Part shown: piece by piece, positions 1-64,000 of the stretch
How the letters are laid out: each line of letters opens with the position of its first letter
Position numbering within the stretch: the first letter of the stretch is position 1
NCBI GenBank assembly: GCA_000004695.1
Contig: CM000151.3
Coordinates: 6,112,001-6,176,000, forward strand
DNA from: Dictyostelium discoideum
Lineage: Eukaryota
Direction of reading: 5' to 3'
DNA length: 64,000 bases
Notes under the pieces: model-generated
Told to the model about the DNA's origin: nothing
Seen by the model: only the letters and a program-made list of their open reading frames with translations
Databases searched by the model: none
Made by a program: the position numbers and the translations under genes

Positions 1-473
1 TTAAAAAAAAATAATTGACTTTTTTTAATGTGTGTTGTGTCACTTCCACGCGTTTTGAAAAAATTTTAGAAATTAAATAAAAAAAAAAAAAATTTTAAAA
101 ATTAAATAAAAAATAAAAGATAAAAGATAATATTATTATTATGCTTATTAAATATATATTTTTGTAAATACTATATAATTTAATTTATTGTTATTATTTT
201 GGGTATTATATTTTTTTTTTAATAATAAAAATAAAAATAAAAAATTTAATTTTAATTTTTTTTTTTAAATTTTTTTTTTTTTTTTTTTTAATTTTATTTT
301 TGAAATTTACTATTTAAGTAAAAAAAAAAGGGATCTAATAAAATGAAAAAATGAAAAAAAAAAACACATTAAAAAATGAATTTAATTTCTTTATTTTTTT
401 TATTTTTTTTATTTTTTTTTTAAATTAATTTTTTAAAAAGATAAATTTTAAATATATAAATATATATATAAAT

Positions 474-1253
474 ATGTTTAAATTAAATAATTCATCAAAA
501 TTAATAAATAATTTAATTAAAACTACAACTTGTTATAGTAGTTGTAGTAAATTGTTATTAATTAATAATTCTAAATCAAATAAAATTTTTTATGGTACAA
601 AACAAGAAGGTAGTGGTAATAATAAAACTAGTGCTAAGGATAATTCAGATAATCTTTCAATAAAGAGTCAAATATATTTAAATTATGACACTGGTAAAGA
701 AAAAGGTGGTTATATGAAGAAATCATTATATGACTATGACCCAATCGCAACCAAAGCAATTAAAGAATCGACGGAATACTTTGCATTTGGTGATACTCAA
801 GTCGGAGATATCATAAAAGAAAAACAAGAAAAACAAATCATTTACGTCAAATCCAACAACACAATCTATGACGCAATTAAATTAATGAATAATCATGGTA
901 TTGGTTGCTTATTGGTGGTTTCCGAAGTCGATGGTTCGTTGGTTGGAATTTTCACAGAACGTGATTATCTTGGAAAAGTGGCTTTAATGGGTAAAAGTTC
1001 AAAGGAAACCTTGGTTCAAGATGCAATGACTACAAAAGTTGTTACAATTAATTCAAAAGTTGGTGTTGTCGAAGCAATGAAATTAATGACTGAAAAACGT
1101 TTCCGTCATATTCCAGTAGTCGATGAAGATTGTATCAATGTTATCGGTCTAGTTTCAATAACTGACTTAATCAAAACCCTTCGTACAAATCAAAAAGAAA
1201 CTATTAAATATTTAAATAATTTCTTAAATGATCCAGGTCGTTACTCACTTTAA
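474..1253 (+). CDS. CBS-domain pair protein, probably organellar (N-terminal K/S/N-rich presequence-like region)
   Basis: Single 259-aa ORF. The C-terminal half shows two CBS motifs (GIGCLLVV...GIFTERDYL; FRHIPVVDEDCINVIGLVSITDLIK). Codon usage is Dictyostelium-like. Confidence 0.8.
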   Translation: MFKLNNSSKLINNLIKTTTCYSSCSKLLLINNSKSNKIFYGTKQEGSGNNKTSAKDNSDNLSIKSQIYLNYDTGKEKGGYMKKSLYDYDPIATKAIKESTEYFAFGDTQVGDIIKEKQEKQIIYVKSNNTIYDAIKLMNNHGIGCLLVVSEVDGSLVGIFTERDYLGKVALMGKSSKETLVQDAMTTKVVTINSKVGVVEAMKLMTEKRFRHIPVVDEDCINVIGLVSITDLIKTLRTNQKETIKYLNNFLNDPGRYSL

Positions 1254-1523
1254 AAATTAAAAATAAAAAATAAAAATAAAAAAAATAAAATTAAAAATAA
1301 ATAAAATTAAATTGGAAATAATTTTTTTAAATATCTTTCAACGTCTTTCGTTTTTTTTTTTTTTTATAAAAATTGATTTAAATTTGAATTATTATTTTAT
1401 TTTTTTTTTTAAAAAAGTTTTTTTTTTTTTTTTTTTTTGGTAACTTTCCTCGTTTTTATAAAATTTTTTTTTTTTTTTTATTATTTCCTACACTCACACT
1501 CAAAGAGATACAGATATATAAAA

Positions 1524-2624
1524 ATGGCCAAAGGTAAAATTAATTTTATTTTATTCAAATAATAATAATAATAAAAATTTTATTTTATTTATTTATTAAT
1601 TTTTTTTATTTTTATTTTTTTATTTTTTTTAAAATTTAAAATTATTTTAGATCAAAAAGCTATCGAAAGTAAAAAAAGAAAGAAGGAAGAATCTGAATCA
1701 GAAACTGAGTCAAGTGAGGAAAACAATGCTTCATCATCTTCAGAATCAGAATCAGAAGATGAATTAAAAGTTGTTGGTGAAGGTTCATCCTCATCAAAGA
1801 GCACTTTTACCAAAAAGGAATCAGCTGCCAAAGATGAATCAAGCAATACCAAAACTGATGATGACTTAAAAGTATTTGTTGGTCAATTACCATCAGGTGT
1901 TACTGAATACGACTTAAAGGAATACTTCTCTGAATGTGGTGACATTTCAAACATTAAAATCTTAAATAGTAACCCACAAAGAGTTGCCGCTTTCATCACT
2001 TTTGCCGATGAAAAGGGTAGAGATACTGCCATCACATACAACGGTAAAGACTTCAACGGTCAAGGTAGTCTCAGAATCAATGGTGCCAATAGCAAGCCAT
2101 CCGACGGTGAAGGTGAACCAACCACAATCGTCTGTAGAAATATTGCATTCACTGTCGATGAAACCCTCGTTAAAGAATTCTTCTCTAAATGTGGTTCCAT
2201 CAGTCGTGTCTCCTTACCAGTCTATGAAGATTCTGGTAGATTAAAGGGTTTCGCCTTTGTCAGCTTCGACTCTGAAGATGCCGTTGAAAAAGCTATTGCA
2301 CTCACTGGTACTAAATTCGAAGGTCGTGAAATTCAAGTTGAAAGAAGTCAACGTGGTGGTGGTAGATCATCATCATTCGGTATGTATTTTTTTTTTAAAA
2401 AAAAAAATATTTTATTTTTAATTATTAAATTCTAATTTTTAAATTTCTTTATTAATTTATTAGGTCGTGGTGGCGGTCGTGGTGGTTTCGGCGGCGGTCG
2501 TGGTGGTCGTGGTGGTTTTGGTAACGGCGGTGGTCGTGGTGGTTTCGGTGGTGGTCGTGGAGGCGGTCGTGGTGGTAGCGGTGGTCGTGGTGGTTTCGGT
2601 AACAAACGTGGTAGATTCGAATAA
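1524..2624 (+). CDS. Nucleolin/Nsr1/Gar2-like RNA-binding protein: acidic Ser/Glu N-terminus, two RRMs, C-terminal RGG/GAR repeats. 3 exons: join(1524..1533,1651..2379,2464..2624), 299 aa
   Basis: Exon 1 is ATGGCCAAAG then a GTAAAAT donor. Acceptor is TTTTAG at 1650. RRM motifs LKVFVGQLP / KGFAFVSFD. Intron 2 has a GTATGT donor at 2380 and TTATTAG acceptor. Exon 3 is (GGRGGF)n ending RFE*. The antisense ORFs 1652..1852 and 2432..2632 are artefacts. Confidence 0.8.
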
Positions 2625-3220
2625 ACAATCAACTGCCAAACCCTATCATATATACTTATAAATTACCAAAAAAAAAAAAAAACCAAAAACATCTAAAAAA
2701 AAAAAAATAACAAAAAAATACGAAAAAAAAAAATATAAAATAATAATTTTTTAAAAAAAAAAAAATATATAGTCAAAAAGGAGAAAGAGGGGTTTAATGT
2801 GTCATAAAGTGTTTATACAGGAGAGAGGGGATAGGTGTCTAAAAATATTTTTTTTTTAAAAAATTATTATTTTATAGTCCATCGTCGTCATCGATCATTA
2901 ATAATTACTATATCAACCATTTTTTATTCTTTTCTTTCTTTTCTTTCTTTTCTTTTTATCTTTTATCTTTTTTTTTTTTTTTCCAATTTTAAAATTTTTA
3001 ATTTCTAACTTTTTTTCTTACTTTTTAAATATTAACATTAATTTATAGTTTATATATCATTAAAAAAAAAGCGCATCAACATAATAAATTATTATGTACT
3101 TAAAAAAAAAATAAATAAATTTTTATCTATTAAAAAATAATTTCATTTAGTTTATTTTTATTATTTAAACATTTTTTTTTTTATTAATTTATTAGTAATT
3201 TATTACTATTCATCAGTAAC

Positions 3221-3998
3221 CCTAATATATTTTGAATAAAAGGAAGGATCTAAAGTATTTATAAACTAATATTATTTAAAGATAAATATATTGTTTCTAA
3301 TAATGGTAATTGATTTGGCTTGGAAATAAATTATTTTCAAAGTCTTTGGAAGAAGATTAATATTAATTGATTTCCTTTATGTCCACCCAAATTTAAAGTT
3401 GTTAAAGATTAAGAGTTGGGAAAATTATTATTTTCTAAATTTGGGTTATCACTTCTACCAAATTCTAAATTTGTTAAAGAATAACATTCATTGAAATCGG
3501 CATTATAAAGAAAGAAACCACTAACATTACTTGTAAGTTTAAATGTTTTTATAGTTGAAGGGACATCAAAAGGTGAATGAAATGATTTACCAAGTTCAAT
3601 ATATTCAATATTTGAAAGTAATCTACTATCATTTAAATTACTATTGAAATTATCATTAAATGAAATTGACCTAATTGGGGATGGAAGTGCCAATGGTTGT
3701 ATTGACTTTTGAATGAGTCACCAAATTCAATGTTTGTAACATTATACCAACTTTAATATCAACATTCACTCTTACTATAAGATTTGTAGTTGAAACTGGA
3801 ACTTTGGTTTCAATAAATAATTCCACAGTTTATCTTAAATTTAGAACTGAATTTGGTATTGAACCATAGATAATCGTACTTTGATAGGCATTCAAGATAT
3901 AAAAAAATTAATCCCTCTGGAAGTTTATTTGTTGAAATGATTCCCCCTAATCTTAAAACTTTAAGACCTTTTGGTAACCACTCGATAATGGTTTTCAT
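3221..3998 (-). pseudogene. FNIP-repeat protein gene remnant (copy A), internally deleted and frame-disrupted
   Basis: ORF fragments 3409..3693 and 3810..3998 (SIRSISFNDNFN..., IIEWLPKGLKVLRLGG...) align to the intact FNIP ORF 5739..7131 but are split and truncated. Confidence 0.5.
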
Positions 3999-4343
3999 TT
4001 TTTTTTTTAACCGTTATTATTAATAAAGGAATTGCGAATGTGTATCGCTTTGTATATATCACAATTTTTTTAACCGTTATTAATAAAAGGAGTTGCGAAT
4101 GTATTACTTTGAAAAGAAAACAATTTTTTTATTTTTTTTATTTTTTTTTTAAATTATAGCCCAATTAAAAAGAAATAATAAATAAAATATTTTTTTTTAA
4201 TCTTTTTTTTTTTTTTAAATCTAATATTTTTTTTTCACCCACCATTTAAAAAATATCTGTATAATCTATAAATAAATATATATATATATTATTTTACTTT
4301 TTTTATTTTAAAACAACCAATGGAATTCATATATTATAAATAT

Positions 4344-4404
4344 TATTTTAAAAAATGGGTATAAAATGTAAGTATTGGCAAGTTACCTTTTTATAATTAC
4401 ATTT
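4344..4404. repeat. Perfect 18-bp inverted repeat (aatgggtataaaatgtaa / ttacattttatacccatt) with a 25-nt spacer, giving a hairpin
   Basis: Read directly from the sequence: 4344-4361 is the exact reverse complement of 4387-4404. Confidence 0.6.
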
Positions 4405-4743
4405 TATACCCATTATCATAGTTATTTTTTTTTCTTTGTTCAGTTAACATAGGAGCTTAAAATTATTGGCATCATATTCATAACAATTATGGAAAAACAA
4501 ATCGAATCGCTCATCTTCTTTTGTTTTCAAGATGGGTGCACCTTTACTATTCAATTTTTTTTTTTTTTTTTTTTAAAAATTAATAACTTTATCCATTTTT
4601 AATTTTAATTTTTTTTTTTTTATTTTAATATAAATACTTTTTAAATTTTTTATTTTATTTTATTATTTAATTTAAACATTATACCAATTTCTATCATTCA
4701 ATTTTCTAATTAAAAAAAAAAAAAAAAAAAAAATAAAACAAAA

Positions 4744-4992
4744 ATGAATAAAATAATTCTCATTGTACTTTTATTATCAATTGCCACCTCGGGAGCATTT
4801 TGTTCAATTTTCAATACCAAATGTAAACAAGTTTGTAAAGAAAGTTACCAATTATGTGTTGCCGGTTTTGACTCACCAGATATCTCAGTGCAAATCGAAG
4901 CTTGTTCAGAAGTATTGGATAAATGTTTTTATAACTGTATCCATCCTTATATAGTTGTTTTCCCAAGTAAATCACCTGCAGCTCATAATTAA
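4744..4992 (+). CDS. Candidate small secreted cysteine-rich protein (82 aa; signal peptide MNKIILIVLLLSIATSGAF, then 8 Cys)
   Basis: ATG-initiated ORF preceded by an A-run promoter-like region. Hydrophobic N-terminus with regularly spaced cysteines; non-random codon usage. Present only in duplication copy A. Confidence 0.35.
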   Translation: MNKIILIVLLLSIATSGAFCSIFNTKCKQVCKESYQLCVAGFDSPDISVQIEACSEVLDKCFYNCIHPYIVVFPSKSPAAHN

Positions 4993-5367
4993 ACATAGAA
5001 ATCAATTGATAATTGAATTTTAATTTATATCATCTTTCCGACTTAACTCAAAATTCAATTTTTCTAATTATCTAAATTATTACAATCAACAACCTCCCTT
5101 TTAATTTATTTATTTAATTATTAAACCCATTAACAATAAAATAAGTTTATCATATAATTTAATTTTTTTAATTTATTTTTGTGTGTTTTCCCTAATAATT
5201 TTTTGAATAGTTATCTGATACTTAAATATTTACTATTATTATTATACAAATTAAATTAAGATAAAAAATAAAAAAAATAAAATTGAATGTATATTGCTCT
5301 CCTCCAAACTGATTTAATTACTTGATTTTCTTTTTCCATTATGTAATTAATTTAATTTTTTTAATAA

Positions 5368-5406
<39 letters not shown>

Positions 5407-5643
5407 TTTAATTTGTGTGAAAAAAAAAAAAAAAAAAAAAAACTATTTTCCCAACCTGTTTTGGAAAAAAAAAAAAAAAAAAAAATAAAATAAAATAAAA
5501 TAAAAATGTTTACCCAAGTTCTTTTTTATGAAATGAAACTGGTTTAATCTATAAAAAAAAAAAAATCAAAGATGATCGAAATCTTTTTTTTTTTTTTTTT
5601 AATTAAATCCACATGTGGGAGATAATTTCTGCTCGGTATCAAA

Positions 5644-7769
5644 TAAATAAATTTTTTAACTATAAAATAATTATTTTTTAATTTTAAACATTTTTTTATT
5701 TATTTATTTAAATTTAAGGGAAGAACAATTAATTTTAATTATTGTTCATCAGTAACCCTAATATATTTTGAATAAAAGGAAGTATCTAAAGTATTTATAA
5801 AACTAATATTTTTTGAAGATAAATATATTGTTTTTAATAATGGTAATTGATTTGGTAATTCATAAATATTTTGATTAAAAGTTGGACATTGGAAATAAAT
5901 TATTCTTAAAGTTTTTGGAAGTAGATTAGAATTAATTGGTTTATCAAAAGATTCACCAAAATTAAGTGATTTAAGATTTTTAGGTAAAGAATTCTCTTCA
6001 ATTGGAAAATTGTAATAATATCCTAAATTTAAATTTGTTACTGATGATGGTATTTTTGATAATTGATTCCCTTTATATCCACCCAAATTTAAAGTTGTTA
6101 AAGATAAAGAGTTGGGGAAAATAATTTTTTCTAGATTTGGGTTATCTCTTCTACCTAATTCCAAATTTGTTAAAGAATAACATTCATTTAAATTAGTTAC
6201 ATAAAAAAAGAAATGATATGGATCACCACTAAGAGGGGAACCAAAGTTGTCATTGTAATTAGTTGTAAGTTTAAGTGTTTTTACAGTTGAAGGGATATCG
6301 ATACGAGATTGAAATGATTTACCAAGTTTAATATATTCAATATTTGAAAGTAATATATTACCAACTAATTCTTTATTGAAACTATCACCAAATGAAATTG
6401 ATCTAATTGAGGGCGGAAGTGCAAATTGTTCAATTCTACAAATGAACGAATCACCAAATTTAATATTTGTAACATTATGAGGAATCATACCAACTTTAAT
6501 ATCAACATTGGCTCTTACTTCAAGATTTGTAGTTGAAACAGGAACTTTGGTTTTACTAAATGATTCCACAGTATATCTTAAATTTTGGACTGAATTTGGT
6601 ATTGAGCCATAGATAATGGTACTTTGATAAGTATTATCAAGATATAAAAATATTAATCCTTCTGGAAGTTGATTTGGTAAAATCGGTTGTTGAAAAGATT
6701 CTCCTAATTTTAAAACTTCAAGACTTTTTGGTAACCACCCCCCCCAATGACTGATTAAATATTCCAGTGAATTCAATGCTTTTTATACCATTTTTAATAA
6801 TTTTATTATTTAATTGTTGATTAAATCTCCTATTAAAAATTACACTAATCAACGAATCTGGTAAAGAATTTTCTTGTAAAATTGGATTATAACTACCAAA
6901 AAATTCCAAATATCTTATACTTGAAGGTAAATCACCAGCTTCTAAATGTGAACCACCTCTATTTAATGAAACATCGAATAAATAATTTTTATAAACATAA
7001 TTATTTAATTTTTCAATTGTAAAACTATAATAATTACTATTATTATTATACAAATTAAGATAAAAAAAAATTAAATCTCTTATATATTTATTTCCCCAAA
7101 CTGATCTAATTATTTGATTTTCTTTATCCATTTTTTTTGCTAATTAGTAAAATAATTTAATTATTTTAATAAAAAAAGTTTCAAAAAAAAAAAATAAATA
7201 AAAAAATAAAAAAATTCAATCGAGAGGAATTTTTTTTGTGTGGAAAAAAAAAAAATTAAAAAATGGGGTTGTTAAAAAATTAAATCTTTTTTTTTTCAAA
7301 TTTTTTCATTTTTTATTTTTTTTTAATTTAATTTTTTTTTATTTTTTTTTAACATTTTTACAACACCATGATAATTATCCATGGATAATTACTACCATAC
7401 AAAATATTTTAATTTAATTGGTTACTCGTAATAAAATACAATCGTTGCATTTAAGATCTTTTATTGCATCTTTTGGATTTAGCCACTTCTGCATCATTCC
7501 TCGAAAAGTTCTCTTGGATATCTGTCATATGACTTGTGGGGGTATGTTTGCCAAATATATACCAAATGAAAAAAAAAAAAAAAAAAAAAAAAAAAATAAT
7601 ATTTCCAGATTTTCCTCCTGTTTGGAAAAAAAAAATAAAAAAAAATAAAAAAAAAATAAAATAAATAAATTAAATTTAAAAATATTTTTGTCCCAGGTCT
7701 TTATTTTTGTGAAATGACTGTAATAAATCTGGTTTAGATCTATAAAAAAAAAAATATCCAATATCTTGA

Positions 7770-7801
<32 letters not shown>

Positions 7802-7842
7802 ATTTGAATTCGTGTGGGAGATAATTTCTGCTCGGTATCAAA
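5644..7842. repeat. Tandem segmental duplication copy B (intact), contiguous with the 3' end of the nucleotidase gene
   Basis: See copy A. The junction ggtatcaaa|taaataaattttt at 5643/5644 is the tandem-duplication breakpoint. Confidence 0.65.
5739..7131 (-). CDS. FNIP-repeat-containing protein (Dictyostelium FNIP/LRR-like repeat family). Two ORFs (6718..7131 and 5739..6776) overlap at a C8 homopolymer (6738-6745): a frameshift or sequencing slip
   Basis: Repeated ~22-aa units (LP.SL..L.FG..FN..I....LP.S...L) typical of FNIP repeats. The N-terminus is MDKENQIIRSVWGNKYIRDLIFFYL. Confidence 0.6.
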
Positions 7843-8687
7843 CTGGCAGTTAATGGGTAAGAAATTAAATTTTCAATTTTTGAAGTATAAATATCGGCAT
7901 GTCTTTGAAGGGATGAAGCAAATATTGTTGCGTTTGTATGAGTTCTAAATAAACTACCAAAATTTGCATTGAATGGTTCTTTTAATGCTAAACGTTTTTT
8001 ATATCTTTCTGTTTTGAGTTGTTCTAAAAATAATTCTTTCTTTTCACCTGAAAAAAATTGACATTTTCTAATAACATCTTCAAGCTTTAAATTTTAAAAA
8101 AAAAAAAAAAAAAATTAATATAATGATTTAACATTAAATATAAAAAATAAAACAAAAATAAAAATAAAATAAATATTACTTGTAATAATTCAGCTAATTG
8201 TTCTCTATATTTTGGGGAATTTTGAATACCAACTTCAACTTCCAATTCTTTAATGATAACACCAGTTTTCCAACCTTCTTTTTGAGAAGGTTCAACTAAA
8301 TCTGAATAAAGATGATCACCAAAATACATTACACTTCTACCACGCCATTTACTGACATTTGTAAATTGTTTTAAACTTCCACCAACATAAACTTTCTTTG
8401 GTTCGAAATGATTAACTTCATTCCAATCATATCTATCTGAATCTGGATGATACATTCTAAATGGTCTACCTTTACCAAAGAATGATGGTTTATCACATTT
8501 TGTAATAATCACATCAAATACATCTGTCCAATCTTCATATTTTCCATTCAATTGATCATTTAATAAATATTTCATACCATGATTTGCATAAAAGTATGAA
8601 TTATTTGTTAATAAAAATAACTATAAAAAAAAAATAAAAAAAAAAATAAAATTATTAGTATATAAATTAAATTTAATAAATAATAAA

Positions 8688-8750
<63 letters not shown>

Positions 8751-9989
8751 TACTTTTTTACCATGTGATTTTAATTTTAATAAAAATTCACCTAATAATG
8801 GATGTTTGTTTAAATAAAGTGGAAAATCAGAGATGATTTTATTATGTAAACCACCACCTAAATGAACTTTACCAACAGCTGCAGTAACATCTTCATGAAT
8901 GATTCTTGGTTCAAATGCTAAATTATGATCTGTTAAATATTGAATAGTATTTGCAATTAAACAAGCTTCTGGTAAACAAAATATATCACTCATTGGTTTT
9001 AAAAAACTATCACAATAAAGTCTTTTCAATTGCATTGATCCATAAATTTGAATTACCTCTTCTTTTGTCAATGGTCTTCTTCCATGATAAATTGCACCTG
9101 CCTATTTGTGTTTCGTTTTTTTTTTTTTTTTTTTTATAAAATATTAATATTGCATACTATTATAATTATAATTATTATATATATACACACTTACTTGAAT
9201 ATTATTTAAATAATCTAATTTCATTAATAAACCATGATTTACATCAAAATGTAAACCTCTAATTGCAAATGTTGGATCATATTTAATCTCTTTTAAAGCC
9301 ATTGGATATTTTTGTTCATCAACTAAATGTGACATTGCTAAATCATAAATTAAATGTTGAACTTGATCACCATAGTTGGCTAATGTATAATCATAATCAA
9401 ATCCAAAAACATCAATTTCTTCTAATTTTAATTCACTATTTATAAATACATCTTGTGGATCTAATGTTGGTACATGACTAAGATCAACAACTTTTCTATT
9501 CTATTTATTATATATTTTAAATAAAAAAAAAAATTAATATTTGAACAATTATGAAAAATCTATTCAGAAAGAGAGAGAAAAAAAAAAAAAAAAACATACC
9601 TTATACATTTCAATTAGTTGATCTAATGACATATTTAAAACACTATGATGAGTTGGTAAATAATCAGGATCTTTATCATTTCTAAAGGGTTTATTTACAT
9701 TTTTAACCAATGATTGAAATGGTGTTGGGGTAAATAAATGTTTATTATCATTGTTCTGATGTTGTTGTGGTTGTTGTTGCTGATGTTGATCGATGGTATT
9801 GCTTTTACTAGTGTGAGTATCATTATTACTTCTATTATGTGTTGAATAGGATTTAATACCCGAGGTGGTGGTGGTAGAGGAGGTGGTGATGATAGTAGTA
9901 TTACTACTACAATTTATTTTAAAAACATTCTTTTTATTTGATGGTATAGGTAATACCTTTATTAAACTTATTCTTTTATTTGAAAGCAT
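7794..9989 (-). CDS. Cytosolic purine 5'-nucleotidase (NT5C2 / HAD-IG 5'-nucleotidase family). 5 exons: complement(join(7794..8084,8180..8620,8754..9101,9195..9500,9600..9989)), 591 aa
   Basis: Recalled NT5C2 similarity along the whole protein: FGFDYDYTLA (HAD motif I), YDPTFAIRGLHFDVNHGLLMKLD, FLLTNNSYFYANHGMKYL, YFGDHLYSDL, FGSLFRTHTNATIFASSLQRHADIYTS, C-terminal YPLTASLIPSRNYLPHE. All splice junctions are GT..AG and every exon length is consistent with the reading frame. An (AAT)n tract lies in intron 3. Confidence 0.85.
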
Positions 9990-10673
9990 ATTACAATTTT
10001 AAAAAGTCCAAAATAAAGAATAAAAAAAAAAAAAAAAAATAAAAAAAAAAAAGTAAAAAGTAAAAAGTAAAAAAAATAATAATAATAATAAAGATGGGTG
10101 AAAAAAATAATAATTGGTGGGATACTTTTTTATTATTATTATTTTTTTTATTTTTTATTATTATTATTATTATTACTATTATTATTATATTTGTGTAGTG
10201 TGACAATGAAAAATTATGTTATAAAATAAAAGAGAAAAAAAAAAATAAAAAAAAAAAAAAATAAAAAAAAATGAAAAAAATAAATTAAAAAAAAAATATC
10301 TTAACTGCTGCGGTATCAAATAAATAAATTTTTATTATATTATTATGGCATCAGAGTGTTAAAATAAAAAAAAAAATAAAAAATAAAAAAATTAATATTA
10401 ACAATTCTATATATTAAAAATTTATTAAATAGGCAATGTTTTAATTTTTTTTTTTAATTTTTTTTTTTTTTACACAATTACAGTACTGGTTGGAAAAAAA
10501 AAAAAAAAAAAAACTAAATTTAGAGAAAAAGATTTACTTAGTTGGTTAAAATAAAATAGTTTCAAAAAAAAAAAAAAGTGATCCCGTTACTATTAAAATT
10601 TTTTTTTTTTTTTTTTGAAAAAATTACTTTTTTTTTTTTTTTTTTTTTTTTTATCGTTTTTTTTTTCTTTCTA

Positions 10674-10710
<37 letters not shown>

Positions 10711-11588
10711 TCCAACCCAAACAACAAAGGTAAGCATAATTTTTATATGCCCAAAAAAAAAAAAAAAAAAAAAAAAAAAATAAAAGGTATCCAGGGGAAT
10801 TTAAATGATGATCAAAATATATTTGCTATTCTTAGTTATTTATCAATCATGCTGAATGGAAATTTCTGATTTAATCCTCCCTTCATACCTTTATTGGGCC
10901 AATATTTAAATATTCTTTAAATATAATAATACTAATATTTTTCTTTTGAATTATTTAGGTTTTTTTTTTCTCTGATAACAATCCTTGAAATATTTCACAC
11001 TGACAAATGAATTTATTAAATAAAAAAAAAATTTAGTTTTATAAAAAAAAAAAAAGGTTTTCGTGTTTATGATATTTTTTTATTTTTTTTATTTATTTTT
11101 TATTTTTGACTACTTTGTATAATAATTTATTTTATTTCATTTTTTTCTATTTTTAGATTTTTTAAATAATAATTTTTTTTTTTTTTTTTTTTTTTTATAG
11201 AAAAAGAAAATTATTTGATGACTGTATACATATGCAAACAGGCGATATTTAAAAAACAAGAATGGAATTTGGTATCATCACACTTTTTAATTTGTTTTTT
11301 TTTTAATTTTTTTTTAATTTCGACCATCGTTTTTATTTTTATTTTTTTTTTTTTATTTTTTTTTTTATTTTTTTGTGTTTTTCTTGTACAGTCATTCATA
11401 TTAAAAAAATAAAAAATAAAAAATAAAGAAAAACAAAACTATTATACAAATTCGAAACATATCGATAATACAACATAAAACAAATTACCTTTTTTAATTT
11501 TTTTTAATTTTTTTTAATTTTTTTTTTTTTTTTTTATTATTTTTGGAAACTTAAAAATAGTTTATTGCTAATAGTAAAAATATTAATA

Positions 11589-13076
11589 ATGGAGGCATTA
11601 AATAACCCTATGTCAGCACCATTTTTTTCATTTGTGGTTAAAGTAATAGGAATATGGATTATATTTTTTGGAATTTTAAAATTAATTTATGTAGGTATTA
11701 TTAATTATTTATTTTTTATTTATTATTATTTTTAATTAAAATTAATTTTAAAATGAAAATATATATATATATAAATAAATAGATAAAATATAAAGATCAA
11801 ATTGATATAGATGGATTTTTAGAAAGAACAAATTTAAGTGTTCAATTATTTTATATTGGTTTTTCAACGACTAGATTAAATTCAATGATTAAATCAATTT
11901 CGAATGGAAGATATGAAAGATTTTGGTATTATTGGTTTAAAATTGGAAGTTGGGTATCATTATCATTGTTACCACTTTCAATTGGATTATTGATTTATAA
12001 TCTTTTCATTATTTTCATTAAACCTACTGGTATTGAACCAGTTATTAGTCCAATTGTACCGGGTGTTAATGTGAAAGGTTCAGATTCTTGGTATCTAATA
12101 ATTTCAGTATTAATAAGTATGATCATTCATGAATTAGGTCATGCAATTGCATCCTATGTTTCAAAATGTGAAATTAATAGTATAGGTTTCTTCTTTTTAT
12201 TTATAATGCCTGGTGCTTCTGTAAATTTAGATTATGTAAGTAAAATTCATTATTATTTAAATAAAAATAAAAAAATAAAATAAATTAAAAACTAAAACTA
12301 AATAATTAAATAATTAAATAGATTGAATTAGATAAAATTAGTTTATGGCAAAAATTAAGAATTCAGTGTGGTGGTGTTTGGCATAATGTTGTTTTATGTA
12401 TTATTGGTTATTTATTATTATCTTCATCATCATTTTTATTATCACCATTATATAAAATTTCAAATGATAAATTATATATTACTGGTATACCGAATGTAAA
12501 TATTATAATTATTATTATTATTATTAATATTTTATTATTATTATTATTTTAATATATTTATTTTTTTTTTTTAATAGGGATCATTATTAGAAAGAAATTT
12601 AAATATTGGTGATCAAATTTTATCAATTAATGATTGTAAAATTAGTAATAGGAGTGATCTTGTAGAATGTATATATAAAGAATTGGATAAGACTAGATCA
12701 TATTGTATTTCACAAAATACTATAACATGTTTAGAGAATGTTTTTAATAATAATAATAATAATAACACAAATGTAAATTTAAGTAATGCAAATAATAAAA
12801 AAATTAATTTAATAAATCAAATTGATAATGATAAACGATTAAGAGAATGTTTTGGAATTAATGATGCGACAACTTTGGTTGAATGTGTACCTGTTAGTAT
12901 TGATTCCCCATCAGAGTGTGCAAAATCAAAAAAAGAGTGTATCAATTTCAATCAATTCAATTACCATATATTTCATCTTAATTTATTAAGTCAAGATTTT
13001 GATAATGTTGAACAATTATCATTTTTAGGTACTGCTCAACAATTATGGGATTCTTGTAAGTATAATTAAATTAAAC

Positions 13077-13111
<35 letters not shown>

Positions 13112-13435
13112 TATCTTAATATAATTTATTCATTAATTTATTATTTTTATAAAAAAAAAAAAAAAAAAGTTATTGTTAATAATTATCAAAGTAGATTTGT
13201 ATTTTTAAATGGTTGGGATTTACCATGGTATTTTAATCAATTCTTTAGTTATTTAATACCCGTTTCAGCTGGTTTAGCTGCATTTAATGCAATTGCGATA
13301 CCAAATATGGATGGTGAACATATTTTGGAAACAATATTATCAATTATATTTTTAAAGTTTGGTGGTAGTGCTTGTGGTAATGATAAAAAGAATTCACCAA
13401 ATAATAAAATTAATAAGACAAAAATTAATAATACC

Positions 13436-13503
<68 letters not shown>

Positions 13504-13651
13504 GGAATCATCATCGTCATCAGTTTTATCAAAAAAAGAAAAAAGAGAAAGATTAAAATTAATTATTTCAAAAGTTATTAAAGTTTCAACGATTCTATTG
13601 TTTGGTTTAACAGTTATTTTATCATTTTATAATTTAAAATATCAAAGATAA
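11589..13651 (+). CDS. Site-2 protease (MBTPS2-like M50 intramembrane metalloprotease). 5 exons: join(11589..11690,11783..12235,12322..12495,12578..13055,13170..13651), 562 aa
   Basis: HELGH zinc-binding motif in a hydrophobic segment. A PDZ-like insert follows. The second motif is NMDGEH (LDG-type) in a C-terminal TM region. Donors are GTAGGT/GTAAGT/GTAAAT. The acceptor of the last intron is placed by frame requirement and is less certain. Confidence 0.75.
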
Positions 13652-14075
13652 ATAAAAACAATTGTTCATAATTTCTTTTCTTTTATTTTATTTTTTATTT
13701 TCTGAAGTTCTAATTATCTTTTATTTATTTAAATTGGTTAAAATATTAAATTCATATTTAAATCTGCTTGTGGAGAATATTAATTATTTAAAATTAAATA
13801 AATGAAAAGAATCTAATTAATTAATTTTAATTTTTAAAAACTTTAAAAAAATTAAATTGTTGAGGCGATTAAATAAACAATGATGTTCGAATTTATTATT
13901 AGCAAAGTGTAAAAAAAAAAAAAAATATTATTATTTTTTTATAAAAGATTATAAAATCATTATCTTGTACTTGTTGATATCATACTCTTTGATCATAAAT
14001 TTATTTTAATATTGTATGTCAACATATTAATTTTACAAATATAATCTCTTGTTCCTAAGAATTAAGTAGTGGGGT

Positions 14076-14155
<80 letters not shown>

Positions 14156-14263
14156 TATAAATAGATTTTTTTTTTTTGTAATTAAATCAATTATAAAATC
14201 AATTATTATTTAAATCTAAAAACAAAGAAAAATAAACTATATATATATATATATATATAAAAA

Positions 14264-14516
14264 TGTTATTCAGTAAGTGTCTAAAAAAAAAAAAAAAAAA
14301 AAAAATATAATAATTATAAAAAACAAAATTCTAATCATTATTTTTTTTTTTTTTATAGAATCAGTTATTTCCTTATCAAATAAATCATTAAATGTCACAT
14401 CTAGATCATTAGTTTCAAATGATTCTAATTTAAATACTTTAAATTTAACTTGTGATTCTGTTTCAAGTGTAACTTCAACAACTTTCTTTACAAGACCAAA
14501 CTTTATAAACTATTAA
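14264..14516 (+). CDS. Candidate micro-gene: 57-aa Ser/Asn/Thr-rich peptide MLFKSVISLSNKSLNVTSRSLVSNDSNLNTLNLTCDSVSSVTSTTFFTRPNFINY. 2 exons: join(14264..14273,14359..14516)
   Basis: TATAAATAGA at 14157, then ATGTTATTCA|GTAAGT, an 85-nt poly-T intron, ATAG acceptor and exon 2. A paralogous exon 2 lies at 50439..50596 on the minus strand. Confidence 0.3.
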
Positions 14517-15228
14517 AAAAAAGTAAAAAAAAAATTATATAATTGAAATAAAAAAAAATATAAAGGGCCGACCAAAAATTAAAAATAAAAAAAAAAATTG
14601 TATTTTATGTAATTTTAATCAGTCAAAGGATTGTTTCACATCTTTAATAGTATTTAATTTTTGAACTTTTCAAAATAATTTTATTTTTAATTTATTATAA
14701 TATGATAAAAGTTATTAAATCTCAGTACTAAACCATGGTAAGATTGAATTGATTTTTATTAATTTCTTTAATTTTTTTGAAAATATTCGTACGAGCTATT
14801 TTTTCAAAAAATGTAAAAATAGCGAACGAATAGCAACATTAATTATAGAATCATTATTATAAGTTTTTGTCCGAAGATCGATTTCCATATACAGTAACAA
14901 TCTATAACCGAAGTCAGTTATTCAGAATAACAAATTACCTTTAAATCCTTCCCAGGTTTCTTAGAATAATAATTCAGTATAAAAAGCCAAAATAAAATAA
15001 ATAAAAATCATTATTGTTTAAATCATAGTTAGTGTAAAGATATAATATTATTTAGTGTTAAAATATAAATATAAATATAAATAAAATTAATAAAGAATTA
15101 ATAATATTATTACTACTCATATTTGTGTGTAATTACAATAGTAATTAAGGGTTCACACATATGTCTTTATTTAGTATTGTTATTTTGGTAAATATAGGCA
15201 ATACAGTTTATTTCAAAAATATCGATTA

Positions 15229-15302
15229 GTTCGGATGGTGTAGTCGGTTATCACGAATCCTTAACACGGATTAGGTCGTGGGTTCGATTCCCGCTCTGAA
15301 TA
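15229..15302 (+). tRNA. tRNA-Val(AAC): tRNA-Val (anticodon AAC)
   Basis: Cloverleaf reads GTTCGGA TG GTGT AGTCGGTTATC ACG AATCC TTAACAC GGATT AGGTC GTGGG TTCGATT CCCGC TCTGAAT A. D-loop and anticodon loop are near-identical to eukaryotic tRNA-Val(AAC). The T-loop B box is GGTTCGATTCC. Confidence 0.9.
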
Positions 15303-15369
15303 CAAACTAATGCTTTTATAAAAAAAAATTCTCAATTTGAGTGTGTTCGAGTAAAAAAGAAAAAATGAA

Positions 15370-15715
15370 TTTTTTCGATAAACTTAAAGGGATGGGATCT
15401 CAATTCACTAGATATTAGCAAAACAAATAAAAAAGAAAGAATCTACCCAAATTTAATCGGCATAATTATACATCAACTATGGAGAATAATTTGTCACAAA
15501 CTATTCAATCAAGACGAATCTAAAACTCCACCCTCATTTGATCCAACATTAATTGAAAAAGAACTAACCAACTTAATTAAAATAGAGAAATTCATTTTAA
15601 TAAAGAAGATTGAAAGGAATGAAACAATATACAAATTAAATAACAGAGACCAATTAATAATCAACTTCAACACATCATGGCATAACCCGAACACTCCAAA
15701 CCCAATTCCACTATA

Positions 15716-15753
<38 letters not shown>
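15370..15753 (+). mobile_element. TRE3-type non-LTR retrotransposon, 5'-truncated 3' fragment (ORF2 C-terminal tail plus a 37-nt poly(A))
   Basis: Translation (...ERIYPNLIGIIIHQLWRIICHKLFNQDESK...NPNTPNPIPL*) is ~60% identical to the C-terminal tails of the elements at 19497-19652 and 20676-20993. It sits directly downstream of tRNA-Val. Confidence 0.6.
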
Positions 15754-15755
<2 letters not shown>

Positions 15756-18700
15756 AAGTAGTAGTAATCATAATATAACCAAAAATATCAACATATAACA
15801 ATATAAAAATTTAAAAATTTAAAAATCTAAAAATTTAAAAATGTAATAAAATATAACAATACACCGCTTTTAGGTAAAAAAAAAAAAAAAATAAACTTAA
15901 AGGTGAACTCAACTTAGGCGAAGAAGAGTTAATAAAAAAACTATTCAAATAAGGTTATTCTACCCACATACCTTGGAATTAAATAGTAATTAAACAAAAT
16001 TAATAGATAATTTCATAGTTAATGGTACTCTTAACATTGTCAGAAGACAAAAGGGTATAACAGTATTCGGTAGAATACTAAAAGAAAAATTCACATTATT
16101 ACACGAGTGTTACAGCACTTTCAAGTATGAAGATTTCCCACTGCAAAAATTCATACTTTACACCCCAGGATATCACTATGTCCACTTTTACACATTTACA
16201 AAAAACATAATAAAAAAAATAAACAATCAAATGGTAAAAGAAAACTGGGGATTGGAGCCATTACTAATAGATGAATGCAACATAGTAATGCTACCAGATG
16301 TGATTAGATATTCATGCATACTATAATTTAATAAAGAAGATGATATCTCAATCATTAAAACAAACATTGATGCTATAAAAGGTAGTAAGCATCCAATAAG
16401 AGCCTTCATCTCTGAATATAACAATAAAGAAATAAGAGATGTTAGAAAAAAAAAAAACACAAGTAATAAAAACCAACAACCAACAACTACAAATACAACT
16501 AAATCAATACCATCAACTCCACCAACAACTAATGCATCAACAACCACACCAATAACAACCACACCAATAACAACCACACAAACAACAACCACACCAACAA
16601 CAACCACACATCAATTACCAACAAGCAATACAACAATCTACAACCTAAACAAAACTACTACTACTACTACTACTACTACAAAACCTATCAATAAAATTAC
16701 TACAAGCAATGGTACCAAGTTTCCAATTGCCAGTAGTATTAGAAAATAATGGAACAATTAAAATTATTACTATGGAACTGCAGAGGTAATCAATCAACCA
16801 ACGCTAAGAATAAAACAGAAGAAACGATAAAAAGAATTGGCACTCAATTAGCACTCCTAACTGAAACTAATTTCAATGGATTCAACCACCACAAAACAAT
16901 GTTCAACTTTGAAAGAATAGATCATGGTTCAGGTAAAGGAACTGGCATAGCAATAGAAAATAGAGATACAAGAAAAGGCCACATATCAATAAACTTCAAA
17001 GACGATGATGGTAGAATACTATCAATTAAATACAATTCCTTTAATTCTATCAACATATTATTGATCTATGCTCCAGCGACTATATCTGAAAGAAACACCT
17101 TCATAATCAACTCAAAATCACTGTTTAAAAAATATAATTCAATCAACCATCAAATAATAGCAGGCGACTTCAATAACAACCACGATTGCAACAGCTTCTT
17201 CGGTACTGAATTACGTAAAATAATAGACCAAGACATGCTACTAGATACTGGTATTGAAGAAAACACTCCAACATTTCCAAGATCAATGAAGAGACTAGAT
17301 AGAATCTACTGTCATCCAACACTACTAAACCAAAATTCAAAACTGGTAGTCCACAACACAGTATTTAACAAATCAGATCACTTTCCCATCACAATCACAA
17401 TACAAACCAACAGAGAAACAGCAACAACAACAACAACCAAACTAGAAAGACTCCCTTGGACATTATGTAAAGAAATTCTCAACAACAAACATATACATGA
17501 TGGGTTATCAGAATTAATCAGTAAGAACAAAGATAAGATCAAATCAGTGGAGGAATGGACGAAATTTAAAAATAATGTCATCAGAGATTATTTAAAAAAA
17601 GAACAAAACAAAATAAAGAAAGAAAAGAACAAAAGAAAATACGTAATCCACAAATTACTTGGAAATAGTGATATCATTCCAAAGATGAGAAAAGAACTCA
17701 ATGAAGAAATAAGTAGAATATTAGAAGAAGAAAGAAAGGTAAAAGCATGGGATATCAAATTAAAACTCCACCTGCATCAAGAAACACCAAGCAAATACCT
17801 CACAAGTATCCTTAAATCCAGAGCCAAAGATAAATCAATATTCCAAATAAAAGATAAAGATAATAAGACCATATCAGATAAAGAGAACATAGCAAAAAGA
17901 TTTGTTGAATTCTATCAAGATCAATATGAAGAGAAAGAAGATAACGAAGAAACCCACAAGAAGTTATTAGAAAAATGGGAAGTAGACGTTGATTTAATCA
18001 AGAAACTCGAGATAGACAGACCGATAAGAATACATGAAGTGACCAAAGCAATCAAAACTTCAAGTATCCACAAATCTCCAGGTTTAGACGGTATCAATGC
18101 ACTATTCTACAAGTACCACATCAACTCAATAGCAAGAATATTGACTATAGCTTTCAACGACCTCCTCACAAATAAGAAAGAAATCCCCACAAAATTCAAA
18201 GAAGGAGTAATAACAACAATATTCAAAAAAGGAGATGAACTAAACATTTCAAATAGAAGACCAATCACCCTTCTCAATACAGATTACAAAATTTTAAGCA
18301 AAATTCTCAACAGTAGATTATTAGATATCACCAGTAAAATTATCAACAAATTTCAAAACGGCTTTGTTCCAAACAGGTTCATCCAAGACAATATTCAGAT
18401 CATGAAGGAAGTAATAGAAATAAGTAACAAAAGAAAGAACAATACACTCATTACCTTTTACGATTTTAACAAAGCATTCGATTCAATCAGCCACAAGAGT
18501 ATCACAAGAACATTAGAGCATATTGGTATCCCCCCAAAATTCACAGCGATCCTACTAAACCTACTCAAAGATACTAAAAACAAAATAAAGATCAACGAAT
18601 TTTTAGTCAATGGAATAACAATCAGAAGAGGAACAAAACAAGGAGACCCAATATCACCAACAATCTTTGCTCTAGTTTTAGAACCACTTCTAATATATAT

Positions 18701-19658
18701 CATCAATGATAATACAATCAAAGGCTTCACTTTACCAAATTCCAAATCATTAAAACTCACTGCATTTGCTGACGACATAGCAACATTTACAAACTCCACT
18801 GAAGAACTAATGAAAATTAATACTAAAATCCAAAAGTACTGCTCAGCAACATCATCATCGTTAAACAAAGAGAAAACAGTAATGATAGCAATAGGAGATA
18901 AACCACACGATCTACCATTCCAAGAGAGTACAGTCCCAGAAAGATATCTTGGCCTCAATTTCACCAAAACAGGTTTAAATTCAAAATACAACACTTTAAT
19001 CCAAGAAATGAAAAACAATCTAATCAAATGGAAATCACAAGCAATAACGATGAAGGCAAAGATGACAATTCTCAAAACATACGTTCTATCCAAATTAACA
19101 TACCATCAATACATGGATAATCTAAATGAAGAACAAATTGAGGAAATCAATAACATGACCAGATGGTTCTTATTCTCCTCAGTTAAGAATACATATACAG
19201 AAGAGAGAAAATACAAAACTATGATGAAAATAGACAGAGCATATGCAGATTGGAAAGAAGGAGGCATAAAATTATGGGATATAGAACTAAGACATATAGC
19301 ATTCAAAATCTGGTACATGAACAGGCTACTCCATAACAACTACAACAACAACAACAATACCTTACAAGAATGGTACATGGAGCAATTAAGTAGAAAAAAA
19401 GCCCCCACTTCAACCCTCAACGATATGTACAGACACTGGGGTGTATTCAGAGTCAAATTTTACCAAAACCATCCAAAGATAAATGAACATAGAAACAGAA
19501 TTACTAAATCTCATCGAAACTGAAAAATTCATCACACTAAAGAAAATCAAACACGACGAAGCAATACTAAAAAACACCAATCAAGATCTTCACAAATACA
19601 AATTCAACAAAGCCTGGCAAACCCCAGCAGCTCCGAACCCTCTTCCAATTTAAGTAGT

Positions 19659-19709
<51 letters not shown>

Positions 19710-19825
19710 GTTTAAAAAATTTAATACAATTGAATAATAAAAATAAAACCGTTTAACAAACACCGCCGAAAAGACACAAGGACATTCCTTGAAGGTCTGA
19801 TCACAGGTAAAAAAAAAAAAAAAAA
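15754..19825 (+). mobile_element. TRE3-type (tRNA-gene-targeted, downstream-inserting) non-LTR retrotransposon. ORF1 is degenerate; ORF2 (APE endonuclease plus reverse transcriptase) is intact but the zinc-finger region is internally deleted. Ends in a 3' tail and oligo(A)
   Basis: ORF2 is 16749..19523 (924 aa): N-terminal APE-like LLLWNCRGN...SDHFPI, RT motifs FVPNRFIQDNI, ITFYDFNKAFDSI, KQGDPISPTIFALVLEPL, FADDIATF. There is an internal poly(A) at 19664-19700 followed by a conserved 110-nt tail (tataatatagtttaaaaaatttaatac...ggtctgatcacagg) and A17. Confidence 0.75.
16749..19523 (+). CDS. Retrotransposon ORF2 polyprotein (APE endonuclease plus reverse transcriptase)
   Basis: See the mobile-element entry. 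Its ATG overlaps the ORF1 stop (TAATGG). Confidence 0.8.
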   Translation: MEQLKLLLWNCRGNQSTNAKNKTEETIKRIGTQLALLTETNFNGFNHHKTMFNFERIDHGSGKGTGIAIENRDTRKGHISINFKDDDGRILSIKYNSFNSINILLIYAPATISERNTFIINSKSLFKKYNSINHQIIAGDFNNNHDCNSFFGTELRKIIDQDMLLDTGIEENTPTFPRSMKRLDRIYCHPTLLNQNSKLVVHNTVFNKSDHFPITITIQTNRETATTTTTKLERLPWTLCKEILNNKHIHDGLSELISKNKDKIKSVEEWTKFKNNVIRDYLKKEQNKIKKEKNKRKYVIHKLLGNSDIIPKMRKELNEEISRILEEERKVKAWDIKLKLHLHQETPSKYLTSILKSRAKDKSIFQIKDKDNKTISDKENIAKRFVEFYQDQYEEKEDNEETHKKLLEKWEVDVDLIKKLEIDRPIRIHEVTKAIKTSSIHKSPGLDGINALFYKYHINSIARILTIAFNDLLTNKKEIPTKFKEGVITTIFKKGDELNISNRRPITLLNTDYKILSKILNSRLLDITSKIINKFQNGFVPNRFIQDNIQIMKEVIEISNKRKNNTLITFYDFNKAFDSISHKSITRTLEHIGIPPKFTAILLNLLKDTKNKIKINEFLVNGITIRRGTKQGDPISPTIFALVLEPLLIYIINDNTIKGFTLPNSKSLKLTAFADDIATFTNSTEELMKINTKIQKYCSATSSSLNKEKTVMIAIGDKPHDLPFQESTVPERYLGLNFTKTGLNSKYNTLIQEMKNNLIKWKSQAITMKAKMTILKTYVLSKLTYHQYMDNLNEEQIEEINNMTRWFLFSSVKNTYTEERKYKTMMKIDRAYADWKEGGIKLWDIELRHIAFKIWYMNRLLHNNYNNNNNTLQEWYMEQLSRKKAPTSTLNDMYRHWGVFRVKFYQNHPKINEHRNRITKSHRN

Positions 19826-19847
19826 GAGTGTGTTCGAGTTTATTTGT

Positions 19848-19886
<39 letters not shown>

Positions 19887-20327
19887 AGTAGTTGGTGTAA
19901 AAAGCCTTAAATAAGGCTAAAAATTTTAGAATTGTAATGATTCACCATATTAAAACTAATATGGATTTATGTATTGACATAATTAATATGGAAATCATAA
20001 GAACCATAATATAATTCAGTTACTAGTCATAACCAACTTAAAAGGTTTGCCGTTAACAATAAATAATATTAAATAATAACTGACTTTAGAAGGCTAATCC
20101 TGTTACTCAAAATATTAATATAAATACTCTAAAAATATTAAATAAAAATCATTGTCTTTTCTTTACTATCTTAAATATACAAATAAACTATTAATCTCTT
20201 ATTTGTTTATCTTATCATTGTAATTATATATTAATTTTAATAAACCATTTTTTTTTTTTTTTTTTTTTTTTGAATTGGATTTTAATAAACCACTTCAGCT
20301 GATTTAAATTAGTATCCATAGAAATCG

Positions 20328-20399
20328 TCCTTGTTGGTCTAGTGGTGAGGATTTTCGCCTGTCACGCGAAAGGCCCGGGTTCAATTCCCGGACAGGGAG
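20328..20399 (+). tRNA. tRNA-Asp(GTC): tRNA-Asp (anticodon GTC)
   Basis: TCCTTGTTGGTCTAGTGGTGAGGATTTTCGCCTGTCACGCGAAAGGCCCGGGTTCAATTCCCGGACAGGGAG. Near-identical to the canonical eukaryotic tRNA-Asp(GUC). Followed by a C and a T6 Pol III terminator. Confidence 0.9.
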
Positions 20400-20452
20400 C
20401 TTTTTTGGAAGATTTCAAAATTCCTTGTTAAATTTTATATTAACCAATTCCG

Positions 20453-20998
20453 CAGCATTTCTCACCAAAAAGGTAGAAACACCCTCTTCAGATTCTTCTC
20501 AAGATCACTTCCAGGTATCAACCACGAAAGAGACACCAGATGCAAGATCTGTGGCCACCTATTCAGAGACCCTTATTCTCACCTCTTCACTCTATGCCAA
20601 GATATCCTAGATATTGAAAAAACCATCATATCAACAGTTAACAAATTATCATTCATCAAAATCCACAGATGGTCAATGGATACCTTAGACATATCAAAAT
20701 ACAACAGAACTGAGAGAATCTTCCCCAATCTCATAGGAATAATAGCACACCAATTATGGAAGATAATCTGTCACAAATTGTTCAACACTGATGAAAGCAA
20801 ACCAGAGCCAAAATTCGAACAAAAGGTCATAGAAACAGAATTACTAAATCTCATCGAAACTGAAAAATTCATCACACTAAAGAAAATCAAACACGACGAA
20901 GCAATACTAAAAAATACAAATCAAGATCTTCACAAATACAAATTCAACAAAGCCTGGCAAACCCCAGCAGCTCCGAACCCTCTTCCAATTTAAGTAGT

Positions 20999-21047
<49 letters not shown>

Positions 21048-21160
21048 GTTTAAAAAATTTAATACAATTGAATAATAAAAATAAAACCGTTTAACAAACA
21101 CCGCCGAAAAGACACAAGGACATTCCTTGAAGGTCTGATCACAGGTAAAAAAAAAAAAAA
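20453..21160 (+). mobile_element. TRE3-type 5'-truncated copy (same family as 15754..19825): zinc-finger/C-terminal part of ORF2, internal poly(A), 3' tail, oligo(A). Flanked by a 14-bp TSD
   Basis: CKICGHLFRDPYSHLFTLC zinc knuckle, then the ...NKAWQTPAAPNPLPI* tail. The 3' tail is identical to 19700-19808. The direct repeat attaaccaattccg occurs at 20439-20452 and 21161-21174. Confidence 0.7.
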
Positions 21161-21171
21161 ATTAACCAATT

Positions 21172-21964
21172 CCGATTAATCATCTACACAACAAAGTTTG
21201 CCCCATTTGCAACAATGAAATGAATAATGATCCCTACGGTCATTTGTTTTTCAATTGTCAGCACACAATCAACTTCATTAACCACGACAAATTAAAATAT
21301 TTTATATATAAAAATTGCAATGGAAACAAAAACTGGTCACTAACAAAAAACCAAACAACAAAATTATACACACTCATCTATAAACCACAAACAAACAACA
21401 AAGCATTTAAACCAGATCCAACTATCAATATTAATTTTCATTTTGCAGAAAACGCACAATATAAAAAATACAGGTTCAACTGGAATTATATAAACACAAA
21501 TCTTGATCTAGTCAGAACACATGCATATTGGAACATAATCTCATTAGTTATTCACCAAATATGGATATGGTTATGCAAATCATTATTTGACATCAATATA
21601 ACTCAATCAATTGTTAATTGGAACAACCAAATTAACAACACAACACTAGATTATGATATATTAAAATCAAAATGGCACAAGCTAATAAGATTGGAATATT
21701 CAAGAACTTTATCAAACTTTAACCAATACTCAATTAAAAACAACCTCACAAAAACTCAAAAAGAAACCCAATGGTCCGAAACCATCAAAAAATTTAAAAA
21801 AGAATGGAGCATAAACACTAATGAACCAATTCCAACAATTACACCACCAATTAATTATTAATTACCTAATCTAAAATAACATACCATTTTAAATTCACAA
21901 AAACTAAAAAACCTAAAATAAATAAATAAAAATAACATACTAATTGTATACTACAATAGTTTAT

Positions 21965-21996
<32 letters not shown>
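21172..21996 (+). mobile_element. Second-family TRE-type non-LTR element, 5'-truncated 3' fragment with an intact C-terminal ORF segment (21220..21861) and a 28-nt poly(A)
   Basis: ~97% identical to 25780-26580 of the longer copy, where the corresponding frame carries a TAG at 25852. Confidence 0.65.
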
Positions 21997-24900
21997 GAAA
22001 TAAACGAGAATTTATACATATAAAAAATAAATCACTGTTATATCTTCAGTATGTTGCGTTTAAAAGTTACATTATAACATATCATCTAATTGATCACACA
22101 CACAACATTGTTGATCAAAAGATCGAACAACCATCTGGTATCACAAGATATATCAAAGCTGCAACACGTAGTGTCACTAAACACAAAATTCAACATGCAA
22201 AAAATGCAGATATGGCAACAACTATAAAAAATGCTATCACAAACCCAAACATGAACAAAAACAATCAACCACCAAAAAACAACATTAACACCCCACCAAT
22301 CAACGAAATTGCAAATTCCAATCGCAATAATAACCCACTTCAAAATAGTGGTTCAAAAGCTACACTAAATGAATCACTTGATATTACCAATCAATCCCAA
22401 AACAATAATGAAATATCACACAAAAGTTATTCTCCAAATAATAATAACGGGAAAAACTCATTATCAATGAGCAATCCAACCGATCCAACAATTGTACCAC
22501 AAAAACCTCTACAATCTCAACCAAACAAACCAAGTGCATCAACCCCAAATACAATAAATACAAGAAGAAGCAGCAATGCCCTGACTACACAACCAGTCAA
22601 TACTGGTGCTACCAAACCTAGTAAGGTATGAGCTCAAAAATCAACTTTATAACATGGAATTGTAAAGGATTCACTGAAAACCCAAACAATCAACACAATT
22701 CCTACCAAAAAGCTGTTGACACACTACAACTACTTATATCAAAACTTCCACCTCGTCCAACAATCTCAATACTCACTGAACTCAATTCATCACCATTACA
22801 ACTTAAACATGATTTTCCCGATCACATCATCTCTGTCACCAAACGAGGAAATGGTGTAATCATCATTAACCATAACCCAAACTCACTCAAACTCAAACAC
22901 ATATCAACAATTGATGGTAGAGCTATTTTAGCAGACGTTATATTTCCAAATCAATTACCAATTGGTATTCTTGGAATTTACGCACCAGTATCAAATAATA
23001 CCATCAAAAAGAATTCATATGCAACTTCACTACAAACACTTCTCCACAACCACTCAACAAACCCAATACCAAACCAATCCCAACATGTATCTATTATCTC
23101 AGGAGATTTCAACTGTATCCACAACGACAATTCACTATTAGATGATATTATCCAATCCTACACATACCAACACCATCTAATTGATCAAGGTGAATTTAAA
23201 AACACTCCAACTCATACACATGGTAACAGATTAGATAGAATATATACTCAATACAATAGAATAGACCCTGAAAATATATATACTCAAGTCCACCAAATTC
23301 CATCTTCATTATCAGATCATAATCCAATATCAACAACAATTTCTTCACCTTTTCAAATAAATAAACATAAGAAAAGATGGATATTATCACCTGGTACTAT
23401 AAATGACCATGAAGCAATCAATATTATCAATCATTTAATAACTAATCACAATAACACATCAATCAATCAATTTACAAACTGGTCAAAAGTAAAATCAAAA
23501 ATTATTAAAACTCTAAAAAACTATCAATATAACAAAGACAAACAAACCCAACGTGCAAAACAAATACTATTAGAAAAAGCAGCAAAATTCAAACATCTTG
23601 AAGAACAATGCATCGCCGAATACAATATTATATGTAACAAAAACAAATTACATCAAAACCACACAAACATATTAAAAAAACATATAAATGGAGAAATACC
23701 TAGCAAGTATCTATCAGCAATACTAAACAAAAGATCAAAAGATGCAAAAATTGAATCAATCCAATATGGTAACATCATTACATCCGACCCCGACCAAATT
23801 GAAAATGCATTTGTTGAATTCTACACAAATCTATATAGCTTACAAATATGTTGTCCAATTACTCACCAGCTCATGCTAAACACATGGTCCATCATAAAAA
23901 ATGAATATTGGAATGGTTTAGACTCACCATTTATACAAGATGAAGTTGAAGCTGCAATTAAAACCTGTTACCCCAACAAATCACCCGGTCCAGATGGCGT
24001 TACAAATGCATTCTACATTAATCATTTAAACCAAGTTAAACCAATTCTCACTGCATTATTCAACGATATACTAGAAAATCCTCACCACATCACAACAGAA
24101 TTCACCGAAGGTCTTATACACACAATATACAAGAAAGGCAACCCCTTACTCATATCAAATCGTCGTCCCATTACACTTCTAAACACTGATTACAAGATCC
24201 TCTCAAAAGTAATCAATGCACGTCTTCTGAGAATACTTCCTTTCATCATCAATAACAACCAAACTGGTTTCGTACCCCACAGATTCATCATAGACAACAT
24301 CATCAACATCAATGAATTAATCAACTACCTCAAATCTAAAAACCTCCCTGGTATCATCACACTATTTGACTTCTTTAAAGCATTTGATTCTATCTCTCAC
24401 GATAGTATTAAAAGAACATTAATTCATATGGTATACCAATAAAATTAATAAATTTAATCCACAAGCTATTATCTGACTTACAAGCAAAAATTTCAATTAA
24501 TGGTAAAACAACCAGAAAATTCGATATTAAAATAGGTGTAAAACAAGGTGACCCAATCTCAGCCACTTTATTTGTAATTGTAATTGAAATATTAGCAAGA
24601 ACAATAAATGCAGACAATTCAATAATTGGTTTACCAATTTCACCCAATCCACAAATTAAAATCAAATTTACCCAATTTGCAGACGACTCTACAACATACA
24701 ACATCAACTACGAACAACAACAACAATCAATCAAACATTTCGATAATTTCTGCGCTTCAACATCATCATCATTAAATTTTGACAAAAGTGCAATAATAGA
24801 AATCAACCCCCACAAAATCACTGATAAACACATAATAAACAATATTCCACAATCAAAAAGAATACCAATAACCAAAAAAGATCAATCAGAAAGAGTCCTT

Positions 24901-26579
24901 GGCTATTTCTTTAATCATAATGGTTTACATAGGAAATTACCAGAAACAATGAAAACATTGAATAAATCATTAGTACTATGGAAAACTAGTGGCACAACAT
25001 TAAAAACAAAAACAACCATCATAAACACCTACTCACTATCACCAATAACATATTTATCATACCTTGAAGAATTTACAAAAGATGAAGAAATTCAAATTAA
25101 TAAATTAATCTCATGGTTTATGAATTCTCCCGCAAATTCTGAATCACCAACTCTCAATACCAATTCCATTGAAAATAACACATCAACCATCCATTCACGT
25201 GCAAAAATACCTTTGATGTGTTATGATAGATCATTAAAACCATTAAAAGAAGGTGGTTGGGGTATGTGGAATATACAATTACGACAAGTTGCTCAAAAGA
25301 TTTGGATATACAACAGATTTTTACAAATGCATAAATCTGCAAATAATTCAATATACATGATAAGTTGGATGGATCAAATCATCAACAAATCAATCTCTTC
25401 TCCATACCTTATAAAAATCAAAAAAGAATGGGAAAACTATGCAACTCAAATTGGACATCTAAAAGATAAAGTTCAAATCCTACAACCAATATTAATAAAA
25501 AATCAAACCTCTCAAACATTAAACACAAATAATATTCCACTACCACCAACACTCAAAGAAATCTACTCGACAATACTCAACAATCACCAATGTAAATCAA
25601 AAGACTATATTGGCAAGAAATATTCAGATCTACTTCTTACTTCGCACCAACCATCAATACAACTATTATGGAAATACACATACGACCAACTATTTGTCAA
25701 AATTCAAAAATTAAAAGATCCAAAAGGCCGTGATACAATGCAAAGATTCCATGCTAGATGTCTTCCGATTAATCATCTACACAACAAAGTTTGCCCCATT
25801 TGCAACAATGAAATGAATAATGATCCCTATGGTCATTTGTTTTTCAATTGTTAGCACACAATCAACTTCATAAACCACGACAAATTAAAATATTTTATAT
25901 ATAAAAATTGCAATGGAAACAAAAACTGGTCACTAACAAAAAACCAAACAACAAAATTATACACACTCATTTATAAACCACAAACAAACAACAAAGCATT
26001 TAAACCAGATCCAACTATCAATATTAATTTTCATTTTGCAGAAAACGCACAATATAAAAAATACAGGTTCAACTGGAATTATATAAACACAAATCTTGAT
26101 CTAGTCAGAACACATGCATATTGGAACATAATCTCATTAGTTATTCACCAAATATGGATATGGTTATGCAAATCATTATTTGACATCAATATAACTCAAT
26201 CAATTGACAATTGGAACAACCAAATAAACAACACAACACTAGATTATGATATATTAAAATCAAAATGGCACAAGCTAATAAGATTGGAATATTCAAGAAC
26301 ATTATCAAACTTTAACCAATACTCAATTAAAAACAACCTCACAAAAACTCAAAAAGAAACCCAATGGTCCGAAACCATCAAAAAATTTAAAAAAGAATGG
26401 AGCATAAACACAAATGAACCAATTCCAACAATTACACCACCAATTAATTATTAATTACCTAATCTAAAATAACATACCATTTTAAATTCACAAAAACTAA
26501 AAAACCTAAAATAAATAAATAAAAATAACATACTAATTGTATACTACAATAGTTTATTTATATCAAAAAAAAAAAAAAA
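21997..26579 (+). mobile_element. Second-family TRE-type non-LTR retrotransposon, near full length. ORF1 is 22212..22631; ORF2 is 22628..26453 (APE, RT, CCHC-like zinc finger) but carries one frameshift (~24430) and one nonsense codon (25852)
   Basis: ORF1 stop and ORF2 start overlap (ATGA). APE: ITWNCKGF...SDHNPI. RT: FVPHRFIIDNI, TLFDFFKAFDSISHDSI, KQGDPISATLFVIVIEIL, FADDSTTY. Zinc finger: CPICNNEMNNDPYGHLFFNC. Terminal A14. Confidence 0.75.
22628..26453 (+). pseudogene. Retrotransposon ORF2 (APE plus RT plus zinc finger) disrupted by a +1 frameshift and a TAG
   Basis: The six-frame ORFs 22628..24442 and 24949..25854 and the downstream reading to 26453 are pieces of one polyprotein. The truncated sister copy reads CAG where this copy has TAG. 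Confidence 0.7.
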
Positions 26580-27717
26580 GGGATCATTTGTAAAAAATTT
26601 GTTAAATTACAAATAAGAATAATTGGAATAATTAAAAAAAAAAAAAAAAAAAAAAAAAAGGGATTTGATTTAATATTCTTAAAAAAGAAAAAAAAAAAGT
26701 ATAAATTAAAATTTATTTTTAATTTTTTTTTTTTTCATTACACCATTAAATCTTGTTTATTTGTGAATATAAAAAATTATTTTAATTAATCCTTTCACCA
26801 GTAGTACTCTTATTTTTATTTATTTATTATTTTTATTATTATTTCTCAATCAAATAATTTATAAAAAAAAAAAAAAAAAACCTAAATATTTAATTAAGAA
26901 TTCTTTTTATTTATTATTTTTATTATTATTTCTCTATCAAATAATTTTAAAAAAAATACTCTTTAAATTAATAATTATGATTAAAAAAAGAATTTTTTTT
27001 CCCGCACCCCTTTACCATTTTCTTATTTTAGATATTTCCAGATTTGGAAATTTTCTTTTTGGTTATTGGATTTTACTTAAAATAGAAAATTATTTTTTTT
27101 ATTTCCAAATAATTCAAAAAAATTGAAAAATGATCGAGTATAAATAAGAGTTTTTTGAAAAAAAAAAAAAAATAATCATTTATACAAATGTAAAAAAAAA
27201 ATAATAAAGAGAATAAAAATCTAACTCTAACAATTTAAAAGGTTTAGATAATAGTTGATTGACAGTTAAAAATATAAAAAAAGGTAAAGCCATAAAAAAT
27301 GAAAAATAAATAAATAACAATTTAAATCTAACTTTTATATTATATTTTATAGTAATTTTAGACAATAAAAATGGTTAAAATTCAATTATAATCTAGATAA
27401 TATAATATATGAATCACTACCAATCGAATGATAGAGAAAGGAAAGATTTATCTATGCACTATATCATAAAGAAAGGTTGATCATCATCTAAAAATTATTT
27501 CTAAACAAATAAAATGAATCAATTCAAATCAAATGTCAGAGAAAGGAAAGATTTATCTATGCACTAAGGCATTTTGAAAAGAAGATGATATAAATAAAAA
27601 ATTAGAAATCAAAAAAAACTAAAAATAAATTAAAACCAATAATAAAATTAAAAAGGTTTAATATATTTTAAAATTAAATTTTTTTTAATAATTTAAATTA
27701 TAAGATAAGCTACTTTT

Positions 27718-28764
27718 TTATTTAATTTTTCCAAATGTTTTAATTAACAAATCATTAGACTTTAAAAAATTAGTTTTAAAATCTTGAGAAATTGCAGTGA
27801 AAAATTGATGATTACAATTGTCATTATTTTCTTTTGAAAGTTTTTTAATATCTTTTTCAACTGGTATTAATGAAAAAATAAAAGGTGATATTTCAACCAA
27901 AACAATTGGTCTATTTACATTTAAACAACTATTAGTTTCATAGATTTGATTTGTTACTTTACCTAGATTAACTGGAGAACGAGCAATATGAAAAAGAAAT
28001 TCTGCATTAAAATCTTGAGTTTTCTTATTATATAATTTTGCAGTTGAACATGATATATTTGGAATTTCAGGTTCAAATGATTGAAATGATAATTGTTTAA
28101 AATCATTTTCAACTGGATCGATATCTGATGTATGAAAATTAATTAAACCTTCAATACAATGAAATCGGATTTCATTTTTAGATAAATAACAAATTAATTG
28201 ATCGATTTCATTTTGATCACCAGCCACCAATATTAAATCATAGCATAAACAACCACAAATTTGAATTGATGGATAATTTGGTTTAATAAAATCCCAATAA
28301 TAATCTTCAGGTTTTTTAATGGATATTATTTTCTTTATTGTTTTATTTTCAAGTTTTGTCATTAAACATGCTCTTTTATGGGAAATGAAACAAGCGGTTT
28401 CCAAATCGATTAAACCTGAACAATAAGCTGAAGCAATCTCTCCTAAACTCATACCAACTATTTGATCTGGTTTTACACCATAATGTTTATAAAGTTTAAA
28501 AATTGAAACTTGAAACATAAATGATATACAATGAATAAAATGTTGTTCTAGAAATGAATCACTATCATTCTCTTTAAGATTTTTATATTTATCAAACATT
28601 GAATATCCATAATATTTTTCATTAAAAATATTATCAATTTCCATTATCGTTGATTTAAAATTATTTCCATTTTCAAATAATTCTAATGGTATTTTATTTT
28701 TAAATGAACCTTGACCAGAAAATATAAATACTAAATATGGTTTTGTTATTTTATTTTCTTCCAT
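27718..28764 (-). CDS. Stand-alone acyltransferase (malonyl-CoA:ACP transacylase / PKS AT-domain-like) protein A, 348 aa
   Basis: FIFSGQGS (GQG oxyanion motif), GMSLGE (GxSxG nucleophile elbow), ...FHTSDID (AFHS-type His motif). Paralogous to the B and C genes in this window. Confidence 0.75.
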   Translation of the reverse strand: MEENKITKPYLVFIFSGQGSFKNKIPLELFENGNNFKSTIMEIDNIFNEKYYGYSMFDKYKNLKENDSDSFLEQHFIHCISFMFQVSIFKLYKHYGVKPDQIVGMSLGEIASAYCSGLIDLETACFISHKRACLMTKLENKTIKKIISIKKPEDYYWDFIKPNYPSIQICGCLCYDLILVAGDQNEIDQLICYLSKNEIRFHCIEGLINFHTSDIDPVENDFKQLSFQSFEPEIPNISCSTAKLYNKKTQDFNAEFLFHIARSPVNLGKVTNQIYETNSCLNVNRPIVLVEISPFIFSLIPVEKDIKKLSKENNDNCNHQFFTAISQDFKTNFLKSNDLLIKTFGKIK

Positions 28765-29359
28765 TTAAAATTTTAATTATTATTATATTTATATTAAGTA
28801 TGTCTGTGTGTTTATGTAAGTGAAAAAAAATAAAAAAAAAATAAAAAAAAATAAAAATAAAAATAAAAATAAAAATAAAAATAAAAAATAAAAATAATAA
28901 AAAATAAAAATAAACACAACGTAATGTAATAAAAAAAAAAAAAAATTACAAGTCAAAAGTAATAATTAAAATTAATAAAATTTAATTCATTATTTTAAAA
29001 ATAAAATAATTATAAAAATTAATGAATCTGTTTTAAAAAATATCTAGATATCTTATTATTATTTACTTATTATTGTTTTTCCCAATGGGAATTTCTTTAG
29101 GTTAATAGAAGAAATTCTATTTAAATATAATAAAAATAGAACAAAACTGTTTTTTAAAAAAAAAAAAAAAAAAGAGATGATTTTCTAAAGATTTTTTTAT
29201 TTTCTTTTTGCTTCATAAAAAAAACAAAAAAATTCTTTTTAAGATATTTTTCTCATTTTCTTTTTTTATTTTTATTTTTTTTTTTTACTTTTTGATTAAT
29301 TTTTTTTTTTTTTTCCTAAACCGTAATTTTATTTGAAAGTGAAAAAAAAAAAAAAAAAA

Positions 29360-30516
29360 ATGATTTCAGGTATTGAAGAAGATATAAAAGAAAAACCATT
29401 TGTTGTGTTTTTTTTTTCAGGTCAAGGTGGAATTCATAATAAATTAGCAGTCGAATTATATGAAAAAGAACCAGTTTTTAAGAAATGGACTGATGATATT
29501 GATAATATTTTAAAAGAGAAATATTATGGATATTCGATGATTGAAAAATTAAAATCAATAAACGATGATGATAGAGAAGCATTATATGATCAACATCTTG
29601 CTCATTCAATTTTATTTATATTACAAATTTCATTATTTAAATTATATAAACATTATGATGTAACTCCTGATATAATTTATGGTTTAAGGTATTATTTAAT
29701 TTGAAAAAATATAATAAAAATAATAATACTTTTTTTTTTATTTTAAATTTTATATTAATTAATATAATATTTAATAATTATTATTTTAGTTTAGGTGAGA
29801 TTGCATCATCATATTGTTCTGGAATGATTGATTTAGAAACAGCATGTTTTGTTTTATATTCAAGAGCAGTATCAATTAATAAAACATTTAAAGAATATGA
29901 TAGAACATTGGTATCAGTTGATATTTCAGAAGAAAATTTCAATTCAAAATATAGTTTAAAATTCCCATCAATTGAAATTGCTTGTAAAATTCATGCTCAT
30001 ACCATTACATTGGGTGGGAAAATTACAGATATTAATCAACTATTTGAATTGTTTGATATTGATAATGTCAGTTATAAAAGATTACCAATTGCATCAAGTT
30101 TTCACACTTCTTCTATGGAATCTATTAGGGAAGAAATTCTTAATTTATCATTCGATTATTCTCAACCTACTATTACTCATTTTTCAACAGTAACTTGTAA
30201 ACCATTTGATATCAAAACCCAACCATTTAATTCATTTTATCTTTATAATAATATTCGTGAGCCATGTCTATTGGAAGAATCAACAAAAAATATTTATTTA
30301 TTTCATTTAAATAATAATAATTTAAATTATGATAATAATAACAATAATTATAAAAATAATGAATATAATTATGACAATATTGATAAATTAACAAATCAAA
30401 AAAAATATAACCAATCAAAAAAACCAATATTTATAATAGAAATATCTGCGCAATACTCTTTAATTTATTTTATTGAGAAAACAATATATGAATTATCAAT
30501 CAAATATAATGATAAA

Positions 30517-30559
<43 letters not shown>

Positions 30560-30663
30560 TTAATAATAATAAATTTTTATCTACCTTGTATAGAGACAAA
30601 AATGGAGATTTAAATACATTTAAAAATGTAATATCAAATATTAAAGAGGTTTACAAAAACTAA
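29360..30663 (+). CDS. Stand-alone AT-domain protein B. 2 exons: join(29360..29688,29790..30663), 400 aa, with an N/Y-rich low-complexity C-terminal insert
   Basis: FFFSGQGG. The GTATTA donor at 29689 and TTTTAG acceptor at 29789 restore G-LSLGE-IASSYCSGMIDLETACF across the intron. SSFHTSSMESI. Confidence 0.75.
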
Positions 30664-31297
30664 TAATTATATTAAGTTTTGACAACAGCCACACAGAAGG
30701 AGAGATAGGCAGATACAGAAGCAGAGAGAGAGAAGATTATGGGTTATTTTGGGTAGAAGGGATAGAGGGGGTAGAAATTTTAATATTACTGGGCTATTCA
30801 TTAATAAAAAAAAAAAAATAAAAAATTTGTTATGTTTTAAAAATTATTTTTAATTTGTCAGTGTTTTTAAACAGATTTTTTAAAAAATAAAAACAATATC
30901 ACTGATATCAGTGGTTCATTAAAAAAAAAAAAAAAATTTTTTTTTTTTTTTAATTTTTAATCTAAAAAGATTAAATAGTGGGAATTTATTGTATTTTTTG
31001 ATTTTTTTATTTAAATTTATTATTTTAAAAATATATTTAATAAATCTTTTTTTTAAAATTTTAAATTATCATTTTTTATTTTTATTTTTTTTTTTTTTTT
31101 TTTAATTTTTATACTTGCACATAAAAAAAACAAAATAAAATAAAATTAAATTTAATCTTCATTAATTAATTTATTTAATTAACAAGTAAAGAAATAAAAA
31201 AAATAACAAGTAAGAAAAAAAAAAAAATTCAATCATCATATAAAAAAAAAAAAATTCTAACATATCAAAAATAATTATAATAAATTTTAAAAAAATT

Positions 31298-32350
31298 ATG
31301 GAAGAAATTTTATTTCCAACCAAATCACCACATATTACATTTATGTTTACTGGTCAAGGATGTTGTTTTCCAAAAATGGGTCTTGGTTTATATAATAGTG
31401 AACCAATATTTAAAGAATGGATTGATAGAATTGATGAAATTTTAAAATCAAAATATTATGGTTATTCAATGTTTGAAAAAATTAATTCAATTGATGAAAA
31501 AGATCAAGATGGATTAAACAATCAACATTTATCACATTCTGCTTTATTCATGTTTGAAGTTTCTCTATGTAAATTATTAAATTATTATGGTTTACATCCA
31601 AATTTAATAATTGGTATAAGTTTGGGTGAAATCGCATCAGCATTTTGTTCTGGTATGATTGATTTAGAGACATCATGTTTTTTAACCTATAAAAGGGCAT
31701 TCTCAATTGAAAAAACCATTAATGGTGATAGTACATTAATTATAGTTGCAATTTCTGAAAATGAATTTTTAAATAATTATTCATTGAAATATACAAATAT
31801 TGAAATTGCAAGTAACCTTACATCATCATCATTATTAGTGGGTGGTAAAAAAAATGATTTACTTTCATTTTGTCAAGAATTAAAAGAAAAGAAAATATTT
31901 TTCGCTCAAACCTCATTACCAACTTCATTTCATACATCAAGTATGGAACCAATTAAAAATGATATAATTCAATTAACAATTAATAATCAGTCACCTAAAA
32001 TCACTCATTTATCAAGTGTGAATTGTAAATTCTTTAATGGATATGATAACCAATTCAATTCAACTTATCTTTATTATAATATTCGTAATCAAGTTTCATT
32101 AGCTCCAACTGTAAAAGTAATGTGTAATTATTTCGATCAAATGAATTCATTTGATTTTTATCATCATAAAAATATAGTGATTGAAATTTCACCCCATAAT
32201 GCATTATTTCAACATGTTCAAAGAACAATTGATACAATTCAAAATTTTCAAAGTAAAAAAAATACTTTTTTCTTTGCTCCATTATCTAAAGGTAAAAATG
32301 AAGTTATAAATTTAAAAAAAATGATTTTAAAAATTAATAGTTTAAATTAA
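31298..32350 (+). CDS. Stand-alone AT-domain protein C, 350 aa, single exon
   Basis: FMFTGQGCCFPKMG, GISLGEIASAFCSGMIDLETSCF, PTSFHTSSMEPI. About 45-55% identical to A and B. Confidence 0.75.
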   Translation: MEEILFPTKSPHITFMFTGQGCCFPKMGLGLYNSEPIFKEWIDRIDEILKSKYYGYSMFEKINSIDEKDQDGLNNQHLSHSALFMFEVSLCKLLNYYGLHPNLIIGISLGEIASAFCSGMIDLETSCFLTYKRAFSIEKTINGDSTLIIVAISENEFLNNYSLKYTNIEIASNLTSSSLLVGGKKNDLLSFCQELKEKKIFFAQTSLPTSFHTSSMEPIKNDIIQLTINNQSPKITHLSSVNCKFFNGYDNQFNSTYLYYNIRNQVSLAPTVKVMCNYFDQMNSFDFYHHKNIVIEISPHNALFQHVQRTIDTIQNFQSKKNTFFFAPLSKGKNEVINLKKMILKINSLN

Positions 32351-32622
32351 AAAAATATATATATATATATATATGTATCTATTTGTATTTATTAATAAAA
32401 AAAAAAATAAAAATAAAATAAAATAAAATATGTTGTTAAATTATTTAAAATTATTTTTTTTTTTTTTTTTATTTTATTTTATTTTTTTCAATTTAAATTG
32501 GGCAATTTCTTATTTTTTTTTTTTTAATTCATTTAAATTAATTTTTAAAGAAAAAAATTTCTTAATATTGTAAAATATATTTTTATAAATTATATAAATT
32601 ATTTTTATTTATTTTATTTAAT

Positions 32623-33430
32623 TTAATTATCATCAGCAATATGTGATTGTTTAATATATTCAAATGTTGAAATCATAATAGCACAAGCAGGTGAAACTTT
32701 AGCAACACGTGGTACTAAACCTTTTGTTAAACCTTTCCAACCTTCTTGAGAAAGTATTTGTTTGAGATGATAAATTGAACTATTATTTTTCTTTATGAAA
32801 TCTAATTGTTGTTGTGGCGTTAAAGAGGGTGATAGAGTTTGTTGTGCTGACATTTGAATTCTAGTTTTAATGACATCAATTGGTGTTGTTAGTACAGCCG
32901 CCAATGTACCACTTGTTGCACCAGCAATGAAGTTAATGAAAAATGGTGATTTTGAATTTCTGCTAAAATTTGGATCAATTTGTGATTTCATTAATTTATT
33001 CTTTAAAACTTCATAACCTGCCCAATAGATTGCTGAAAATGGTACATCCCTAACTAAAGTTGGTCCCAATCCTCTCCACAATCCTTTAATTCCAACATTG
33101 TTTACTATATCTCTATATAATTTAAATGAATTAAATCTTTGTTCTGATGATAATGGTATTGTTCCAATTGTAGCTGTTGATGATGATGCTGCCATGGCAA
33201 CTGTATTTTTATATGCATTTTGTAATACTATTCCTTGGGAATTGGTTCTTAATAATTCAAATGGTGATGTTACACTTGCTGAAAAAATTCTTGCCAATGT
33301 ACCTGCCACCAATGGTACAGTATATATATTATATGCTTCTGTATCATTAAATTGATATAAATATTCTTTTAAATATTCATATGATGTGAAATATCTAAAA
33401 TAAAATAAAAATAAAAAGGTTAATATAAAT

Positions 33431-33475
<45 letters not shown>

Positions 33476-33813
33476 CATACATACATTGTTGCACTTGGTA
33501 TTGTCATTAATAATGAAGGAGTTACACCTCTCCAAAAGGTTAAAGGACCTTCATTTTTATAGATCTTTTTAAATGCATCAAGTGTACCCTTGAATACATG
33601 TTTTTGGTTTATATGAGAACCTGTATTTTGAGTTTGAAGTCTAGTTTTAACAACGTCAAGTGGTGTGACAATTAATGATGACATAATACCGCCGAAAATT
33701 GATGCAACCATTAATTTCTTAACATTCTTATGAATATTTGAATCATTATTATTACTATTACTATTATTAATGTTATTATTATTATTATTATTATTAACAC
33801 TATTGCTAAGCAT
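32623..33813 (-). CDS. Mitochondrial carrier family protein, SLC25A39/40 (Mtm1)-like. 2 exons: complement(join(32623..33394,33485..33813)), 366 aa
   Basis: Three carrier signatures: PLDVVKTRLQ, PFELLRTNSQ, PIDVIKTRIQ. GTLDAFKKIYKNEGPLTFWRGVTPSL resembles SLC25A39. GTATGT donor and TTTTAG acceptor. N-terminal poly-Asn. Confidence 0.8.
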
Positions 33814-34179
33814 TATGATATTTTTTTTATTTTATTTTATTTTTAATTTTTTTTAATATGGGAGAAGAAATATTATTATTTTTTATTTTTTTTTTTTTTT
33901 TTAATATATATATATATAAAAATATATTAATATAATATGATTTTAACTATTTTAATTAAATTTATTTATTTTCACTCTCCAACTTCAACAGCACAAATAA
34001 AAAAATTAATTTAACCTATTTTTTGATTTCCTCTAATTAGGAATACTCTATTAAATTGGATATATTAAAAAAATATACTCCAATTAATAATAAATAAAAT
34101 GAAAAAAAATGCTAATTGTGTTAAAAAAACAAAAAAAAAAAAAAAAAATAATAAAAAAAAAAAAAAAACTCGACACGAC

Positions 34180-34214
<35 letters not shown>

Positions 34215-34413
34215 AATTTATTTTTATTTTTAAATATTTTCCTTTCAATCCCATCGTAATCAAAACGTTTTTATTTTTATTTTTATTTTTTATTTTTTTT
34301 TTTGACGTGATTGCTAATTCTAGAATTTAGTTTTATTTTTGGTAATATTTTGGGATAATTTAAATATTTAAATATTTTATTTTGTTATTTTGCTGTATTA
34401 ATATTTTTATTTT

Positions 34414-34449
<36 letters not shown>

Positions 34450-34640
34450 TGCATTACCATGTTTCCACGAATTCACCAAAAATAAATAAATAAAAAATAA
34501 TTATTTTTTTATTTTTTTTATTTTCAATTTTTTTTTTTTTTGGGCGCTTTTTTTTTTTTTTTTTTTTTTTTTCACAATTTTCCACAACTTTTATTTATTT
34601 ATTTTTCATATTTGATTAATTTTCTTTTTATTACAATTAA

Positions 34641-34910
34641 ATGCAAAGATTATTAGATACAATCAATAAAAAATTTTCACTTCAAACTGATATAGATCCA
34701 GCAAAACCAAAAAATAAAAAAAATGAAAACGAAGAAAAGAATAAAGTTCCAGGTAGAGATTCTCAATATAGGAAATTAAAAACGTTCATTGACAAAACTG
34801 CAAAGTCTGGTAAAGGAGATTCATTATATATTTGTGGACCACCTGGAACTGGTAAAAGTTTAACATTAACAACATTATCTAAAAATTTATCAACAAAGGT
34901 AATTATTTTT

Positions 34911-34970
<60 letters not shown>

Positions 34971-36347
34971 CATACTAACTAATTTCCTTTATTATTTACA
35001 GAAATATAAACCAATTTACATAAATTGTATGCAGTTTAATCAACCAATAAAAATTTATATAGAAATTTATAGAAAATTAGAGAATTTAGTAAGCACAAAA
35101 AAAGGTGTAAATGAATCATTAGATTTAATAGAATCAAAATATTTTTACGATTTTGATAATAAAGAAGAAGAAGGGATGGAAAAACATTCAGATAAAAATG
35201 AAAATGAAAAAAAAACAATGTGGGTAAAATATAGAGAGTGTATTAATCTCTTTTTTTTTTTTTTATTATTGCTAACACAATTTTTATTTTTTTTTTAAAA
35301 AGAATTTTAATTTTAGATGAAATTGATATTTTAATTGAAAAGTTTAGTAATATATTATATAGGATATTTGAATGGCCAACTAAAGATAGTTCAAAATTAA
35401 TATTATTTGGAATTGCAAATGATTTAGGATTAGTACAGAAATCATTACCAAGATTCGCTAAAATTGGTATGGAGATTGAAGTTTTACATTTTAAACCATA
35501 TACAGAGGAAGAAATTTTAAAGATTTTTCATCACCGTATAGATTTAGTTTTTAAAGAGTATAAATTAAAGGAAGAGGATCAAAAGGAACAATTATTCGAG
35601 CCAGAGACATTGGAAATGATATCAAAACAACTTTCAGTCAATGGTTGTGACATTAGGAAAGCATTTGATGTCATTAGACGTTTAGTCACTTTAAAATTTG
35701 AAAAATATATTGAAAATGCAGATTCAAACGATTCATTGGATGAAGATCCTGATGAGGTCATTGAATTTAAATCACCTGGTGAATATTTCTTTTCAATGGA
35801 TTTAGTACAAGATGTATTGGCTGAATTTTTCGAATGTAAAATAGTTTCAAATATGAAAAGTTTACCACTTCAAGCTCAAATCATTTTATTTTCTTCATTC
35901 CTTCCAGTTTTAAATTATGAAACTGTATGTATTTTTTTTTTTTTTTTTTTTTTATTTTTTAAAATAAAAAAAAAATAAAAATAAAAAAAAATAAAAAAAA
36001 AAATGAAATTTACTAATTTTAAAATTTTTAGTTATATAAATCATATAAAAGTCAATGTTCAATTATTAATTTCCCATTAATGGAAAAGTAAATATATTTA
36101 ATAATAAAAAATAATAATAATAATAATATTTTATTCCTAATTAATTTTTTTTTATTTCTTTTTATTACTTAAAAAAAAAACAGAGCAGATTTTGGTTTAT
36201 CAATTGATTCAATTATTTCAAATGGTTTAATGAAAATAGAAAGTGGTAAAAAAATTGCATTATTATTTTCAAAAGAGCAATTAATTTCTGCATTTAAATC
36301 CTCAATAATATTCGATCCCCTACTAGAAGAATTAAATAATTTATAAC
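34641..36347 (+). CDS. Cdc6/Orc1-family AAA+ replication initiator (Cdc6/Cdc18-like; no BAH domain). At least 4 exons: 34641..34898, 35002..~35237, ~35303..35924, then one or two terminal exons ending 36347. The last splice pattern is unresolved
   Basis: Walker A ICGPPGTGKS. Walker B ILILDEIDIL. LYRIFEWPTKDSSKLILFGIANDL is close to S. pombe Cdc18. The winged-helix-like C-terminus is ...LMKIESGKKIALLFSKEQLISAF. Confidence 0.65.
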
Positions 36348-36404
36348 CAAAAAAATAATAATAATAGAAAATTAATAAATAATTCAAATTTTTGTTTAAA
36401 ATCA

Positions 36405-36437
<33 letters not shown>

Positions 36438-36750
36438 GAAAAAAATTATTTTAAGGTTTGATAATTATTCAAAAATAGAAATATTGATTAAAATAAAAAA
36501 AAAAAAAAAATCTAAGCCATTATTATTTATTTCTAATTTTTTATTTTTCAATGAAAACAGCAAATTTCTTTTTCCTGACTTTTTTTGATATTTTTCTTAT
36601 TTATTTCAAAAAATAAAAAAAATAAAAAAAAATAAGAAAAAATCTTTTTTTAGAGTCAGTTGAAAAAAAGATTTTTTTTTTTTGTTTTTTTATGTTTTTT
36701 TTTTTTTTTAGTTTAATATTCTAAAACAACAACAAATAAAATAGAAAGAA

Positions 36751-38499
36751 ATGAGATTAAAGGTTGCATGGAAAGATTTCAAATTTGTTATTCCAACTGG
36801 AAAGTCAAATAAAATTTCAGATTTATTTAAAGAAATTGCCAACAAATTTGCAGCTTACTCAACAGAAGAATTCATTGTTTCAGAATTAAAAACTTCTGAT
36901 GGTTTTGTTATTTCACCACATTATTTAGTCGAAGATGCTTTATTAGAAAATGATATTTTATTAGTTGTAGATTTTGAATCTTGGAAAAATGAACAATTTA
37001 AGTAAGTATTTTTATTTTTATTTTTTATTTTTTATTTTTTATTTTTTTTTAAATTTATTAATTCTTTTTTTTTTTTTTTAATTTTTTTTTTTAATTTTTT
37101 TTTTTTTATATATAGATTATGTACAAAAAGTTTTGTATTATTTGCATTAGAAAATTTCCAAGATGATAATAAATTAAGAGTTAATATTGGTTTAAATACA
37201 TTAAATAAATTATTTGTATCAATTGGATTATATAATAAATTATATAGATTAGAATTATTTGATTCAGCAGATCTTAAAGCATTCCATAAGGAAGGTGAAC
37301 ATCCAGTTACTCATTGGGAAGATGGTAAAGGTAATGATGCAAAAGTAATCTTTGTTGTTCAAGGTGGTATTGTTACTAAAGTTAAAACTGAAATTTCAAC
37401 CGTTTCTTCACCAAAACCATTAATTCAAACCATTGATATCAAATTAAATGGTACAAAGATTGAAGCTGGTGAAATTAAAACCATTCAAGAAGCTTATGAA
37501 CCATACGATAGTGATAGCAGTGTAGTTGTACCAGAGGAAGTTAGAGAAGGTAAATCTTATCAAGATTATGACCAATACGATTATTACACAACCGATGGTG
37601 GTAATGGAAGTGATGCATCTCATCATGCAGTCGTTATAGGTCCATCCGATATTCGTTTCGAACAAGTTGATATCACTCGTTCAGAAATGAGTAATTATGC
37701 CACTAGTAATGGTGGTTTCATGAATAGTTTCTTCACTGATTTCCAAATTACAAATAACAATGCCGATAGAGTCACCCTTTCAAAGATTACTGCAGAGTAT
37801 CAAGACAAACAAGGTAAATGGGTACCATTTACCAATGCTCTCTTTGGTACTAAAAGAAGTAACCAAATCAATGATTACTCTTGGAGAACTGATAACATTT
37901 TAATTCCATTAGAATCAAGAGATACCATTAAACTTTCAACCAATACTCGTGTAGAAATTAAAGGTGTCAATAGTGAACGTCTTCAACGTAGTCATCATTC
38001 ATTACCAAATGAATTACATATTAAAATTTACATTCATGATGACAAACAAAATGTAACCACCATTCCAGTATTTTACAAGAATAAAACTGAGGATCCAGTA
38101 ACAATGACATTGAAAACTCGTCAAGCTCGTGTTGAAAAACCAATCATTTTCTTCCAAACTGTTGATAACTTGGAAACCAATGTTCGTGGTTGGGTTCAAA
38201 TTGTTACCGATAAAAGTGATGGTAAAAATATCTTCAATTTCACATCTATTTGTTCCAATAGCTCTCATTATATCTCTCAAGCTGCTTTACACTCTTTTGT
38301 CTATGATGCAAAGAAAGAAAATCAAAAGAAATACAAAATCAAAAACTATTGTGCTAGTAACTCTGATTTCCAATTAGAAGTCTTTGCAAATGTAAACTTT
38401 GAAACCTCAAAAGTTGATTCCCTTTGTTTCGAATTATCCGATAAAAAAGGTATCTCTAAATCTGTTAAATATTTCCCAATTAAAAAACTAACTGAATAA
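36751..38499 (+). CDS. Hypothetical protein, 544 aa. 2 exons: join(36751..37001,37116..38499). No recognisable catalytic motif
   Basis: Exon 1 ends TTTAA|GTAAGT and the acceptor is TATATAG at 37115. A long ORF with good Dictyostelium codon usage through 38499. The N-terminal ~80 aa (MRLKVAWKDFKFVIPTG...) may be a ubiquitin-like or PB1-like fold. Confidence 0.55.
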
Positions 38500-38628
38500 T
38501 TTAATTAAATTAAATTATTTTATTTATAAATAAAAATTTTAAATCATTTGTATTAATTATAAAAAAAAAAAAAAAATAAAAAAATAATTATATATTTTAA
38601 TTTTATTATTTTATTTTATTTTTTTATT

Positions 38629-38960
38629 TTAAAATGTTGATGATTTTGGTAATCTATGCATAAATGTAATTTTTGGTACATCTGGTATATTTTCACCATC
38701 TATGTGTGGTAATTCATGTTGACTAAGAATTTCAAAACCATGTTTTAAATAAAATTGTACATTTGCATCATTTGAACATTCAATATAACATCTTTTATGT
38801 TCTTTATCAAACTTTTTAAATAAACGATTTAATAATTTTGATGCTAATCCTTTCTTTCTATGTTCAATATGTGTTGATAATGTTAATAAATAATAAGTTT
38901 CAACTGCTTTATATTGTTCATAATAAATTCCAAAAAAATCTATATTATATTTAAAATTTA

Positions 38961-39007
<47 letters not shown>

Positions 39008-39464
39008 AATTATTATTATTATTTTAAAAAAAAAGTTGTTTAGATAATTTTTATTTTTATTTTTTTTTATTTTATTTTATTTTTTTACCTTCAATTTTTT
39101 GAATTCTATCATTTGTTAATTTATAACCTTTATTTAATAATTTTTCACTTTGATTTTTTTGAAATTTTGACCATTTTACTGAATCCCATTCAACATTTGG
39201 TGGTAATAACATTGCAACACATTTAAATGATGAATCGAATGAAACACATTCATTAAAGTCAATTAATTGTTCCATAAATCCTTCTTCCATTTCATATATA
39301 AAATGATCTTTATCTTCTTTTGAAAGTTCAAAAAATTGATAATTAAAGTATGGATCTTCTTTAAATGAATCTGTATTTATTTTTGAAACTTTCTCCATAT
39401 CCTCTCTTTTTATTATATATAATTCATCTTGATCTATATTATCTACACTATTTGCAAAACTCAT
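38629..39464 (-). CDS. GNAT-family N-acetyltransferase. 2 exons: complement(join(38629..38939,39089..39464)), 228 aa
   Basis: Exon 2 encodes acetyl-CoA motif A (LLTLSTHIEHRKKGLASKLLNRLF) and motif B (YIECSNDANVQFYLKHGFE). GTAAAA donor and ATATAG acceptor. Phase-consistent. Confidence 0.7.
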
Positions 39465-39505
39465 TTTCTATTTTATTATTCTATTATTTTAAAAAAATAT
39501 TTATT

Positions 39506-39553
<48 letters not shown>

Positions 39554-40048
39554 TTATTCTCAAAATATTCGCCAAACGGAAAAAGTTGACGGCAATGTCT
39601 CTAAAACAAAAACAAAAAAAAATTAATTTAAAAAAAAAAAAAAAATTAATTTTAAAAAAAAAAAAAAATCATACCCGATTGTGAAAATAAAAATAGAAAA
39701 AACAATTGAAAAAAAAAAAACAAAAAGAAATCTCTTTAATTTATTACCAAACTTCTTATTTTTTTTTTTTTTTTATTATTTTTTACTAATTAATTTGATA
39801 TCAATATATCCTAATATTTCCATATTTTGGTCATTTATATTTAGAATTTGAAGTGAAGAAAAAGTATAATATTCTTTTATATTTGAAGCCATATATATTT
39901 TTAAATCAATTAATTGAACTAACTTTTTTTAATAATGATAATTGAGATTTTCTTTCAATTGAAAGATATTTAAGACTTTTTGGTAAAACTATATTTTTTC
40001 TACTTTTTTCTAGTTTTTTATTTAACTCTTTTTTTAAAAAATGAAATA

Positions 40049-40083
<35 letters not shown>

Positions 40084-40244
40084 CACCTTCACACGTTTTT
40101 TTTCTATTTACACCAAATCAAATAAAATAGTTTTTTCATTTTTTTTTTTCATTTTATTAATAAATATAAAAATAGAGTACTTAAAAAATAAACGAAATAA
40201 TAAAATATATAAAAAAAATGAATATGACAATTCTCTTTTTTTAA

Positions 40245-40275
<31 letters not shown>

Positions 40276-40384
40276 TCTATTTTTTTTTTTTTTTCATTTT
40301 CATTTTCATTTTCAATAAAACAAAAAAAAAAAAAAAAAAAGAATTAAACTTTTATTATTAAAAAAGAAATTAATTAAAAAATTA

Positions 40385-41237
<853 letters not shown>

Positions 41238-41342
41238 ATTTTAAAAAACTAAAATAAAATAATAATAATAAGTTATTTGTAAATATAATTAAAACTAAAA
41301 ACAACACTATTAAAAAAGATATTTTATTATTTATCTATTGGT

Positions 41343-42250
41343 TTGTTAAAATTAAAATTTTTATTTTTCATCAATAATAGTGGGATCAACATAACAAAAT
41401 GTTTTAATTTGTTTATCATTTACATTTAGATCTTTAAGTGAGTTAAAAATATAACCTTCCTTAACATTTCCAGCCATATATACTTTTAAATAAACTAGTT
41501 GTTTGAGATTGGTTGAAAAATCAATTAAAGATGAAAATCGTTTAGATTTACCAATTTTTAAACTTTTAAAAAATCAATTTCTTTATTGAATTTATTTCCA
41601 ATATAAAGAAATTCAATATTTTTTGGTATTCTAGGAAGTTTATTATTTAATTCTCTTGTGAAGCCCAAATTTTTTATTGTTTTTGGTATTTTTGTATTTG
41701 AACCACATTCTTCAATTGATAAAAATTTAATTGAAGATTTAACTTTTTTTAATAACGATAATTGAGATTTTCATTCAATTGAAAGAAATTCAAGAATATT
41801 GGGTAAAATTAGATTTTCTCCGATTTTAGTATGATGACCTAATCTTAAAATAATTAAATTATTTGGTAATGCATCATTATCAATACATTCTTTGAATCTA
41901 CTACCAAATTTTATTGAGTTGATTGTGTGGTAAATCACCTTTTGATATTATTAGGTTCTGATTAATTAATATTTCTTTAACTGAATATGGAATTATTCCG
42001 AATGGGATAAAAGCTCCCATTACTTTATCATTTATTTTAGTTTCATCATTTGAAATTACCAAAACTGTTAAATAATTTCATAATGGATATTCTCTTAATG
42101 AATTAAAATTATGTTTAGTTTTATTATGTGCAATATTAAATTTCCTTAAATGATAAAATATATATTTATTCCTTAAATTAACATTTTTCAAAACTTTAAA
42201 AAACAATTCATCATTTTCTAATTTAATTTCACTAAATCTATAAATAAATA
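41343..42250 (-). pseudogene. FNIP-like repeat protein pseudogene (multiple stops and frameshifts), paralog of 45246..46193
   Basis: The minus-strand reading gives KLENDELFFKVLKNVNLRNKYIFYHLRKF...IGKSKRFSSLIDFSTNLKQLVYLKVYMAGNVKEGYIFNSL, interrupted by many TAA/TGA codons. Confidence 0.5.
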
Positions 42251-42976
42251 TTTAAAAATATACACTAATTTTTATCAATATGGTTTATTTAAAATTTTTA
42301 ATCCAAAAAAAAGAATAAAAAAAAAAAAATAATTATCAAATTTATTTTTAACTTAATTTGATTTTTTATAAAAAAAAAATAAAAAAAAAAAAAATTCCAT
42401 AATTGGAAAACAGGATAAAAATAAAAAAAAATTATATTTTTTTTTCTAATTATGGAAATTTATTTTTTCTTTTTAAATTACTTTTTTTATTTTTTTATCA
42501 ACATATCTTTGAAAATATGTCATTCTTTTTTTTATGTCATTTTGTTTATTTTTTGAGTTTTCTATTTATATACTAATCCATATCAAAAATAAATAAAATA
42601 AAATTATTGATAAAAAAAAAATTATTAATATAATTAAAAACAAGTTTTTTTTTATTTTTATTTTTTTTTTATTTTTTTTTTTTTTATTTTTTTATTTTTT
42701 TTTTTTTATTTTTTTATTTCACAAACATCTCAAAATCAAATATGACAATATAAATAATAATAGATATAAATCATTTACACAATAGTGGAAGTTTAATTGC
42801 AACTTTAAGAGGGTATAAATATGTTTTACTTGGGCGCACTGACAGTTTCCAATGATTATGTCATTTGAATTTTGAATTTTATATTCCAATCAATATGATT
42901 CAATAGCATCGTCATTGACTGGTCGGTTAATAATACAATCACTTCAATATCTTTCTAATCAAATACAACCACTATA

Positions 42977-43077
<101 letters not shown>

Positions 43078-43355
43078 TTATTATTTAGATACAGTGATTC
43101 ATTTGGCGAAAGTAAAGCAAGGAATTTTGATAAATCAAATCATGTGATTTCTTTATCATCAAGCATAATTAATTGTAGTCAAAGTTCAATCAATGCAGGT
43201 AATATTAATGTTTAACAAATAGATTTCGAGATGATTACAGCTCAACCACAATAACAACTACATCAATAACAGTGGTGATTTACGTTTCAAATCAATATTT
43301 AAAATGGTACCATTGAATTGACCAGACAGACACCTCATCTAATAGTTGTTGTATT

Positions 43356-43474
43356 TGTGTAATGCAAAGTTCCAAACTTTTATTTGGTGAAACCAGATCC
43401 TATTCAAGTAAATGGTTACTTCAATACGATCAGGTTTCCCCAAATCGTAGTTAGGAACTTTATATTACACAAAT
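43356..43474. repeat. Long imperfect inverted repeat (arms ~56-58 nt, ~80% complementary) forming a single hairpin, within a non-AT-rich island (42780-43700)
   Basis: Left arm tgtgtaatgcaaagttccaaacttttatttggtgaaaccagatcctattcaagtaaatgg. Right arm ttacttcaatacgatcaggtttccccaaatcgtagttaggaactttatattacacaaa. Aligned by eye. Confidence 0.5.
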
Positions 43475-43806
43475 ACAACAACAACCACTACTAATACTCG
43501 ACAACAAACAAAGAGTTTATCAAGTTTAAATTCAGTTGATGGAAATAGTATTTGTAGTGGTATTAGTTGAAAATAGTAGATAAAGTACTTCATAGTAATA
43601 GTTTAGGTGTTAGAGATAGTATTGGTAGTAGTAGTAGTTCAAGTGGATCAACAATTTTAAATAAAATCACCAGTTAAATTTTATGTAAATTGCCAAAAAT
43701 CAAATTCAATGACATTGTATATGATAATAATAAACTTAAATATTAATATAAATAATATTAATACATAAGTAAAAATTAAATAAAACTAGAATACTTCCCA
43801 AATTAA

Positions 43807-43845
<39 letters not shown>

Positions 43846-43899
43846 AATATTGAAAAGTTATTTAATTTTTAATTTTCTATTTTATTTATCTATTGTTTT

Positions 43900-44830
43900 A
43901 TCAAAATTTTATTTTTCATTAACAATACTGGGATCAACATAACAAAATATTTTAATATCTTGATCATTTATGTTTAGAATTTTAAGAGAATTAAAAATAT
44001 AACCTTCTTTTACATTTTCAGTCATATATACTCTTAAATAAACTAGTTTTTTGAAAATCGTTTTGATCTACCAATTTTTAAAACTTTTAAATGTGATAAA
44101 TTTAAAAAATCAATTTCTTTATTGAATTTATTTCCAATATAAAGAAATTCAATATTTTTTGGTATTGTAGGAAGTTTATTATGAAACTCTCTAATGAAAG
44201 CCAAATTTTTAATTGTTTTTGGAATTCTAGTATTTGAATTACATTCTTCAATACACAAAAATTGTATTGAAGACGTAACTTGGTCTAATAATGGTAGTTG
44301 AAATTTTCTTTGAATTGTAAGAAATTTAAGATTTTTTGGTATAATTAAATTATTACTGATTTTGGTATTATGACCTAGTCCTATTTTAATTAATTTTTTT
44401 GGTAACATATCATTATCAATATATTCTTTGAATCTTTGATCGAATTTTATTGATTTGATAGAATCTGGTAAATCACCTTTTGAAATTATTAGATTTTGAT
44501 TAATTATTAATGATACTACAGAATTTGGAATTATTTTATTTGGAATAAAAGCACCCATTGCTTCATCATTTATTTTAGTTTCATCATTTGAAATTTTTAA
44601 AAATGTTAAATAATTTCTTAAAGGATATTCTAATAAAGAATCAAAACTATGTTTAGGATTATTATTTGCAATTTTAAATTTCCTTAAATAATAAAATATA
44701 TATTTATTCCTTAAATAAACATTTCTCCATACTTAAAAAAATAATTAATCATTTTCTAGTTTAATTTTACTAAATGTTTCTGTATCGACTATGAATCTTT
44801 TTAAATATTCATTAATTGATTTATCCATTG
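43900..44830 (-). pseudogene. FNIP-like repeat protein paralog with two in-frame TAA codons in the N-terminal region and a frameshift near the C-terminus
   Basis: It reads KLEND*LFF*VWRNVYLRNKYIFYYLRKFKIAN... in frame with ORF 44043..44558. The C-terminal segment (KQLVYLRVYMTENVKEGYIFNSL) is in another frame. Confidence 0.55.
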
Positions 44831-45245
44831 TTTTTATTTGGTAATTCAATTAAGAAATATTAAAAAAAAAAAAAAAAATTTTATTTTGAATAAGTTTTTT
44901 TTTACTGAATTTTTTTTATTAAAATAAAATAAAGAAAGAAAAATAAAGAAATAAAAAAAATTACAAATTTGGTAATAAAATCACCTTTTTTTTTTTTTTT
45001 GATCTATAAATCTTTTTTTATTTTTTTATTTTTACTATTTTTTATTAGATTTTATTCAAATAAAATAAATTATAAATTCTTTGGTTAAAAGATGTAATTT
45101 CGAATGACCCCTCATTTTTTTCTATTTAAAAATTTTTAAAAAAAAAGAAAATTAATATAATTGTTTGAAATTATAAAAAAAAAAAAAAAGATTTTTAAAT
45201 GACAGTTTGTGTATTTTTTATTGTTTATATTTATATTTACTTTTT

Positions 45246-46193
45246 TTAAATATAATTTTTAAGGTCCACAAAACCTTCAAAAATTTCTATTAATTGATCA
45301 TTAAAACATAAAATTTGAAGTGATGTAAAATTATAATGATATTCCAATAAATAAAATTCAGAGTATACTTTTAAATAAATTAGTTGTTTTAGTGAAAGAG
45401 CAATGTCAGATAAGGATTTAAATTTTTTCGATCTACCAATTTTTAAAATTTTTAAATGTTTTAAATCTAAAAAATCAATTTCTTTACTGAATTTATTTCC
45501 AATATGAAGGTATTCGATATTTGGTGGTATTATTGGAAGTTTATTATGAAATTTTGAAGTTAAACCTAAACTTTTAATTGTAGTTGGAATTTTTGTATCT
45601 GCATCACATTCATTAATACCTAAATATTCAATTGATGATGTAACTTGATCTAATAATGATAATTGTGATTTTCTTTCAATGGATAATGATTTTATACATT
45701 TTGGTAAAATAAAATCTTCATCAATTTTAGTATGATATCCCAACTTTAATTTAATTACATTTTTTGGTATCATATCATTTGAAATTAATTCTCTGAATCT
45801 TTTACCAAAAGCTAAGGTATGAATTGAATCTGGTAAATCTCCTTTTGATATTAATATATTTTGATTTATTATTAATAATCCAACAGAATTTGGAATTATT
45901 TTATTTGGAATTGTTGATCCAAAATCTATATCATTTTGTAATGTTTCGTCATTTGTAATTTTCAATCCAGTTAAATAATTTCTTAATGGATATTCTCTTA
46001 AACTCTCAAAATTATGTTTTATATTAAAATTTGCAATTTTAAAATTCCTTAAATGATAAAATATACATTTATTTCTTATAAAAACATTTCTCCAAACTTT
46101 AAAAAATAATTCTTCCTTTTCTAATTTAATTTTACTATTTATTTCATAATCAATTTCTAATATTAATGAAAAATTTTTACATAAAACATCCAT
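45246..46193 (-). CDS. FNIP-like repeat protein, intact 315-aa ORF
   Basis: Repeated IPNS..L.I..FG..F...I....LP..IK.L units. Head of the local paralog family. Confidence 0.6.
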   Translation of the reverse strand: MDVLCKNFSLILEIDYEINSKIKLEKEELFFKVWRNVFIRNKCIFYHLRNFKIANFNIKHNFESLREYPLRNYLTGLKITNDETLQNDIDFGSTIPNKIIPNSVGLLIINQNILISKGDLPDSIHTLAFGKRFRELISNDMIPKNVIKLKLGYHTKIDEDFILPKCIKSLSIERKSQLSLLDQVTSSIEYLGINECDADTKIPTTIKSLGLTSKFHNKLPIIPPNIEYLHIGNKFSKEIDFLDLKHLKILKIGRSKKFKSLSDIALSLKQLIYLKVYSEFYLLEYHYNFTSLQILCFNDQLIEIFEGFVDLKNYI

Positions 46194-46411
46194 TTTTTTT
46201 TTATTATAATAAAATATTTATAAAAAAAAAAGAATAAAATTAAAAATAAAAGGAAAAAAAAAAACAAAAAAAGTAAATTATTAATAAATTAAGTAAAAAA
46301 AAAAAGTAAAAACTTAATTTATTAAAATGACGTTAAAAAAAAAAAAAAAGATCAAACATGGTAAAAAAAATAATCTATAGATCTTTTTTTTTTTTTTTTG
46401 ATTTAAAATTT

Positions 46412-49400
46412 TTAATTTTTTTTAATTTTATTTTTATTAAAATTTAATTTATTATTAGATTCTAATTCAAATAAAATTGATTTTGATCTTTCTAAGACCG
46501 AATTTGGTATACCCGCCATTTTTGCACAAAAAATACCATAAGATTTATTTGACATTCCAGGTACGATTTTATGAGTGAACAAGATTTCATCTTCATCCTC
46601 TTGAATTGCTAAACAATAACATTTTATATGAGGTGTTTCATCTAAATTTTTAGTTAGTTCATGATAATGAGTTGCAAAGAGAGTTCTACATCTGTTAACT
46701 TGATTAAGATATTCCACTACAGATTGAGCAATTGAAATACCATCCAAAGTACTTGTACCACGACCTACTTCATCCATAATTACGAAAGATCTATTAGTAG
46801 CCTTCTTTAGAATTGAAGCTGTTTCAACCATCTCAACCATAAATGTTGATTTATCATTTGAAAGATCATCTGAAGAACCCACTCTACTAAATATAGCATC
46901 AACAATACCGATTTTAGCATAAGAAGCAGGTACGAATGAACCCATTTGAGCCATTAAAATGATTAAAGCATTTTGACGTAAAAATGTACTCTTTCCACCC
47001 ATATTAGGACCTGTAATTAACCAAAGATTTGCATCATCAATACCTTTATTCAATTGTAAATCATTACCAATAAATTCAGTTGTTGAATTTTCAACTGTTG
47101 GATGTCTACCATCTTTAATATCTAAAATTAATCGATCATTATCATTATTATCATTATCAACAACAATATTATTATTATTGTTATTATTATTATTAACTAA
47201 AATTGGTTTAATATATCTTCTTTGTTTTGAAATTTTAGCTAAACTTGTTGAAATATCTAAATTTGCAATTACTGAACTAACTTGTTTAATTTCATTACTA
47301 TATTTACAAACTAAATCAACCAATACATAATAAAGTTGAATTTCATATTCTAAAACCTTTGAAGCCGCTCTATTAATTTCATCTTCTAATATGATTAAAT
47401 CACTTGATTTAAATCTCATTACAGAGAGTAGAGTTTGAATATGAATGAAATTCAAAGGTATTTTATCACGATCAGATGATGAGATTTCAATGTAATAACC
47501 AATGATTGAATTTTTATTTACTTTAAGTTTTGGTATCTTTAATTTGTTTCTATAGGTTTCTCTAAATTCATTGATTAAAGCATCACTATTTCTTGAGATT
47601 AATTTATATCTATCCAATTCTTTCGAATAACCTTCCTTAATGAAACCACCATCATTTACACTAATCGAAGGTGGTGAATCAATCAATGCAGCCGAAAGGT
47701 GGTTCAATAATGGTGTTAAATGGGTTTGTTGAATTTTCAATAATAATTGATTAATCGATTCAGTTTGCTCATTGATTTTCATAGTTAAAAGTTTTGATTG
47801 TAATGATTCTTTTAAATGGAAAATCGATTGTAATGTACTGCCAATGGTATGTAAATCTCTTGGTCCTGATTTATTAATTTTTAAACGTTGAATACATCTT
47901 TCAATATCTGAACCAGCATTTAAAAAACTTCTAACTTCATTTGTCAACTCCATATTATTATAAAAGAATTCCAATTGATTCAATCTTGAATTGATTTCTT
48001 TCAATTCTAAACTTGGTGATTGAATTCTTGAGAATAATAATCTACCACCTTGTGGTGTTATAGTTTTATCAATACTTTCTAATAAACTACCTTTCTTATC
48101 ACCTTGATATGTTTTTGTAATTTCTAATGATTGCATTGTTGAATAATCAATAAACATTGAATTATGTGAATCAATTCTTTTTGGTAAATTTAATGAAAAT
48201 AATGGATTACTACTATTATCATTATTATTGCCAATACCAATATTTGTTTTAATTATATAACTTAAAATTGAACCTGCACTATTTAATTCATCATTTGAAA
48301 ATTCATTTTCAAAATATTCATTATTAATTTCATTATTATTATTATTATTAAATGCTTCATTAAAAATTTTAAAAGTTTTCTTTTTATAATTAAAACTTTT
48401 TAAATCATTTTCCATTGAAACATTATATGGTTTTAATATTTTTGAAATTTGTTGATTATAATTTAATGATGCTGGTATTAATATTTCTTTTGGTTGAATT
48501 CTATTTAATTCTGATGATAGATTTTCTAATGTTGATGAAGATATAAAGAAATCACCTGTACTAATATCTAACCATGATATTGAAAATTGTGAACTTGCTG
48601 AAAATTTTGTATTACTAATATTATTACTAATATTATTATTATTATTACTATTACTATTACTATTATTATTATTACTACTATCATCAGCAACCATTAAATA
48701 ATCATTAAGTTCAAATCCATTAGGTAAGATTGAACATAGATAATTACTATTGGATGTTAAATATCTATCTTCATATAAAGTACCAGGTGTAATGATTCTA
48801 ACGATTTGTCTATTTATAATTCTTCTACCTTCTTTTGCTTCATTAGAATCCTCAACTTGATCACAAATTGCTACTGATTTACCAAGTTTAACTAATTTAG
48901 CAATATGAATCTCTGCTGAATGTGATGGTACTCCACACATTGGTATCTCTCTATTTCTATTTTTACCTTGTTTTCTTGATGTTAACTTTTTTGGATTTTA
49001 ATTGATATATAAATATATGTATTAATAATTAATTTATAAAATCATGTAAATTGATTATTGATAATTATATACATACTGTTATACCTAATAAATTTGAAGC
49101 AATTTTTGCATCTTCATCAAACATTTCATAAAAATCGCCTAATCTAAAGAAAAGTATTTCATTTGGGTATTTCTTTTTAAATCCACTATATTGTTCCATT
49201 ACTTTTGTTGTTCCTTTAGCACTACTTAATCTTTTTCCTATTTTATCTTCTTCTTCTTCTTCCTCATCATCTTCATCCTCTTCTTCTATTGTATTATGAT
49301 TATCATCTTTATATTTTAGTTGTTTTGATGATTTGCTTAAATTTTTCCCAATTTTATCTTCTTTTTCTTCTTTTTCTTTTAATGTATTATTAACAATATT

Positions 49401-49748
49401 TTTACTTTTGATATTTTTAGTTGATGATCTACTTAATCTTTTTCCTATGTTATCTTCCTCTTCTTCTTCTTCTTCTTCTCCCTCTCCTTCTTCTTCCTCC
49501 TCTTCCTCTTCTTTAAATTTATTATTTTTTTGATCAACTGTTGATTTATCTTTATTTACATCAAAAACTTCTATTGGCTCATTTTTTTTTTTATTTATAA
49601 CTTTATATTTTGTGGTGGTTGAAAATGAATTTATATGTTGTGGTGGTTGTTGTCGTGAATATGATGTTAGATAAGTTGTTGATTGATTTATTAAAAAAAT
49701 ATTTCTATTTTTTGTGCAACTTTTACTAAATTTAACTATGCTATTCAT
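46412..49748 (-). CDS. MutS homolog, MSH1-type (N-terminal presequence-like region plus acidic Glu-rich insert). 2 exons: complement(join(46412..48985,49077..49748)), 1081 aa
   Basis: Domain I is YPNEILFFRLGDFYEMFDEDA. Exon 2 continues ...[29 protein letters not shown]. The ABC ATPase has Walker A LITGPNMGGKSTFLRQ, Walker B VIMDEVGRGTS and FATHYHELT. GTATGT donor with a 91-nt intron. Confidence 0.85.
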
Positions 49749-49962
49749 CGAAGTGCGAGGGGGGTCAAGGCAATGAATTTTTTTTTATTTTTTTTTTATT
49801 TTTTATATTTCTTTAATTTTAATTTTTTTTTTAAAAAAATCAAAAAAAAAAAAAAAAAAATATTAAAGAAATATAAAAAATAATAAAAAATTGCCAATTA
49901 ATTTTAAATCTGGAAAATAATGTTATAAACTAAATTATTGTCAGTTTTTTTAGAATATATTG

Positions 49963-49975
49963 TGGGATTCGAACC
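49963..49975 (-). promoter_or_regulatory. External B box (exB, GGTTCGAATCCCA) ~40 bp downstream of the minus-strand tRNA-Val. It is the type of site used by TRE3 elements for targeting, but is unoccupied here
   Basis: The reverse complement of 49963-49975 is ggttcgaatccca. Adjacent sequence does not fold as a tRNA T-arm. Confidence 0.4.
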
Positions 49976-50013
49976 AGCGATGTTATAAATCAAGCACAAA
50001 AAAATGTTAGTTG

Positions 50014-50087
50014 TATTCAGAGCGGGAATCGAACCCACGACCTAATCCGTGTTAAGGATTCGTGATAACCGACTACACCATCCGAAC
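50014..50087 (-). tRNA. tRNA-Val(AAC): tRNA-Val (anticodon AAC), second copy in inverted orientation
   Basis: The exact reverse complement of the 15229..15302 gene, including 12 bp of 5' flank. Confidence 0.9.
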
Positions 50088-50438
50088 TAATCGATATTTA
50101 TGAAAAATAAATAGCTCCTACCCATTTTTAAATAAAATAAATAAAATGAAAAATAAAATTTCATTCTTCAAAAAAGAATAAGAATTAATAGAATATTATA
50201 TTTTATTTATAAAAAATCAACCTAAATTAAATTGATTTTAATAATATAAAGTAAAAATAACTTCTATTCTATCAAATATAAATTAAACAAAAGTTCCAAA
50301 TAAATAAAAAAAATAAAAAATTGTATTAAGATAAATATTTTTTTTAATTTTTTTATTTTATTTTAGTTTAGTTTATGGTCGGCCCTTTATAATAAATAAG
50401 TTTTTTATTTTGTAATTTTTTAATTCTTTTGCCTATTT

Positions 50439-50691
50439 TTAATAGTTTACAAAGTTTGGTCTTGTAAAGAAAGTTGTTGAAGTTAAATTAGAAACTGAAT
50501 TACATGAGAAATTAATTGAATTTAAATTAGAATCATTTGAAACTAATGATTTTGATATGACATTTAATGATTTATTTGATAAAGAAATAATTGATTCTAT
50601 AGAAATTAAAAAAAAAAATAATAATAATATTAATAATTAGAAATTTGTTTTTTAAAATTTTTTTTTATTTTTTTTATTTGGGATACTTACT
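50439..50691 (-). pseudogene. Paralog of the 14264..14516 micro-gene: exon 2 is conserved (complement 50439..50596; ...SIISLSNKSLNVISKSLVSNDSNLNSINFSCNSVSNLTSTTFFTRPNFVNY*) and the exon-1 donor is conserved, but the ATG is replaced by GGG
   Basis: rc(50685-50700) is agggtattca|gtaagtatcc, versus aaaatgttattca|gtaagtgtc in copy 1. Confidence 0.3.
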
Positions 50692-51868
50692 GAATACCCT
50701 TTTTTTTTTAGTTTTTAATTTAATATTATACTAATATTTGAATAACCCATTGATTTTATAATTGATTGAATTAAAAAAAAAAAAAAAATTCTATTTATAC
50801 TTTTTTTTTTAAATTTTATTTTTTTTTTTAATTTCCAACACTAAAATTACCCCTGGTTAACCACTACTTAATTCTTATGAATAAAAGATATTTTTTGTAA
50901 AGTTTATATGTTGACATATAATATTAAAATAAATTTAAACCAAGGTGTATGATATCAACAATTAAAAGATAATGATTTTATTATCTGGTAAAATAAAATA
51001 AAAAAAATTTTTTTTTACTTTTTTTTTTTTTTTTTATAATTTGTATGATTCGAACATTATTGTTTATCACCTCAACAATTAAATTTATCACATTATATCC
51101 TCAATTATTAAATTTTTTGAGAGTATGAAATGTTAAATTTGATTTTTTATGGGTTAAAAATGAAAATTTGTGTCTTTGGAGATCTCCAATAATTAATATT
51201 GAGATTTTATTAAAAAAAACAATAATTATTATTTTTTCATTCACATTTTAAATATAATAAATCACCCAATTCCAAAACAATTTCAATGAGGTTTTAATAT
51301 GATATTTAATATTATTTTTTTTATTCTTTTTAAATGTTAATAATATTAAATTTTTTATTTTTTAAAAAAAAAAACTTAATATTATTAACATTGAAAGAAT
51401 AAAAAAAATAATATAAAATAATATAAACCCTTTTCTAAAATATATTTTGCATTTTAAAATGGAACAACTTTTTATTTAATTAAATGATTGAACTTTCATA
51501 TATTAAAATTTCAATTTATAATTTCAATTTTACCTTGGTATTCTATCGAGTTACTTACTTTTTCTTTTATTAAATCAATTGAATTTGCATAAAGAATATT
51601 ATTTATAAAACTTTTTTTTTAAAAAAAATAAAAAAAAGAAAAAAAGAAAAAATATTATACTATGGTAATTTGTTTTTATTTTATTTATTTTAATATTTTA
51701 TCAAAAGATAAAAACATAAATCTAATATATGCTAATAACATGTACTATTTGATTATTTAAAAGGTAGTGTTTATGTCGACAACATAATTTATAATATCAC
51801 ACATTGTTTATTATAAAAAATAAATTAAATTTAAAAAATTAAAAAATTAAAAAAAAAATAAATAAAAA

Positions 51869-51903
<35 letters not shown>

Positions 51904-52175
51904 TTGTGTTTTGTTTTTTAAAAATTCCATCTAGATTTCTTTTTTTTTTCACACAAATTTTAAAAAAAATTAAAAGAATTTACAATGAAATCATCAATAC
52001 TACTTCCATACATTTAAATAAATTTATTATATAATCTAAAACAATTAGTATAAATAGTTTTTTTTTTTTTAAAAAAATTTCAATTCATTAATCAAAACAC
52101 AAAAAATAAATATAAATACAAAAGCAACAACAATAATAGTATTAAAAATAATATAATATAATATAATTAATTAAA

Positions 52176-52778
52176 ATGGCAACAATCTTTGATATTTTGA
52201 AAACATTAAATAATAATAATAATAATATAAATAATAATAAGATTGAAAGTTGTAAACGACAATACACAGTTAATAAAAGAATTGATATAATACCATCAAT
52301 GGATGTAACCATGACAAATGATAAATTAATCATTGAAACAGAACTACCAGGTGTTTCAAAGAATGATATCGATATTAATATTAAAGATTCAATTCTCATC
52401 ATTCAAGGTGAAAAGAAAAATAACATAATCAAACTACAACAACAACAACAACAACAAAGTGAAAAATCATCTCAATCTACAAACAATAAAGATGATGATG
52501 AACCATCAATTGAAGAATATGAAGATGATACTAAATTAAAGTCAAATTTAAATAAAAATACTGAAAATAAGGATGAAAATAAAACAACAAGTTCAATAAC
52601 CAATAAAAAGTTTATATCAGAAAGATCATTTGGCAATTTTAAGAGATATTTAAATCTTTCAGAAATATTATACCAATTAGATTTAAATTCAATCAATACT
52701 CAATTTGAAAATGGTTTATTAACAATTACAATTAATAAGAAATCTGATAATTTTCAAATAAAATTAAAATCAATATAA
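52176..52778 (+). CDS. Small heat-shock protein (HSP20/alpha-crystallin family), 200 aa
   Basis: The alpha-crystallin domain is split by a Q/N/D-rich insert: [42 protein letters not shown] ... [18 protein letters not shown]...[13 protein letters not shown]. Confidence 0.8.
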
Positions 52779-52853
52779 ATTACCTTTTCTCATTACTATT
52801 TAAAAATTTGTAAATAATAAAAATCATTCTATTTTAAAAATATCTTTTTTTTA

Positions 52854-52899
<46 letters not shown>

Positions 52900-53065
52900 A
52901 TTATTTAATAATGAAGATGAGAAATATTATTTTTGATTTCGAAATAAAAATAAATAAAAAAAGAAAATTTAGGGTGGTATGGATAAAATAAAAAAAAGTT
53001 TTTATTTAATTAAATTTATTTGAATTTTTATTGTATTTTTTAATTTAAATTTTAAAAAAGAAAAT

Positions 53066-53251
53066 TTAAAATTTTCTACATGGTGGACGTTGATGACATG
53101 GTGGTGGTGGTGGATGACAAACTGGATTTGGATGGCAACCTCCTTTTCCCCATGTTGTTCTTGGTGGTGGTCCTCCACAGTGACTTATTTGATTATCAGA
53201 GAAATCAGTGCCATTTGATCCTGAATTTGAAATTGAAGAATCATTTGACAT
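53066..53251 (-). CDS. Candidate small Cys/His/Pro-rich protein (61 aa): MSNDSSISNSGSNGTDFSDNQISHCGGPPPRTTWGKGGCHPNPVCHPPPPPCHQRPPCRKF
   Basis: A locally GC-richer ORF that uses Dictyostelium-preferred codons (CCA, GGT, TGT, CAT). Six Cys in CxxxP contexts. Confidence 0.35.
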   Translation of the reverse strand: MSNDSSISNSGSNGTDFSDNQISHCGGPPPRTTWGKGGCHPNPVCHPPPPPCHQRPPCRKF

Positions 53252-53935
53252 GTTTAAACTATTACCAAACTTTGTAATTGAATCTAGTTGAAGAAAAAAA
53301 AAATATAAAAATATAAAAAAAATAAAAAATTGTTTAATAAATATTATTATAATAATAACTAAGTAAAAAAAATAAAATTTTTTGTTATACCAATAATTGT
53401 CATTTTTTGTTTCTTTAATTTTTTTTAAAAAACTATTTATTTTTTTTACATTTTATATTTCAATAAATTTATGTATTGCATTTTACTTTTTTGTTTTTTT
53501 GAAAAATAATTAAAAAAAAAATAAAAAAATTAATTTAACTATGGAAAACCCATTCCCAACTTATTTTGAAAAAAATAAATGTATTAAATTTATTTGAATT
53601 AAAACACCAATTTTTAATTAAGAATTATATTATAAAACTCAATTTCTATAAGAGTTGTTATCTTTTTTTTTTTTTTTTTTTTTTTTTTTTATTTAATCTA
53701 AACTGAACCACATTCTTAACAATATTTAAATTTTGGTTCTATTCAATTTAGTTTTAGTGTAATTAAAAAAATTTTAAAAAAACATATTTGAATACTTGGA
53801 TATATTTTAAAAGAGTTTGCCAATCAATTTATTTACAATTTTTTTTTTTTTTTAAAGATGCCAAACCCATAACCGAGTTACAGGTATGGAAATTGGACAA
53901 CTTTATTCGCGAACTTTATTATGATTTTTTTTTTT

Positions 53936-59999
<6,064 letters not shown>

Positions 60000-60801
60000 T
60001 GTGATTTTTTTATTTTTTTAATATAAATATTGCTTGGCTTTAGTTTTTGATTTAATTATTTATTTTTTTTTATTTTTTTTTTAAAATAAATATTTTTTTT
60101 TATTTATTTTTATTTATTTATTTTTTTTTTTTTATTATTATTATATTAATATATTATTACTATTTTATTATTTATAAATTGTATGATGGTTTGGCTAATT
60201 GTTTGAATTAGTTTGAAAAATTTTTACTATTATTACAAAAAGGTTTTTATGGTTTTTTTTGGTTTTTTGGTTTTTTTTTGGTTTTTTTTTTTTTAAATAT
60301 AATAATAAAAAAAAAAAAAGTACAAAAAAAAAATTAACTTTTATTAATGTAATTGATTCTTTCTTAGTTTATCTGTTGTTTCATAGTTTGATGAATTGTG
60401 TTATTGTTTTTTTTTTGTTTAACTTTTTTTTTAAAAAAAAAATAAAAAATAAAAATAAAAAAAAATAAAAAAATATAAAAAAAAAATAAAATTAGTTTTG
60501 GGTGGTGGAAAACGTGATTATAAAAAAAAAAAAAAATTGAAAAAAAAAAGTTAAAATCCACATAAAAAATCTGTAAAAAAATCGAGATACAAAATTTTTA
60601 GCACCGAAAAAAATAAATAATATTATTTTAATTAAAATATAAAAAAAAAAAGAAAAAATAAAAAAAATGGAAAAATAAAAAAAATAAAACATAAAAAAAA
60701 AAACAAATAAAAAAAAAAACTATTAAGATAAAAAAAAGAGTGATATAAGGCCATACATACTTATATGCAAAGAATCCAAACTTTAAAATGAACACAAATT
60801 C

Positions 60802-60837
<36 letters not shown>

Positions 60838-61230
60838 AAAAACAAAATAGAAAAAAAAAAAAAAAAAAAAAATAGAAAAAAAAAAAAAAAAAAAAAATAA
60901 AATCTAATGGGGTTTGTCCAATGAACGACAAATCACAAAAAATTAAAAATTAAAAAAAAAAAAAAAATTTTGATTTATTGTTTTGAATCACAATAATAAA
61001 ACGTTTTATTTATAAATTTTTTCTTTATGTTATGTTTTTTTTTTAATCTTTTTTTTTTTTTATTTAATATAATTTTAATCATATTTTGATTACTGTTTTT
61101 TTTATTTTTTTTTTGCGAAAATAATATTACTTACACACAATTTTTTTTATCGCGTAAGCCTTTTTTAAAACAAAAGATTTTTATTTTTTTTATTTTTTAT
61201 TTTTTATTTTTTATTATTTTTCAAATTTCC

Positions 61231-61285
<55 letters not shown>

Positions 61286-61351
61286 AAAAAAAAAAAAATT
61301 TTTAATCAAAACAAAACACCACAAACTACAAATTGTCATTGCTCCTTCAAT

Positions 61352-62300
61352 ATGTCCTTTTTTAGCAAACTTTCCAAAAGTAAAGTGTAGAATTGTTTTA
61401 ATTTTTTAATTTTTTTCTTTGTTTAAAAATCCAAATAATTAATAAACTTATAAAAAAAAAAAAAAAAAAAAACGAGTAGAGTCATTAATATTTTAAACAA
61501 TAAAAAATAAAAAAAAAAAAAAAAATAATAAAAAAAGTGTTTAACCCATTTGGGGGTGCTATTGATTATAAAGAAGTTGTATTATTTTCATTTAGACAAC
61601 AACAAAAATTAGATAAATGGAGAATAGTTACAGATCAAGAAGTTGGTGGATTCACAACAGCAGCATTTAAATTTAATCCATCAGATCAATTTGCAGAGTT
61701 TTCAGGTATCATATCAAAGAAATTACCAACAAATAATAGTAGAATTAAATCAACTGGTTATGCTGGTGTATTTGGTGTATGTATCTTCATTTTTTATTTT
61801 TCACCCCCCTCCCCCCTATTCAATAATTAAAAAATAAAAATAATTCATTGACTAACCACACACATTTTTTATTTTTTATATTTTTTTTATTTTATTTTTA
61901 GAAAATTGATCTTTCAGATTATGATTTAAATACATTTAATAGAATTTCAGTTAGAGTAAAATCAGATAAAAGAACTTATTCAATAGCATTATTAAAGAGT
62001 TGTGAAAAACAAACAATGTATAAATCAATATTTGCAACAACACCAAACCAATGGGAAACTGTTGAAGTACCTTTGAATGAATTTTTCAAAGTTCATAAAG
62101 GTGTTGTTGAAATGGATTTATCTAAAATAGAAACCAAAGGTATTGATTCAATTGGTTTCGTTCAAACTGATAAAGCAGAAGGTGAATTTAATTTAAAAAT
62201 TGAATATATTAAATTAATACAATCACAATCAACTTTAAATTCTTTAGATTCTAGAATGATTTCTTCAACTGGTCGTATAATTTATCCACCATCAGTTTAA
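61352..62300 (+). CDS. CIA30 / NDUFAF1-like complex I assembly factor. 3 exons: join(61352..61379,61538..61776,61902..62300), 231 aa
   Basis: Exon 1 is ATGTCCTTTTTTAGCAAACTTTCCAAAA|GTAAAG. Exon 2 carries the CIA30 signature WRIVTDQEVGGFTTAAF. GTATGT donor at 61777 and TTTTTAG acceptor at 61901. Exon 3 is in frame through the stop. Confidence 0.7.
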
Positions 62301-62683
62301 AAAAAAACAAATAAAATAAAATATAAATTTTTTCTTAGATTTTGAATTTTTGGATTTTTTTTTAAAATTTTTCTGGTTAAAAAAAAAAAAAAAAATAAAA
62401 TAAAATAAAAATAAAATTTTTAATAATGGAAAAAAAAAAAAATTAATAAAGTTGGTGGTAGTATGACTGGAGTTAATTAAATATACTTACATTTGTAATA
62501 AAAGATAATCATTAGATTTAGTGAACCACACCTTTTAACCGACATTCACCAAATTTGTATTTTTTTTTTAAATTCACATATTTTATAAAATTAATAAAAA
62601 CAAAACAAAAAAAAAAAAAGAAAAAAAAATAAAATAAAAATAAAAATAAAAAAATAATTAAAAAAAAAATGATCAAAAATTTT

Positions 62684-62719
<36 letters not shown>

Positions 62720-63094
62720 AAAAAAAAACCCCCCACACTAAATTTTAAATTTAATTTGGCCCCCCTTAAAAAAAAATTTAAAAAAAAAAAAACATTAAAT
62801 AAATAAATAAAATTTTTAAAATTATTATTAAATCCCTTTTTTTTTTTTTTTTTTTTTTTTTGGGGAAAAAAAAATTTTGGGGGTTGGGGATTATAAAAAA
62901 AATTTCCAAAATAATTGGTTCCCTTTTAAATTTTTAAAAGGGGTTTTCTTTTTTTCTTTTTTTTTTTTTTTTTTTCTTAATATATATTTAATATATTATG
63001 TTTAACTGCTAAATTCACCATTAAAACTACCATTTACTTTTTATTTTTTGTTATCCAAAAAAATAAAAGAAAAAAAAAAAAAAAAAAAAAAAAA

Positions 63095-63125
<31 letters not shown>

Positions 63126-63232
63126 TAAAAAAAACATATAAAAAAAAAAAAAAAATAAAAAGATAATAAAAACATTTTAATAAAAAAAATAATAAAAAAA
63201 TAGAAAAATTGTTATAGAAAATCACAGGTAAA

Positions 63233-63342
63233 ATGAGTACCGTGACACCAACAACTATACCAACGACAACAACGACAACAACAAGATCAACATCACCATC
63301 TACAACAGGAGGGACGGGAGCAGTATCAAACTCTACACCAAC

Positions 63343-63376
<34 letters not shown>

Positions 63377-64000
63377 ACACCCTCGGTTGGAACACAAAAA
63401 TCTAATTTATCATCATCACTGAAAGGAGTTCCAATTTCACCTACTCCAACATCGCCATTACCAACACAAATTTTATCACCATCATCTCTATCATCATCTT
63501 CATCATCGACATTTTCATCATCATCATCATCAAAATGTACCAAAATATTTGTTGGAGGCATATCATGGAAGGTAACTAATTTTTTTTTTTTTTTTTTTTT
63601 CCCAATTAATTATTCCATTTTTTTTTTTTTTTTTTTTTTAATTTTGGTAGGTTTAATTAAAAAAAAAAAAAAAAAGTGCTAATTTCTTTTTTTTTTTTTT
63701 TTTTAAATAAATAAATAAAAAAATATAGGCAGATGAGAATACATTAAAAACTTATTTTTTACAATTTGGAAATGTTTTAGAATGTAAAATTATAATGGAC
63801 TATAATACAAATAAATCAAAAGGATATGGTTTCATCACTTTTGAGAATGAAGATTCAATTGAAAAAGTTAGGACTTCAAATCTACTATTCATGGGTAAAA
63901 ATGTAAAATTTCTTTTTAATAGAAACTTTTATTATTTTTTTAAATTTCCTAATTTTTTGGGAAATAATATTATTTTACTAATTTTCCACTTTTTTTTTTT
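63233..64000 (+). CDS. RRM-containing RNA-binding protein (RBM24/RBM38/SEB-4-like), partial and running off the window. Exon 1 is 63233..63571 (T/S-rich N-terminus ...KIFVGGISWK); exon 2 starts at 63729
   Basis: RNP2 KIFVGGI at the end of exon 1. GTAACT donor. Exon 2 is ADENTLKTYFLQFGNVLECKIIMDYNTNKSKGYGFITFENEDSIEKV (RNP1 KGYGFITF). Confidence 0.65.

Follow-up and report, generated by a model that had tools for sequence, protein, structure and literature searches.

In yeast genomes, tRNA genes and the elements associated with them are sites of ectopic recombination and breakpoints of rearrangements, and the repeats that recombine are usually Ty elements or LTRs. Dictyostelium has small Ser/Asn-rich proteins of its own, hssA/2C/7E and sigN, which share the N-terminus M-x-hydrophobic-x-S-I-S and are encoded by clustered, rapidly diversifying multigene families. 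In D. discoideum, the retrotransposons TRE3-A, TRE3-B and TRE3-C are found 14-305 bp downstream of tRNA genes (PMC5006619), and solo LTRs of DGLT-A ('H3R'), an element with an LTR of 265 bp (PMC5006619), lie 13-33 bp upstream of them (PMC5006619, PMC6101501). The genome is also described, in the passage of PMC8163159 that cites the genome paper, as containing tRNA genes that share an anticodon and come in pairs or triplets.

Our study concerned a 64,000-nucleotide stretch of D. discoideum AX4 chromosome 2 (the window, in which all positions are counted). A tiny protein gene (the micro-gene) followed by a tRNA-Val gene occurs in it twice, as inverted copies of ~1.1 kb, and this duplication is real and old. 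The micro-gene is one unit of an uncharacterised family of at least 30 predicted proteins of 52-57 aa, and the mobile-element insertions beside it are typical for the D. discoideum genome.

Results

The same ordered elements were found in 13851-15310 (+) and 51084-50007 (-), each copy measuring ~1.08 kb without later insertions (Table 1), in agreement with the inverted arrangement proposed in the initial annotation. With DUST masking on, blastn aligned 13911-14599 to 51024-50346 (minus strand) at 75.8 % identity over 715 columns (E=9e-86), and 15211-15310 to 50105-50007 with 98/100 matches. The global alignment of copy 1 to copy 2 scored 376, compared to 12 +/- 39 (maximum 96) for 185 random segments from the same 64-kb window. 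Identity between the copies was 86-100 % in the conserved blocks, including 87 % for the TATA box, oligo-T and leader and 89 % for the 158-nt exon 2; it was 71 % at the left edge carrying GTTCGAAT and 44-68 % in the 5'UTR, intron and poly-A stretches. The strong 3' homology fades at ~14600, as between any two units of the family, and the spacer from the 3' motif to the tRNA shows marginal similarity (z ~2, with 3/300 background segments scoring equally high), so the contiguity of the copied tract is not firm. The copy 1 spacer was clearly orthologous to the copy 1 spacer of strain ACTFIW (z=16). Past the tRNA, homology between the copies stops within 7-14 bp.

Several details of the initial annotation were also found in place: exon 1 ends TTCA|GTAAGT, exon 2 has 158 nt, the post-stop motif lies 42-48 nt past the stop codon, the promoter and intron structure agrees with the annotated gene, and the extra segment of ~400 bp in copy 1 measures exactly 404 bp. 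The two tRNA-Val(AAC) genes are identical (75/75), as are the 12 nt directly 5' of them (aaatatcgatta), a flank that had been reported as shared; the common 5' flank, gagctatt...atatcgatta, extends to ~35 nt. Both copies have kept the intron and the TATA/oligo-T promoter; a unit copied with its own promoter and intron was therefore not made by retroposition.

Table 1. Positions in the window of the features of both copies and of the neighbouring insertions
Feature	Position	Strand	Remarks
Copy 1 left edge of homology	13851-13893	+	Alignment to copy 2 starts here; carries ACAATGATGTTCGAAT, and GTTCGAAT at 13885-13892
Copy 1 conserved upstream (promoter-distal) block	13946-14073	+	86 % identical to copy 2 50986-50861
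Copy 1 poly(A) tract, 75 nt, 5' of TATA box	14078-14152	+	Variable; absent from copy 2
Copy 1 TATAAATAGA then oligo-T	14156-14177	+	Pol II core promoter of the usual Dictyostelium type; same TATA box in copy 2
DDB_G0275705 exon 1 coding part, ATGTTATTCA	14263-14272	+	Spliced product 100 % identical to DDB_G0275705
DDB_G0275705 phase-1 intron, GTAAGT...TATAG	14273-14358	+	
DDB_G0275705 exon 2, 158 nt	14359-14516	+	Stop TAA 14514-14516
Copy 1 3' motif TATAAAGGGCCGACCA	14559-14574	+	42 nt past stop codon, ~10 nt ahead of AATAAA
Copy 1 AT-rich spacer	14575-14811	+	Terminates in distal piece of tRNA 5' flank, cgtacgagctattttttcaaaaaa
Copy 1 AX4-specific insert, 404 bp	14812-15215		TG...CA ends; absent from copy 2
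tRNA-Val(AAC) copy 1	15229-15303	+	ARAGORN; Rfam 57.9 bits
Left target-site duplication GAGTGTGTTCGAGT	15339-15352	+	Same 14-mer at 19826-19839, right after poly(A) tail
TRE3-type non-LTR retrotransposon pair	15353-19825	+	Pfam Exo_endo_phos and RVT_1, poly(A) tails, target-site duplications
MutS-homologue DDB_G0275999 ATG	49748		
Copy 2 canonical external B box GGTTCGAATCC	49965-49975	-	38 bp past tRNA; no mobile element beside it
tRNA-Val(AAC) copy 2	50013-50087	-	ARAGORN, Rfam; 5' flank gggtaggagctatttatttttcataaatatcgatta
Copy 2 3' motif TATAAAGGGCCGACCA	50376-50391	-	16/16 to copy 1
Copy 2 micro-gene DDB_G0276001	50439-50700	-	Protein 78 % identical to DDB_G0275705
DDB_G0276001 exon-1 equivalent, intron, exon 2	50700-50691, 50690-50597, 50596-50439	-	
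Copy 2 TATAAATAGA then oligo-T	50790-50799	-	TATA box identical to copy 1
Copy 2 conserved upstream block	50861-50986	-	86 % identical to copy 1
Copy 2 left edge of homology, with GTTCGAATC (51048-51055)	51042-51084	-	

The micro-gene consists of a 10-nt coding exon 1, a phase-1 intron, a 158-nt exon 2 and a 3'UTR with GGG(A/C)CCGACC just before AATAAA. It forms part of a unit of ~700 bp (upstream block, TATA box and oligo-T, one intron, 3' GGGxCCGACC motif; core TTCTTTACAAGACCAAACTTT), an architecture common to every family unit in alignments of 17-21 genomic units. The family signature, checked against an alignment of at least 30 members, is an N-terminal MLFKSxIS (MLFKSLIS...) and a C-terminal FFTRPNFxN[YF]; the DDB_G0275705 protein and the exon 2 product of DDB_G0276001 both fit it. 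In our data the family was present only in D. discoideum and its close relatives D. cf. discoideum, D. citrinum and D. firmibasis. The upstream block, which contains the small palindromes GTATCATAC and TATGTCAACATA, is conserved in 75-84 % of the 17-21 family copies, TATAAATAG with its T-run is found in nearly all copies, and the exon-1 end ATGTTATTCAG|GTA(A/T)GT and the 3' motif, with the consensus CTTATTTATT-AAAAAGGGACCGACC-AAAATATTTAAAAATAAAA, are family-wide. The reading frame is kept in 21/21 genomic copies, exon 2 being 152, 158, 161 or 164 nt long; with indels in multiples of 3 and a dN/dS of 0.5, the family is predicted to be coding. The micro-proteins matched no Pfam family, and a literature search with nine family gene IDs found no paper naming any of them. 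Rfam searches of the whole window (gathering thresholds) and of both copies (E<=1) found only tRNAs in the modules, and the conserved blocks are therefore no known ncRNA.

Most family units lie in tandem arrays, where they alternate with hspG-type HSP20 genes. The unit recurs at least 15 times in such arrays of other strains (10 in L001, 5 in L002), with no tRNA nearby. Because of this recurrence without a tRNA, the promoter, upstream block, 3' motif and 'B-box-like' element are features of the family and not of the tRNA. The promoter, ~150-bp block and 3' motif had been taken for a tRNA-linked module; their conservation stands, but they are generic parts of a family unit and the tie to the tRNA falls away. 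hspG2 adjoins copy 2, as in the family arrays, and at the ACTFIW copy 2 locus an [HSP20 + micro-gene] unit occurs twice in tandem. In copy 1, the truncation lies directly upstream of the family element.

In the AX4 reference, the exon-1 equivalent of copy 2 has AGG in place of ATG, a change that gave a contrived gene model for DDB_G0276001. Strains ACTFIT and ACTFIW have an intact ATG; over 2.4 kb, AX4 and ACTFIT differ by just 4 substitutions, and 2 of these account for its loss in AX4. Four apparent T-to-G changes of the AX4 reference fall in 50690-50750. The loss is likely to be an error or a private mutation of the AX4 reference. Copy 2 was also considered as a pseudogene, a reading that was not adopted given the intact ATG in both strains and an exon 2 that is intact everywhere.

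An upstream element, ACAATGATGATAGAATCATAT, is found throughout the family, and the GTTCGAAT element is the variant of it that is specific to this clade. It aligns to the family element GATGATAGAATCAT; its orthologue in ACTFIW copy 1 is GTTCCAAT, in which the core G is lost. A relic external B box (exB) or tRNA remnant was rejected by the family alignment, and the motif, first described as B-box-like, appears to be neither derived from nor conserved as a B box. By comparison, the unoccupied exB reported for copy 2 is a canonical box. It lies at +38, fits the B-box consensus GGTTCGAANCC and is conserved in ACTFIW, ACTFIT and D. firmibasis. In AX4, copy 1 has just a degenerate exB-like box, GTGTTCGAGT, inside the target-site duplication, and no exB-type box was found in ACTFIW copy 1. 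The explanation that the copy 2 exB stays empty to spare the MutS promoter 265 bp away is weakened, because the very same position is occupied in D. firmibasis, where GGTTCGATTC at the orthologous site is followed by a full-length TRE3-like element.

Downstream of the copy 1 tRNA, two TRE3-type elements are nested. Element 1b (15353-15391 and 15893-19825, with ORF2 at 16749-19523) encloses the 5'-truncated element 1a (15392-15892), which has its own poly(A) tail and the target-site duplication ATAAACTTAAAGG at 15379-15391 and 15893-15905, and shows homology in tblastx (E=1e-34) to the 3' end of another TRE3. Pfam identified Exo_endo_phos and RVT_1 in the ORFs at 16749-19523 and 22628-24442, and the duplications GAGTGTGTTCGAGT, ATAAACTTAAAGG and TTAACCAATTCCG each occur twice. 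The insertions lie at +49 (14-bp duplication) and +88 (13-bp duplication) from the tRNA-Val, and a further one lies at +53 from the tRNA-Asp(GTC). The whole nest had been assigned to copy 1; this holds for the two nested insertions at the tRNA-Val, and the remainder belongs to the adjacent tRNA-Asp(GTC). The elements are like TRE3 (PMC5006619) in that ORF2 has APE and RT domains, in their poly(A) tails and 13-14-bp target-site duplications, and in lying in the same orientation as the tRNA at a distance within 14-305 bp. Assigned by domains, duplications and position, they show nothing unusual compared to known TRE3, the nesting having arisen through successive hits.

The ACTFIW allele lacks the whole 15353-19825 segment and all of these TRE3s, its tRNA-Val and tRNA-Asp genes being 80 bp apart. 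Because homology between the copies stops 7-14 bp past the tRNA, their 3' flanks and exB regions do not form a paralogous before/after pair. The clean pair that the initial annotation saw in copies 1 and 2 is instead allelic, an AX4 locus with at least five insertions around the tRNA-Val/tRNA-Asp pair against a TE-free ACTFIW allele, which together provide a before/after series.

Upstream of the copy 1 tRNA, the 404-bp insert (394-404 bp depending on its limits) begins with TG at 14812-13 and ends with CA at 15214-15, and is flanked by the direct repeat ttttttcaaaaa/tttatttcaaaaa. It resembles a DGLT-A solo LTR in its TG...CA ends and in its position 13 bp upstream of the tRNA, within the DGLT-A integration window. 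However, it differs in length (404 vs 265 bp) and in its flanking repeat of 12-13 bp (or AAAA) in place of a clean 5-bp duplication, and an assignment to DGLT-A, compared by length and position only, was not accepted. No second copy was found in the window or in eight fetched loci. A common element formed with a ~450-bp segment upstream of the tRNA-Asp, at 19850-20296, was rejected, as only low-complexity sequence matched. ACTFIW has a different sequence of ~540 bp at this place (L007, 11576-12125), flanked by two copies of the ~35-45-bp tRNA 5' flank, a doubling that a simple model of copying does not predict; no tRNA remnant was found in this ACTFIW insert.

In a DNA tree of 21 units, computed without the dispersed AX4 members DDB_G0275641, DDB_G0276379, DDB_G0276467 and DDB_G0282383, copies 1 and 2 formed one clade with 100 % bootstrap. 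They share the derived characters GTTCGAAT, a 3-6-nt deletion in exon 2 and GGGCCGACC instead of GGGACCGACC. Their distance was 0.20-0.24, compared to 0.055 and 0.089 between AX4 and ACTFIW orthologues. In exon 2, dN was 0.10 and dS 0.21, the latter based on ~36 synonymous sites and a value that later gene conversion could lower; the corresponding dS was 0.07-0.11 for AX4-ACTFIW, 0.43 for AX4-D. citrinum and 0.56 for AX4-D. firmibasis.

The tRNA-Val sites lie between the Peptidase_M50 and MAT genes (locus 1) and between a large gene and MutS (locus 2). The copy 1 tRNA is also identical (75/75) to its orthologues in three strains and two other species. For AX4, the comparison covered the two tRNA-Val(AAC) loci of the window. 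Outgroups were sampled with one locus per site: in D. citrinum at locus 1 (L008) and D. firmibasis at locus 2 (L004), the tRNA-Val(AAC) is syntenic and in the same orientation with no family core, and hspG2 is missing as well in D. firmibasis. The duplication had been proposed to include the tRNA; because the relatives have a syntenic tRNA-Val without the micro-gene, it probably did not create the second tRNA gene. The comparison suggests that both tRNA-Val genes are older than the shared flank, and that the flank rather than the tRNA gene was duplicated. In D. citrinum, a TRE5-like insertion lies exactly at the site upstream of the tRNA-Val. The module may also have been lost in D. citrinum or D. 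firmibasis, which would speak against copying.

Discussion

The sister relationship of copies 1 and 2, together with the syntenic tRNA-Val genes without a micro-gene in relatives, makes it probable that the unit was copied from one tRNA-Val locus to another, both of them already present, with the tRNA as anchor; to this history as a whole we assign a probability of roughly 0.55. In the order of events that we infer, tRNA-Val(AAC) genes would already have been present at both syntenic sites when an array unit of hspG and micro-gene landed upstream of the tRNA-Val at the MutS locus, giving copy 2, to which hspG2 is still adjacent. A tract running from the tRNA through the spacer to the micro-gene unit would then have been copied in inverted orientation to the second tRNA-Val 24-35 kb off, from copy 2 to copy 1. 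The likely mechanism would be ectopic gene conversion, or else synthesis-dependent repair, with the identical tRNA sequence serving as primer, and the transfer would end in a non-homologous junction at 13851. Its timing would be later than the D. citrinum split and earlier than the divergence of AX4 and ACTFIW. AX4 would afterwards have received the 404-bp insert upstream of the tRNA and then the successive TRE3s downstream, with the adjacent tRNA-Asp acquiring insertions of its own, so that the locus after the transfer would have been an ordinary D. discoideum tRNA landing pad.

The initial annotation had itself named similarity limited to the tRNA and low-complexity sequence as the outcome that would speak against it. 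We give practically no credence to such an artefact of identical tRNAs and AT-rich sequence: although the window is ~80 % A+T and the poly-A tract and the 5'UTR are among several stretches that cannot be aligned, colinear DNA-level homology extends outside these sequences (E=9e-86 despite DUST masking, and a score of 376 against a random maximum of 96), the ORF, the splice sites and the G+C-rich 3' motif (16/16) are conserved, and the annotated proteins are 78 % identical. A more serious alternative, which follows the initial annotation and which we consider unlikely, is that a single inverted segmental duplication of micro-gene, tRNA-Val and exB made the second tRNA-Val, that the relatives lost the micro-gene, and that gene conversion possibly occurred on occasion. 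The colinear order of elements, the shared 5' flank and tRNA and the sister position of the copies are all compatible with it. Same-anticodon tRNA pairs and triplets are known in this genome, as far as the cited passage of PMC8163159 goes, and the TRE5-like insertion of D. citrinum could have accompanied a deletion. However, this history needs two independent losses, one at locus 1 in D. citrinum and one at locus 2 in D. firmibasis, where hspG2 would have gone too; the dS of 0.21 between the copies would have to predate splits with a dS of 0.43-0.56, unless gene conversion intervened; and the 3' flanks and exB regions are non-homologous past 7-14 nt.

Two family units may instead have inserted independently upstream of two tRNA-Val(AAC) genes, positions that the unit, or the agent moving it, would then prefer. 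Regions upstream of tRNA genes are insertion hot spots in this genome (PMC5006619), strong 3' homology ends at ~14600, the usual limit of a family unit, and the spacer can barely be aligned. We nevertheless regard independent insertion as very improbable, as copies 1 and 2 form an exclusive clade with shared derived characters, have a similar spacing to the tRNA and share ~35 nt of 5' flank, while the unit lacks transposon hallmarks and occurs elsewhere without a tRNA nearby.

Copying between tRNA loci leads to a broader and more tentative idea, which we hold to be somewhat doubtful: that identical, dispersed tRNA genes serve as portable homology, by which Pol II gene cassettes are copied between tRNA loci in D. 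discoideum. A break upstream of a tRNA gene, which tRNA-targeted retroelements could make as they constantly cut there, would be repaired from a paralogous tRNA locus, and ~1 kb of upstream sequence foreign to the site would come along with the repair, in this case the entire micro-gene and its promoter. If true, tRNA-targeted retrotransposition would spread host genes between tRNA loci as a side effect, and the idea that tRNA genes anchor the ectopic transfer of neighbouring genes is testable. If the ordinary reading alone holds, the locus is a well-resolved, unsurprising case of known Dictyostelium genome dynamics. The main value of the analysis lies in re-classification, as the promoter, the 3' motif and the 'B box' belong to the micro-gene family and are unrelated to Pol III biology.

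Compared to described systems, the family of the predicted products, with at least 30 tiny members, is an undescribed one; it evolves fast and has been amplified together with hspG small heat-shock genes. The MLFKS...FFTRPNF proteins are like hssA/2C/7E and sigN in being short, in their similar N-terminus and in forming a clustered multigene family; they differ in being defined by the invariant C-terminus FFTRPNFxN[YF], which to our knowledge is not known in either of those families. The locus itself is like the tRNA pairs of the cited passage of PMC8163159 in that the same chromosome carries two tRNA-Val(AAC) genes of identical sequence, separated by a few tens of kb and with a shared flank, and unlike the pairs as that passage presents them in that homology reaches ~1 kb upstream and includes a complete Pol II gene. 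As in yeast, the homology by which adjacent sequence is moved would be supplied by identical Pol III genes dispersed in the genome; unlike in yeast, the Dictyostelium tract, moved by a mechanism that is here a proposal, carries a host Pol II gene.

Results

Our analysis revealed a genuine and well-resolved inverted duplication in a window of ~80 % A+T on chromosome 2 of D. discoideum strain AX4, as the initial annotation had proposed, in which micro-gene DDB_G0275705 and a tRNA-Val (copy 1, 13851-15310, plus strand) are matched by DDB_G0276001 and a second tRNA-Val (copy 2, 51084-50007, minus strand). All the elements described were found in place, and blastn and global alignment agreed. Blastn aligned 13911-14599 with 51024-50346 at 75.8 % over 715 columns under DUST masking (E=9e-86) and 15211-15310 with 50105-50007 at 98 %, and the copies scored 376 in global alignment against a background of 12±39 (maximum 96) from 185 random window segments, so the homology extends beyond the tRNA and low-complexity sequence.

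Features at and around the two tRNA-Val copies (identities are copy 1 versus copy 2)
Feature	Position	Strand	Detail
tRNA-Val(AAC), copy 1	15229-15303	+	ARAGORN, Rfam
tRNA-Val(AAC), copy 2	50013-50087	-	ARAGORN, Rfam
tRNA-Asp(GTC)	20328-20400		ARAGORN, Rfam
Left edge of homology			71% identity
Upstream block	13946-14073		86% identity
TATA, oligo-T and leader			87% identity
Poly-A stretch, 5'UTR, intron			44-68% identity
Exon 2			89% identity
3' motif			16/16 identical
Insert in copy 1 (AX4)	14812-15215		404 bp, absent from copy 2
TSD (target-site duplication) GAGTGTGTTCGAGT	15339-15352 and 19826-19839		brackets TRE3-type element downstream of tRNA-Val copy 1
5'-truncated TRE3, another subfamily	15392-15892		nested in the bracketed element; own TSD ATAAACTTAAAGG
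5'-truncated TRE3	20454-21162		downstream of tRNA-Asp(GTC), in front of longer TRE3; TSD TTAACCAATTCCG
Longer TRE3	21176 to ~26579		downstream of tRNA-Asp; end repeats 21170-21986 vs 25763-26579, 98.7% identical
C/D-box snoRNA DdR17	10802-10871	+	Rfam RF01567, 101 bits vs gathering score 80; intergenic, upstream of Peptidase_M50 gene
FNIP-repeat genes, tandem families	41327-46137 and 3196-6738		three copies (77-82% identity) in one cluster, two in the other
Near-palindrome	43345-43482		138 bp
Three paralogous MAT-domain (acyl-transferase) genes	27718-32350		two inverted (28473-28890 vs 29663-29245, 74% identical); arrangement kept in ACTFIW and D. citrinum

In copy 1, the splice ATGTTATTCA/GTAAGT...TATAG/exon 2 yields a 55-aa protein 100 % identical to DDB_G0275705. 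Full HMMER and profile searches placed it in a family of 30 or more proteins, each 52-57 aa long, with invariant termini (N-terminal MLFKSxIS, C-terminal FFTRPNFxN(Y/F)) around a variable Ser/Asn/Thr-rich middle; most lie on AX4 chromosome 2, from DDB_G0276591 to DDB_G0276751, with a few scattered elsewhere, and the family is also present in D. cf. discoideum, D. citrinum and D. firmibasis. The Pfam search matched no family to these micro-proteins, and no mention of the family gene IDs was found in the literature searched. Exon 2 is open in all 21 genomic copies (152, 158, 161 or 164 nt) and dN/dS between the two copies is 0.5, which supports the micro-gene as a real coding gene under weak constraint. 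The 21 nt coding for FFTRPNF, TTCTTTACAAGACCAAACTTT (14484-14504 in copy 1), do not vary among 14 of the 17 units compared across three genomes, synonymous positions included, a degree of conservation that exceeds what the protein sequence by itself calls for.

The initial annotation had listed a promoter and micro-gene module and a B-box-like motif together with tRNA-Val; this module proved to be the repeat unit of the family, with no link to tRNA genes. At two family loci from other strains, the unit occurs 10 times in L001 (D. discoideum GCA_054859385.1) and 5 times in L002 (D. cf. discoideum), in each case within 20 kb and on a single strand, alternating with HSP20 genes, and no tRNA was found near any of these 15 copies. 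In an alignment of 17-21 units the upstream block, TATAAATAG with its T-run, the junction ATGTTATTCAG/GTA(A/T)GT, the intron acceptor, the reading frame and the 3' motif (consensus CTTATTTATT-AAAAAGGGACCGACC-AAAATATTTAAAAATAAAA) were common to the family. The supposed B box aligns to the family element ACAATGATGATAGAATCATAT, of which GTTCGAAT is a variant derived in the clade of copies 1 and 2 and already mutated to GTTCCAAT in the orthologue of copy 1 in strain ACTFIW. Judged by this alignment, the promoter, 3' motif and B-box-like element are generic to the gene family, though they made the duplication look special.

Orthologous loci were reached via neighbouring genes, namely the MutS homologue DDB_G0275999 and hspG2 for the copy 2 site (strains ACTFIT, L006, and ACTFIW, L003; D. 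firmibasis, L004; D. purpureum, L005) and the Peptidase_M50 and MAT-domain genes for the copy 1 site (ACTFIW, L007; D. citrinum, L008). An NJ tree built from 21 units grouped those next to a tRNA in one clade (bootstrap 100 %), split into copy 1 (AX4 and ACTFIW, d=0.055) and copy 2 (AX4, ACTFIT and ACTFIW, with an extra ACTFIW tandem unit) at a distance of 0.20-0.24. The dS between the copies, 0.21 from only ~36 synonymous sites, lies between the values for AX4 against ACTFIW (0.07-0.11) and against D. citrinum (0.43) or D. firmibasis (0.56), and the duplication is thus older than the split of these strains and appears younger than the species splits. Unit number at the MutS locus is a copy-number polymorphism among strains, as ACTFIW carries two tandem HSP20 and micro-gene units before the tRNA-Val (L003, 3750-9640), and AX4 and ACTFIT carry one each.

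Around copy 2, only four substitutions (50697, 50699, 50746 and 50748) separate AX4 from ACTFIT over 2.4 kb. All fall in the micro-gene leader, in two clusters that each turn TGTT into GGGT on the gene strand, and one of these changes destroys the ATG of DDB_G0276001. Since this ATG is intact in ACTFIT and ACTFIW, the 75-aa model with its unrelated N-terminus reads as an annotation work-around, and that N-terminus is probably an artefact. The changes are either a private AX4 (multi-nucleotide) mutation or a reference error. In AX4 the neighbouring DDB_G0275999 (46412-49748, minus strand) is annotated at 898 aa. Joining 49748-49077 to 48985-46412 as exons yields 1081 aa, equal in length to the ACTFIT model, and the AX4 model may lack an acidic N-terminal exon.

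The element bracketed by GAGTGTGTTCGAGT contains an ORF2 with APE and RT domains and a poly(A) tail. The TRE3 nest assigned to copy 1 is accurate for the nested pair behind tRNA-Val; the elements at 20454-21162 and 21176-~26579, within 20441-26579, belong behind tRNA-Asp. In ACTFIW tRNA-Val copy 1 and tRNA-Asp are 80 bp apart without any TRE3, and the tRNA-Val genes are separated by 23.6 kb, compared to 34.7 kb in AX4. It is this TRE3-free allele, rather than copy 2, that represents the state before retrotransposition. A segment of ~450 bp between the TRE3 TSD and tRNA-Asp (19850-20296), with T35 at its start and its end ~30-55 bp upstream of tRNA-Asp, is absent from ACTFIW and is probably a minus-strand TRE5-type fragment. 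The external B box (exB) of copy 2 is indeed unoccupied: none of the three D. discoideum strains carries an element there. In D. firmibasis (L004, 3570-9000) an apparently intact full-length TRE3-like element (417-aa ORF1; 1227-aa ORF2 with RVT_1) directly follows exB, between the orthologous tRNA-Val and MutS.

Discussion

Based on one outgroup per locus, the tRNA-Val genes appear to predate the shared unit. In D. citrinum, a tRNA-Val(AAC) gene oriented as in AX4 lies in the interval from Peptidase_M50 to MAT, with no family core at this locus and a TRE5-like fragment ~48 bp upstream of the tRNA in place of the unit. In D. firmibasis, the tRNA-Val(AAC) gene is flanked by the large gene and MutS, with exB box GGTTCGATTC and neither an hspG gene nor a micro-gene at that locus. 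The tRNA-Val is identical (75/75) in seven of seven loci, and homology between the copies stops 7-14 nt 3' of it. The opposite end, at 13851, falls within the family unit; beyond it copy 2 runs on into hspG2, as in the arrays, and copy 1 adjoins the Peptidase_M50 3' flank.

The most economical reading of these sequences is that an hspG and micro-gene unit would first have come to lie upstream of the tRNA-Val already present at the MutS locus, and that homology-anchored ectopic repair would then have copied a tract, from this tRNA back through the unit, onto the other pre-existing tRNA-Val. Spacers of copies 1 and 2 are barely alignable (z ~2), compared to z 9-16 for orthologous spacers. The two-step history leaves unexplained the duplicated tRNA 5' flank of ACTFIW copy 1. 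Two points are modestly novel: a micro-protein family, previously undescribed, that is associated with hspG genes and, as we infer, a tRNA gene acting as an anchor for copying an adjacent gene.

The initial annotation also correctly gave copy 1 an extra ~400 bp before the tRNA. This insert, with TG...CA ends, is flanked by a repeat of 12-13 nt and stops 13 nt before tRNA-Val; the corresponding site in ACTFIW is occupied by an unrelated segment of ~540 bp. The position of the AX4 insert lies within the published integration window of DGLT-A (13-33 bp), whereas its length does not match the 265 bp LTR of that element (PMC5006619, PMC6101501). Retrotransposon biology at this locus is textbook for the D. 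discoideum genome.

Follow-up and report, generated by a model that had tools for sequence, protein, structure and literature searches.

TRE3-A, TRE3-B, and TRE3-C are non-LTR retrotransposons targeted to tRNA genes (Szafranski 1999; Glockner 2001; both as cited in PMC5006619 and PMC5911963). Their published placement is about 40–150 bp downstream of a tRNA gene, with a census range of 14–305 bp, while that of TRE5 elements is about 50 bp upstream of the tRNA gene and in the opposite orientation; 61% of Dictyostelium discoideum tRNA genes carry a TRE. Sequential targeting of one tRNA gene is known to yield TRE–TRE tandems (PMC5006619 Table S2; PMC5391098), in which successive additions leave the newest copy nearest the gene, and according to a published rule TREs do not integrate into each other. 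The LTR retrotransposon Skipper-2 (DGLT-P) likewise resides downstream of tRNA genes in Dictyostelium (PMC5006619).

In the window analyzed here, a stretch of 64,000 nucleotides of D. discoideum DNA (contig CM000151.3, positions 6,112,001–6,176,000), poly(A)-ended non-LTR retrotransposon copies lie behind two tRNA genes alike, in the tRNA orientation. The genes, located with ARAGORN, are tRNA-Val(AAC) at 15229–15303 and tRNA-Asp(GTC) at 20328–20400, both on the + strand, with internal B boxes found by a B-box scan at 15281–15291 (GGTTCGATTCC) and 20378–20388 (GGTTCAATTCC), respectively. The initial annotation had described five non-LTR copies of the TRE3 type, downstream of the tRNAs and oriented like them, and this was confirmed by ARAGORN, self-BLAST, tblastn, and Pfam. 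All five copies, here named c1 to c5, are dead TRE3-type non-LTR elements on the + strand throughout, as are both tRNAs (tblastn with full-length ORF2 relatives; ARAGORN), and each is terminated at its 3′ end by an A-run. The Pfam domains Exo_endo_phos and RVT_1 were detected in ORF2 of c2 and c5, as well as in P0001, P0005, and P0007; no zinc-finger model in ORF2 was matched in Pfam, and a CX2C...HX4C motif was seen by direct reading in c3 and c4. The locus shares with TRE3-A, TRE3-B, and TRE3-C the two ORFs, an ORF2 with APE, RT, and a C-terminal Cys/His motif, and the oligo(A) end, and shows no difference in kind, although the full copies measured, of 4563 bp (L009, c2 family) and 4995 bp (L008, c4/c5 family), disagree with the published consensus lengths of 5229, 5279, and 4734 bp. 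Skipper-2 occupies the same niche behind tRNA genes, but its LTRs, integrase, and chromodomain are all missing at this locus.

The copies had been ascribed to at least two families. There is indeed more than one, and tblastn and the whole-ORF2 comparison put the number at three. By inference, c2 and c3 probably belong to TRE3-A, c1 to TRE3-B, and c4 and c5 to TRE3-C. By self-BLAST, 19488–19823 matches 20828–21161 at 98.8%, and 21170–21986 matches 25763–26579 at 98.65%, the latter being c4 against c5. A GenBank "pol" entry from 1999 (AAD43057.1) shares a 90% cluster with c4 and c5.

Behind tRNA-Val, c2 begins 49 nt after the gene, directly following its left target-site duplication GAGTGTGTTCGAGT (15339–15352). 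Its 5′ end (15353–15390, + strand; P0001 family, probably TRE3-A) consists of 12 nt of 5′ UTR and ORF1 codons 1–9, with the ATG at 15365, and the last 13 nt of this segment are also the left duplication of c1. The latter (15391–15890, + strand) is a 500-bp 5′-truncated copy of the P0005 / DDB_G0269266 family, probably TRE3-B, nested 38 nt inside c2 and starting 87 nt after tRNA-Val. It contains the ORF2 C-terminus, an internal A-run, a tail module of ~125 nt, and terminal oligo(A); homology begins at 15393, with 96% amino acid identity to the C-terminus of P0005 and 97% nucleotide identity to L010 7108–7595. The exact 13-bp repeat ATAAACTTAAAGG, present twice in the window (0.02 expected), bounds c1 at 15378–15390 and 15891–15903, the right copy being c2 ORF1 sequence. 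The body of c2 (15904–19825, + strand) then continues with the frameshifted rest of ORF1, ORF2 (16749–19523), and a 3′ UTR in which an internal A-run precedes the terminal oligo(A), and is closed by the right duplication GAGTGTGTTCGAGT (19826–19839; exact, two copies in the window, 0 expected). ORF2 carries a 540-bp internal deletion at 19487/19488: c2 is 99% identical to P0001, of which amino acids 914–1093 are absent, and 99.4% identical to L009, which has the absent 540 bp.

The left c2 duplication, spanning 36–49 nt after tRNA-Val, includes the sequence GTTCGAG (15345–15351). The external B box (exB) of Dictyostelium tRNA genes follows the B-box consensus GGTTCGANNCC, lies a few tens of nucleotides past the coding region, and is able to bind TFIIIC; the window sequence tGTTCGAGTtt agrees with this consensus at 7 of the 11 positions and is missing the terminal CC. 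Canonical GGTTCGA(A/T)TC boxes are found at an equal distance behind two other tRNA-Val genes, a paralog within the window and the ortholog in D. cf. discoideum, and the proposal that the left repeat coincides with a putative degenerate exB is plausible. The 5′ end of c1 lies 38 nt downstream of the end of this retained exB-like box; at L001, the corresponding distance from a good exB to the start of the c2-family copy is 41 nt.

Behind tRNA-Asp, the left duplication of c3, ATTAACCAATTCCG (20439–20452), spans 39–52 nt after the gene, and c3 itself (20453–21160, + strand) starts 52 nt after it. This 708-bp 5′-truncated copy of the c2 family retains the ORF2 C-terminus with its CX2C...HX4C motif and a complete 3′ UTR; its 5′ end falls exactly at 20453 by comparison with the full copy L009, and its identities are 97% to P0001 962–1147 (amino acids) and 96–98% to L009 and L001 (nucleotides). 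The last 5 nt (TTCCG, 21170–21174) of the right duplication ATTAACCAATTCCG (21161–21174) double as the start of c4 (21170–21996, + strand), a 5′-truncated copy of ~0.83 kb from the P0007 / DDB_G0291958 family, probably TRE3-C, that ends in A28, has 99% amino acid identity to P0007 1046–1275, and would lie ~47–52 nt after tRNA-Asp once c3 is taken out. The 5′ junction of c4 falls within the 8-nt microhomology TTCCGATT, and the host motif cttccgatt occurs at the corresponding loci of two other D. discoideum strains, ACTFIR (L005) and ACTFIW (L007). Between c4 and c5 lies an orphan segment of 55 nt (21997–22051) that matched neither L008, a full TRE3-C-like copy, nor anything else. The homology of c5 to TRE3-C begins at 22052, not at about 21998; this 4528-bp copy of the same P0007 / DDB_G0291958 family (22052–26579, + strand; probably TRE3-C) ends in A15 and is 5′-truncated by ~474 bp relative to L008. 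Its ORF2 (22628–26451) is disrupted near 24430 by a frameshift and at 25852–25854 by a stop codon, and its identities are 98–99% to P0007 (amino acids) and 98.4% to L008 3561–8079 (nucleotides). Target-site duplications were thus present for c1 (13 bp), c2 (14 bp), and c3 (14 bp), and a search for one around c4 or c5 found none.

The two 14-bp direct repeats had been read as target-site duplications, a reading that their uniqueness in the window and the different repeats flanking other copies of the families uphold. In a genome of 22% G+C, short A/T-rich repeats are common and could arise by chance; yet both 14-mers are exact, neither can be extended by one base, and each is restricted to its two junctions, GAGTGTGTTCGAGT occurring in the window only at 15339 and 19826 and ATTAACCAATTCCG only at 20439 and 21161, with any match in 0 of 100 dinucleotide shuffles for either (0–0.02 expected by shuffling for the duplications as a whole). 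Nor do they behave as internal element sequence, since other copies of the same families are bounded by unrelated repeats of 11–18 nt: the c2 family by atttcacccacagttaaa at L001 (89 nt behind tRNA-Phe) and by caatctaaaca at L009 (83 nt behind tRNA-Leu), the c4/c5 family by ctctcaaatatc at L008 (61 nt behind tRNA-Asn), and the c1 family by taatcaaaaaatag at L010 (70 nt behind an intron-containing tRNA). We give chance or internal repeats virtually no credence. All four of these copies are in the tRNA orientation, so that the three families are downstream of and co-oriented with tRNA genes at independent loci, which makes it extremely improbable that the elements are TRE5, or of a family without tRNA-gene targeting, and stand behind the tRNAs by coincidence. 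The RT domain alone does leave the c4/c5 family about equally close to TRE5-like proteins and to the other two families; over the whole of ORF2, in contrast, it scores 450–455 bits to the other two families against 305–330 bits to TRE5-like proteins. This is the pattern published for TRE3-C, which groups with the other TRE3 over whole ORF2 and is ambiguous in the RT-only comparison, and the locus has, like TRE3-A/B/C, two close families and a distant one that drifts to TRE5 when only RT is compared. The TRE5 reference copy (L011) is upstream of its tRNA and in the opposite orientation, and a TRE5 identity of the five copies is contradicted by position and orientation at five loci.

The initial annotation had treated 15353–19825 as a composite within one duplication, and a chimera of two TRE3 RNAs formed by template switching in one integration would give such a structure: a single 14-bp duplication encloses c1 and c2, and c1 is on the 5′ side, where a late switch in reverse transcription would place it. 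Against this, c1 is bounded by its own exact 13-bp duplication inside c2 ORF1, and c2 ORF1 is continuous across both sides of c1, the N-terminus MNFFDKLKG|ELN being split here and unbroken in P0006 (which begins MNFFDKLKGELN), L001, and L009; moreover, the 38 nt of c2 that precede c1 are not what template switching would leave behind. A single composite insertion is accordingly very improbable, and the two copies are rather a nested pair. For the block formed by c4, the orphan segment, and c5, an unlikely alternative is that a single insertion was later rearranged, by unequal recombination or a partial duplication involving TRE3-C copies, or that insertion was accompanied by a large target deletion. 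Such events would suit the lack of duplications at both copies, the 55 nt between them, the ~370 nt of host sequence behind tRNA-Asp in L005 that are without a window counterpart, and window positions 26580–26732, which are without a counterpart in L005. Conversely, 11 of 817 positions distinguish c4 from c5, and their poly(A) tails are of unequal length, as expected for independent copies, and the microhomology with the host at the c4 5′ junction is typical of 5′-truncated integration.

Mammalian L1 insertions typically show 5′ truncation, target-site duplications of variable length, a few additional bases or microhomology where the 5′ end joins the target, and now and then a target deletion in place of a duplication. 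These hallmarks recur among the TRE3 copies, with duplications of 11–18 nt; L1, however, does not target Pol III genes, whereas TRE3 choice is positional relative to the tRNA gene. We put at roughly 90% the probability that the pile-up was built by target-primed reverse transcription, in repeated and independent events, into the short stretch just downstream of two neighboring tRNA genes transcribed by Pol III. On the tRNA-Val flank, the nearly full-length TRE3-A-like c2 would have inserted first, duplicating the 14 bp with the exB-like GTTCGAG, and the 5′-truncated TRE3-B-like c1 would then have entered the same zone, 87 nt behind the gene; c1 would have duplicated 13 bp of c2 because the target zone by then lay inside c2 ORF1, c2 having landed unusually close to the gene (49 nt, on the exB-like box). 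On the tRNA-Asp flank, the TRE3-C-like copies would be the earliest, with c5, judging from position alone, preceding c4 and host DNA probably lost at their insertion. The 5′-truncated TRE3-A-like c3 would have come last, its 14-bp duplication abutting or overlapping the c4 5′ junction, and its proposed later arrival than the second-family elements is the most parsimonious order. Site choice may depend on distance from B-box-bound TFIIIC/TFIIIB and not on target sequence, by analogy with the mechanism published for TRE5-A. The same tRNA 3′ flanks have been struck repeatedly, in line with the serial re-targeting suggested earlier, and the claim that the insertion history can be read from the duplications holds for c1, c2, and c3; because c4 and c5 are without duplications and the 55-nt orphan segment lies between them, the recovery is partial.

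In the ACTFIR and ACTFIW assemblies, the gene order is the same and both tRNAs are present, but no TRE3 is found at the syntenic locus, all five copies being absent from both. Comparison with these newer D. discoideum assemblies shows that the cluster is lineage-specific. Each tRNA and ~20 nt are all that align between the window and the TRE3-free strains, the flanks being too diverged for exact single-copy empty sites. The ~0.5-kb (537-bp) spacer reconstructed by removing the insertions had been called ancestral, a status it loses here, as the Val–Asp spacers of the two other assemblies, of 80 and 1076 bp, share almost nothing with it; it represents only the state of this lineage before the arrival of TRE3.

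As TRE3 elements, their placement behind tRNA genes, and serial targeting of one tRNA gene are already published, the significance of the locus goes little beyond annotation. As a case study it is clean: three of its steps can be dated, and it includes the nesting of one TRE inside another, which is rare. The succession of c3, c4, and c5 fits the described tandems, while c1, lodged 38 nt inside c2 at ORF1 codons 5–9, differs from them. Tentatively, and with the odds somewhat against it, the c1-in-c2 nesting could be taken as natural evidence that TRE3 choice depends purely on distance from the B-box-bound Pol III factor, regardless of the DNA at that point, and as an exception to the rule that TREs do not enter each other; if so, and in combination with the lack of all five copies in the two other isolates, three TRE3 families would all have been active in the NC4/AX4 lineage after its split from them. 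The cluster could serve as a set of natural presence/absence markers or, because no experimental retrotransposition assay for TRE3 is cited in the TRE literature searched, as indirect evidence of past TRE3 activity.

The spacer also holds two small TRE5-type scraps, both on the − strand, and the TRE5 placement rule fits only these, not the five copies. At 19850–19898, T34 and ATGAGTAGTTGGTGT together correspond, in reverse complement, to the final 15 nt of a TRE5 ORF2 and its A-run; the same 15-mer with poly(A) occurs in L011, a TRE5 copy upstream of a tRNA-Asp gene in the opposite orientation. At 20234–20292, a 31-bp micro-insertion (T24 + GAATTGG, 20248–20278) is enclosed by the exact 14-nt direct repeat ATTTTAATAAACCA (two copies in the window, 0.04 expected), the unit lying 35–49 nt upstream of tRNA-Asp in the opposite orientation. 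In L011 the TRE5 3′ module terminates in CCAATTC; T(n)GAATTGG is seen again upstream of tRNA-Val in L005 and L007. With these upstream scraps, tRNA-Asp resembles the 13% of tRNA genes struck by both kinds of TRE.

The window (G+C, 21.9%) is the chromosome 2 locus of the AX4/NC4 lineage, since the product of the gene at 27718–28764 (− strand) and the protein DDB_G0275991 of Dictyostelium discoideum AX4 are identical, and assembly GCA_054883475.1 matched positions 17694–38814 at 99.6% identity (a single mismatch, 15 gap openings). Two tRNA genes, tRNA-Val(AAC) at 15229–15303 (+) and tRNA-Asp(GTC) at 20328–20400 (+), were predicted by ARAGORN. The initial annotation had placed a TRE3 cluster behind them, and this was confirmed by the tRNA prediction, by self-comparison of the window, in which 19488–19823 matched 20828–21161 at 98.8% and 21170–21986 matched 25763–26579 at 98.65%, and by protein matches, all on the + strand. 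The feature is thus real and was correctly recognized, with several details corrected below. Two long ORFs (16749–19523 and 22628–24442) both contain Exo_endo_phos and RVT_1 domains.

A protein search with the ORF2 of copy c2 retrieved Dictyostelium reverse transcriptases, which were then mapped back onto the window. The closest protein to c2 and c3 was P0001 (1147 aa; 97%–100% identity), whose amino acids 914–1093 are absent from c2; c1 was closest to the last ~107 aa of P0005 (DDB_G0269266; 96%), and c4 and c5 to P0007 (DDB_G0291958, 1275 aa; 98%–99%). P0001 and P0005 share 59% identity, and P0007 shares 33% with either. The earlier count was at least two families; these ORF2 relatives indicate three TRE3 families rather than two. 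With whole ORF2, P0007 scored 450–455 bits against P0001 and P0005 and 305–330 bits against TRE5-like proteins, a gap that almost vanished when only the RT domain was used; Spaller et al. describe the same RT-only pattern for TRE3-C (PMC5006619). AAD43057.1, a GenBank “pol” entry from 1999, falls in the P0007 cluster. The 90% clusters of the three families comprised 55, 14, and 13 sequences, which are not copy counts; set beside the published copy numbers of 67 for TRE3-A, the commonest, 43 for TRE3-B, and 29 for TRE3-C (PMC5006619), they lend weak support to TRE3-A as the commonest family and do not separate TRE3-B from TRE3-C. From the score pattern, the published behavior of TRE3-C, the 1999 entry, and the cluster sizes, we infer that c2 and c3 are TRE3-A, c1 is TRE3-B, and c4 and c5 are TRE3-C. 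The full copies measured, 4563 bp at L009 (c2 family) and 4995 bp at L008 (c4/c5 family), disagree with the published consensus lengths of 5229, 5279, and 4734 bp (PMC5006619). A literature search by DDB gene identifiers and GenBank accessions found no paper naming these families.

Behind tRNA-Val, c2 (15353–15390 plus 15904–19825, +) lies inside the 14-bp repeat GAGTGTGTTCGAGT, and behind tRNA-Asp, c3 (20453–21160, +) lies inside the 14-bp repeat ATTAACCAATTCCG. Both repeats proved exact, as had been reported: the former begins at 15339 and 19826 and the latter at 20439 and 21161, neither occurs elsewhere in the window or can be extended, and none of 100 shuffles matched either of them. The interval 15353–19825, previously read as one composite insertion, is a nested pair. 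The ORF1 of c2 begins with an ATG at 15365 and runs in the frame MNFFDKLKG up to the 500-bp c1 (15391–15890, +), which stands 38 nt inside c2, after which the 13-mer ATAAACTTAAAGG is repeated and the frame resumes with ELNLGEEEL; P0006, a fused gene model of the c2 family, starts with MNFFDKLKGELNFGEEEL. This 13-mer is exact at 15378–15390 and 15891–15903 and nowhere else in the window (0.02 expected), and c1 resembles the other members of its family from 15393 on, two bases past the repeat. Since c1 has its own duplication within the c2 ORF1, and L001 and L009, c2-family copies at other loci, read uninterrupted ATGAATTTTTTCGATAAACTTAAAGGTGAACTC across the insertion point, c1 is a later arrival nested in c2. 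A chimera of c1 and c2 generated by template switching was rejected, as c1 carries its own duplication. Copy c2 is inactive, because its ORF1 is split and frameshifted and its ORF2 lacks 540 bp that L009 keeps.

On the tRNA-Asp flank, the 5′ end of c3 coincides with the exact start of its homology to the full copy L009, and its 3′ UTR is complete. Copy c4 extends to 21996 (+) and ends in A28, and c5 (22052–26579, +) ends in A15; its ORF2 is disrupted twice, by a frameshift near 24430 and by a stop codon at 25852–25854. The motif TTCCG closes the c3 duplication as its last 5 nt and also opens c4, in agreement with c5 at 25763–25767. Because the other strains carry cttccgatt as host DNA 27–35 nt behind tRNA-Asp (L005 and L007, the syntenic loci of strains ACTFIR and ACTFIW), the 5′ junction of c4 lies within an 8-nt microhomology, and TTCCG is assignable to neither side alone. 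Whichever side owns it, c3 landed 52 nt behind tRNA-Asp, at the edge of c4 that faces this gene. It is most parsimonious to regard c3 as the youngest insertion of this flank, in agreement with the order first proposed, because the reverse order would place the c4 insertion ~0.76 kb from tRNA-Asp. Copy c5 is 5′-truncated by ~474 bp, since its alignment with the full copy L008 does not begin until 22052. A shared-word search between flanks found no target-site duplication of c4 or c5; the longest common word, the 10-mer TTGTTAAATT, was rejected, being 18–19 nt off both junctions and explicable by chance. The insertion history can thus be recovered from duplications only in part, for c1, c2, and c3 but not for c4 and c5, which are separated by a 55-nt orphan segment (21997–22051) with no match in the window, any of the loci compared, the other strains, or other elements. 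In the 153 nt after c5 (26580–26732), a second A26 run precedes GGGAT, as does the c5 tail; this segment matched neither L005 or the other strains nor any other element. The window lacks ~370 nt of host sequence that L005 carries behind tRNA-Asp, which, with the unmatched 26580–26732, is consistent with deletion of target DNA or with rearrangement after insertion.

Each of the three families shows the TRE3 habit at other loci, cluster members standing in for P0007 in the locus look-up. For the c2 family, L001 lies 89 nt behind tRNA-Phe (flanking repeat atttcacccacagttaaa) and L009 83 nt behind tRNA-Leu(UAA) (caatctaaaca); for the c4/c5 family, L008 lies 61 nt behind tRNA-Asn (ctctcaaatatc); and for the c1 family, L010 lies 70 nt behind an intron-containing tRNA identified by Rfam (taatcaaaaaatag). 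Element and tRNA shared the same orientation in all four. As the flanking repeats vary from copy to copy, they are host sequence, which upholds the reading of the 14-bp repeats as host duplications and not element sequence. Unlike these copies, the TRE5 reference copy (L011) lies ~50 bp upstream of a tRNA-Asp gene in the opposite orientation. Among tRNA genes, the published share with a TRE is 61%, and that with both TRE5 and TRE3 is 13% (PMC5006619). The locus is a textbook TRE3 case of a known phenomenon, and the only slightly unusual point is the integration of c1 into c2.

The anatomy of the copies is that of target-primed reverse transcription, the signs being the downstream junction with poly(A), the 5′ truncation of c1, c3, c4, and c5, duplications of 13–14 nt in the cluster and 11–18 nt at other loci, two extra bases at the 5′ junction of c1, and microhomology at that of c4. 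With distances counted from where the internal B box ends, the insertions start at ~62 nt (c2), 65 nt (c3), and 100 nt (c1). The c2 duplication spans an exB-like GTTCGAG (putative box GTGTTCGAGT), which was still in place at the arrival of c1, since the duplication leaves its left copy beside tRNA-Val. Copy c1 starts 38 nt beyond the end of this box, and the L001 copy 41 nt beyond a good exB; both distances agree with the published view (PMC5911963) that TRE3 uses one or the other B box, internal or external. By analogy with TRE5-A work, TFIIIC/TFIIIB tethering may set the TRE3 site. Because c2 landed unusually close to tRNA-Val, the preferred zone came to fall within c2, which explains why c1 is found there.

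Syntenic loci were reached through orthologs of the downstream flanking acyltransferase gene; an exon of the peptidase-M50 gene on the upstream side, used as a query for homologs, matched only itself. No TRE3 was found in ACTFIR (L005, GCA_054859385.1), where tRNA-Val and tRNA-Asp are 1076 bp apart, or in ACTFIW (L007), where 80 bp separate the two tRNAs, which lie 265 bp from the flanking gene. From these TRE3-free loci, the cluster is specific to the AX4 lineage. The comparison with other isolates suggested earlier thus yielded loci without TRE3, but the flanks have diverged too far for exact empty sites to be seen, the alignment being confined to the tRNAs and ~20 nt. Three assemblies labeled D. 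discoideum show strong differences in this region (L005, L006, and L007 versus 15304–27717): AX4 and ACTFIR share only 95% identity in the flanking protein, and intergenic DNA is mostly unalignable. In D. cf. discoideum (L006), tRNA-Val is followed by a canonical exB, GGTTCGATTC, and tRNA-Asp is absent. Between the tRNAs of L005, a ~745-bp foldback (12521–13264; arms of ~210 nt, 95%–98% complementary), absent from the window and L007, is possibly a non-autonomous DNA element.

Subtraction of c1 and c2 leaves a Val–Asp spacer of 537 bp, against 80 and 1076 bp in the other strains. It had been taken as an ancestral spacer of ~0.5 kb, a view that does not hold, as it is mostly unique to the AX4 lineage and holds two TRE5-type scraps. 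One (19850–19898, −) consists of T34 and ATGAGTAGTTGGTGT, which in reverse complement reads as the 3′-terminal 15 nt of a TRE5 ORF2 (…YNTNYS*) plus its A-run, identical to L011 8180–8194; no duplication was found around it. The other is a 31-bp insertion (20248–20278, −; 20234–20292 with repeats) of T24 and GAATTGG, with the exact 14-nt repeat ATTTTAATAAACCA on each side, 35–49 nt upstream of tRNA-Asp and opposite in orientation. It looks like an extremely 5′-truncated TRE5 of 7 nt plus poly(A). A coding TRE5 remnant spanning the whole spacer was rejected, there being no ORF and similarity only to 15 nt and the A-run; none to TRE5 was found in the remaining ~330 bp. A ~200-bp unit with GAAAATTTTGC(G/T)A(A/C)GCAAAATTTTC, presumably the TRE5-A A-module, forms tandem repeats at L001 5400–5800, L007 11600–11900, and L011 2190–2560, directly upstream of tRNA genes and at the 5′ end of TRE5 copies.

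A further tRNA-Val gene (50013–50087, −; ARAGORN) is 98% identical to the first, including short flanks, in inverted orientation, and ~0.75 kb upstream of the two genes (13849–14599 and 50346–51086) is 73% similar. It has a perfect exB, GGTTCGAATCC, ~38 nt downstream, at the same distance as the exB-like box in the c2 duplication, and this site is unoccupied by TRE3. A gene for a MutS homolog (46412–49748) lies 265 bp from it; the idea that this tRNA heads another TRE3 array was rejected, since the ORFs downstream are those of the MutS homolog. Near the cluster are also FNIP-repeat genes and three tandem acyltransferase (Acyl_transf_1) paralogs (3109–7842, 28353–32086, and 39678–46477), which are internally similar families.

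Follow-up and report, generated by a model that had tools for sequence, protein, structure and literature searches.

Free-standing acyltransferase-fold genes related to polyketide synthase domains in a cluster of the Dictyostelium discoideum genome

Three stand-alone acyltransferase genes on chromosome 2

The window analysed here, a 64-kb stretch of Dictyostelium discoideum AX4 chromosome 2, carries three genes, called A, B and C below, each encoding a stand-alone acyltransferase (AT) fold (Table 1). A first-pass annotation had described them as three paralogous stand-alone PKS-type AT genes, with A on the minus strand and divergent from B, and B and C in tandem; strands and layout are present in the sequence as described, and the open reading frames, the Pfam matches and the AT-only tblastn matches bear out the identification. 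The genes are already annotated in AX4, gene C under the misnomer 'beta-ketoacyl synthase family protein', and UniRef labels them 'Malonyl-CoA:ACP transacylase (MAT) domain-containing'. We found no published study of A, B or C.

Table 1. Positions of genes A, B and C and of their main features, counted from the first nucleotide of the window.
Feature	Position	Strand	Description	Key residues	Identifiers
Gene A	27718-28764	-	single exon, 348 aa, stand-alone AT fold	Gln18 of GQG; His78 (FabD Gln63 position); Met105-Ser106 (GMSLGE); Arg131; Phe210-His211	DDB_G0275991 / XP_643360 / Q552M2
Gene A, Ser106 codon	28447-28449	-			
Gene A, His211 codon	28132-28134	-	His of FHTS		
A/B divergent intergenic region	28765-29359		595 bp, extremely AT-rich (from sequence and composition)		
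Gene B, exon 1	29360-29688	+	aa 1-109 and two leading bases of the Ser110 codon	Gln22 of GQG; His82; Leu109 (GLSLGE)	
Gene B, intron	29689-29789	+	101 nt, GT..AG, phase 2		
Gene B, exon 2	29790-30663	+	aa 110-400	SLGE; Arg135; Phe214-His215 (30103-30105)	
Gene B, first Asn/Tyr-rich insert	30325-30360	+	aa 289-300		
Gene B, second Asn/Tyr-rich insert	30502-30558	+	aa 348-366		
Gene C	31298-32350	+	single exon, 350 aa, stand-alone AT fold	Gln20; His80; Ile107-Ser108 (GISLGE; 31619-31621); Arg133 (31694-31696); Phe211-His212 (31931-31933)	XP_643362 / Q552M0

The interval between A and B presumably contains a promoter region common to both genes. Each gene starts with an ATG of its own shortly before beta1 and ends in a stop codon of its own; the conserved beta1 strand begins within ~10-15 residues of the Met, and an N-terminal presequence is absent from the three proteins. 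In gene B the intron divides the codon of the catalytic Ser110 (AG|T), that is, at the active-site elbow, as had been pointed out earlier; D. citrinum and D. dimigraforme have introns at the same position, of 148 and 402 nt respectively. Splicing yields an unbroken AT of 400 aa, and an annotated protein of 411 aa (P0013) from another D. discoideum strain agrees independently with this model. Where one Asn/Tyr-rich insert had been noted in B, two are found; long Asn-rich inserts occur in B and in the D-type genes.

When two full dictyostelid PKSs were searched against the window with tblastn, only their AT region (aa ~546-880) was matched, and no coding sequence for KS, DH, ER, KR or ACP was found in the 64 kb. 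Neither did we find PKS sequence within 10 kb of the orthologous and paralogous loci; the neighbours in the window are retrotransposon ORFs, a mitochondrial carrier, a Cdc6/ORC-like gene and MutS. The idea that A, B and C are exons of a single larger PKS-like gene joined by splicing, whose sole basis is that homologous AT segments lie inside Dictyostelium PKS genes, is refuted and can be put aside with near certainty, since A lies on the opposite strand to B and C, every gene has separate start and stop codons, the other PKS domains are lacking in the window, A and C match separate database proteins of ~350 aa exactly (B matching the 411-aa protein), and the orthologues are annotated as separate genes in D. 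citrinum and D. dimigraforme.

Fold, family and evolutionary origin

The match of the three proteins to the Pfam profile Acyl_transf_1 (PF00698) is not due to chance, as their scores (77.5 bits, E = 1.6e-21 for A; 81.6 bits, 9.6e-23 for B; 100.9 bits, 1.2e-28 for C) lie far above the cut-off of 32.7 bits; the profile check proposed with the first-pass annotation thus came out in its favour. By contrast, their scores against the NCBIfam fabD equivalog (54.2, 56.0 and 76.6 bits) remain well under its cut-off of 260.9, and their identity to E. coli FabD is 14-20%. A sequence search of the PDB with C retrieved the AT of D. discoideum Pks16 as best match (E = 1.6e-42, ~30% identity) and PksD as second best (E = 3e-25). 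The AlphaFold2 model of C (pLDDT 86.6, pTM 0.86) has the two-subdomain AT fold, with an alpha/beta-hydrolase-like core and a ferredoxin-like insert; among its best 50 Foldseek matches in the PDB all are AT or acyl hydrolase (AH) structures, and it superposes on the Pks16 AT (9NJU; TMq 0.83, rmsd 3.2 A over 352 columns), which is therefore closest to C both by sequence and by structure. The two also have equal extent, comprising the AT and the post-AT linker (Pks16 residues 539-871). It is very likely that A, B and C represent a functional family of stand-alone AT-fold proteins.

In a neighbour-joining tree with bootstraps, in which PksD was the sole AH included, all ATs of dictyostelids fall into a single clade (94%), with A, B and C placed among PKS ATs and apart from FabD. 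Motifs such as KYYGYSM/NYFGYSI are common to the three proteins and the dictyostelid PKS ATs, as are the Ser, His, Arg and Phe of the active site, but A, B and C are free-standing, without KS, linker, DH, ER, KR or ACP. Judging from these sequence relationships, the family appears to go back to a type I PKS/FAS of the dictyostelid lineage, of which it kept the AT domain and the post-AT linker. The suggested derivation from an excised PKS AT thus holds as far as membership of the dictyostelid AT clade is concerned, but not as a recent event: the embedded ATs form their own clade without stand-alone proteins (92%), so that recent excision from any one of the sampled PKSs does not account for A, B and C.

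The trio belongs to a larger family than had been recognized initially. D. discoideum possesses at least six paralogs of this derived type, arranged as two tandem trios, as well as one canonical stand-alone AT (P0173), which has counterparts in D. dimigraforme (P0084) and D. purpureum (P0039); 61% of bootstraps place this canonical stand-alone type with the derived clade. Like A, B and C, these canonical proteins consist of the AT fold alone and no PKS parts were found within 10 kb of their loci; unlike them, they keep all canonical motifs (GQGAQ, Gln63, GHSFGE). The canonical gene is single copy and lies on another contig than A, B and C, and P0173 and P0084 have an N-terminal extension of ~90-100 aa resembling the PKS KS-AT linker. 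In some strains single copies are annotated short, P0168 with 209 aa, P0170 with 233 aa and P0169 without its N-terminus.

The order A-B-C, together with the carrier and Cdc6 genes, is kept in D. citrinum and D. dimigraforme, where the orthologues are intact; orthologues of gene A occur in these two species and in D. firmibasis. Ratios of dN/dS (NG86) are 0.21-0.34 for A, 0.22 for B and 0.09-0.11 for C. Purifying selection acts on the three genes, whose synteny extends over at least three species.

A clade-specific block of active-site substitutions

We aligned 43 sequences, among them the 16 members of the derived clade to which A, B and C belong (FabD numbering is used here). Identity over the alignment reaches 93% or more at Gln11, Ser92, Arg117 and His201, and the three proteins retain all of these residues as well as Phe200. 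Their predicted catalytic Ser-His dyads are Ser106/His211 (A), Ser110/His215 (B) and Ser108/His212 (C), the oxyanion-hole positions Gln11/Leu93 are kept, and GQG, FHTS and an Arg 25 residues past the Ser are common to all three. The xFHS motif reads NFHTS, SFHTS and SFHTS. The motifs listed in the first-pass annotation are there for GQG and GxSLGE in every case, but FHTSSME occurs in B and C only, A having FHTSDID. The nucleophile is Ser in each protein and not the Cys of the GXCXG motif that characterizes the starter-unit AT (SAT) of non-reducing PKSs. Arg117 and the xFHS Phe do not vary among the 16 derived members; in known ATs these two residues bind malonyl and keep out units with an alpha substituent.

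The replacement of the GHSxG His by Met, Leu and Ile in A, B and C, with the Ser and the FHTS His kept, had been noticed from the start; it is real, removes the GHSxGE elbow of canonical ATs and is conserved in the derived clade, whose 16 members have Met, Leu, Ile, Val, Phe, Cys or Ala at position 91, whereas His precedes the Ser in 16/16 canonical dictyostelid ATs (14 embedded, 2 stand-alone). Beyond this, the loss of His is one element of a clade-specific block, in which Gln63 is changed to His, Pro64 to Ser or Cys and Asn162 to Leu, Ile or Cys in 16/16 members, Gln14 is changed to Phe, Ile, Cys or His in 15 of them (Phe, Ile or Cys in A, B and C), and positions 163 and 164 likewise diverge from the consensus. 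The block (Gln14/Pro64/Gln63/His91/Asn162) is confined to this clade, these polar second-shell and phosphopantetheine-groove residues being near-universal in other ATs; Gln63 and Asn162 are conserved in 11/11 bacterial comparison sequences. The 14 embedded dictyostelid ATs sampled, a set that covers part of the 40 D. discoideum PKSs (DdPKSs), all have GH[S/C]xGE, Gln63 and Arg117, and 13 have Gln14. On the basis of published FabD and PksD structures, positions 14, 63, 91 and 162 probably line one pocket, and the pocket and groove of the derived clade are now more hydrophobic. In FabD, Asn162 is part of the hydrogen-bonding floor of the phosphopantetheine groove, through which CoA binds too (bioRxiv 10.1101/2020.05.15.098798).

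Comparison with known stand-alone acyltransferases and acyl hydrolases

E. coli FabD (1MLA/2G2Z) and the trans-ATs PksC and DisD resemble A, B and C in being stand-alone ATs of ~300-350 aa with Gln11, Ser92, Arg117, His201 and the xFHS Phe, but their GHSxG His, Gln14, Gln63 and Asn162 are missing from the three proteins. Discrete trans-ATs also have AT-less partner synthases, which are not known in Dictyostelium; no AT-less partner modules in the same cluster were found in the window, within 10 kb of related loci or among the 14 sampled PKSs. The label 'trans-AT-like loader' given initially is therefore not upheld, as the sampled embedded PKSs have canonical ATs without exception and there is no PKS near any of the loci.

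The AHs of bacterial trans-AT PKSs, enzymes for the hydrolysis of short acyl-ACP thioesters such as PksD (bacillaene; PDB 8AVZ) and PedC (pederin), share with A, B and C the stand-alone AT fold, the Ser-His dyad and the Phe before the His. AHs carry G(A/S/V)SL in place of GHSL and have Gln or His for Arg117, the missing Arg being 'diagnostic of an AH'; in PksD, His71 sits at the Gln63 position and its mutation (H71A) abolishes hydrolysis, while the S98H and S98A mutants indicate that the residue preceding the Ser is not critical for the chemistry (PMC11775670). Two of these traits recur in A, B and C, namely the His at the Gln63 position and the non-His residue before the Ser, although Met, Leu and Ile are bulkier than the Ala, Ser or Val of AHs. 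The Arg, however, is retained (Arg133 of C aligns with PksD Gln124), and PksD keeps the equivalent of Asn162, which the derived clade lacks. The Dictyostelium proteins are moreover eukaryotic, encoded outside any PKS gene cluster and unrelated by descent to AHs, the derived clade grouping with PksD in 1% of bootstraps. The likeness to PksD is one of two positions only and is, according to the tree, convergent or coincidental. The three proteins belong neither with the canonical ATs nor with the acyl hydrolases of bacteria.

Possible functions

We tentatively favor, at somewhat less than even chances, a role in which A, B and C act in trans on DdPKSs without a release domain, off-loading or editing their acyl chains. 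This reading is based on the synthases having canonical ATs of their own, on the hydrophobic pocket and groove, and on the two changes matching PksD. A thioester substrate would acylate the Ser of A, B and C (acyl-O-Ser), and the enzymes would then pass the acyl group in trans to water or another acceptor, so that acyl chains would be removed from DdPKS or FAS carrier domains rather than malonyl being routinely loaded, with different paralogs perhaps serving different synthases. A C-terminal off-loading domain exists in only 21/40 DdPKSs, leaving 19 without by subtraction, and Pks16, the main FAS, is described as lacking one, which sets it apart from porcine FAS and the lovastatin PKS (PMC12828403). 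These 19 synthases would offer a vacant role for an off-loading enzyme, whereas the canonical embedded ATs make extender loading in trans unnecessary.

Several observations speak against off-loading. The invariant Arg117 and Phe mean that A, B and C fail the AH diagnostic, the loss of Asn162 suggests that phosphopantetheine-linked substrates are perhaps no longer bound, which would tell against any ACP-directed role, PKS genes adjoin none of the loci, and our search for expression, interaction or biochemical data on A, B and C found none. As to the Arg, the MPT domain of fungal FAS is an AT-fold Ser-His enzyme with a malonyl-binding Arg that nevertheless off-loads the long acyl chain from ACP, albeit as an integrated domain with canonical GHSLGE and with CoA as acyl acceptor. 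By this precedent, an enzyme may retain the Arg and still act in release.

The main rival, which we consider rather unlikely, is that A, B and C are trans-acting malonyl transferases that, like FabD or trans-ATs, move malonyl from malonyl-CoA to a carrier protein as extender or starter, the client being a DdPKS ACP, a type III/hybrid system or the mitochondrial FAS II ACP, and the second-shell changes merely tuning partner recognition. The invariant Ser92, Gln11, Arg117 and Phe200-His201, the last two forming the xFHS malonyl signature, agree with this, as do the PksD mutants at the dispensable pre-Ser position and the UniRef naming. Yet the fabD equivalog scores (54-77 bits) are far too low, the proteins group with PKS ATs rather than FabD and have no presequence, no client is evident as all sampled DdPKSs have their own canonical AT, the fully canonical P0173 would be a more obvious trans-loader, and two residues conserved in all the bacterial sequences, Gln63 and Asn162, are lost.

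It is improbable that they are instead tailoring acyltransferases that have ceased to act on carrier proteins and would transfer an acyl group, perhaps malonyl or a different carboxy-acyl, from CoA to a small molecule, lipid or protein. The loss of the groove Asn162 and the divergence at 163/164 beside a retained dyad and Arg, the absence of linkage to PKS genes, and the several diverged paralogs, compatible with several acceptors, would fit; but CoA occupies the same groove in FabD, so that a CoA donor would be affected too, and the neighbourhood contains no candidate acceptor or pathway. To our knowledge, close relatives within the AT fold offer no precedent for a small-molecule acceptor, which also counts against tailoring.

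Still less probable is that these proteins are non-enzymatic or decaying remnants, either duplicated PKS fragments turning into pseudogenes or binding or regulatory proteins devoid of catalysis, as the loss of several near-universal AT residues, the Asn-rich inserts, the shortened annotations (P0168, P0170, P0169) and the faster evolution of A (dN/dS up to 0.34) might suggest. Against this, the reading frames of D. discoideum, D. citrinum and D. dimigraforme are unbroken and dN/dS is 0.09-0.34, the Ser-His dyad, Arg and oxyanion positions persist in 16/16 members, synteny and intron position are conserved, and the confident structural model has a complete AT fold.

A, B and C belong to a Dictyostelium-specific family of free-standing AT-fold enzymes, predicted to be catalytically competent from the residues they retain. 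The clade-specific substitution block, the synteny with its dN/dS values, the conserved intron of gene B, the second trio, the canonical stand-alone AT and the placement with dictyostelid PKS ATs are new. If the off-loading or editing role is true, these enzymes may handle acyl chains for synthases that lack a release domain.

Three genes encoding an acyltransferase fold alone

The three neighbouring genes A, B and C, each encoding only an acyltransferase (AT) fold, lie where the first-pass annotation had placed them, in a window of 21.9% G+C, and the profile check that it had proposed places all three proteins well above the Pfam Acyl_transf_1 cut-off (77-101 bits versus 32.7). For proteins A and C, identical Dictyostelium discoideum AX4 entries exist, from an 8.48-Mb contig. 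A corresponds to DDB_G0275991 (XP_643360, Q552M2), labelled 'hypothetical protein', and C to XP_643362 (Q552M0), whose label, 'beta-ketoacyl synthase family protein', is wrong: this protein is an acyltransferase domain only. Gene B contains a 101-nt GT..AG intron which, as initially noticed, falls at the active-site elbow, where it splits the codon of the catalytic serine between AG and T. This splice model agrees with a 411-aa protein annotated independently in a different D. discoideum strain (P0013), and the B orthologues of D. citrinum and D. dimigraforme have an intron at the identical position (148 and 402 nt, respectively).

Coordinates of the features discussed in the text
Feature	Sequence	Positions	Strand	Remarks
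Gene A	window	27718-28764	-	348 aa; elbow GMSLGE; FHTSDID
Gene B	window	29360-29688 + 29790-30663	+	400 aa spliced; elbow GLSLGE; FHTSSME
Gene C	window	31298-32350	+	350 aa; elbow GISLGE; FHTSSME
Second trio	L003 (GCA_054859385.1, JBTAPF010000017.1)	8246-9544, 10001-11263, ~11668-12963		GISCGE/GVSCGE
Canonical stand-alone AT P0173 (D. discoideum)	L004	10001-11362		453 aa; GHSFGE, GQGAQ, Gln63, Arg kept
C/D-box snoRNA DdR17	window	10802-10871		Rfam RF01567, 101 bits (gathering score 80)
tRNA genes	window	15229-15303, 20328-20400, 50013-50087		Val-AAC twice, Asp-GTC
Non-LTR retrotransposon ORFs	window	16749-19523, 22628-24442		endonuclease + reverse transcriptase
29-nt direct repeat	window	27433-27461, 27538-27566		copies 105 bp apart
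Purine-rich island	window	30680-30780		73% purine, 44% G+C, GC skew +0.7
1,831-aa ORF	window	54504-59999	-	Pfam: nothing at E<=0.001

The three ORFs are not exons of one larger polyketide synthase (PKS) gene, the possibility that had been set against the initial reading: two full-length dictyostelid PKSs compared with the window by tblastn align only through their AT region (approximately residues 546-880), at the loci of A, B and C, the proteins are annotated separately, and the neighbouring ORFs are not of PKS type. The large ORFs around A-C include, besides the two retrotransposon ORFs, those of a mitochondrial carrier, a Cdc6/ORC-like gene, an FNIP-repeat protein and a MutS homologue; long overlapping ORFs on both strands around the 1,831-aa ORF suggest low-complexity coding sequence. 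The first two tRNA genes are each followed, 1.4-2.2 kb downstream, by a retrotransposon ORF, a pattern typical of the Dictyostelium tRNA-gene-targeted TRE elements. An Rfam scan of the 27.7-32.4 kb region detected no RNA family, and blastn searches with the AT-rich A/B intergenic region gave only noise-level matches. An exact direct repeat (AGAGAAAGGAAAGATTTATCTATGCACTA) is located 150-285 bp past the 3' end of gene A and has no further copy in the window. Some 17 bp past the stop codon of gene B begins a purine-rich island, in a spacer otherwise of ~10% G+C, whose counterpart at the equivalent place in D. citrinum (L001 7934-8083) is ~70% identical across 135 nt; the island matches no Rfam family and could be part of a conserved 3'-UTR or act as a regulatory element.

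Fold and active site

The best match of C among PDB sequences is the AT of D. discoideum Pks16 (9NJU; E 1.6e-42), over residues 539-871, which comprise the AT and the post-AT linker, followed by the Bacillus acyl hydrolase PksD (8AVZ; E 3e-25). An AF2 model built on a 17-sequence family alignment reached a pLDDT of 86.6 and a pTM of 0.86 (pLDDT only 64 with a five-sequence alignment). Foldseek searches with this model gave Pks16 as the top match (TMq 0.83, rmsd 3.2 A, 352 columns); the 50 best matches were all AT or acyl hydrolase structures.

We aligned the stand-alone ATs with 14 embedded dictyostelid PKS ATs, ten bacterial modular-PKS ATs, PksD and E. coli FabD (identical to 1MLA), the numbering of which is used here. 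Gln11, Ser92, Arg117 and His201 show at least 93% identity over the 43 aligned sequences, and A, B and C also retain Phe200 of the xFHS motif. The first-pass annotation was right that the histidine of GHSxG is replaced by Met, Leu or Ile in the three proteins while the serine and the FHTS histidine are kept; the longer FHTS(S)ME motif that it assigned to all three holds for B and C but not for A, which reads FHTSDID. The loss of this histidine is shared by a derived set of 16 stand-alone ATs (A, B, C and their orthologues, a second trio of D. discoideum genes that we call D-type, and two D. firmibasis proteins), in which other positions, nearly invariant in the remaining ATs, have changed with it. 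All 16 members have Gln63 replaced by His, Pro64 by Ser or Cys, His91 by Met, Leu, Ile, Val, Phe, Cys or Ala, and Asn162 by Leu, Ile or Cys; 15 of them have Phe, Ile, Cys or His for Gln14. Gly130 is replaced by a polar or charged residue (Ala in one) and Met132 by Leu or Ile, each in 15 members with one sequence gapped. In FabD, Asn160, Asn162 and Gln166 form the hydrogen-bonding floor of the phosphopantetheine groove for CoA and ACP alike (bioRxiv 10.1101/2020.05.15.098798). Given these co-changed positions and the role of the groove, the loss of the histidine is one element of a coordinated remodelling that, judging from the clustering of these residues in the published FabD and PksD structures, would have made the surround more hydrophobic around an intact catalytic centre.

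Variants of the elbow are also found elsewhere. In two modular PKSs (mod_P0015, residues 534-863; mod_P0127, 519-802) the first AT has Thr for the histidine (GTSMGE) and keeps Gln14 and Gln63, so other AT lineages can lose the GHSxG histidine independently. Two embedded dictyostelid ATs, P0085 (529-881) and P0150 (383-731), carry Cys for the nucleophilic Ser (GHCFGE and GHCIGE), with SCHTS, lacking the Phe before the catalytic His, in P0150; from their motifs, they look like starter-unit-AT-like variants within reducing PKSs.

The acyl hydrolases (AHs) of bacterial trans-AT PKSs, such as PksD and PedC, invite comparison. They have G(A/S/V)SL in place of GHSL and Gln or His in place of Arg117, and the H71A mutation abolishes PksD activity; the same paper states that the GHSxG histidine has been assigned no role (PMC11775670). 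PksD His71 aligns with the His replacing Gln63 in the derived set, so that a non-His residue before the serine and a His at position 63 are common to AHs and A, B and C. By contrast, A, B and C retain Arg117 (Arg133 of C stands opposite PksD Gln124). They thus depart from AHs at the diagnostic residue and from canonical ATs at four conserved residues.

Family, selection and phylogeny

An exhaustive HMMER search retrieved 28,875 AT-containing proteins, and among the best 150 the short AT-only ones came exclusively from Dictyostelium species (D. discoideum, D. citrinum, D. dimigraforme, D. firmibasis and D. purpureum). The tandem D-type trio (G[I/V]SCGE) shares a contig with A-C, at a distance of roughly 30-60 locus tags, and its neighbours are Roc/Ras GTPase, CRAL-TRIO and MOSC genes; one copy has GQC for GQG and the annotation of the third lacks the N-terminus. 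D. discoideum also encodes one fully canonical stand-alone AT, P0173, with likewise canonical counterparts in D. dimigraforme (P0084) and D. purpureum (P0039). P0173 and P0084 carry an N-terminal extension of ~90-100 aa resembling the KS-AT linker of D. discoideum PKSs (DdPKSs). No PKS sequence was detected within 10 kb of the second trio or of P0173, including KS and ACP sequences for the latter. P0173-type proteins would be more obvious candidates than A-C for a true trans-acting malonyl loader.

Synteny with D. citrinum and D. dimigraforme extends over the A-B-C trio, the mitochondrial carrier and the Cdc6-like gene. Pairwise Nei-Gojobori dN/dS values of 0.21-0.34 for A, 0.22 for B and 0.09-0.11 for C indicate purifying selection and, with the intact orthologues, rule out pseudogenes.

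The phylogenetic check suggested at the outset supports an origin from a PKS AT domain. In neighbour-joining trees (Poisson distances, 300 bootstraps, explicit bipartition counting) of limited sampling and including one AH sequence, bootstrap support was 94% for all dictyostelid ATs, 92% for the embedded PKS ATs, 100% for the canonical stand-alone ATs, 74% for the derived stand-alone clade and 61% for all stand-alone ATs together, versus 1% for the derived clade with PksD. These values point to a family born inside the dictyostelid PKS AT lineage and rule out the horizontal transfer of a bacterial AH; the PksD-like residues of the derived set would then be convergent or coincidental. As far as these sequences indicate, the stand-alone family was not recently excised from any sampled PKS.

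Candidate function and alternatives

A, B and C are conserved proteins under selection with a complete AT fold in which the Ser-His dyad, the Arg and the oxyanion positions are intact, and they are very probably enzymes forming an acyl-O-Ser intermediate. We found no expression or biochemical reports on them in literature searches. A mitochondrial FabD/MCAT identity is ruled out by fabD scores far under the cut-off and the lack of a presequence.

We tentatively favour a putative role on DdPKS carrier domains, where the derived ATs would off-load or edit acyl chains. Extender loading in trans has no evident client, since each sampled DdPKS carries a canonical AT of its own and the genome encodes a canonical stand-alone AT. 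Off-loading or editing is also favoured by the clade-specific polar-to-hydrophobic changes around the pocket and groove, by the number of paralogs, at least six, that could correspond to several synthases, and by the lack of a C-terminal off-loading domain in, by subtraction, 19 of 40 DdPKSs. Such domains are reported for the other 21 of the about 40 giant iterative PKSs of Dictyostelium (two chalcone synthases, the others most likely thioester reductases), and Pks16, the main fatty-acid synthase (FAS), is described as lacking one, in contrast to porcine FAS and the lovastatin PKS (PMC12828403). Against off-loading or editing stand the invariant Arg117 and Phe200, which constitute a malonyl signature, the loss of the Asn162 floor, which may weaken the binding of phosphopantetheine-linked substrates, and the absence of genomic linkage to PKS genes. 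The malonyl/palmitoyl transferase of fungal FAS, however, is a precedent for the off-loading of long chains by an AT that contains the Arg.

That same invariant signature is what would be expected of an ordinary malonyl transferase, a reading that we consider rather unlikely because the sampled DdPKSs, with their own ATs, and the canonical P0173 leave it no evident client. A tailoring transferase using a non-ACP acceptor is improbable. Non-catalytic or decaying proteins are less probable still, decay being contradicted by the dN/dS values and the intact orthologues.

It is a more speculative and, in our opinion, unlikely extension of the off-loading or editing role that the derived ATs, meaning A, B, C and the D-type trio, supply the missing release or editing function to the ~19 DdPKSs without an off-loading domain, among which Pks16 appears to be. 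The literature that we found does not address how products are released from these synthases.

Significance

A, B and C are already in public annotation and their fold is well known. We found no paper, in the literature or its supplements, on the gene identifiers, the UniProt identifiers or stand-alone ATs in Dictyostelium. What appears to be undescribed is the combination of a free-standing eukaryotic family from a PKS AT, its tandem arrays, and a signature that is neither that of ATs nor that of AHs. The family also offers a natural experiment on strongly conserved AT residues of poorly understood role, among them the GHSxG histidine, Gln63 and the groove Asn162, which have been swapped together while the dyad and the Arg were kept. 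If its members are ordinary malonyl transferases, ATs can dispense with such residues; if they act as hydrolases or off-loaders, they would show that an AT has become an acyl hydrolase a second time, independently. Were they indeed the missing release or editing enzymes, they would be a eukaryotic counterpart of the bacterial AHs and the fungal malonyl/palmitoyl transferase that evolved independently, out of an excised PKS AT, and is recognizable by Gln63 to His, His91 and Asn162 to hydrophobic residues, and a retained Arg117. The derived family provides concrete, knock-out-testable candidates for trans-acting partners of DdPKSs and a testable starting point for asking how those Dictyostelium synthases that lack a release domain are served.

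Follow-up and report, generated by a model that had tools for sequence, protein, structure and literature searches.

Chromosome 2 of Dictyostelium discoideum AX4 carries, within the 64,000-nt stretch of DNA analysed here (the window), a 138-nt near-palindromic hairpin that is the product of an inverted duplication. The hairpin is present in two D. discoideum-like lineages and is missing, together with the non-AT-rich island that surrounds it, from the syntenic locus of Dictyostelium firmibasis. On balance, we regard it as a young, lineage-specific inverted duplication that is decaying neutrally and happens to fit the structure of a microRNA (miRNA) precursor. The hairpin is at best a proto-microRNA.

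Structure and genomic setting of the hairpin

Positions are those of the window and are converted to chromosome 2 coordinates by adding 6,112,000, which places the hairpin at about chr2:6,155,345-6,155,482. The MutS-family exon in the window is 100% identical to AX4 DDB_G0275999, which is located at chr2:6158412-6161199(-) (Rosengarten et al. 2017, supplementary table). Both ends of this gene fit the window, with the stop codon at 46412 and the ATG, from a reading of the open reading frame (ORF), at 49199. Three loci for comparison were retrieved via this neighbouring MutS exon: L001, from an AX4-like assembly that is 99.6% identical to the window; L007, from a divergent isolate labelled D. 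discoideum (GCA_054859355.1), the MutS protein of which is 96% identical; and L008, from D. firmibasis (locus 10001-16564; MutS 82% identical). The hairpin consists of the following parts:

43345-43411, no strand assigned: left arm of the hairpin, 67 nt (repeat-finder pair, ungapped comparison with 57/67 complementary, and folds)
43412-43415, no strand assigned: 4-nt terminal loop or spacer AATG, the centre of the quasi-palindrome (folds and repeat finder)
43416-43482, no strand assigned: right arm of the hairpin, 67 nt (repeat finder and ungapped comparison)

The repeat finder gives the arms as 85% complementary, and 57 of the 67 stem pairs (85%) are Watson-Crick, a proportion that rises to 88% when two G·U pairs on the + strand are included. 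The ten mismatches at the DNA level (43364/65, 43374, 43379-81, 43388, 43395, 43400 and 43405) fall at stem positions 20, 21, 30, 35-37, 44, 51, 56 and 61 of 67 and form symmetric 1x1, 2x2 and 3x3 internal loops, with no bulges or indels. The preliminary description had located the hairpin at 43356-43474, with arms of approximately 56-58 nt, about 80% complementary, that were interrupted by scattered mismatches and bulges. The position was right but the span covers only the inner part of the structure, the arms are longer and better matched than proposed, and the mismatches were confirmed whereas the bulges were not.

The 151-nt segment 43340-43490 folds on either strand as a single long unbranched hairpin, with z-scores of -12.5 (+) and -13.4 (-) relative to dinucleotide shuffles, none of which (0/200) was equally stable; the long imperfect hairpin originally proposed is thereby borne out. 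The minimum free energy (MFE) of the 138-nt hairpin is -66.4 (+) and -72.3 (-) kcal/mol at 37 °C (-0.48 and -0.52 kcal/mol per nt), and -86.9 (+) and -93.0 (-) kcal/mol at 22 °C (-0.63 and -0.67 kcal/mol per nt). Among sliding 150-nt folds on both strands of the whole window (mean -16.6, sd 7.3 kcal/mol) the site is an extreme outlier at -73.5 kcal/mol, the runner-up being at -47.1 kcal/mol. A chance hairpin is impossible and the structure is the product of an inverted duplication. Contiguous, ungapped arms with a 4-nt spacer are the signature of a local inverted duplication, and adjacent, in-register arms with a minimal spacer were found in AX4, L001 and L007.

The local order is THOC7, degenerate FNIP, T75, island, A40, FNIP, FNIP and MutS, with the following features:

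About 40392-41247, + strand: THOC7 (local gene order)
41327-42237, - strand: degenerate FNIP-repeat gene copy beside the island, frameshifted in AX4 and reduced to short ORFs
42645-42719, + strand: T75 run (81% T), a promoter-like AT-rich spacer upstream of the island, partly conserved in L007, with no G after it
42813-43085, no strand assigned: AX4-lineage-specific segment of ~165 nt of 30% GC (42813-42975) and (ATT)36 (comparison with L007)
43086-43700, no strand assigned: single-copy non-AT-rich island with the hairpin, 29.5% GC (composition, translations and alignment to L007)
43797-43844, - strand: T-run (A40 when read on +) and then GGG; conserved in L007, 315 nt upstream of the hairpin
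44043-44828, - strand: FNIP-repeat gene with a 214-aa model in L001; the hairpin lies ~560 nt downstream of its stop codon
45246-46193, - strand: FNIP gene (local gene order)
From 46412, - strand: MutS-family gene DDB_G0275999 (local gene order)

The GC content is 32.6% in the hairpin, 29.5% in 43090-43700 and 30.1% in 42780-42975, compared with ~10% in the flanking spacers and 21.9% in the whole window. A (ATT)36 microsatellite at 42977-43085 divides the island in two. On the + strand of the island there are S/T/N-rich reading frames broken by stop codons, and the longest ORF on either strand is no more than 57 aa. The composition and the absence of an ORF are as given in the preliminary description, which also had (ATT)n tracts on both flanks; this is correct for the left flank, but the right flank is an AT-rich stretch with the A40 run (43805-43844). 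The further suggestion that the island is a degenerate repeat remnant, of the sort from which Dictyostelium small-RNA loci arise, found no support in the analyses that follow.

A 202-aa stitched translation of the + strand of the island had no homologue at E≤0.01 among 5.8 billion proteins, and a six-frame Pfam scan of the island gave no match. Without protein or Pfam homology, neither a pseudogene of a known gene nor the remnant of a transposon ORF has support as a reading of the island. In self-BLAST of the island against the window, the two arms of the hairpin matched each other and all remaining hits were microsatellite noise. No second copy of the hairpin or island is present in the 64-kb window, L007 or L008 (~47 kb of related loci), and exact-core scans of metagenome contigs gave no hairpin matches; the hairpin is single-copy in the sequence examined. 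The small ORFs over the hairpin and a neighbouring 171-aa FNIP ORF have no records in public assemblies. As judged from sequence, there is no sign in the island of a transposon ORF, of part of an FNIP gene or of any known gene.

Several other features of the window were noted. The three FNIP genes at 41327-42237, 44043-44828 and 45246-46193 (all -) form a tandem array and are ~80% mutually identical. A DdR17 box C/D snoRNA gene is located at 10802-10871 (+) (Rfam RF01567, 101 bits, gathering score 80), and there are tRNA genes for Val(AAC) at 15229-15303 (+), Asp(GTC) at 20328-20400 (+) and Val(AAC) at 50013-50087 (-). Long (ATT)n/(AAT)n tracts recur at 40653-40795 (THOC7 intron) and at many sites between 53.9 and 60.0 kb, and dominate the unmasked self-BLAST; those at 54-60 kb are probably poly-Asn coding, on the - strand of a large gene. 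The second most stable 150-nt fold of the window, at 51281-51430 (-) with -47 kcal/mol, is an AT low-complexity self-complementary tract of 9% GC. An antisense lncRNA, CUFF_1576_1 (chr2:6160987-6161762; window 48987-49762, +), overlaps the 5' part of DDB_G0275999 (Rosengarten et al. 2017).

The locus in two D. discoideum-like lineages and in D. firmibasis

The hairpin of L001 is identical to that of the window. L007 keeps the hairpin at 16275-16410 (MFE -70.3 kcal/mol, z -11.9); the window segment 43058-43680 is present and co-linear, and the island aligns to L007 16701-16055 with 93.2% substitution identity. The hairpin thus occurs in two further assemblies, one AX4-like and one divergent, and cannot be an artefact of assembly; its presence in both AX4 and L007 indicates that the duplication predates their split. 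L007 lacks window 42813-42975 and has only ~8 units of the ATT repeat; these are read as ATG-(TTA)n (n=8) and open a small predicted ORF. In L007 the counterpart of the degenerate FNIP copy at 41327-42237 is intact, with 241 aa (17700-18445). This isolate has two additional genes, an FNIP gene beyond THOC7 and one for HSP20.

In D. firmibasis the syntenic locus has the order MutS-FNIP-FNIP-acetyltransferase, with no island, THOC7 or third FNIP copy, and no fold within it is better than -32 kcal/mol. The D. discoideum arrangement is therefore a several-kb insertion or rearrangement, or else there has been a loss in D. firmibasis. On these alignments, the island and hairpin are specific to the D. 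discoideum lineage. In the deposited D. firmibasis annotation, MutS and an FNIP gene are joined in one model of 1218 aa. AX4 and L007 are 6-10% apart at neutral sites and 4% apart in the MutS protein. This divergence is far above that expected within D. discoideum, so L007 may represent a cryptic or mislabelled sister species.

The substitutions between AX4 and L007 follow a neutral pattern. In the MutS exon, 23 of 239 four-fold degenerate sites (9.6%), 51 of 820 third codon positions (6.2%) and 18 of 1640 first and second codon positions (1.1%) differ. Differences are found at 10 of 137 hairpin positions (7.3%) and 40 of 589 island positions (6.8%), and thus, against a neutral range of 6.2-9.6%, neither hairpin nor island has a deficit of change. 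The left arm has 2/66 substitutions and one single-base deletion, the right arm has 7/67 substitutions, and the loop has one A to G change. Of these nine changes in the stem, seven disrupt a pair in one of the lineages and the other two create U·G; compensatory changes are absent. Right-arm positions 43446, 43448 and 43453 are mismatched in the window and paired in L007, while U-A pairs in the window at 43464 and 43467 are U·G in L007.

When the 67 stem pairs are compared between AX4 and L007, 54 are invariant, two have gone from U-A to U·G and none has changed on both sides. Four pairs (43365, 43374, 43379 and 43381 with their partners) are broken in AX4 and intact in L007, three (43385/43442, 43386/43441 and 43362/43465) are intact in AX4 and broken in L007, and four mismatches are common to both; 88.7% of the cells in the two-lineage pair table are paired. 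Neither covariation nor a deficit of broken pairs, as would mark a selected structured RNA, was found in this comparison of two lineages at ~7% divergence, which has low power, such that weak purifying selection falls below detection and the substitutions are unpolarised. If the paired state is ancestral, AX4 and L007 have each lost 3-4 pairs since their split. At the DNA level, six arm differences are shared, four are AX4-specific and five are L007-specific, and about six are older than the AX4/L007 split. This combination of shared and lineage-specific differences fits a repeat that was formerly more perfect and has decayed neutrally at a steady pace; by a rough estimate the duplication is about twice as old as the split.

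There is no consistent strand preference, as opposite strands fold better in the two lineages: the - strand in AX4 (-74.3 versus -67.9 kcal/mol) and the + strand in L007 (-70.3 versus -65.9 kcal/mol). For the asymmetry between G·U and C·A, four of five transition-type differences favour the + strand (manual count; one-sided p ~0.19, not significant).

Resemblance to microRNA precursors and other sources of hairpins

The high-confidence criteria of Kozomara & Griffiths-Jones, as used on D. discoideum by Liao 2018, include at least 10 reads per arm, a 2-nt 3' overhang, a common 5' end in at least 50% of reads, DrnB/RbdB dependence and, for the structure, a folding energy of < -0.2 kcal/mol/nt and at least 60% of the duplex bases paired. 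The hairpin is below this energy on both strands, and any 21-nt window of its stem has no more than 4-5 unpaired positions (counted from the mismatch positions), which corresponds to an estimated >80% pairing from the mismatch spacing. The miRNA-precursor geometry that was proposed for it therefore agrees with the structural criteria for D. discoideum precursors in energy, pairing, length and intergenic position. Most amoebozoan miRNAs lie between genes, and they have a distinctly lower AT content than the sequence around them (Edelbroek 2024). The hairpin is likewise intergenic and less AT-rich than its spacer, its length is within the 100-160 nt of D. discoideum precursors (ddi-mir-1185 is another of these; ddi-mir-1177 has 151 nt and ddi-mir-1186 147 nt), and its MFE of -0.63 to -0.67 kcal/mol per nt at 22 °C falls within their range of -0.43 to -0.73. 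Whole miRNA 'modules' of D. discoideum have no counterpart in the orthologous D. firmibasis spacer, which is shorter (Edelbroek 2024), and the absence of the whole hairpin locus from the syntenic D. firmibasis region resembles this gain and loss of modules. Unlike D. discoideum miRNA precursors, the hairpin is a continuous 67-bp near-palindromic stem closed by a 4-nt terminal loop, it is not in the published lists that were checked, and its substitutions are neutral, with none compensatory.

With up to three mismatches allowed, the hairpin matches none of the 29 mature miRNA or candidate sequences collected from publications on D. discoideum. Substrings of the hairpin do not occur in the accessible portions of the supplements of Liao 2018 and Edelbroek 2024, and its 15-mers gave no occurrences in a full-text literature search. 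In Table S1 of Liao 2018, the only chromosome 2 miRNA loci are at 0.58 and 1.65 Mb, away from the hairpin at 6.155 Mb. Three D. discoideum ShortStack clusters that pass only some criteria (139 nt at -0.591, 144 nt at -0.575 and 162 nt at -1.05) are not reproduced by the hairpin at 22 °C, which gives -0.61 to -0.68 and -0.55 to -0.60. The stringent screen of Edelbroek 2024 misses some known miRNAs, as its authors state.

The alternative that survives best, possible but clearly less probable than neutral decay, is that the 67-bp stem is diced at a low level or imprecisely into ~21-nt RNAs that are unselected or not yet selected. The island would be transcribed either from a T-run promoter of its own or through read-through of the FNIP gene upstream on the - strand, and the products may include up to three phased duplexes, as in long D. 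discoideum hairpins. As a dsRNA substrate the stem is ideal, and small RNAs do arise from long hairpins in this organism. [quoted passage not shown] Long D. discoideum miRNA hairpins can give two adjacent duplexes (Liao 2018), unusually long hairpins have been proposed as newly evolved miRNAs (Edelbroek 2024), and mir-1184 is a precedent for a miRNA from a pseudogene exon. Low-level or imprecise processing would also account for the absence of the hairpin from the stringent lists. Against this, the hairpin does not fit the candidate clusters passing at least one set of criteria, and the available Rosengarten 2017 tables have no lncRNA at its position and no lncRNA end within ~1 kb of it. The published motif for pri-miRNA transcription start sites (TSS) is T-rich and then G, and the conserved T-run and G from 43844 down to 43797 (-) fits it; the motif occurs 110 times in the 64-kb window, so the T-run on the - strand carries little weight. 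Judged by eye, the right-arm sequence CCCCAAA departs from the DUSE ncRNA promoter motif [AT]CCCA[CT]AA.

A stronger form of this proposal, which we consider rather unlikely, is that the locus is a newborn hairpin-RNA gene, a precursor of a miRNA or of phased hairpin-siRNAs soon after its birth by inverted duplication, transcribed from the - strand and diced by DrnB. Transcription would then start at the T-run and G at 43797-43799 or come from FNIP read-through.

It is improbable that the hairpin is a bona fide, unannotated, DrnB-dependent miRNA gene acting by antisense pairing to a target. All structural criteria are in its favour, and its intergenic, GC-richer context and lineage-specific 'module' pattern match those of known ddi-miRNA loci. 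However, it is undetected in the accessible results of three independent published screens (miRDeep2, ShortStack and custom pipelines), the stem evolves neutrally through mostly pair-breaking changes, and the better-folding strand is not the same in AX4 and L007. At gathering thresholds no Rfam family covers the hairpin. A permissive search gave MIR9555 at 38 and 36 bits, one match per strand, compared with a gathering score of 119. The hairpin shares with MIR9555, mir-9413 and MIR2275 a generic long-hairpin shape, and the scores on both strands are weak and far under the respective gathering scores (119, 100 and 60.5 bits); Rfam homology was rejected.

More improbable still is the insertion into the island of a palindromic non-autonomous transposon (MITE-like) or of part of a Dictyostelium repeat already described. 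Palindromes that span the whole element are one recognised form of MITE and can serve as miRNA hairpins, as in human Made1/mir-548; the hairpin resembles them in that the whole element is an inverted repeat with a miRNA-like fold. Transposon-derived miRNAs (Thug-S) exist in D. discoideum, but the thug-S miRNAs are multicopy and located in a transposon intron, whereas the hairpin is single-copy in the sequence examined. In L007 it can be read with TA dinucleotide flanks, which carry no information at such AT content; no other target-site duplication was found, nor was a transposase or other Pfam remnant in any frame. In L007 the island around the hairpin keeps its colinearity and has diverged to the same extent, hence there was no recent insertion.

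The least probable reading, which we consider very unlikely, places the hairpin, incidentally or as a mirtron-like element, in an intron or UTR of a small orphan protein gene that is intact in L007 and pseudogenised in AX4: the L007 submitter annotation has a predicted 101-aa, Pfam-less gene at 16033-16705(-), equivalent to the + strand of the window, that spans the hairpin and has a predicted first exon reading MILLLLLLLLFGCSDSFGES..., resembling a signal peptide, and the AX4 insertion and (ATT)36 expansion remove the start codon, but this is a gene prediction only, which apparently the same submitter (from the locus-tag series) does not call in L001, the differences in the putative first exon are mostly non-synonymous (~6 versus 1-2, by manual reading of the alignment), no protein homologue was found, and the implied intron of ~400 nt and ~30% GC is atypical for Dictyostelium, in which introns are short and very AT-rich.

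Proposed origin and significance

For the favoured reading, a neutrally decaying inverted duplication, the following sequence of events is proposed. Approximately 70 nt of the non-coding or formerly coding island would have been copied in reverse orientation, adjoining the original, probably in a fold-back or template-switch event during replication that left the 4-nt spacer. The event would postdate the divergence from D. firmibasis and predate that between the two D. discoideum-like lineages. Both arms would then have gained substitutions at the neutral rate, their pairing not being under selection. RNA from either strand would form a 67-bp imperfect stem meeting the structural criteria for a substrate of Dicer (DrnB), and the locus may thus represent raw material for a miRNA and not a maintained miRNA gene, probably without function at present.

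Young plant MIR genes are reportedly born by inverted duplication, in a model attributed to Allen and colleagues from 2004. Like those genes, the hairpin is a long, near-perfect fold-back from a local inverted duplication that is young and present in one lineage; unlike them, it has no parent or target gene resembling the arms in the sequence examined.

The turnover of amoebozoan miRNAs is very fast, with only one shared by D. discoideum and D. firmibasis, and the origin of new ones is open (Edelbroek 2024). The locus is a cleanly dated inverted duplication with a precursor-like structure, and two lineages plus an outgroup allow its history to be traced. Whether or not small RNAs are made from it, this is a modest finding on a known kind of element. 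If none are made, the locus would serve as a negative control, a near-ideal hairpin that persists and decays neutrally outside the miRNA repertoire. If they are made, it would document in the Amoebozoa the route from inverted duplication to hairpin and then to miRNA, and if it is a newborn hairpin-RNA gene it would provide a dated example of how an amoebozoan miRNA 'module' originates.
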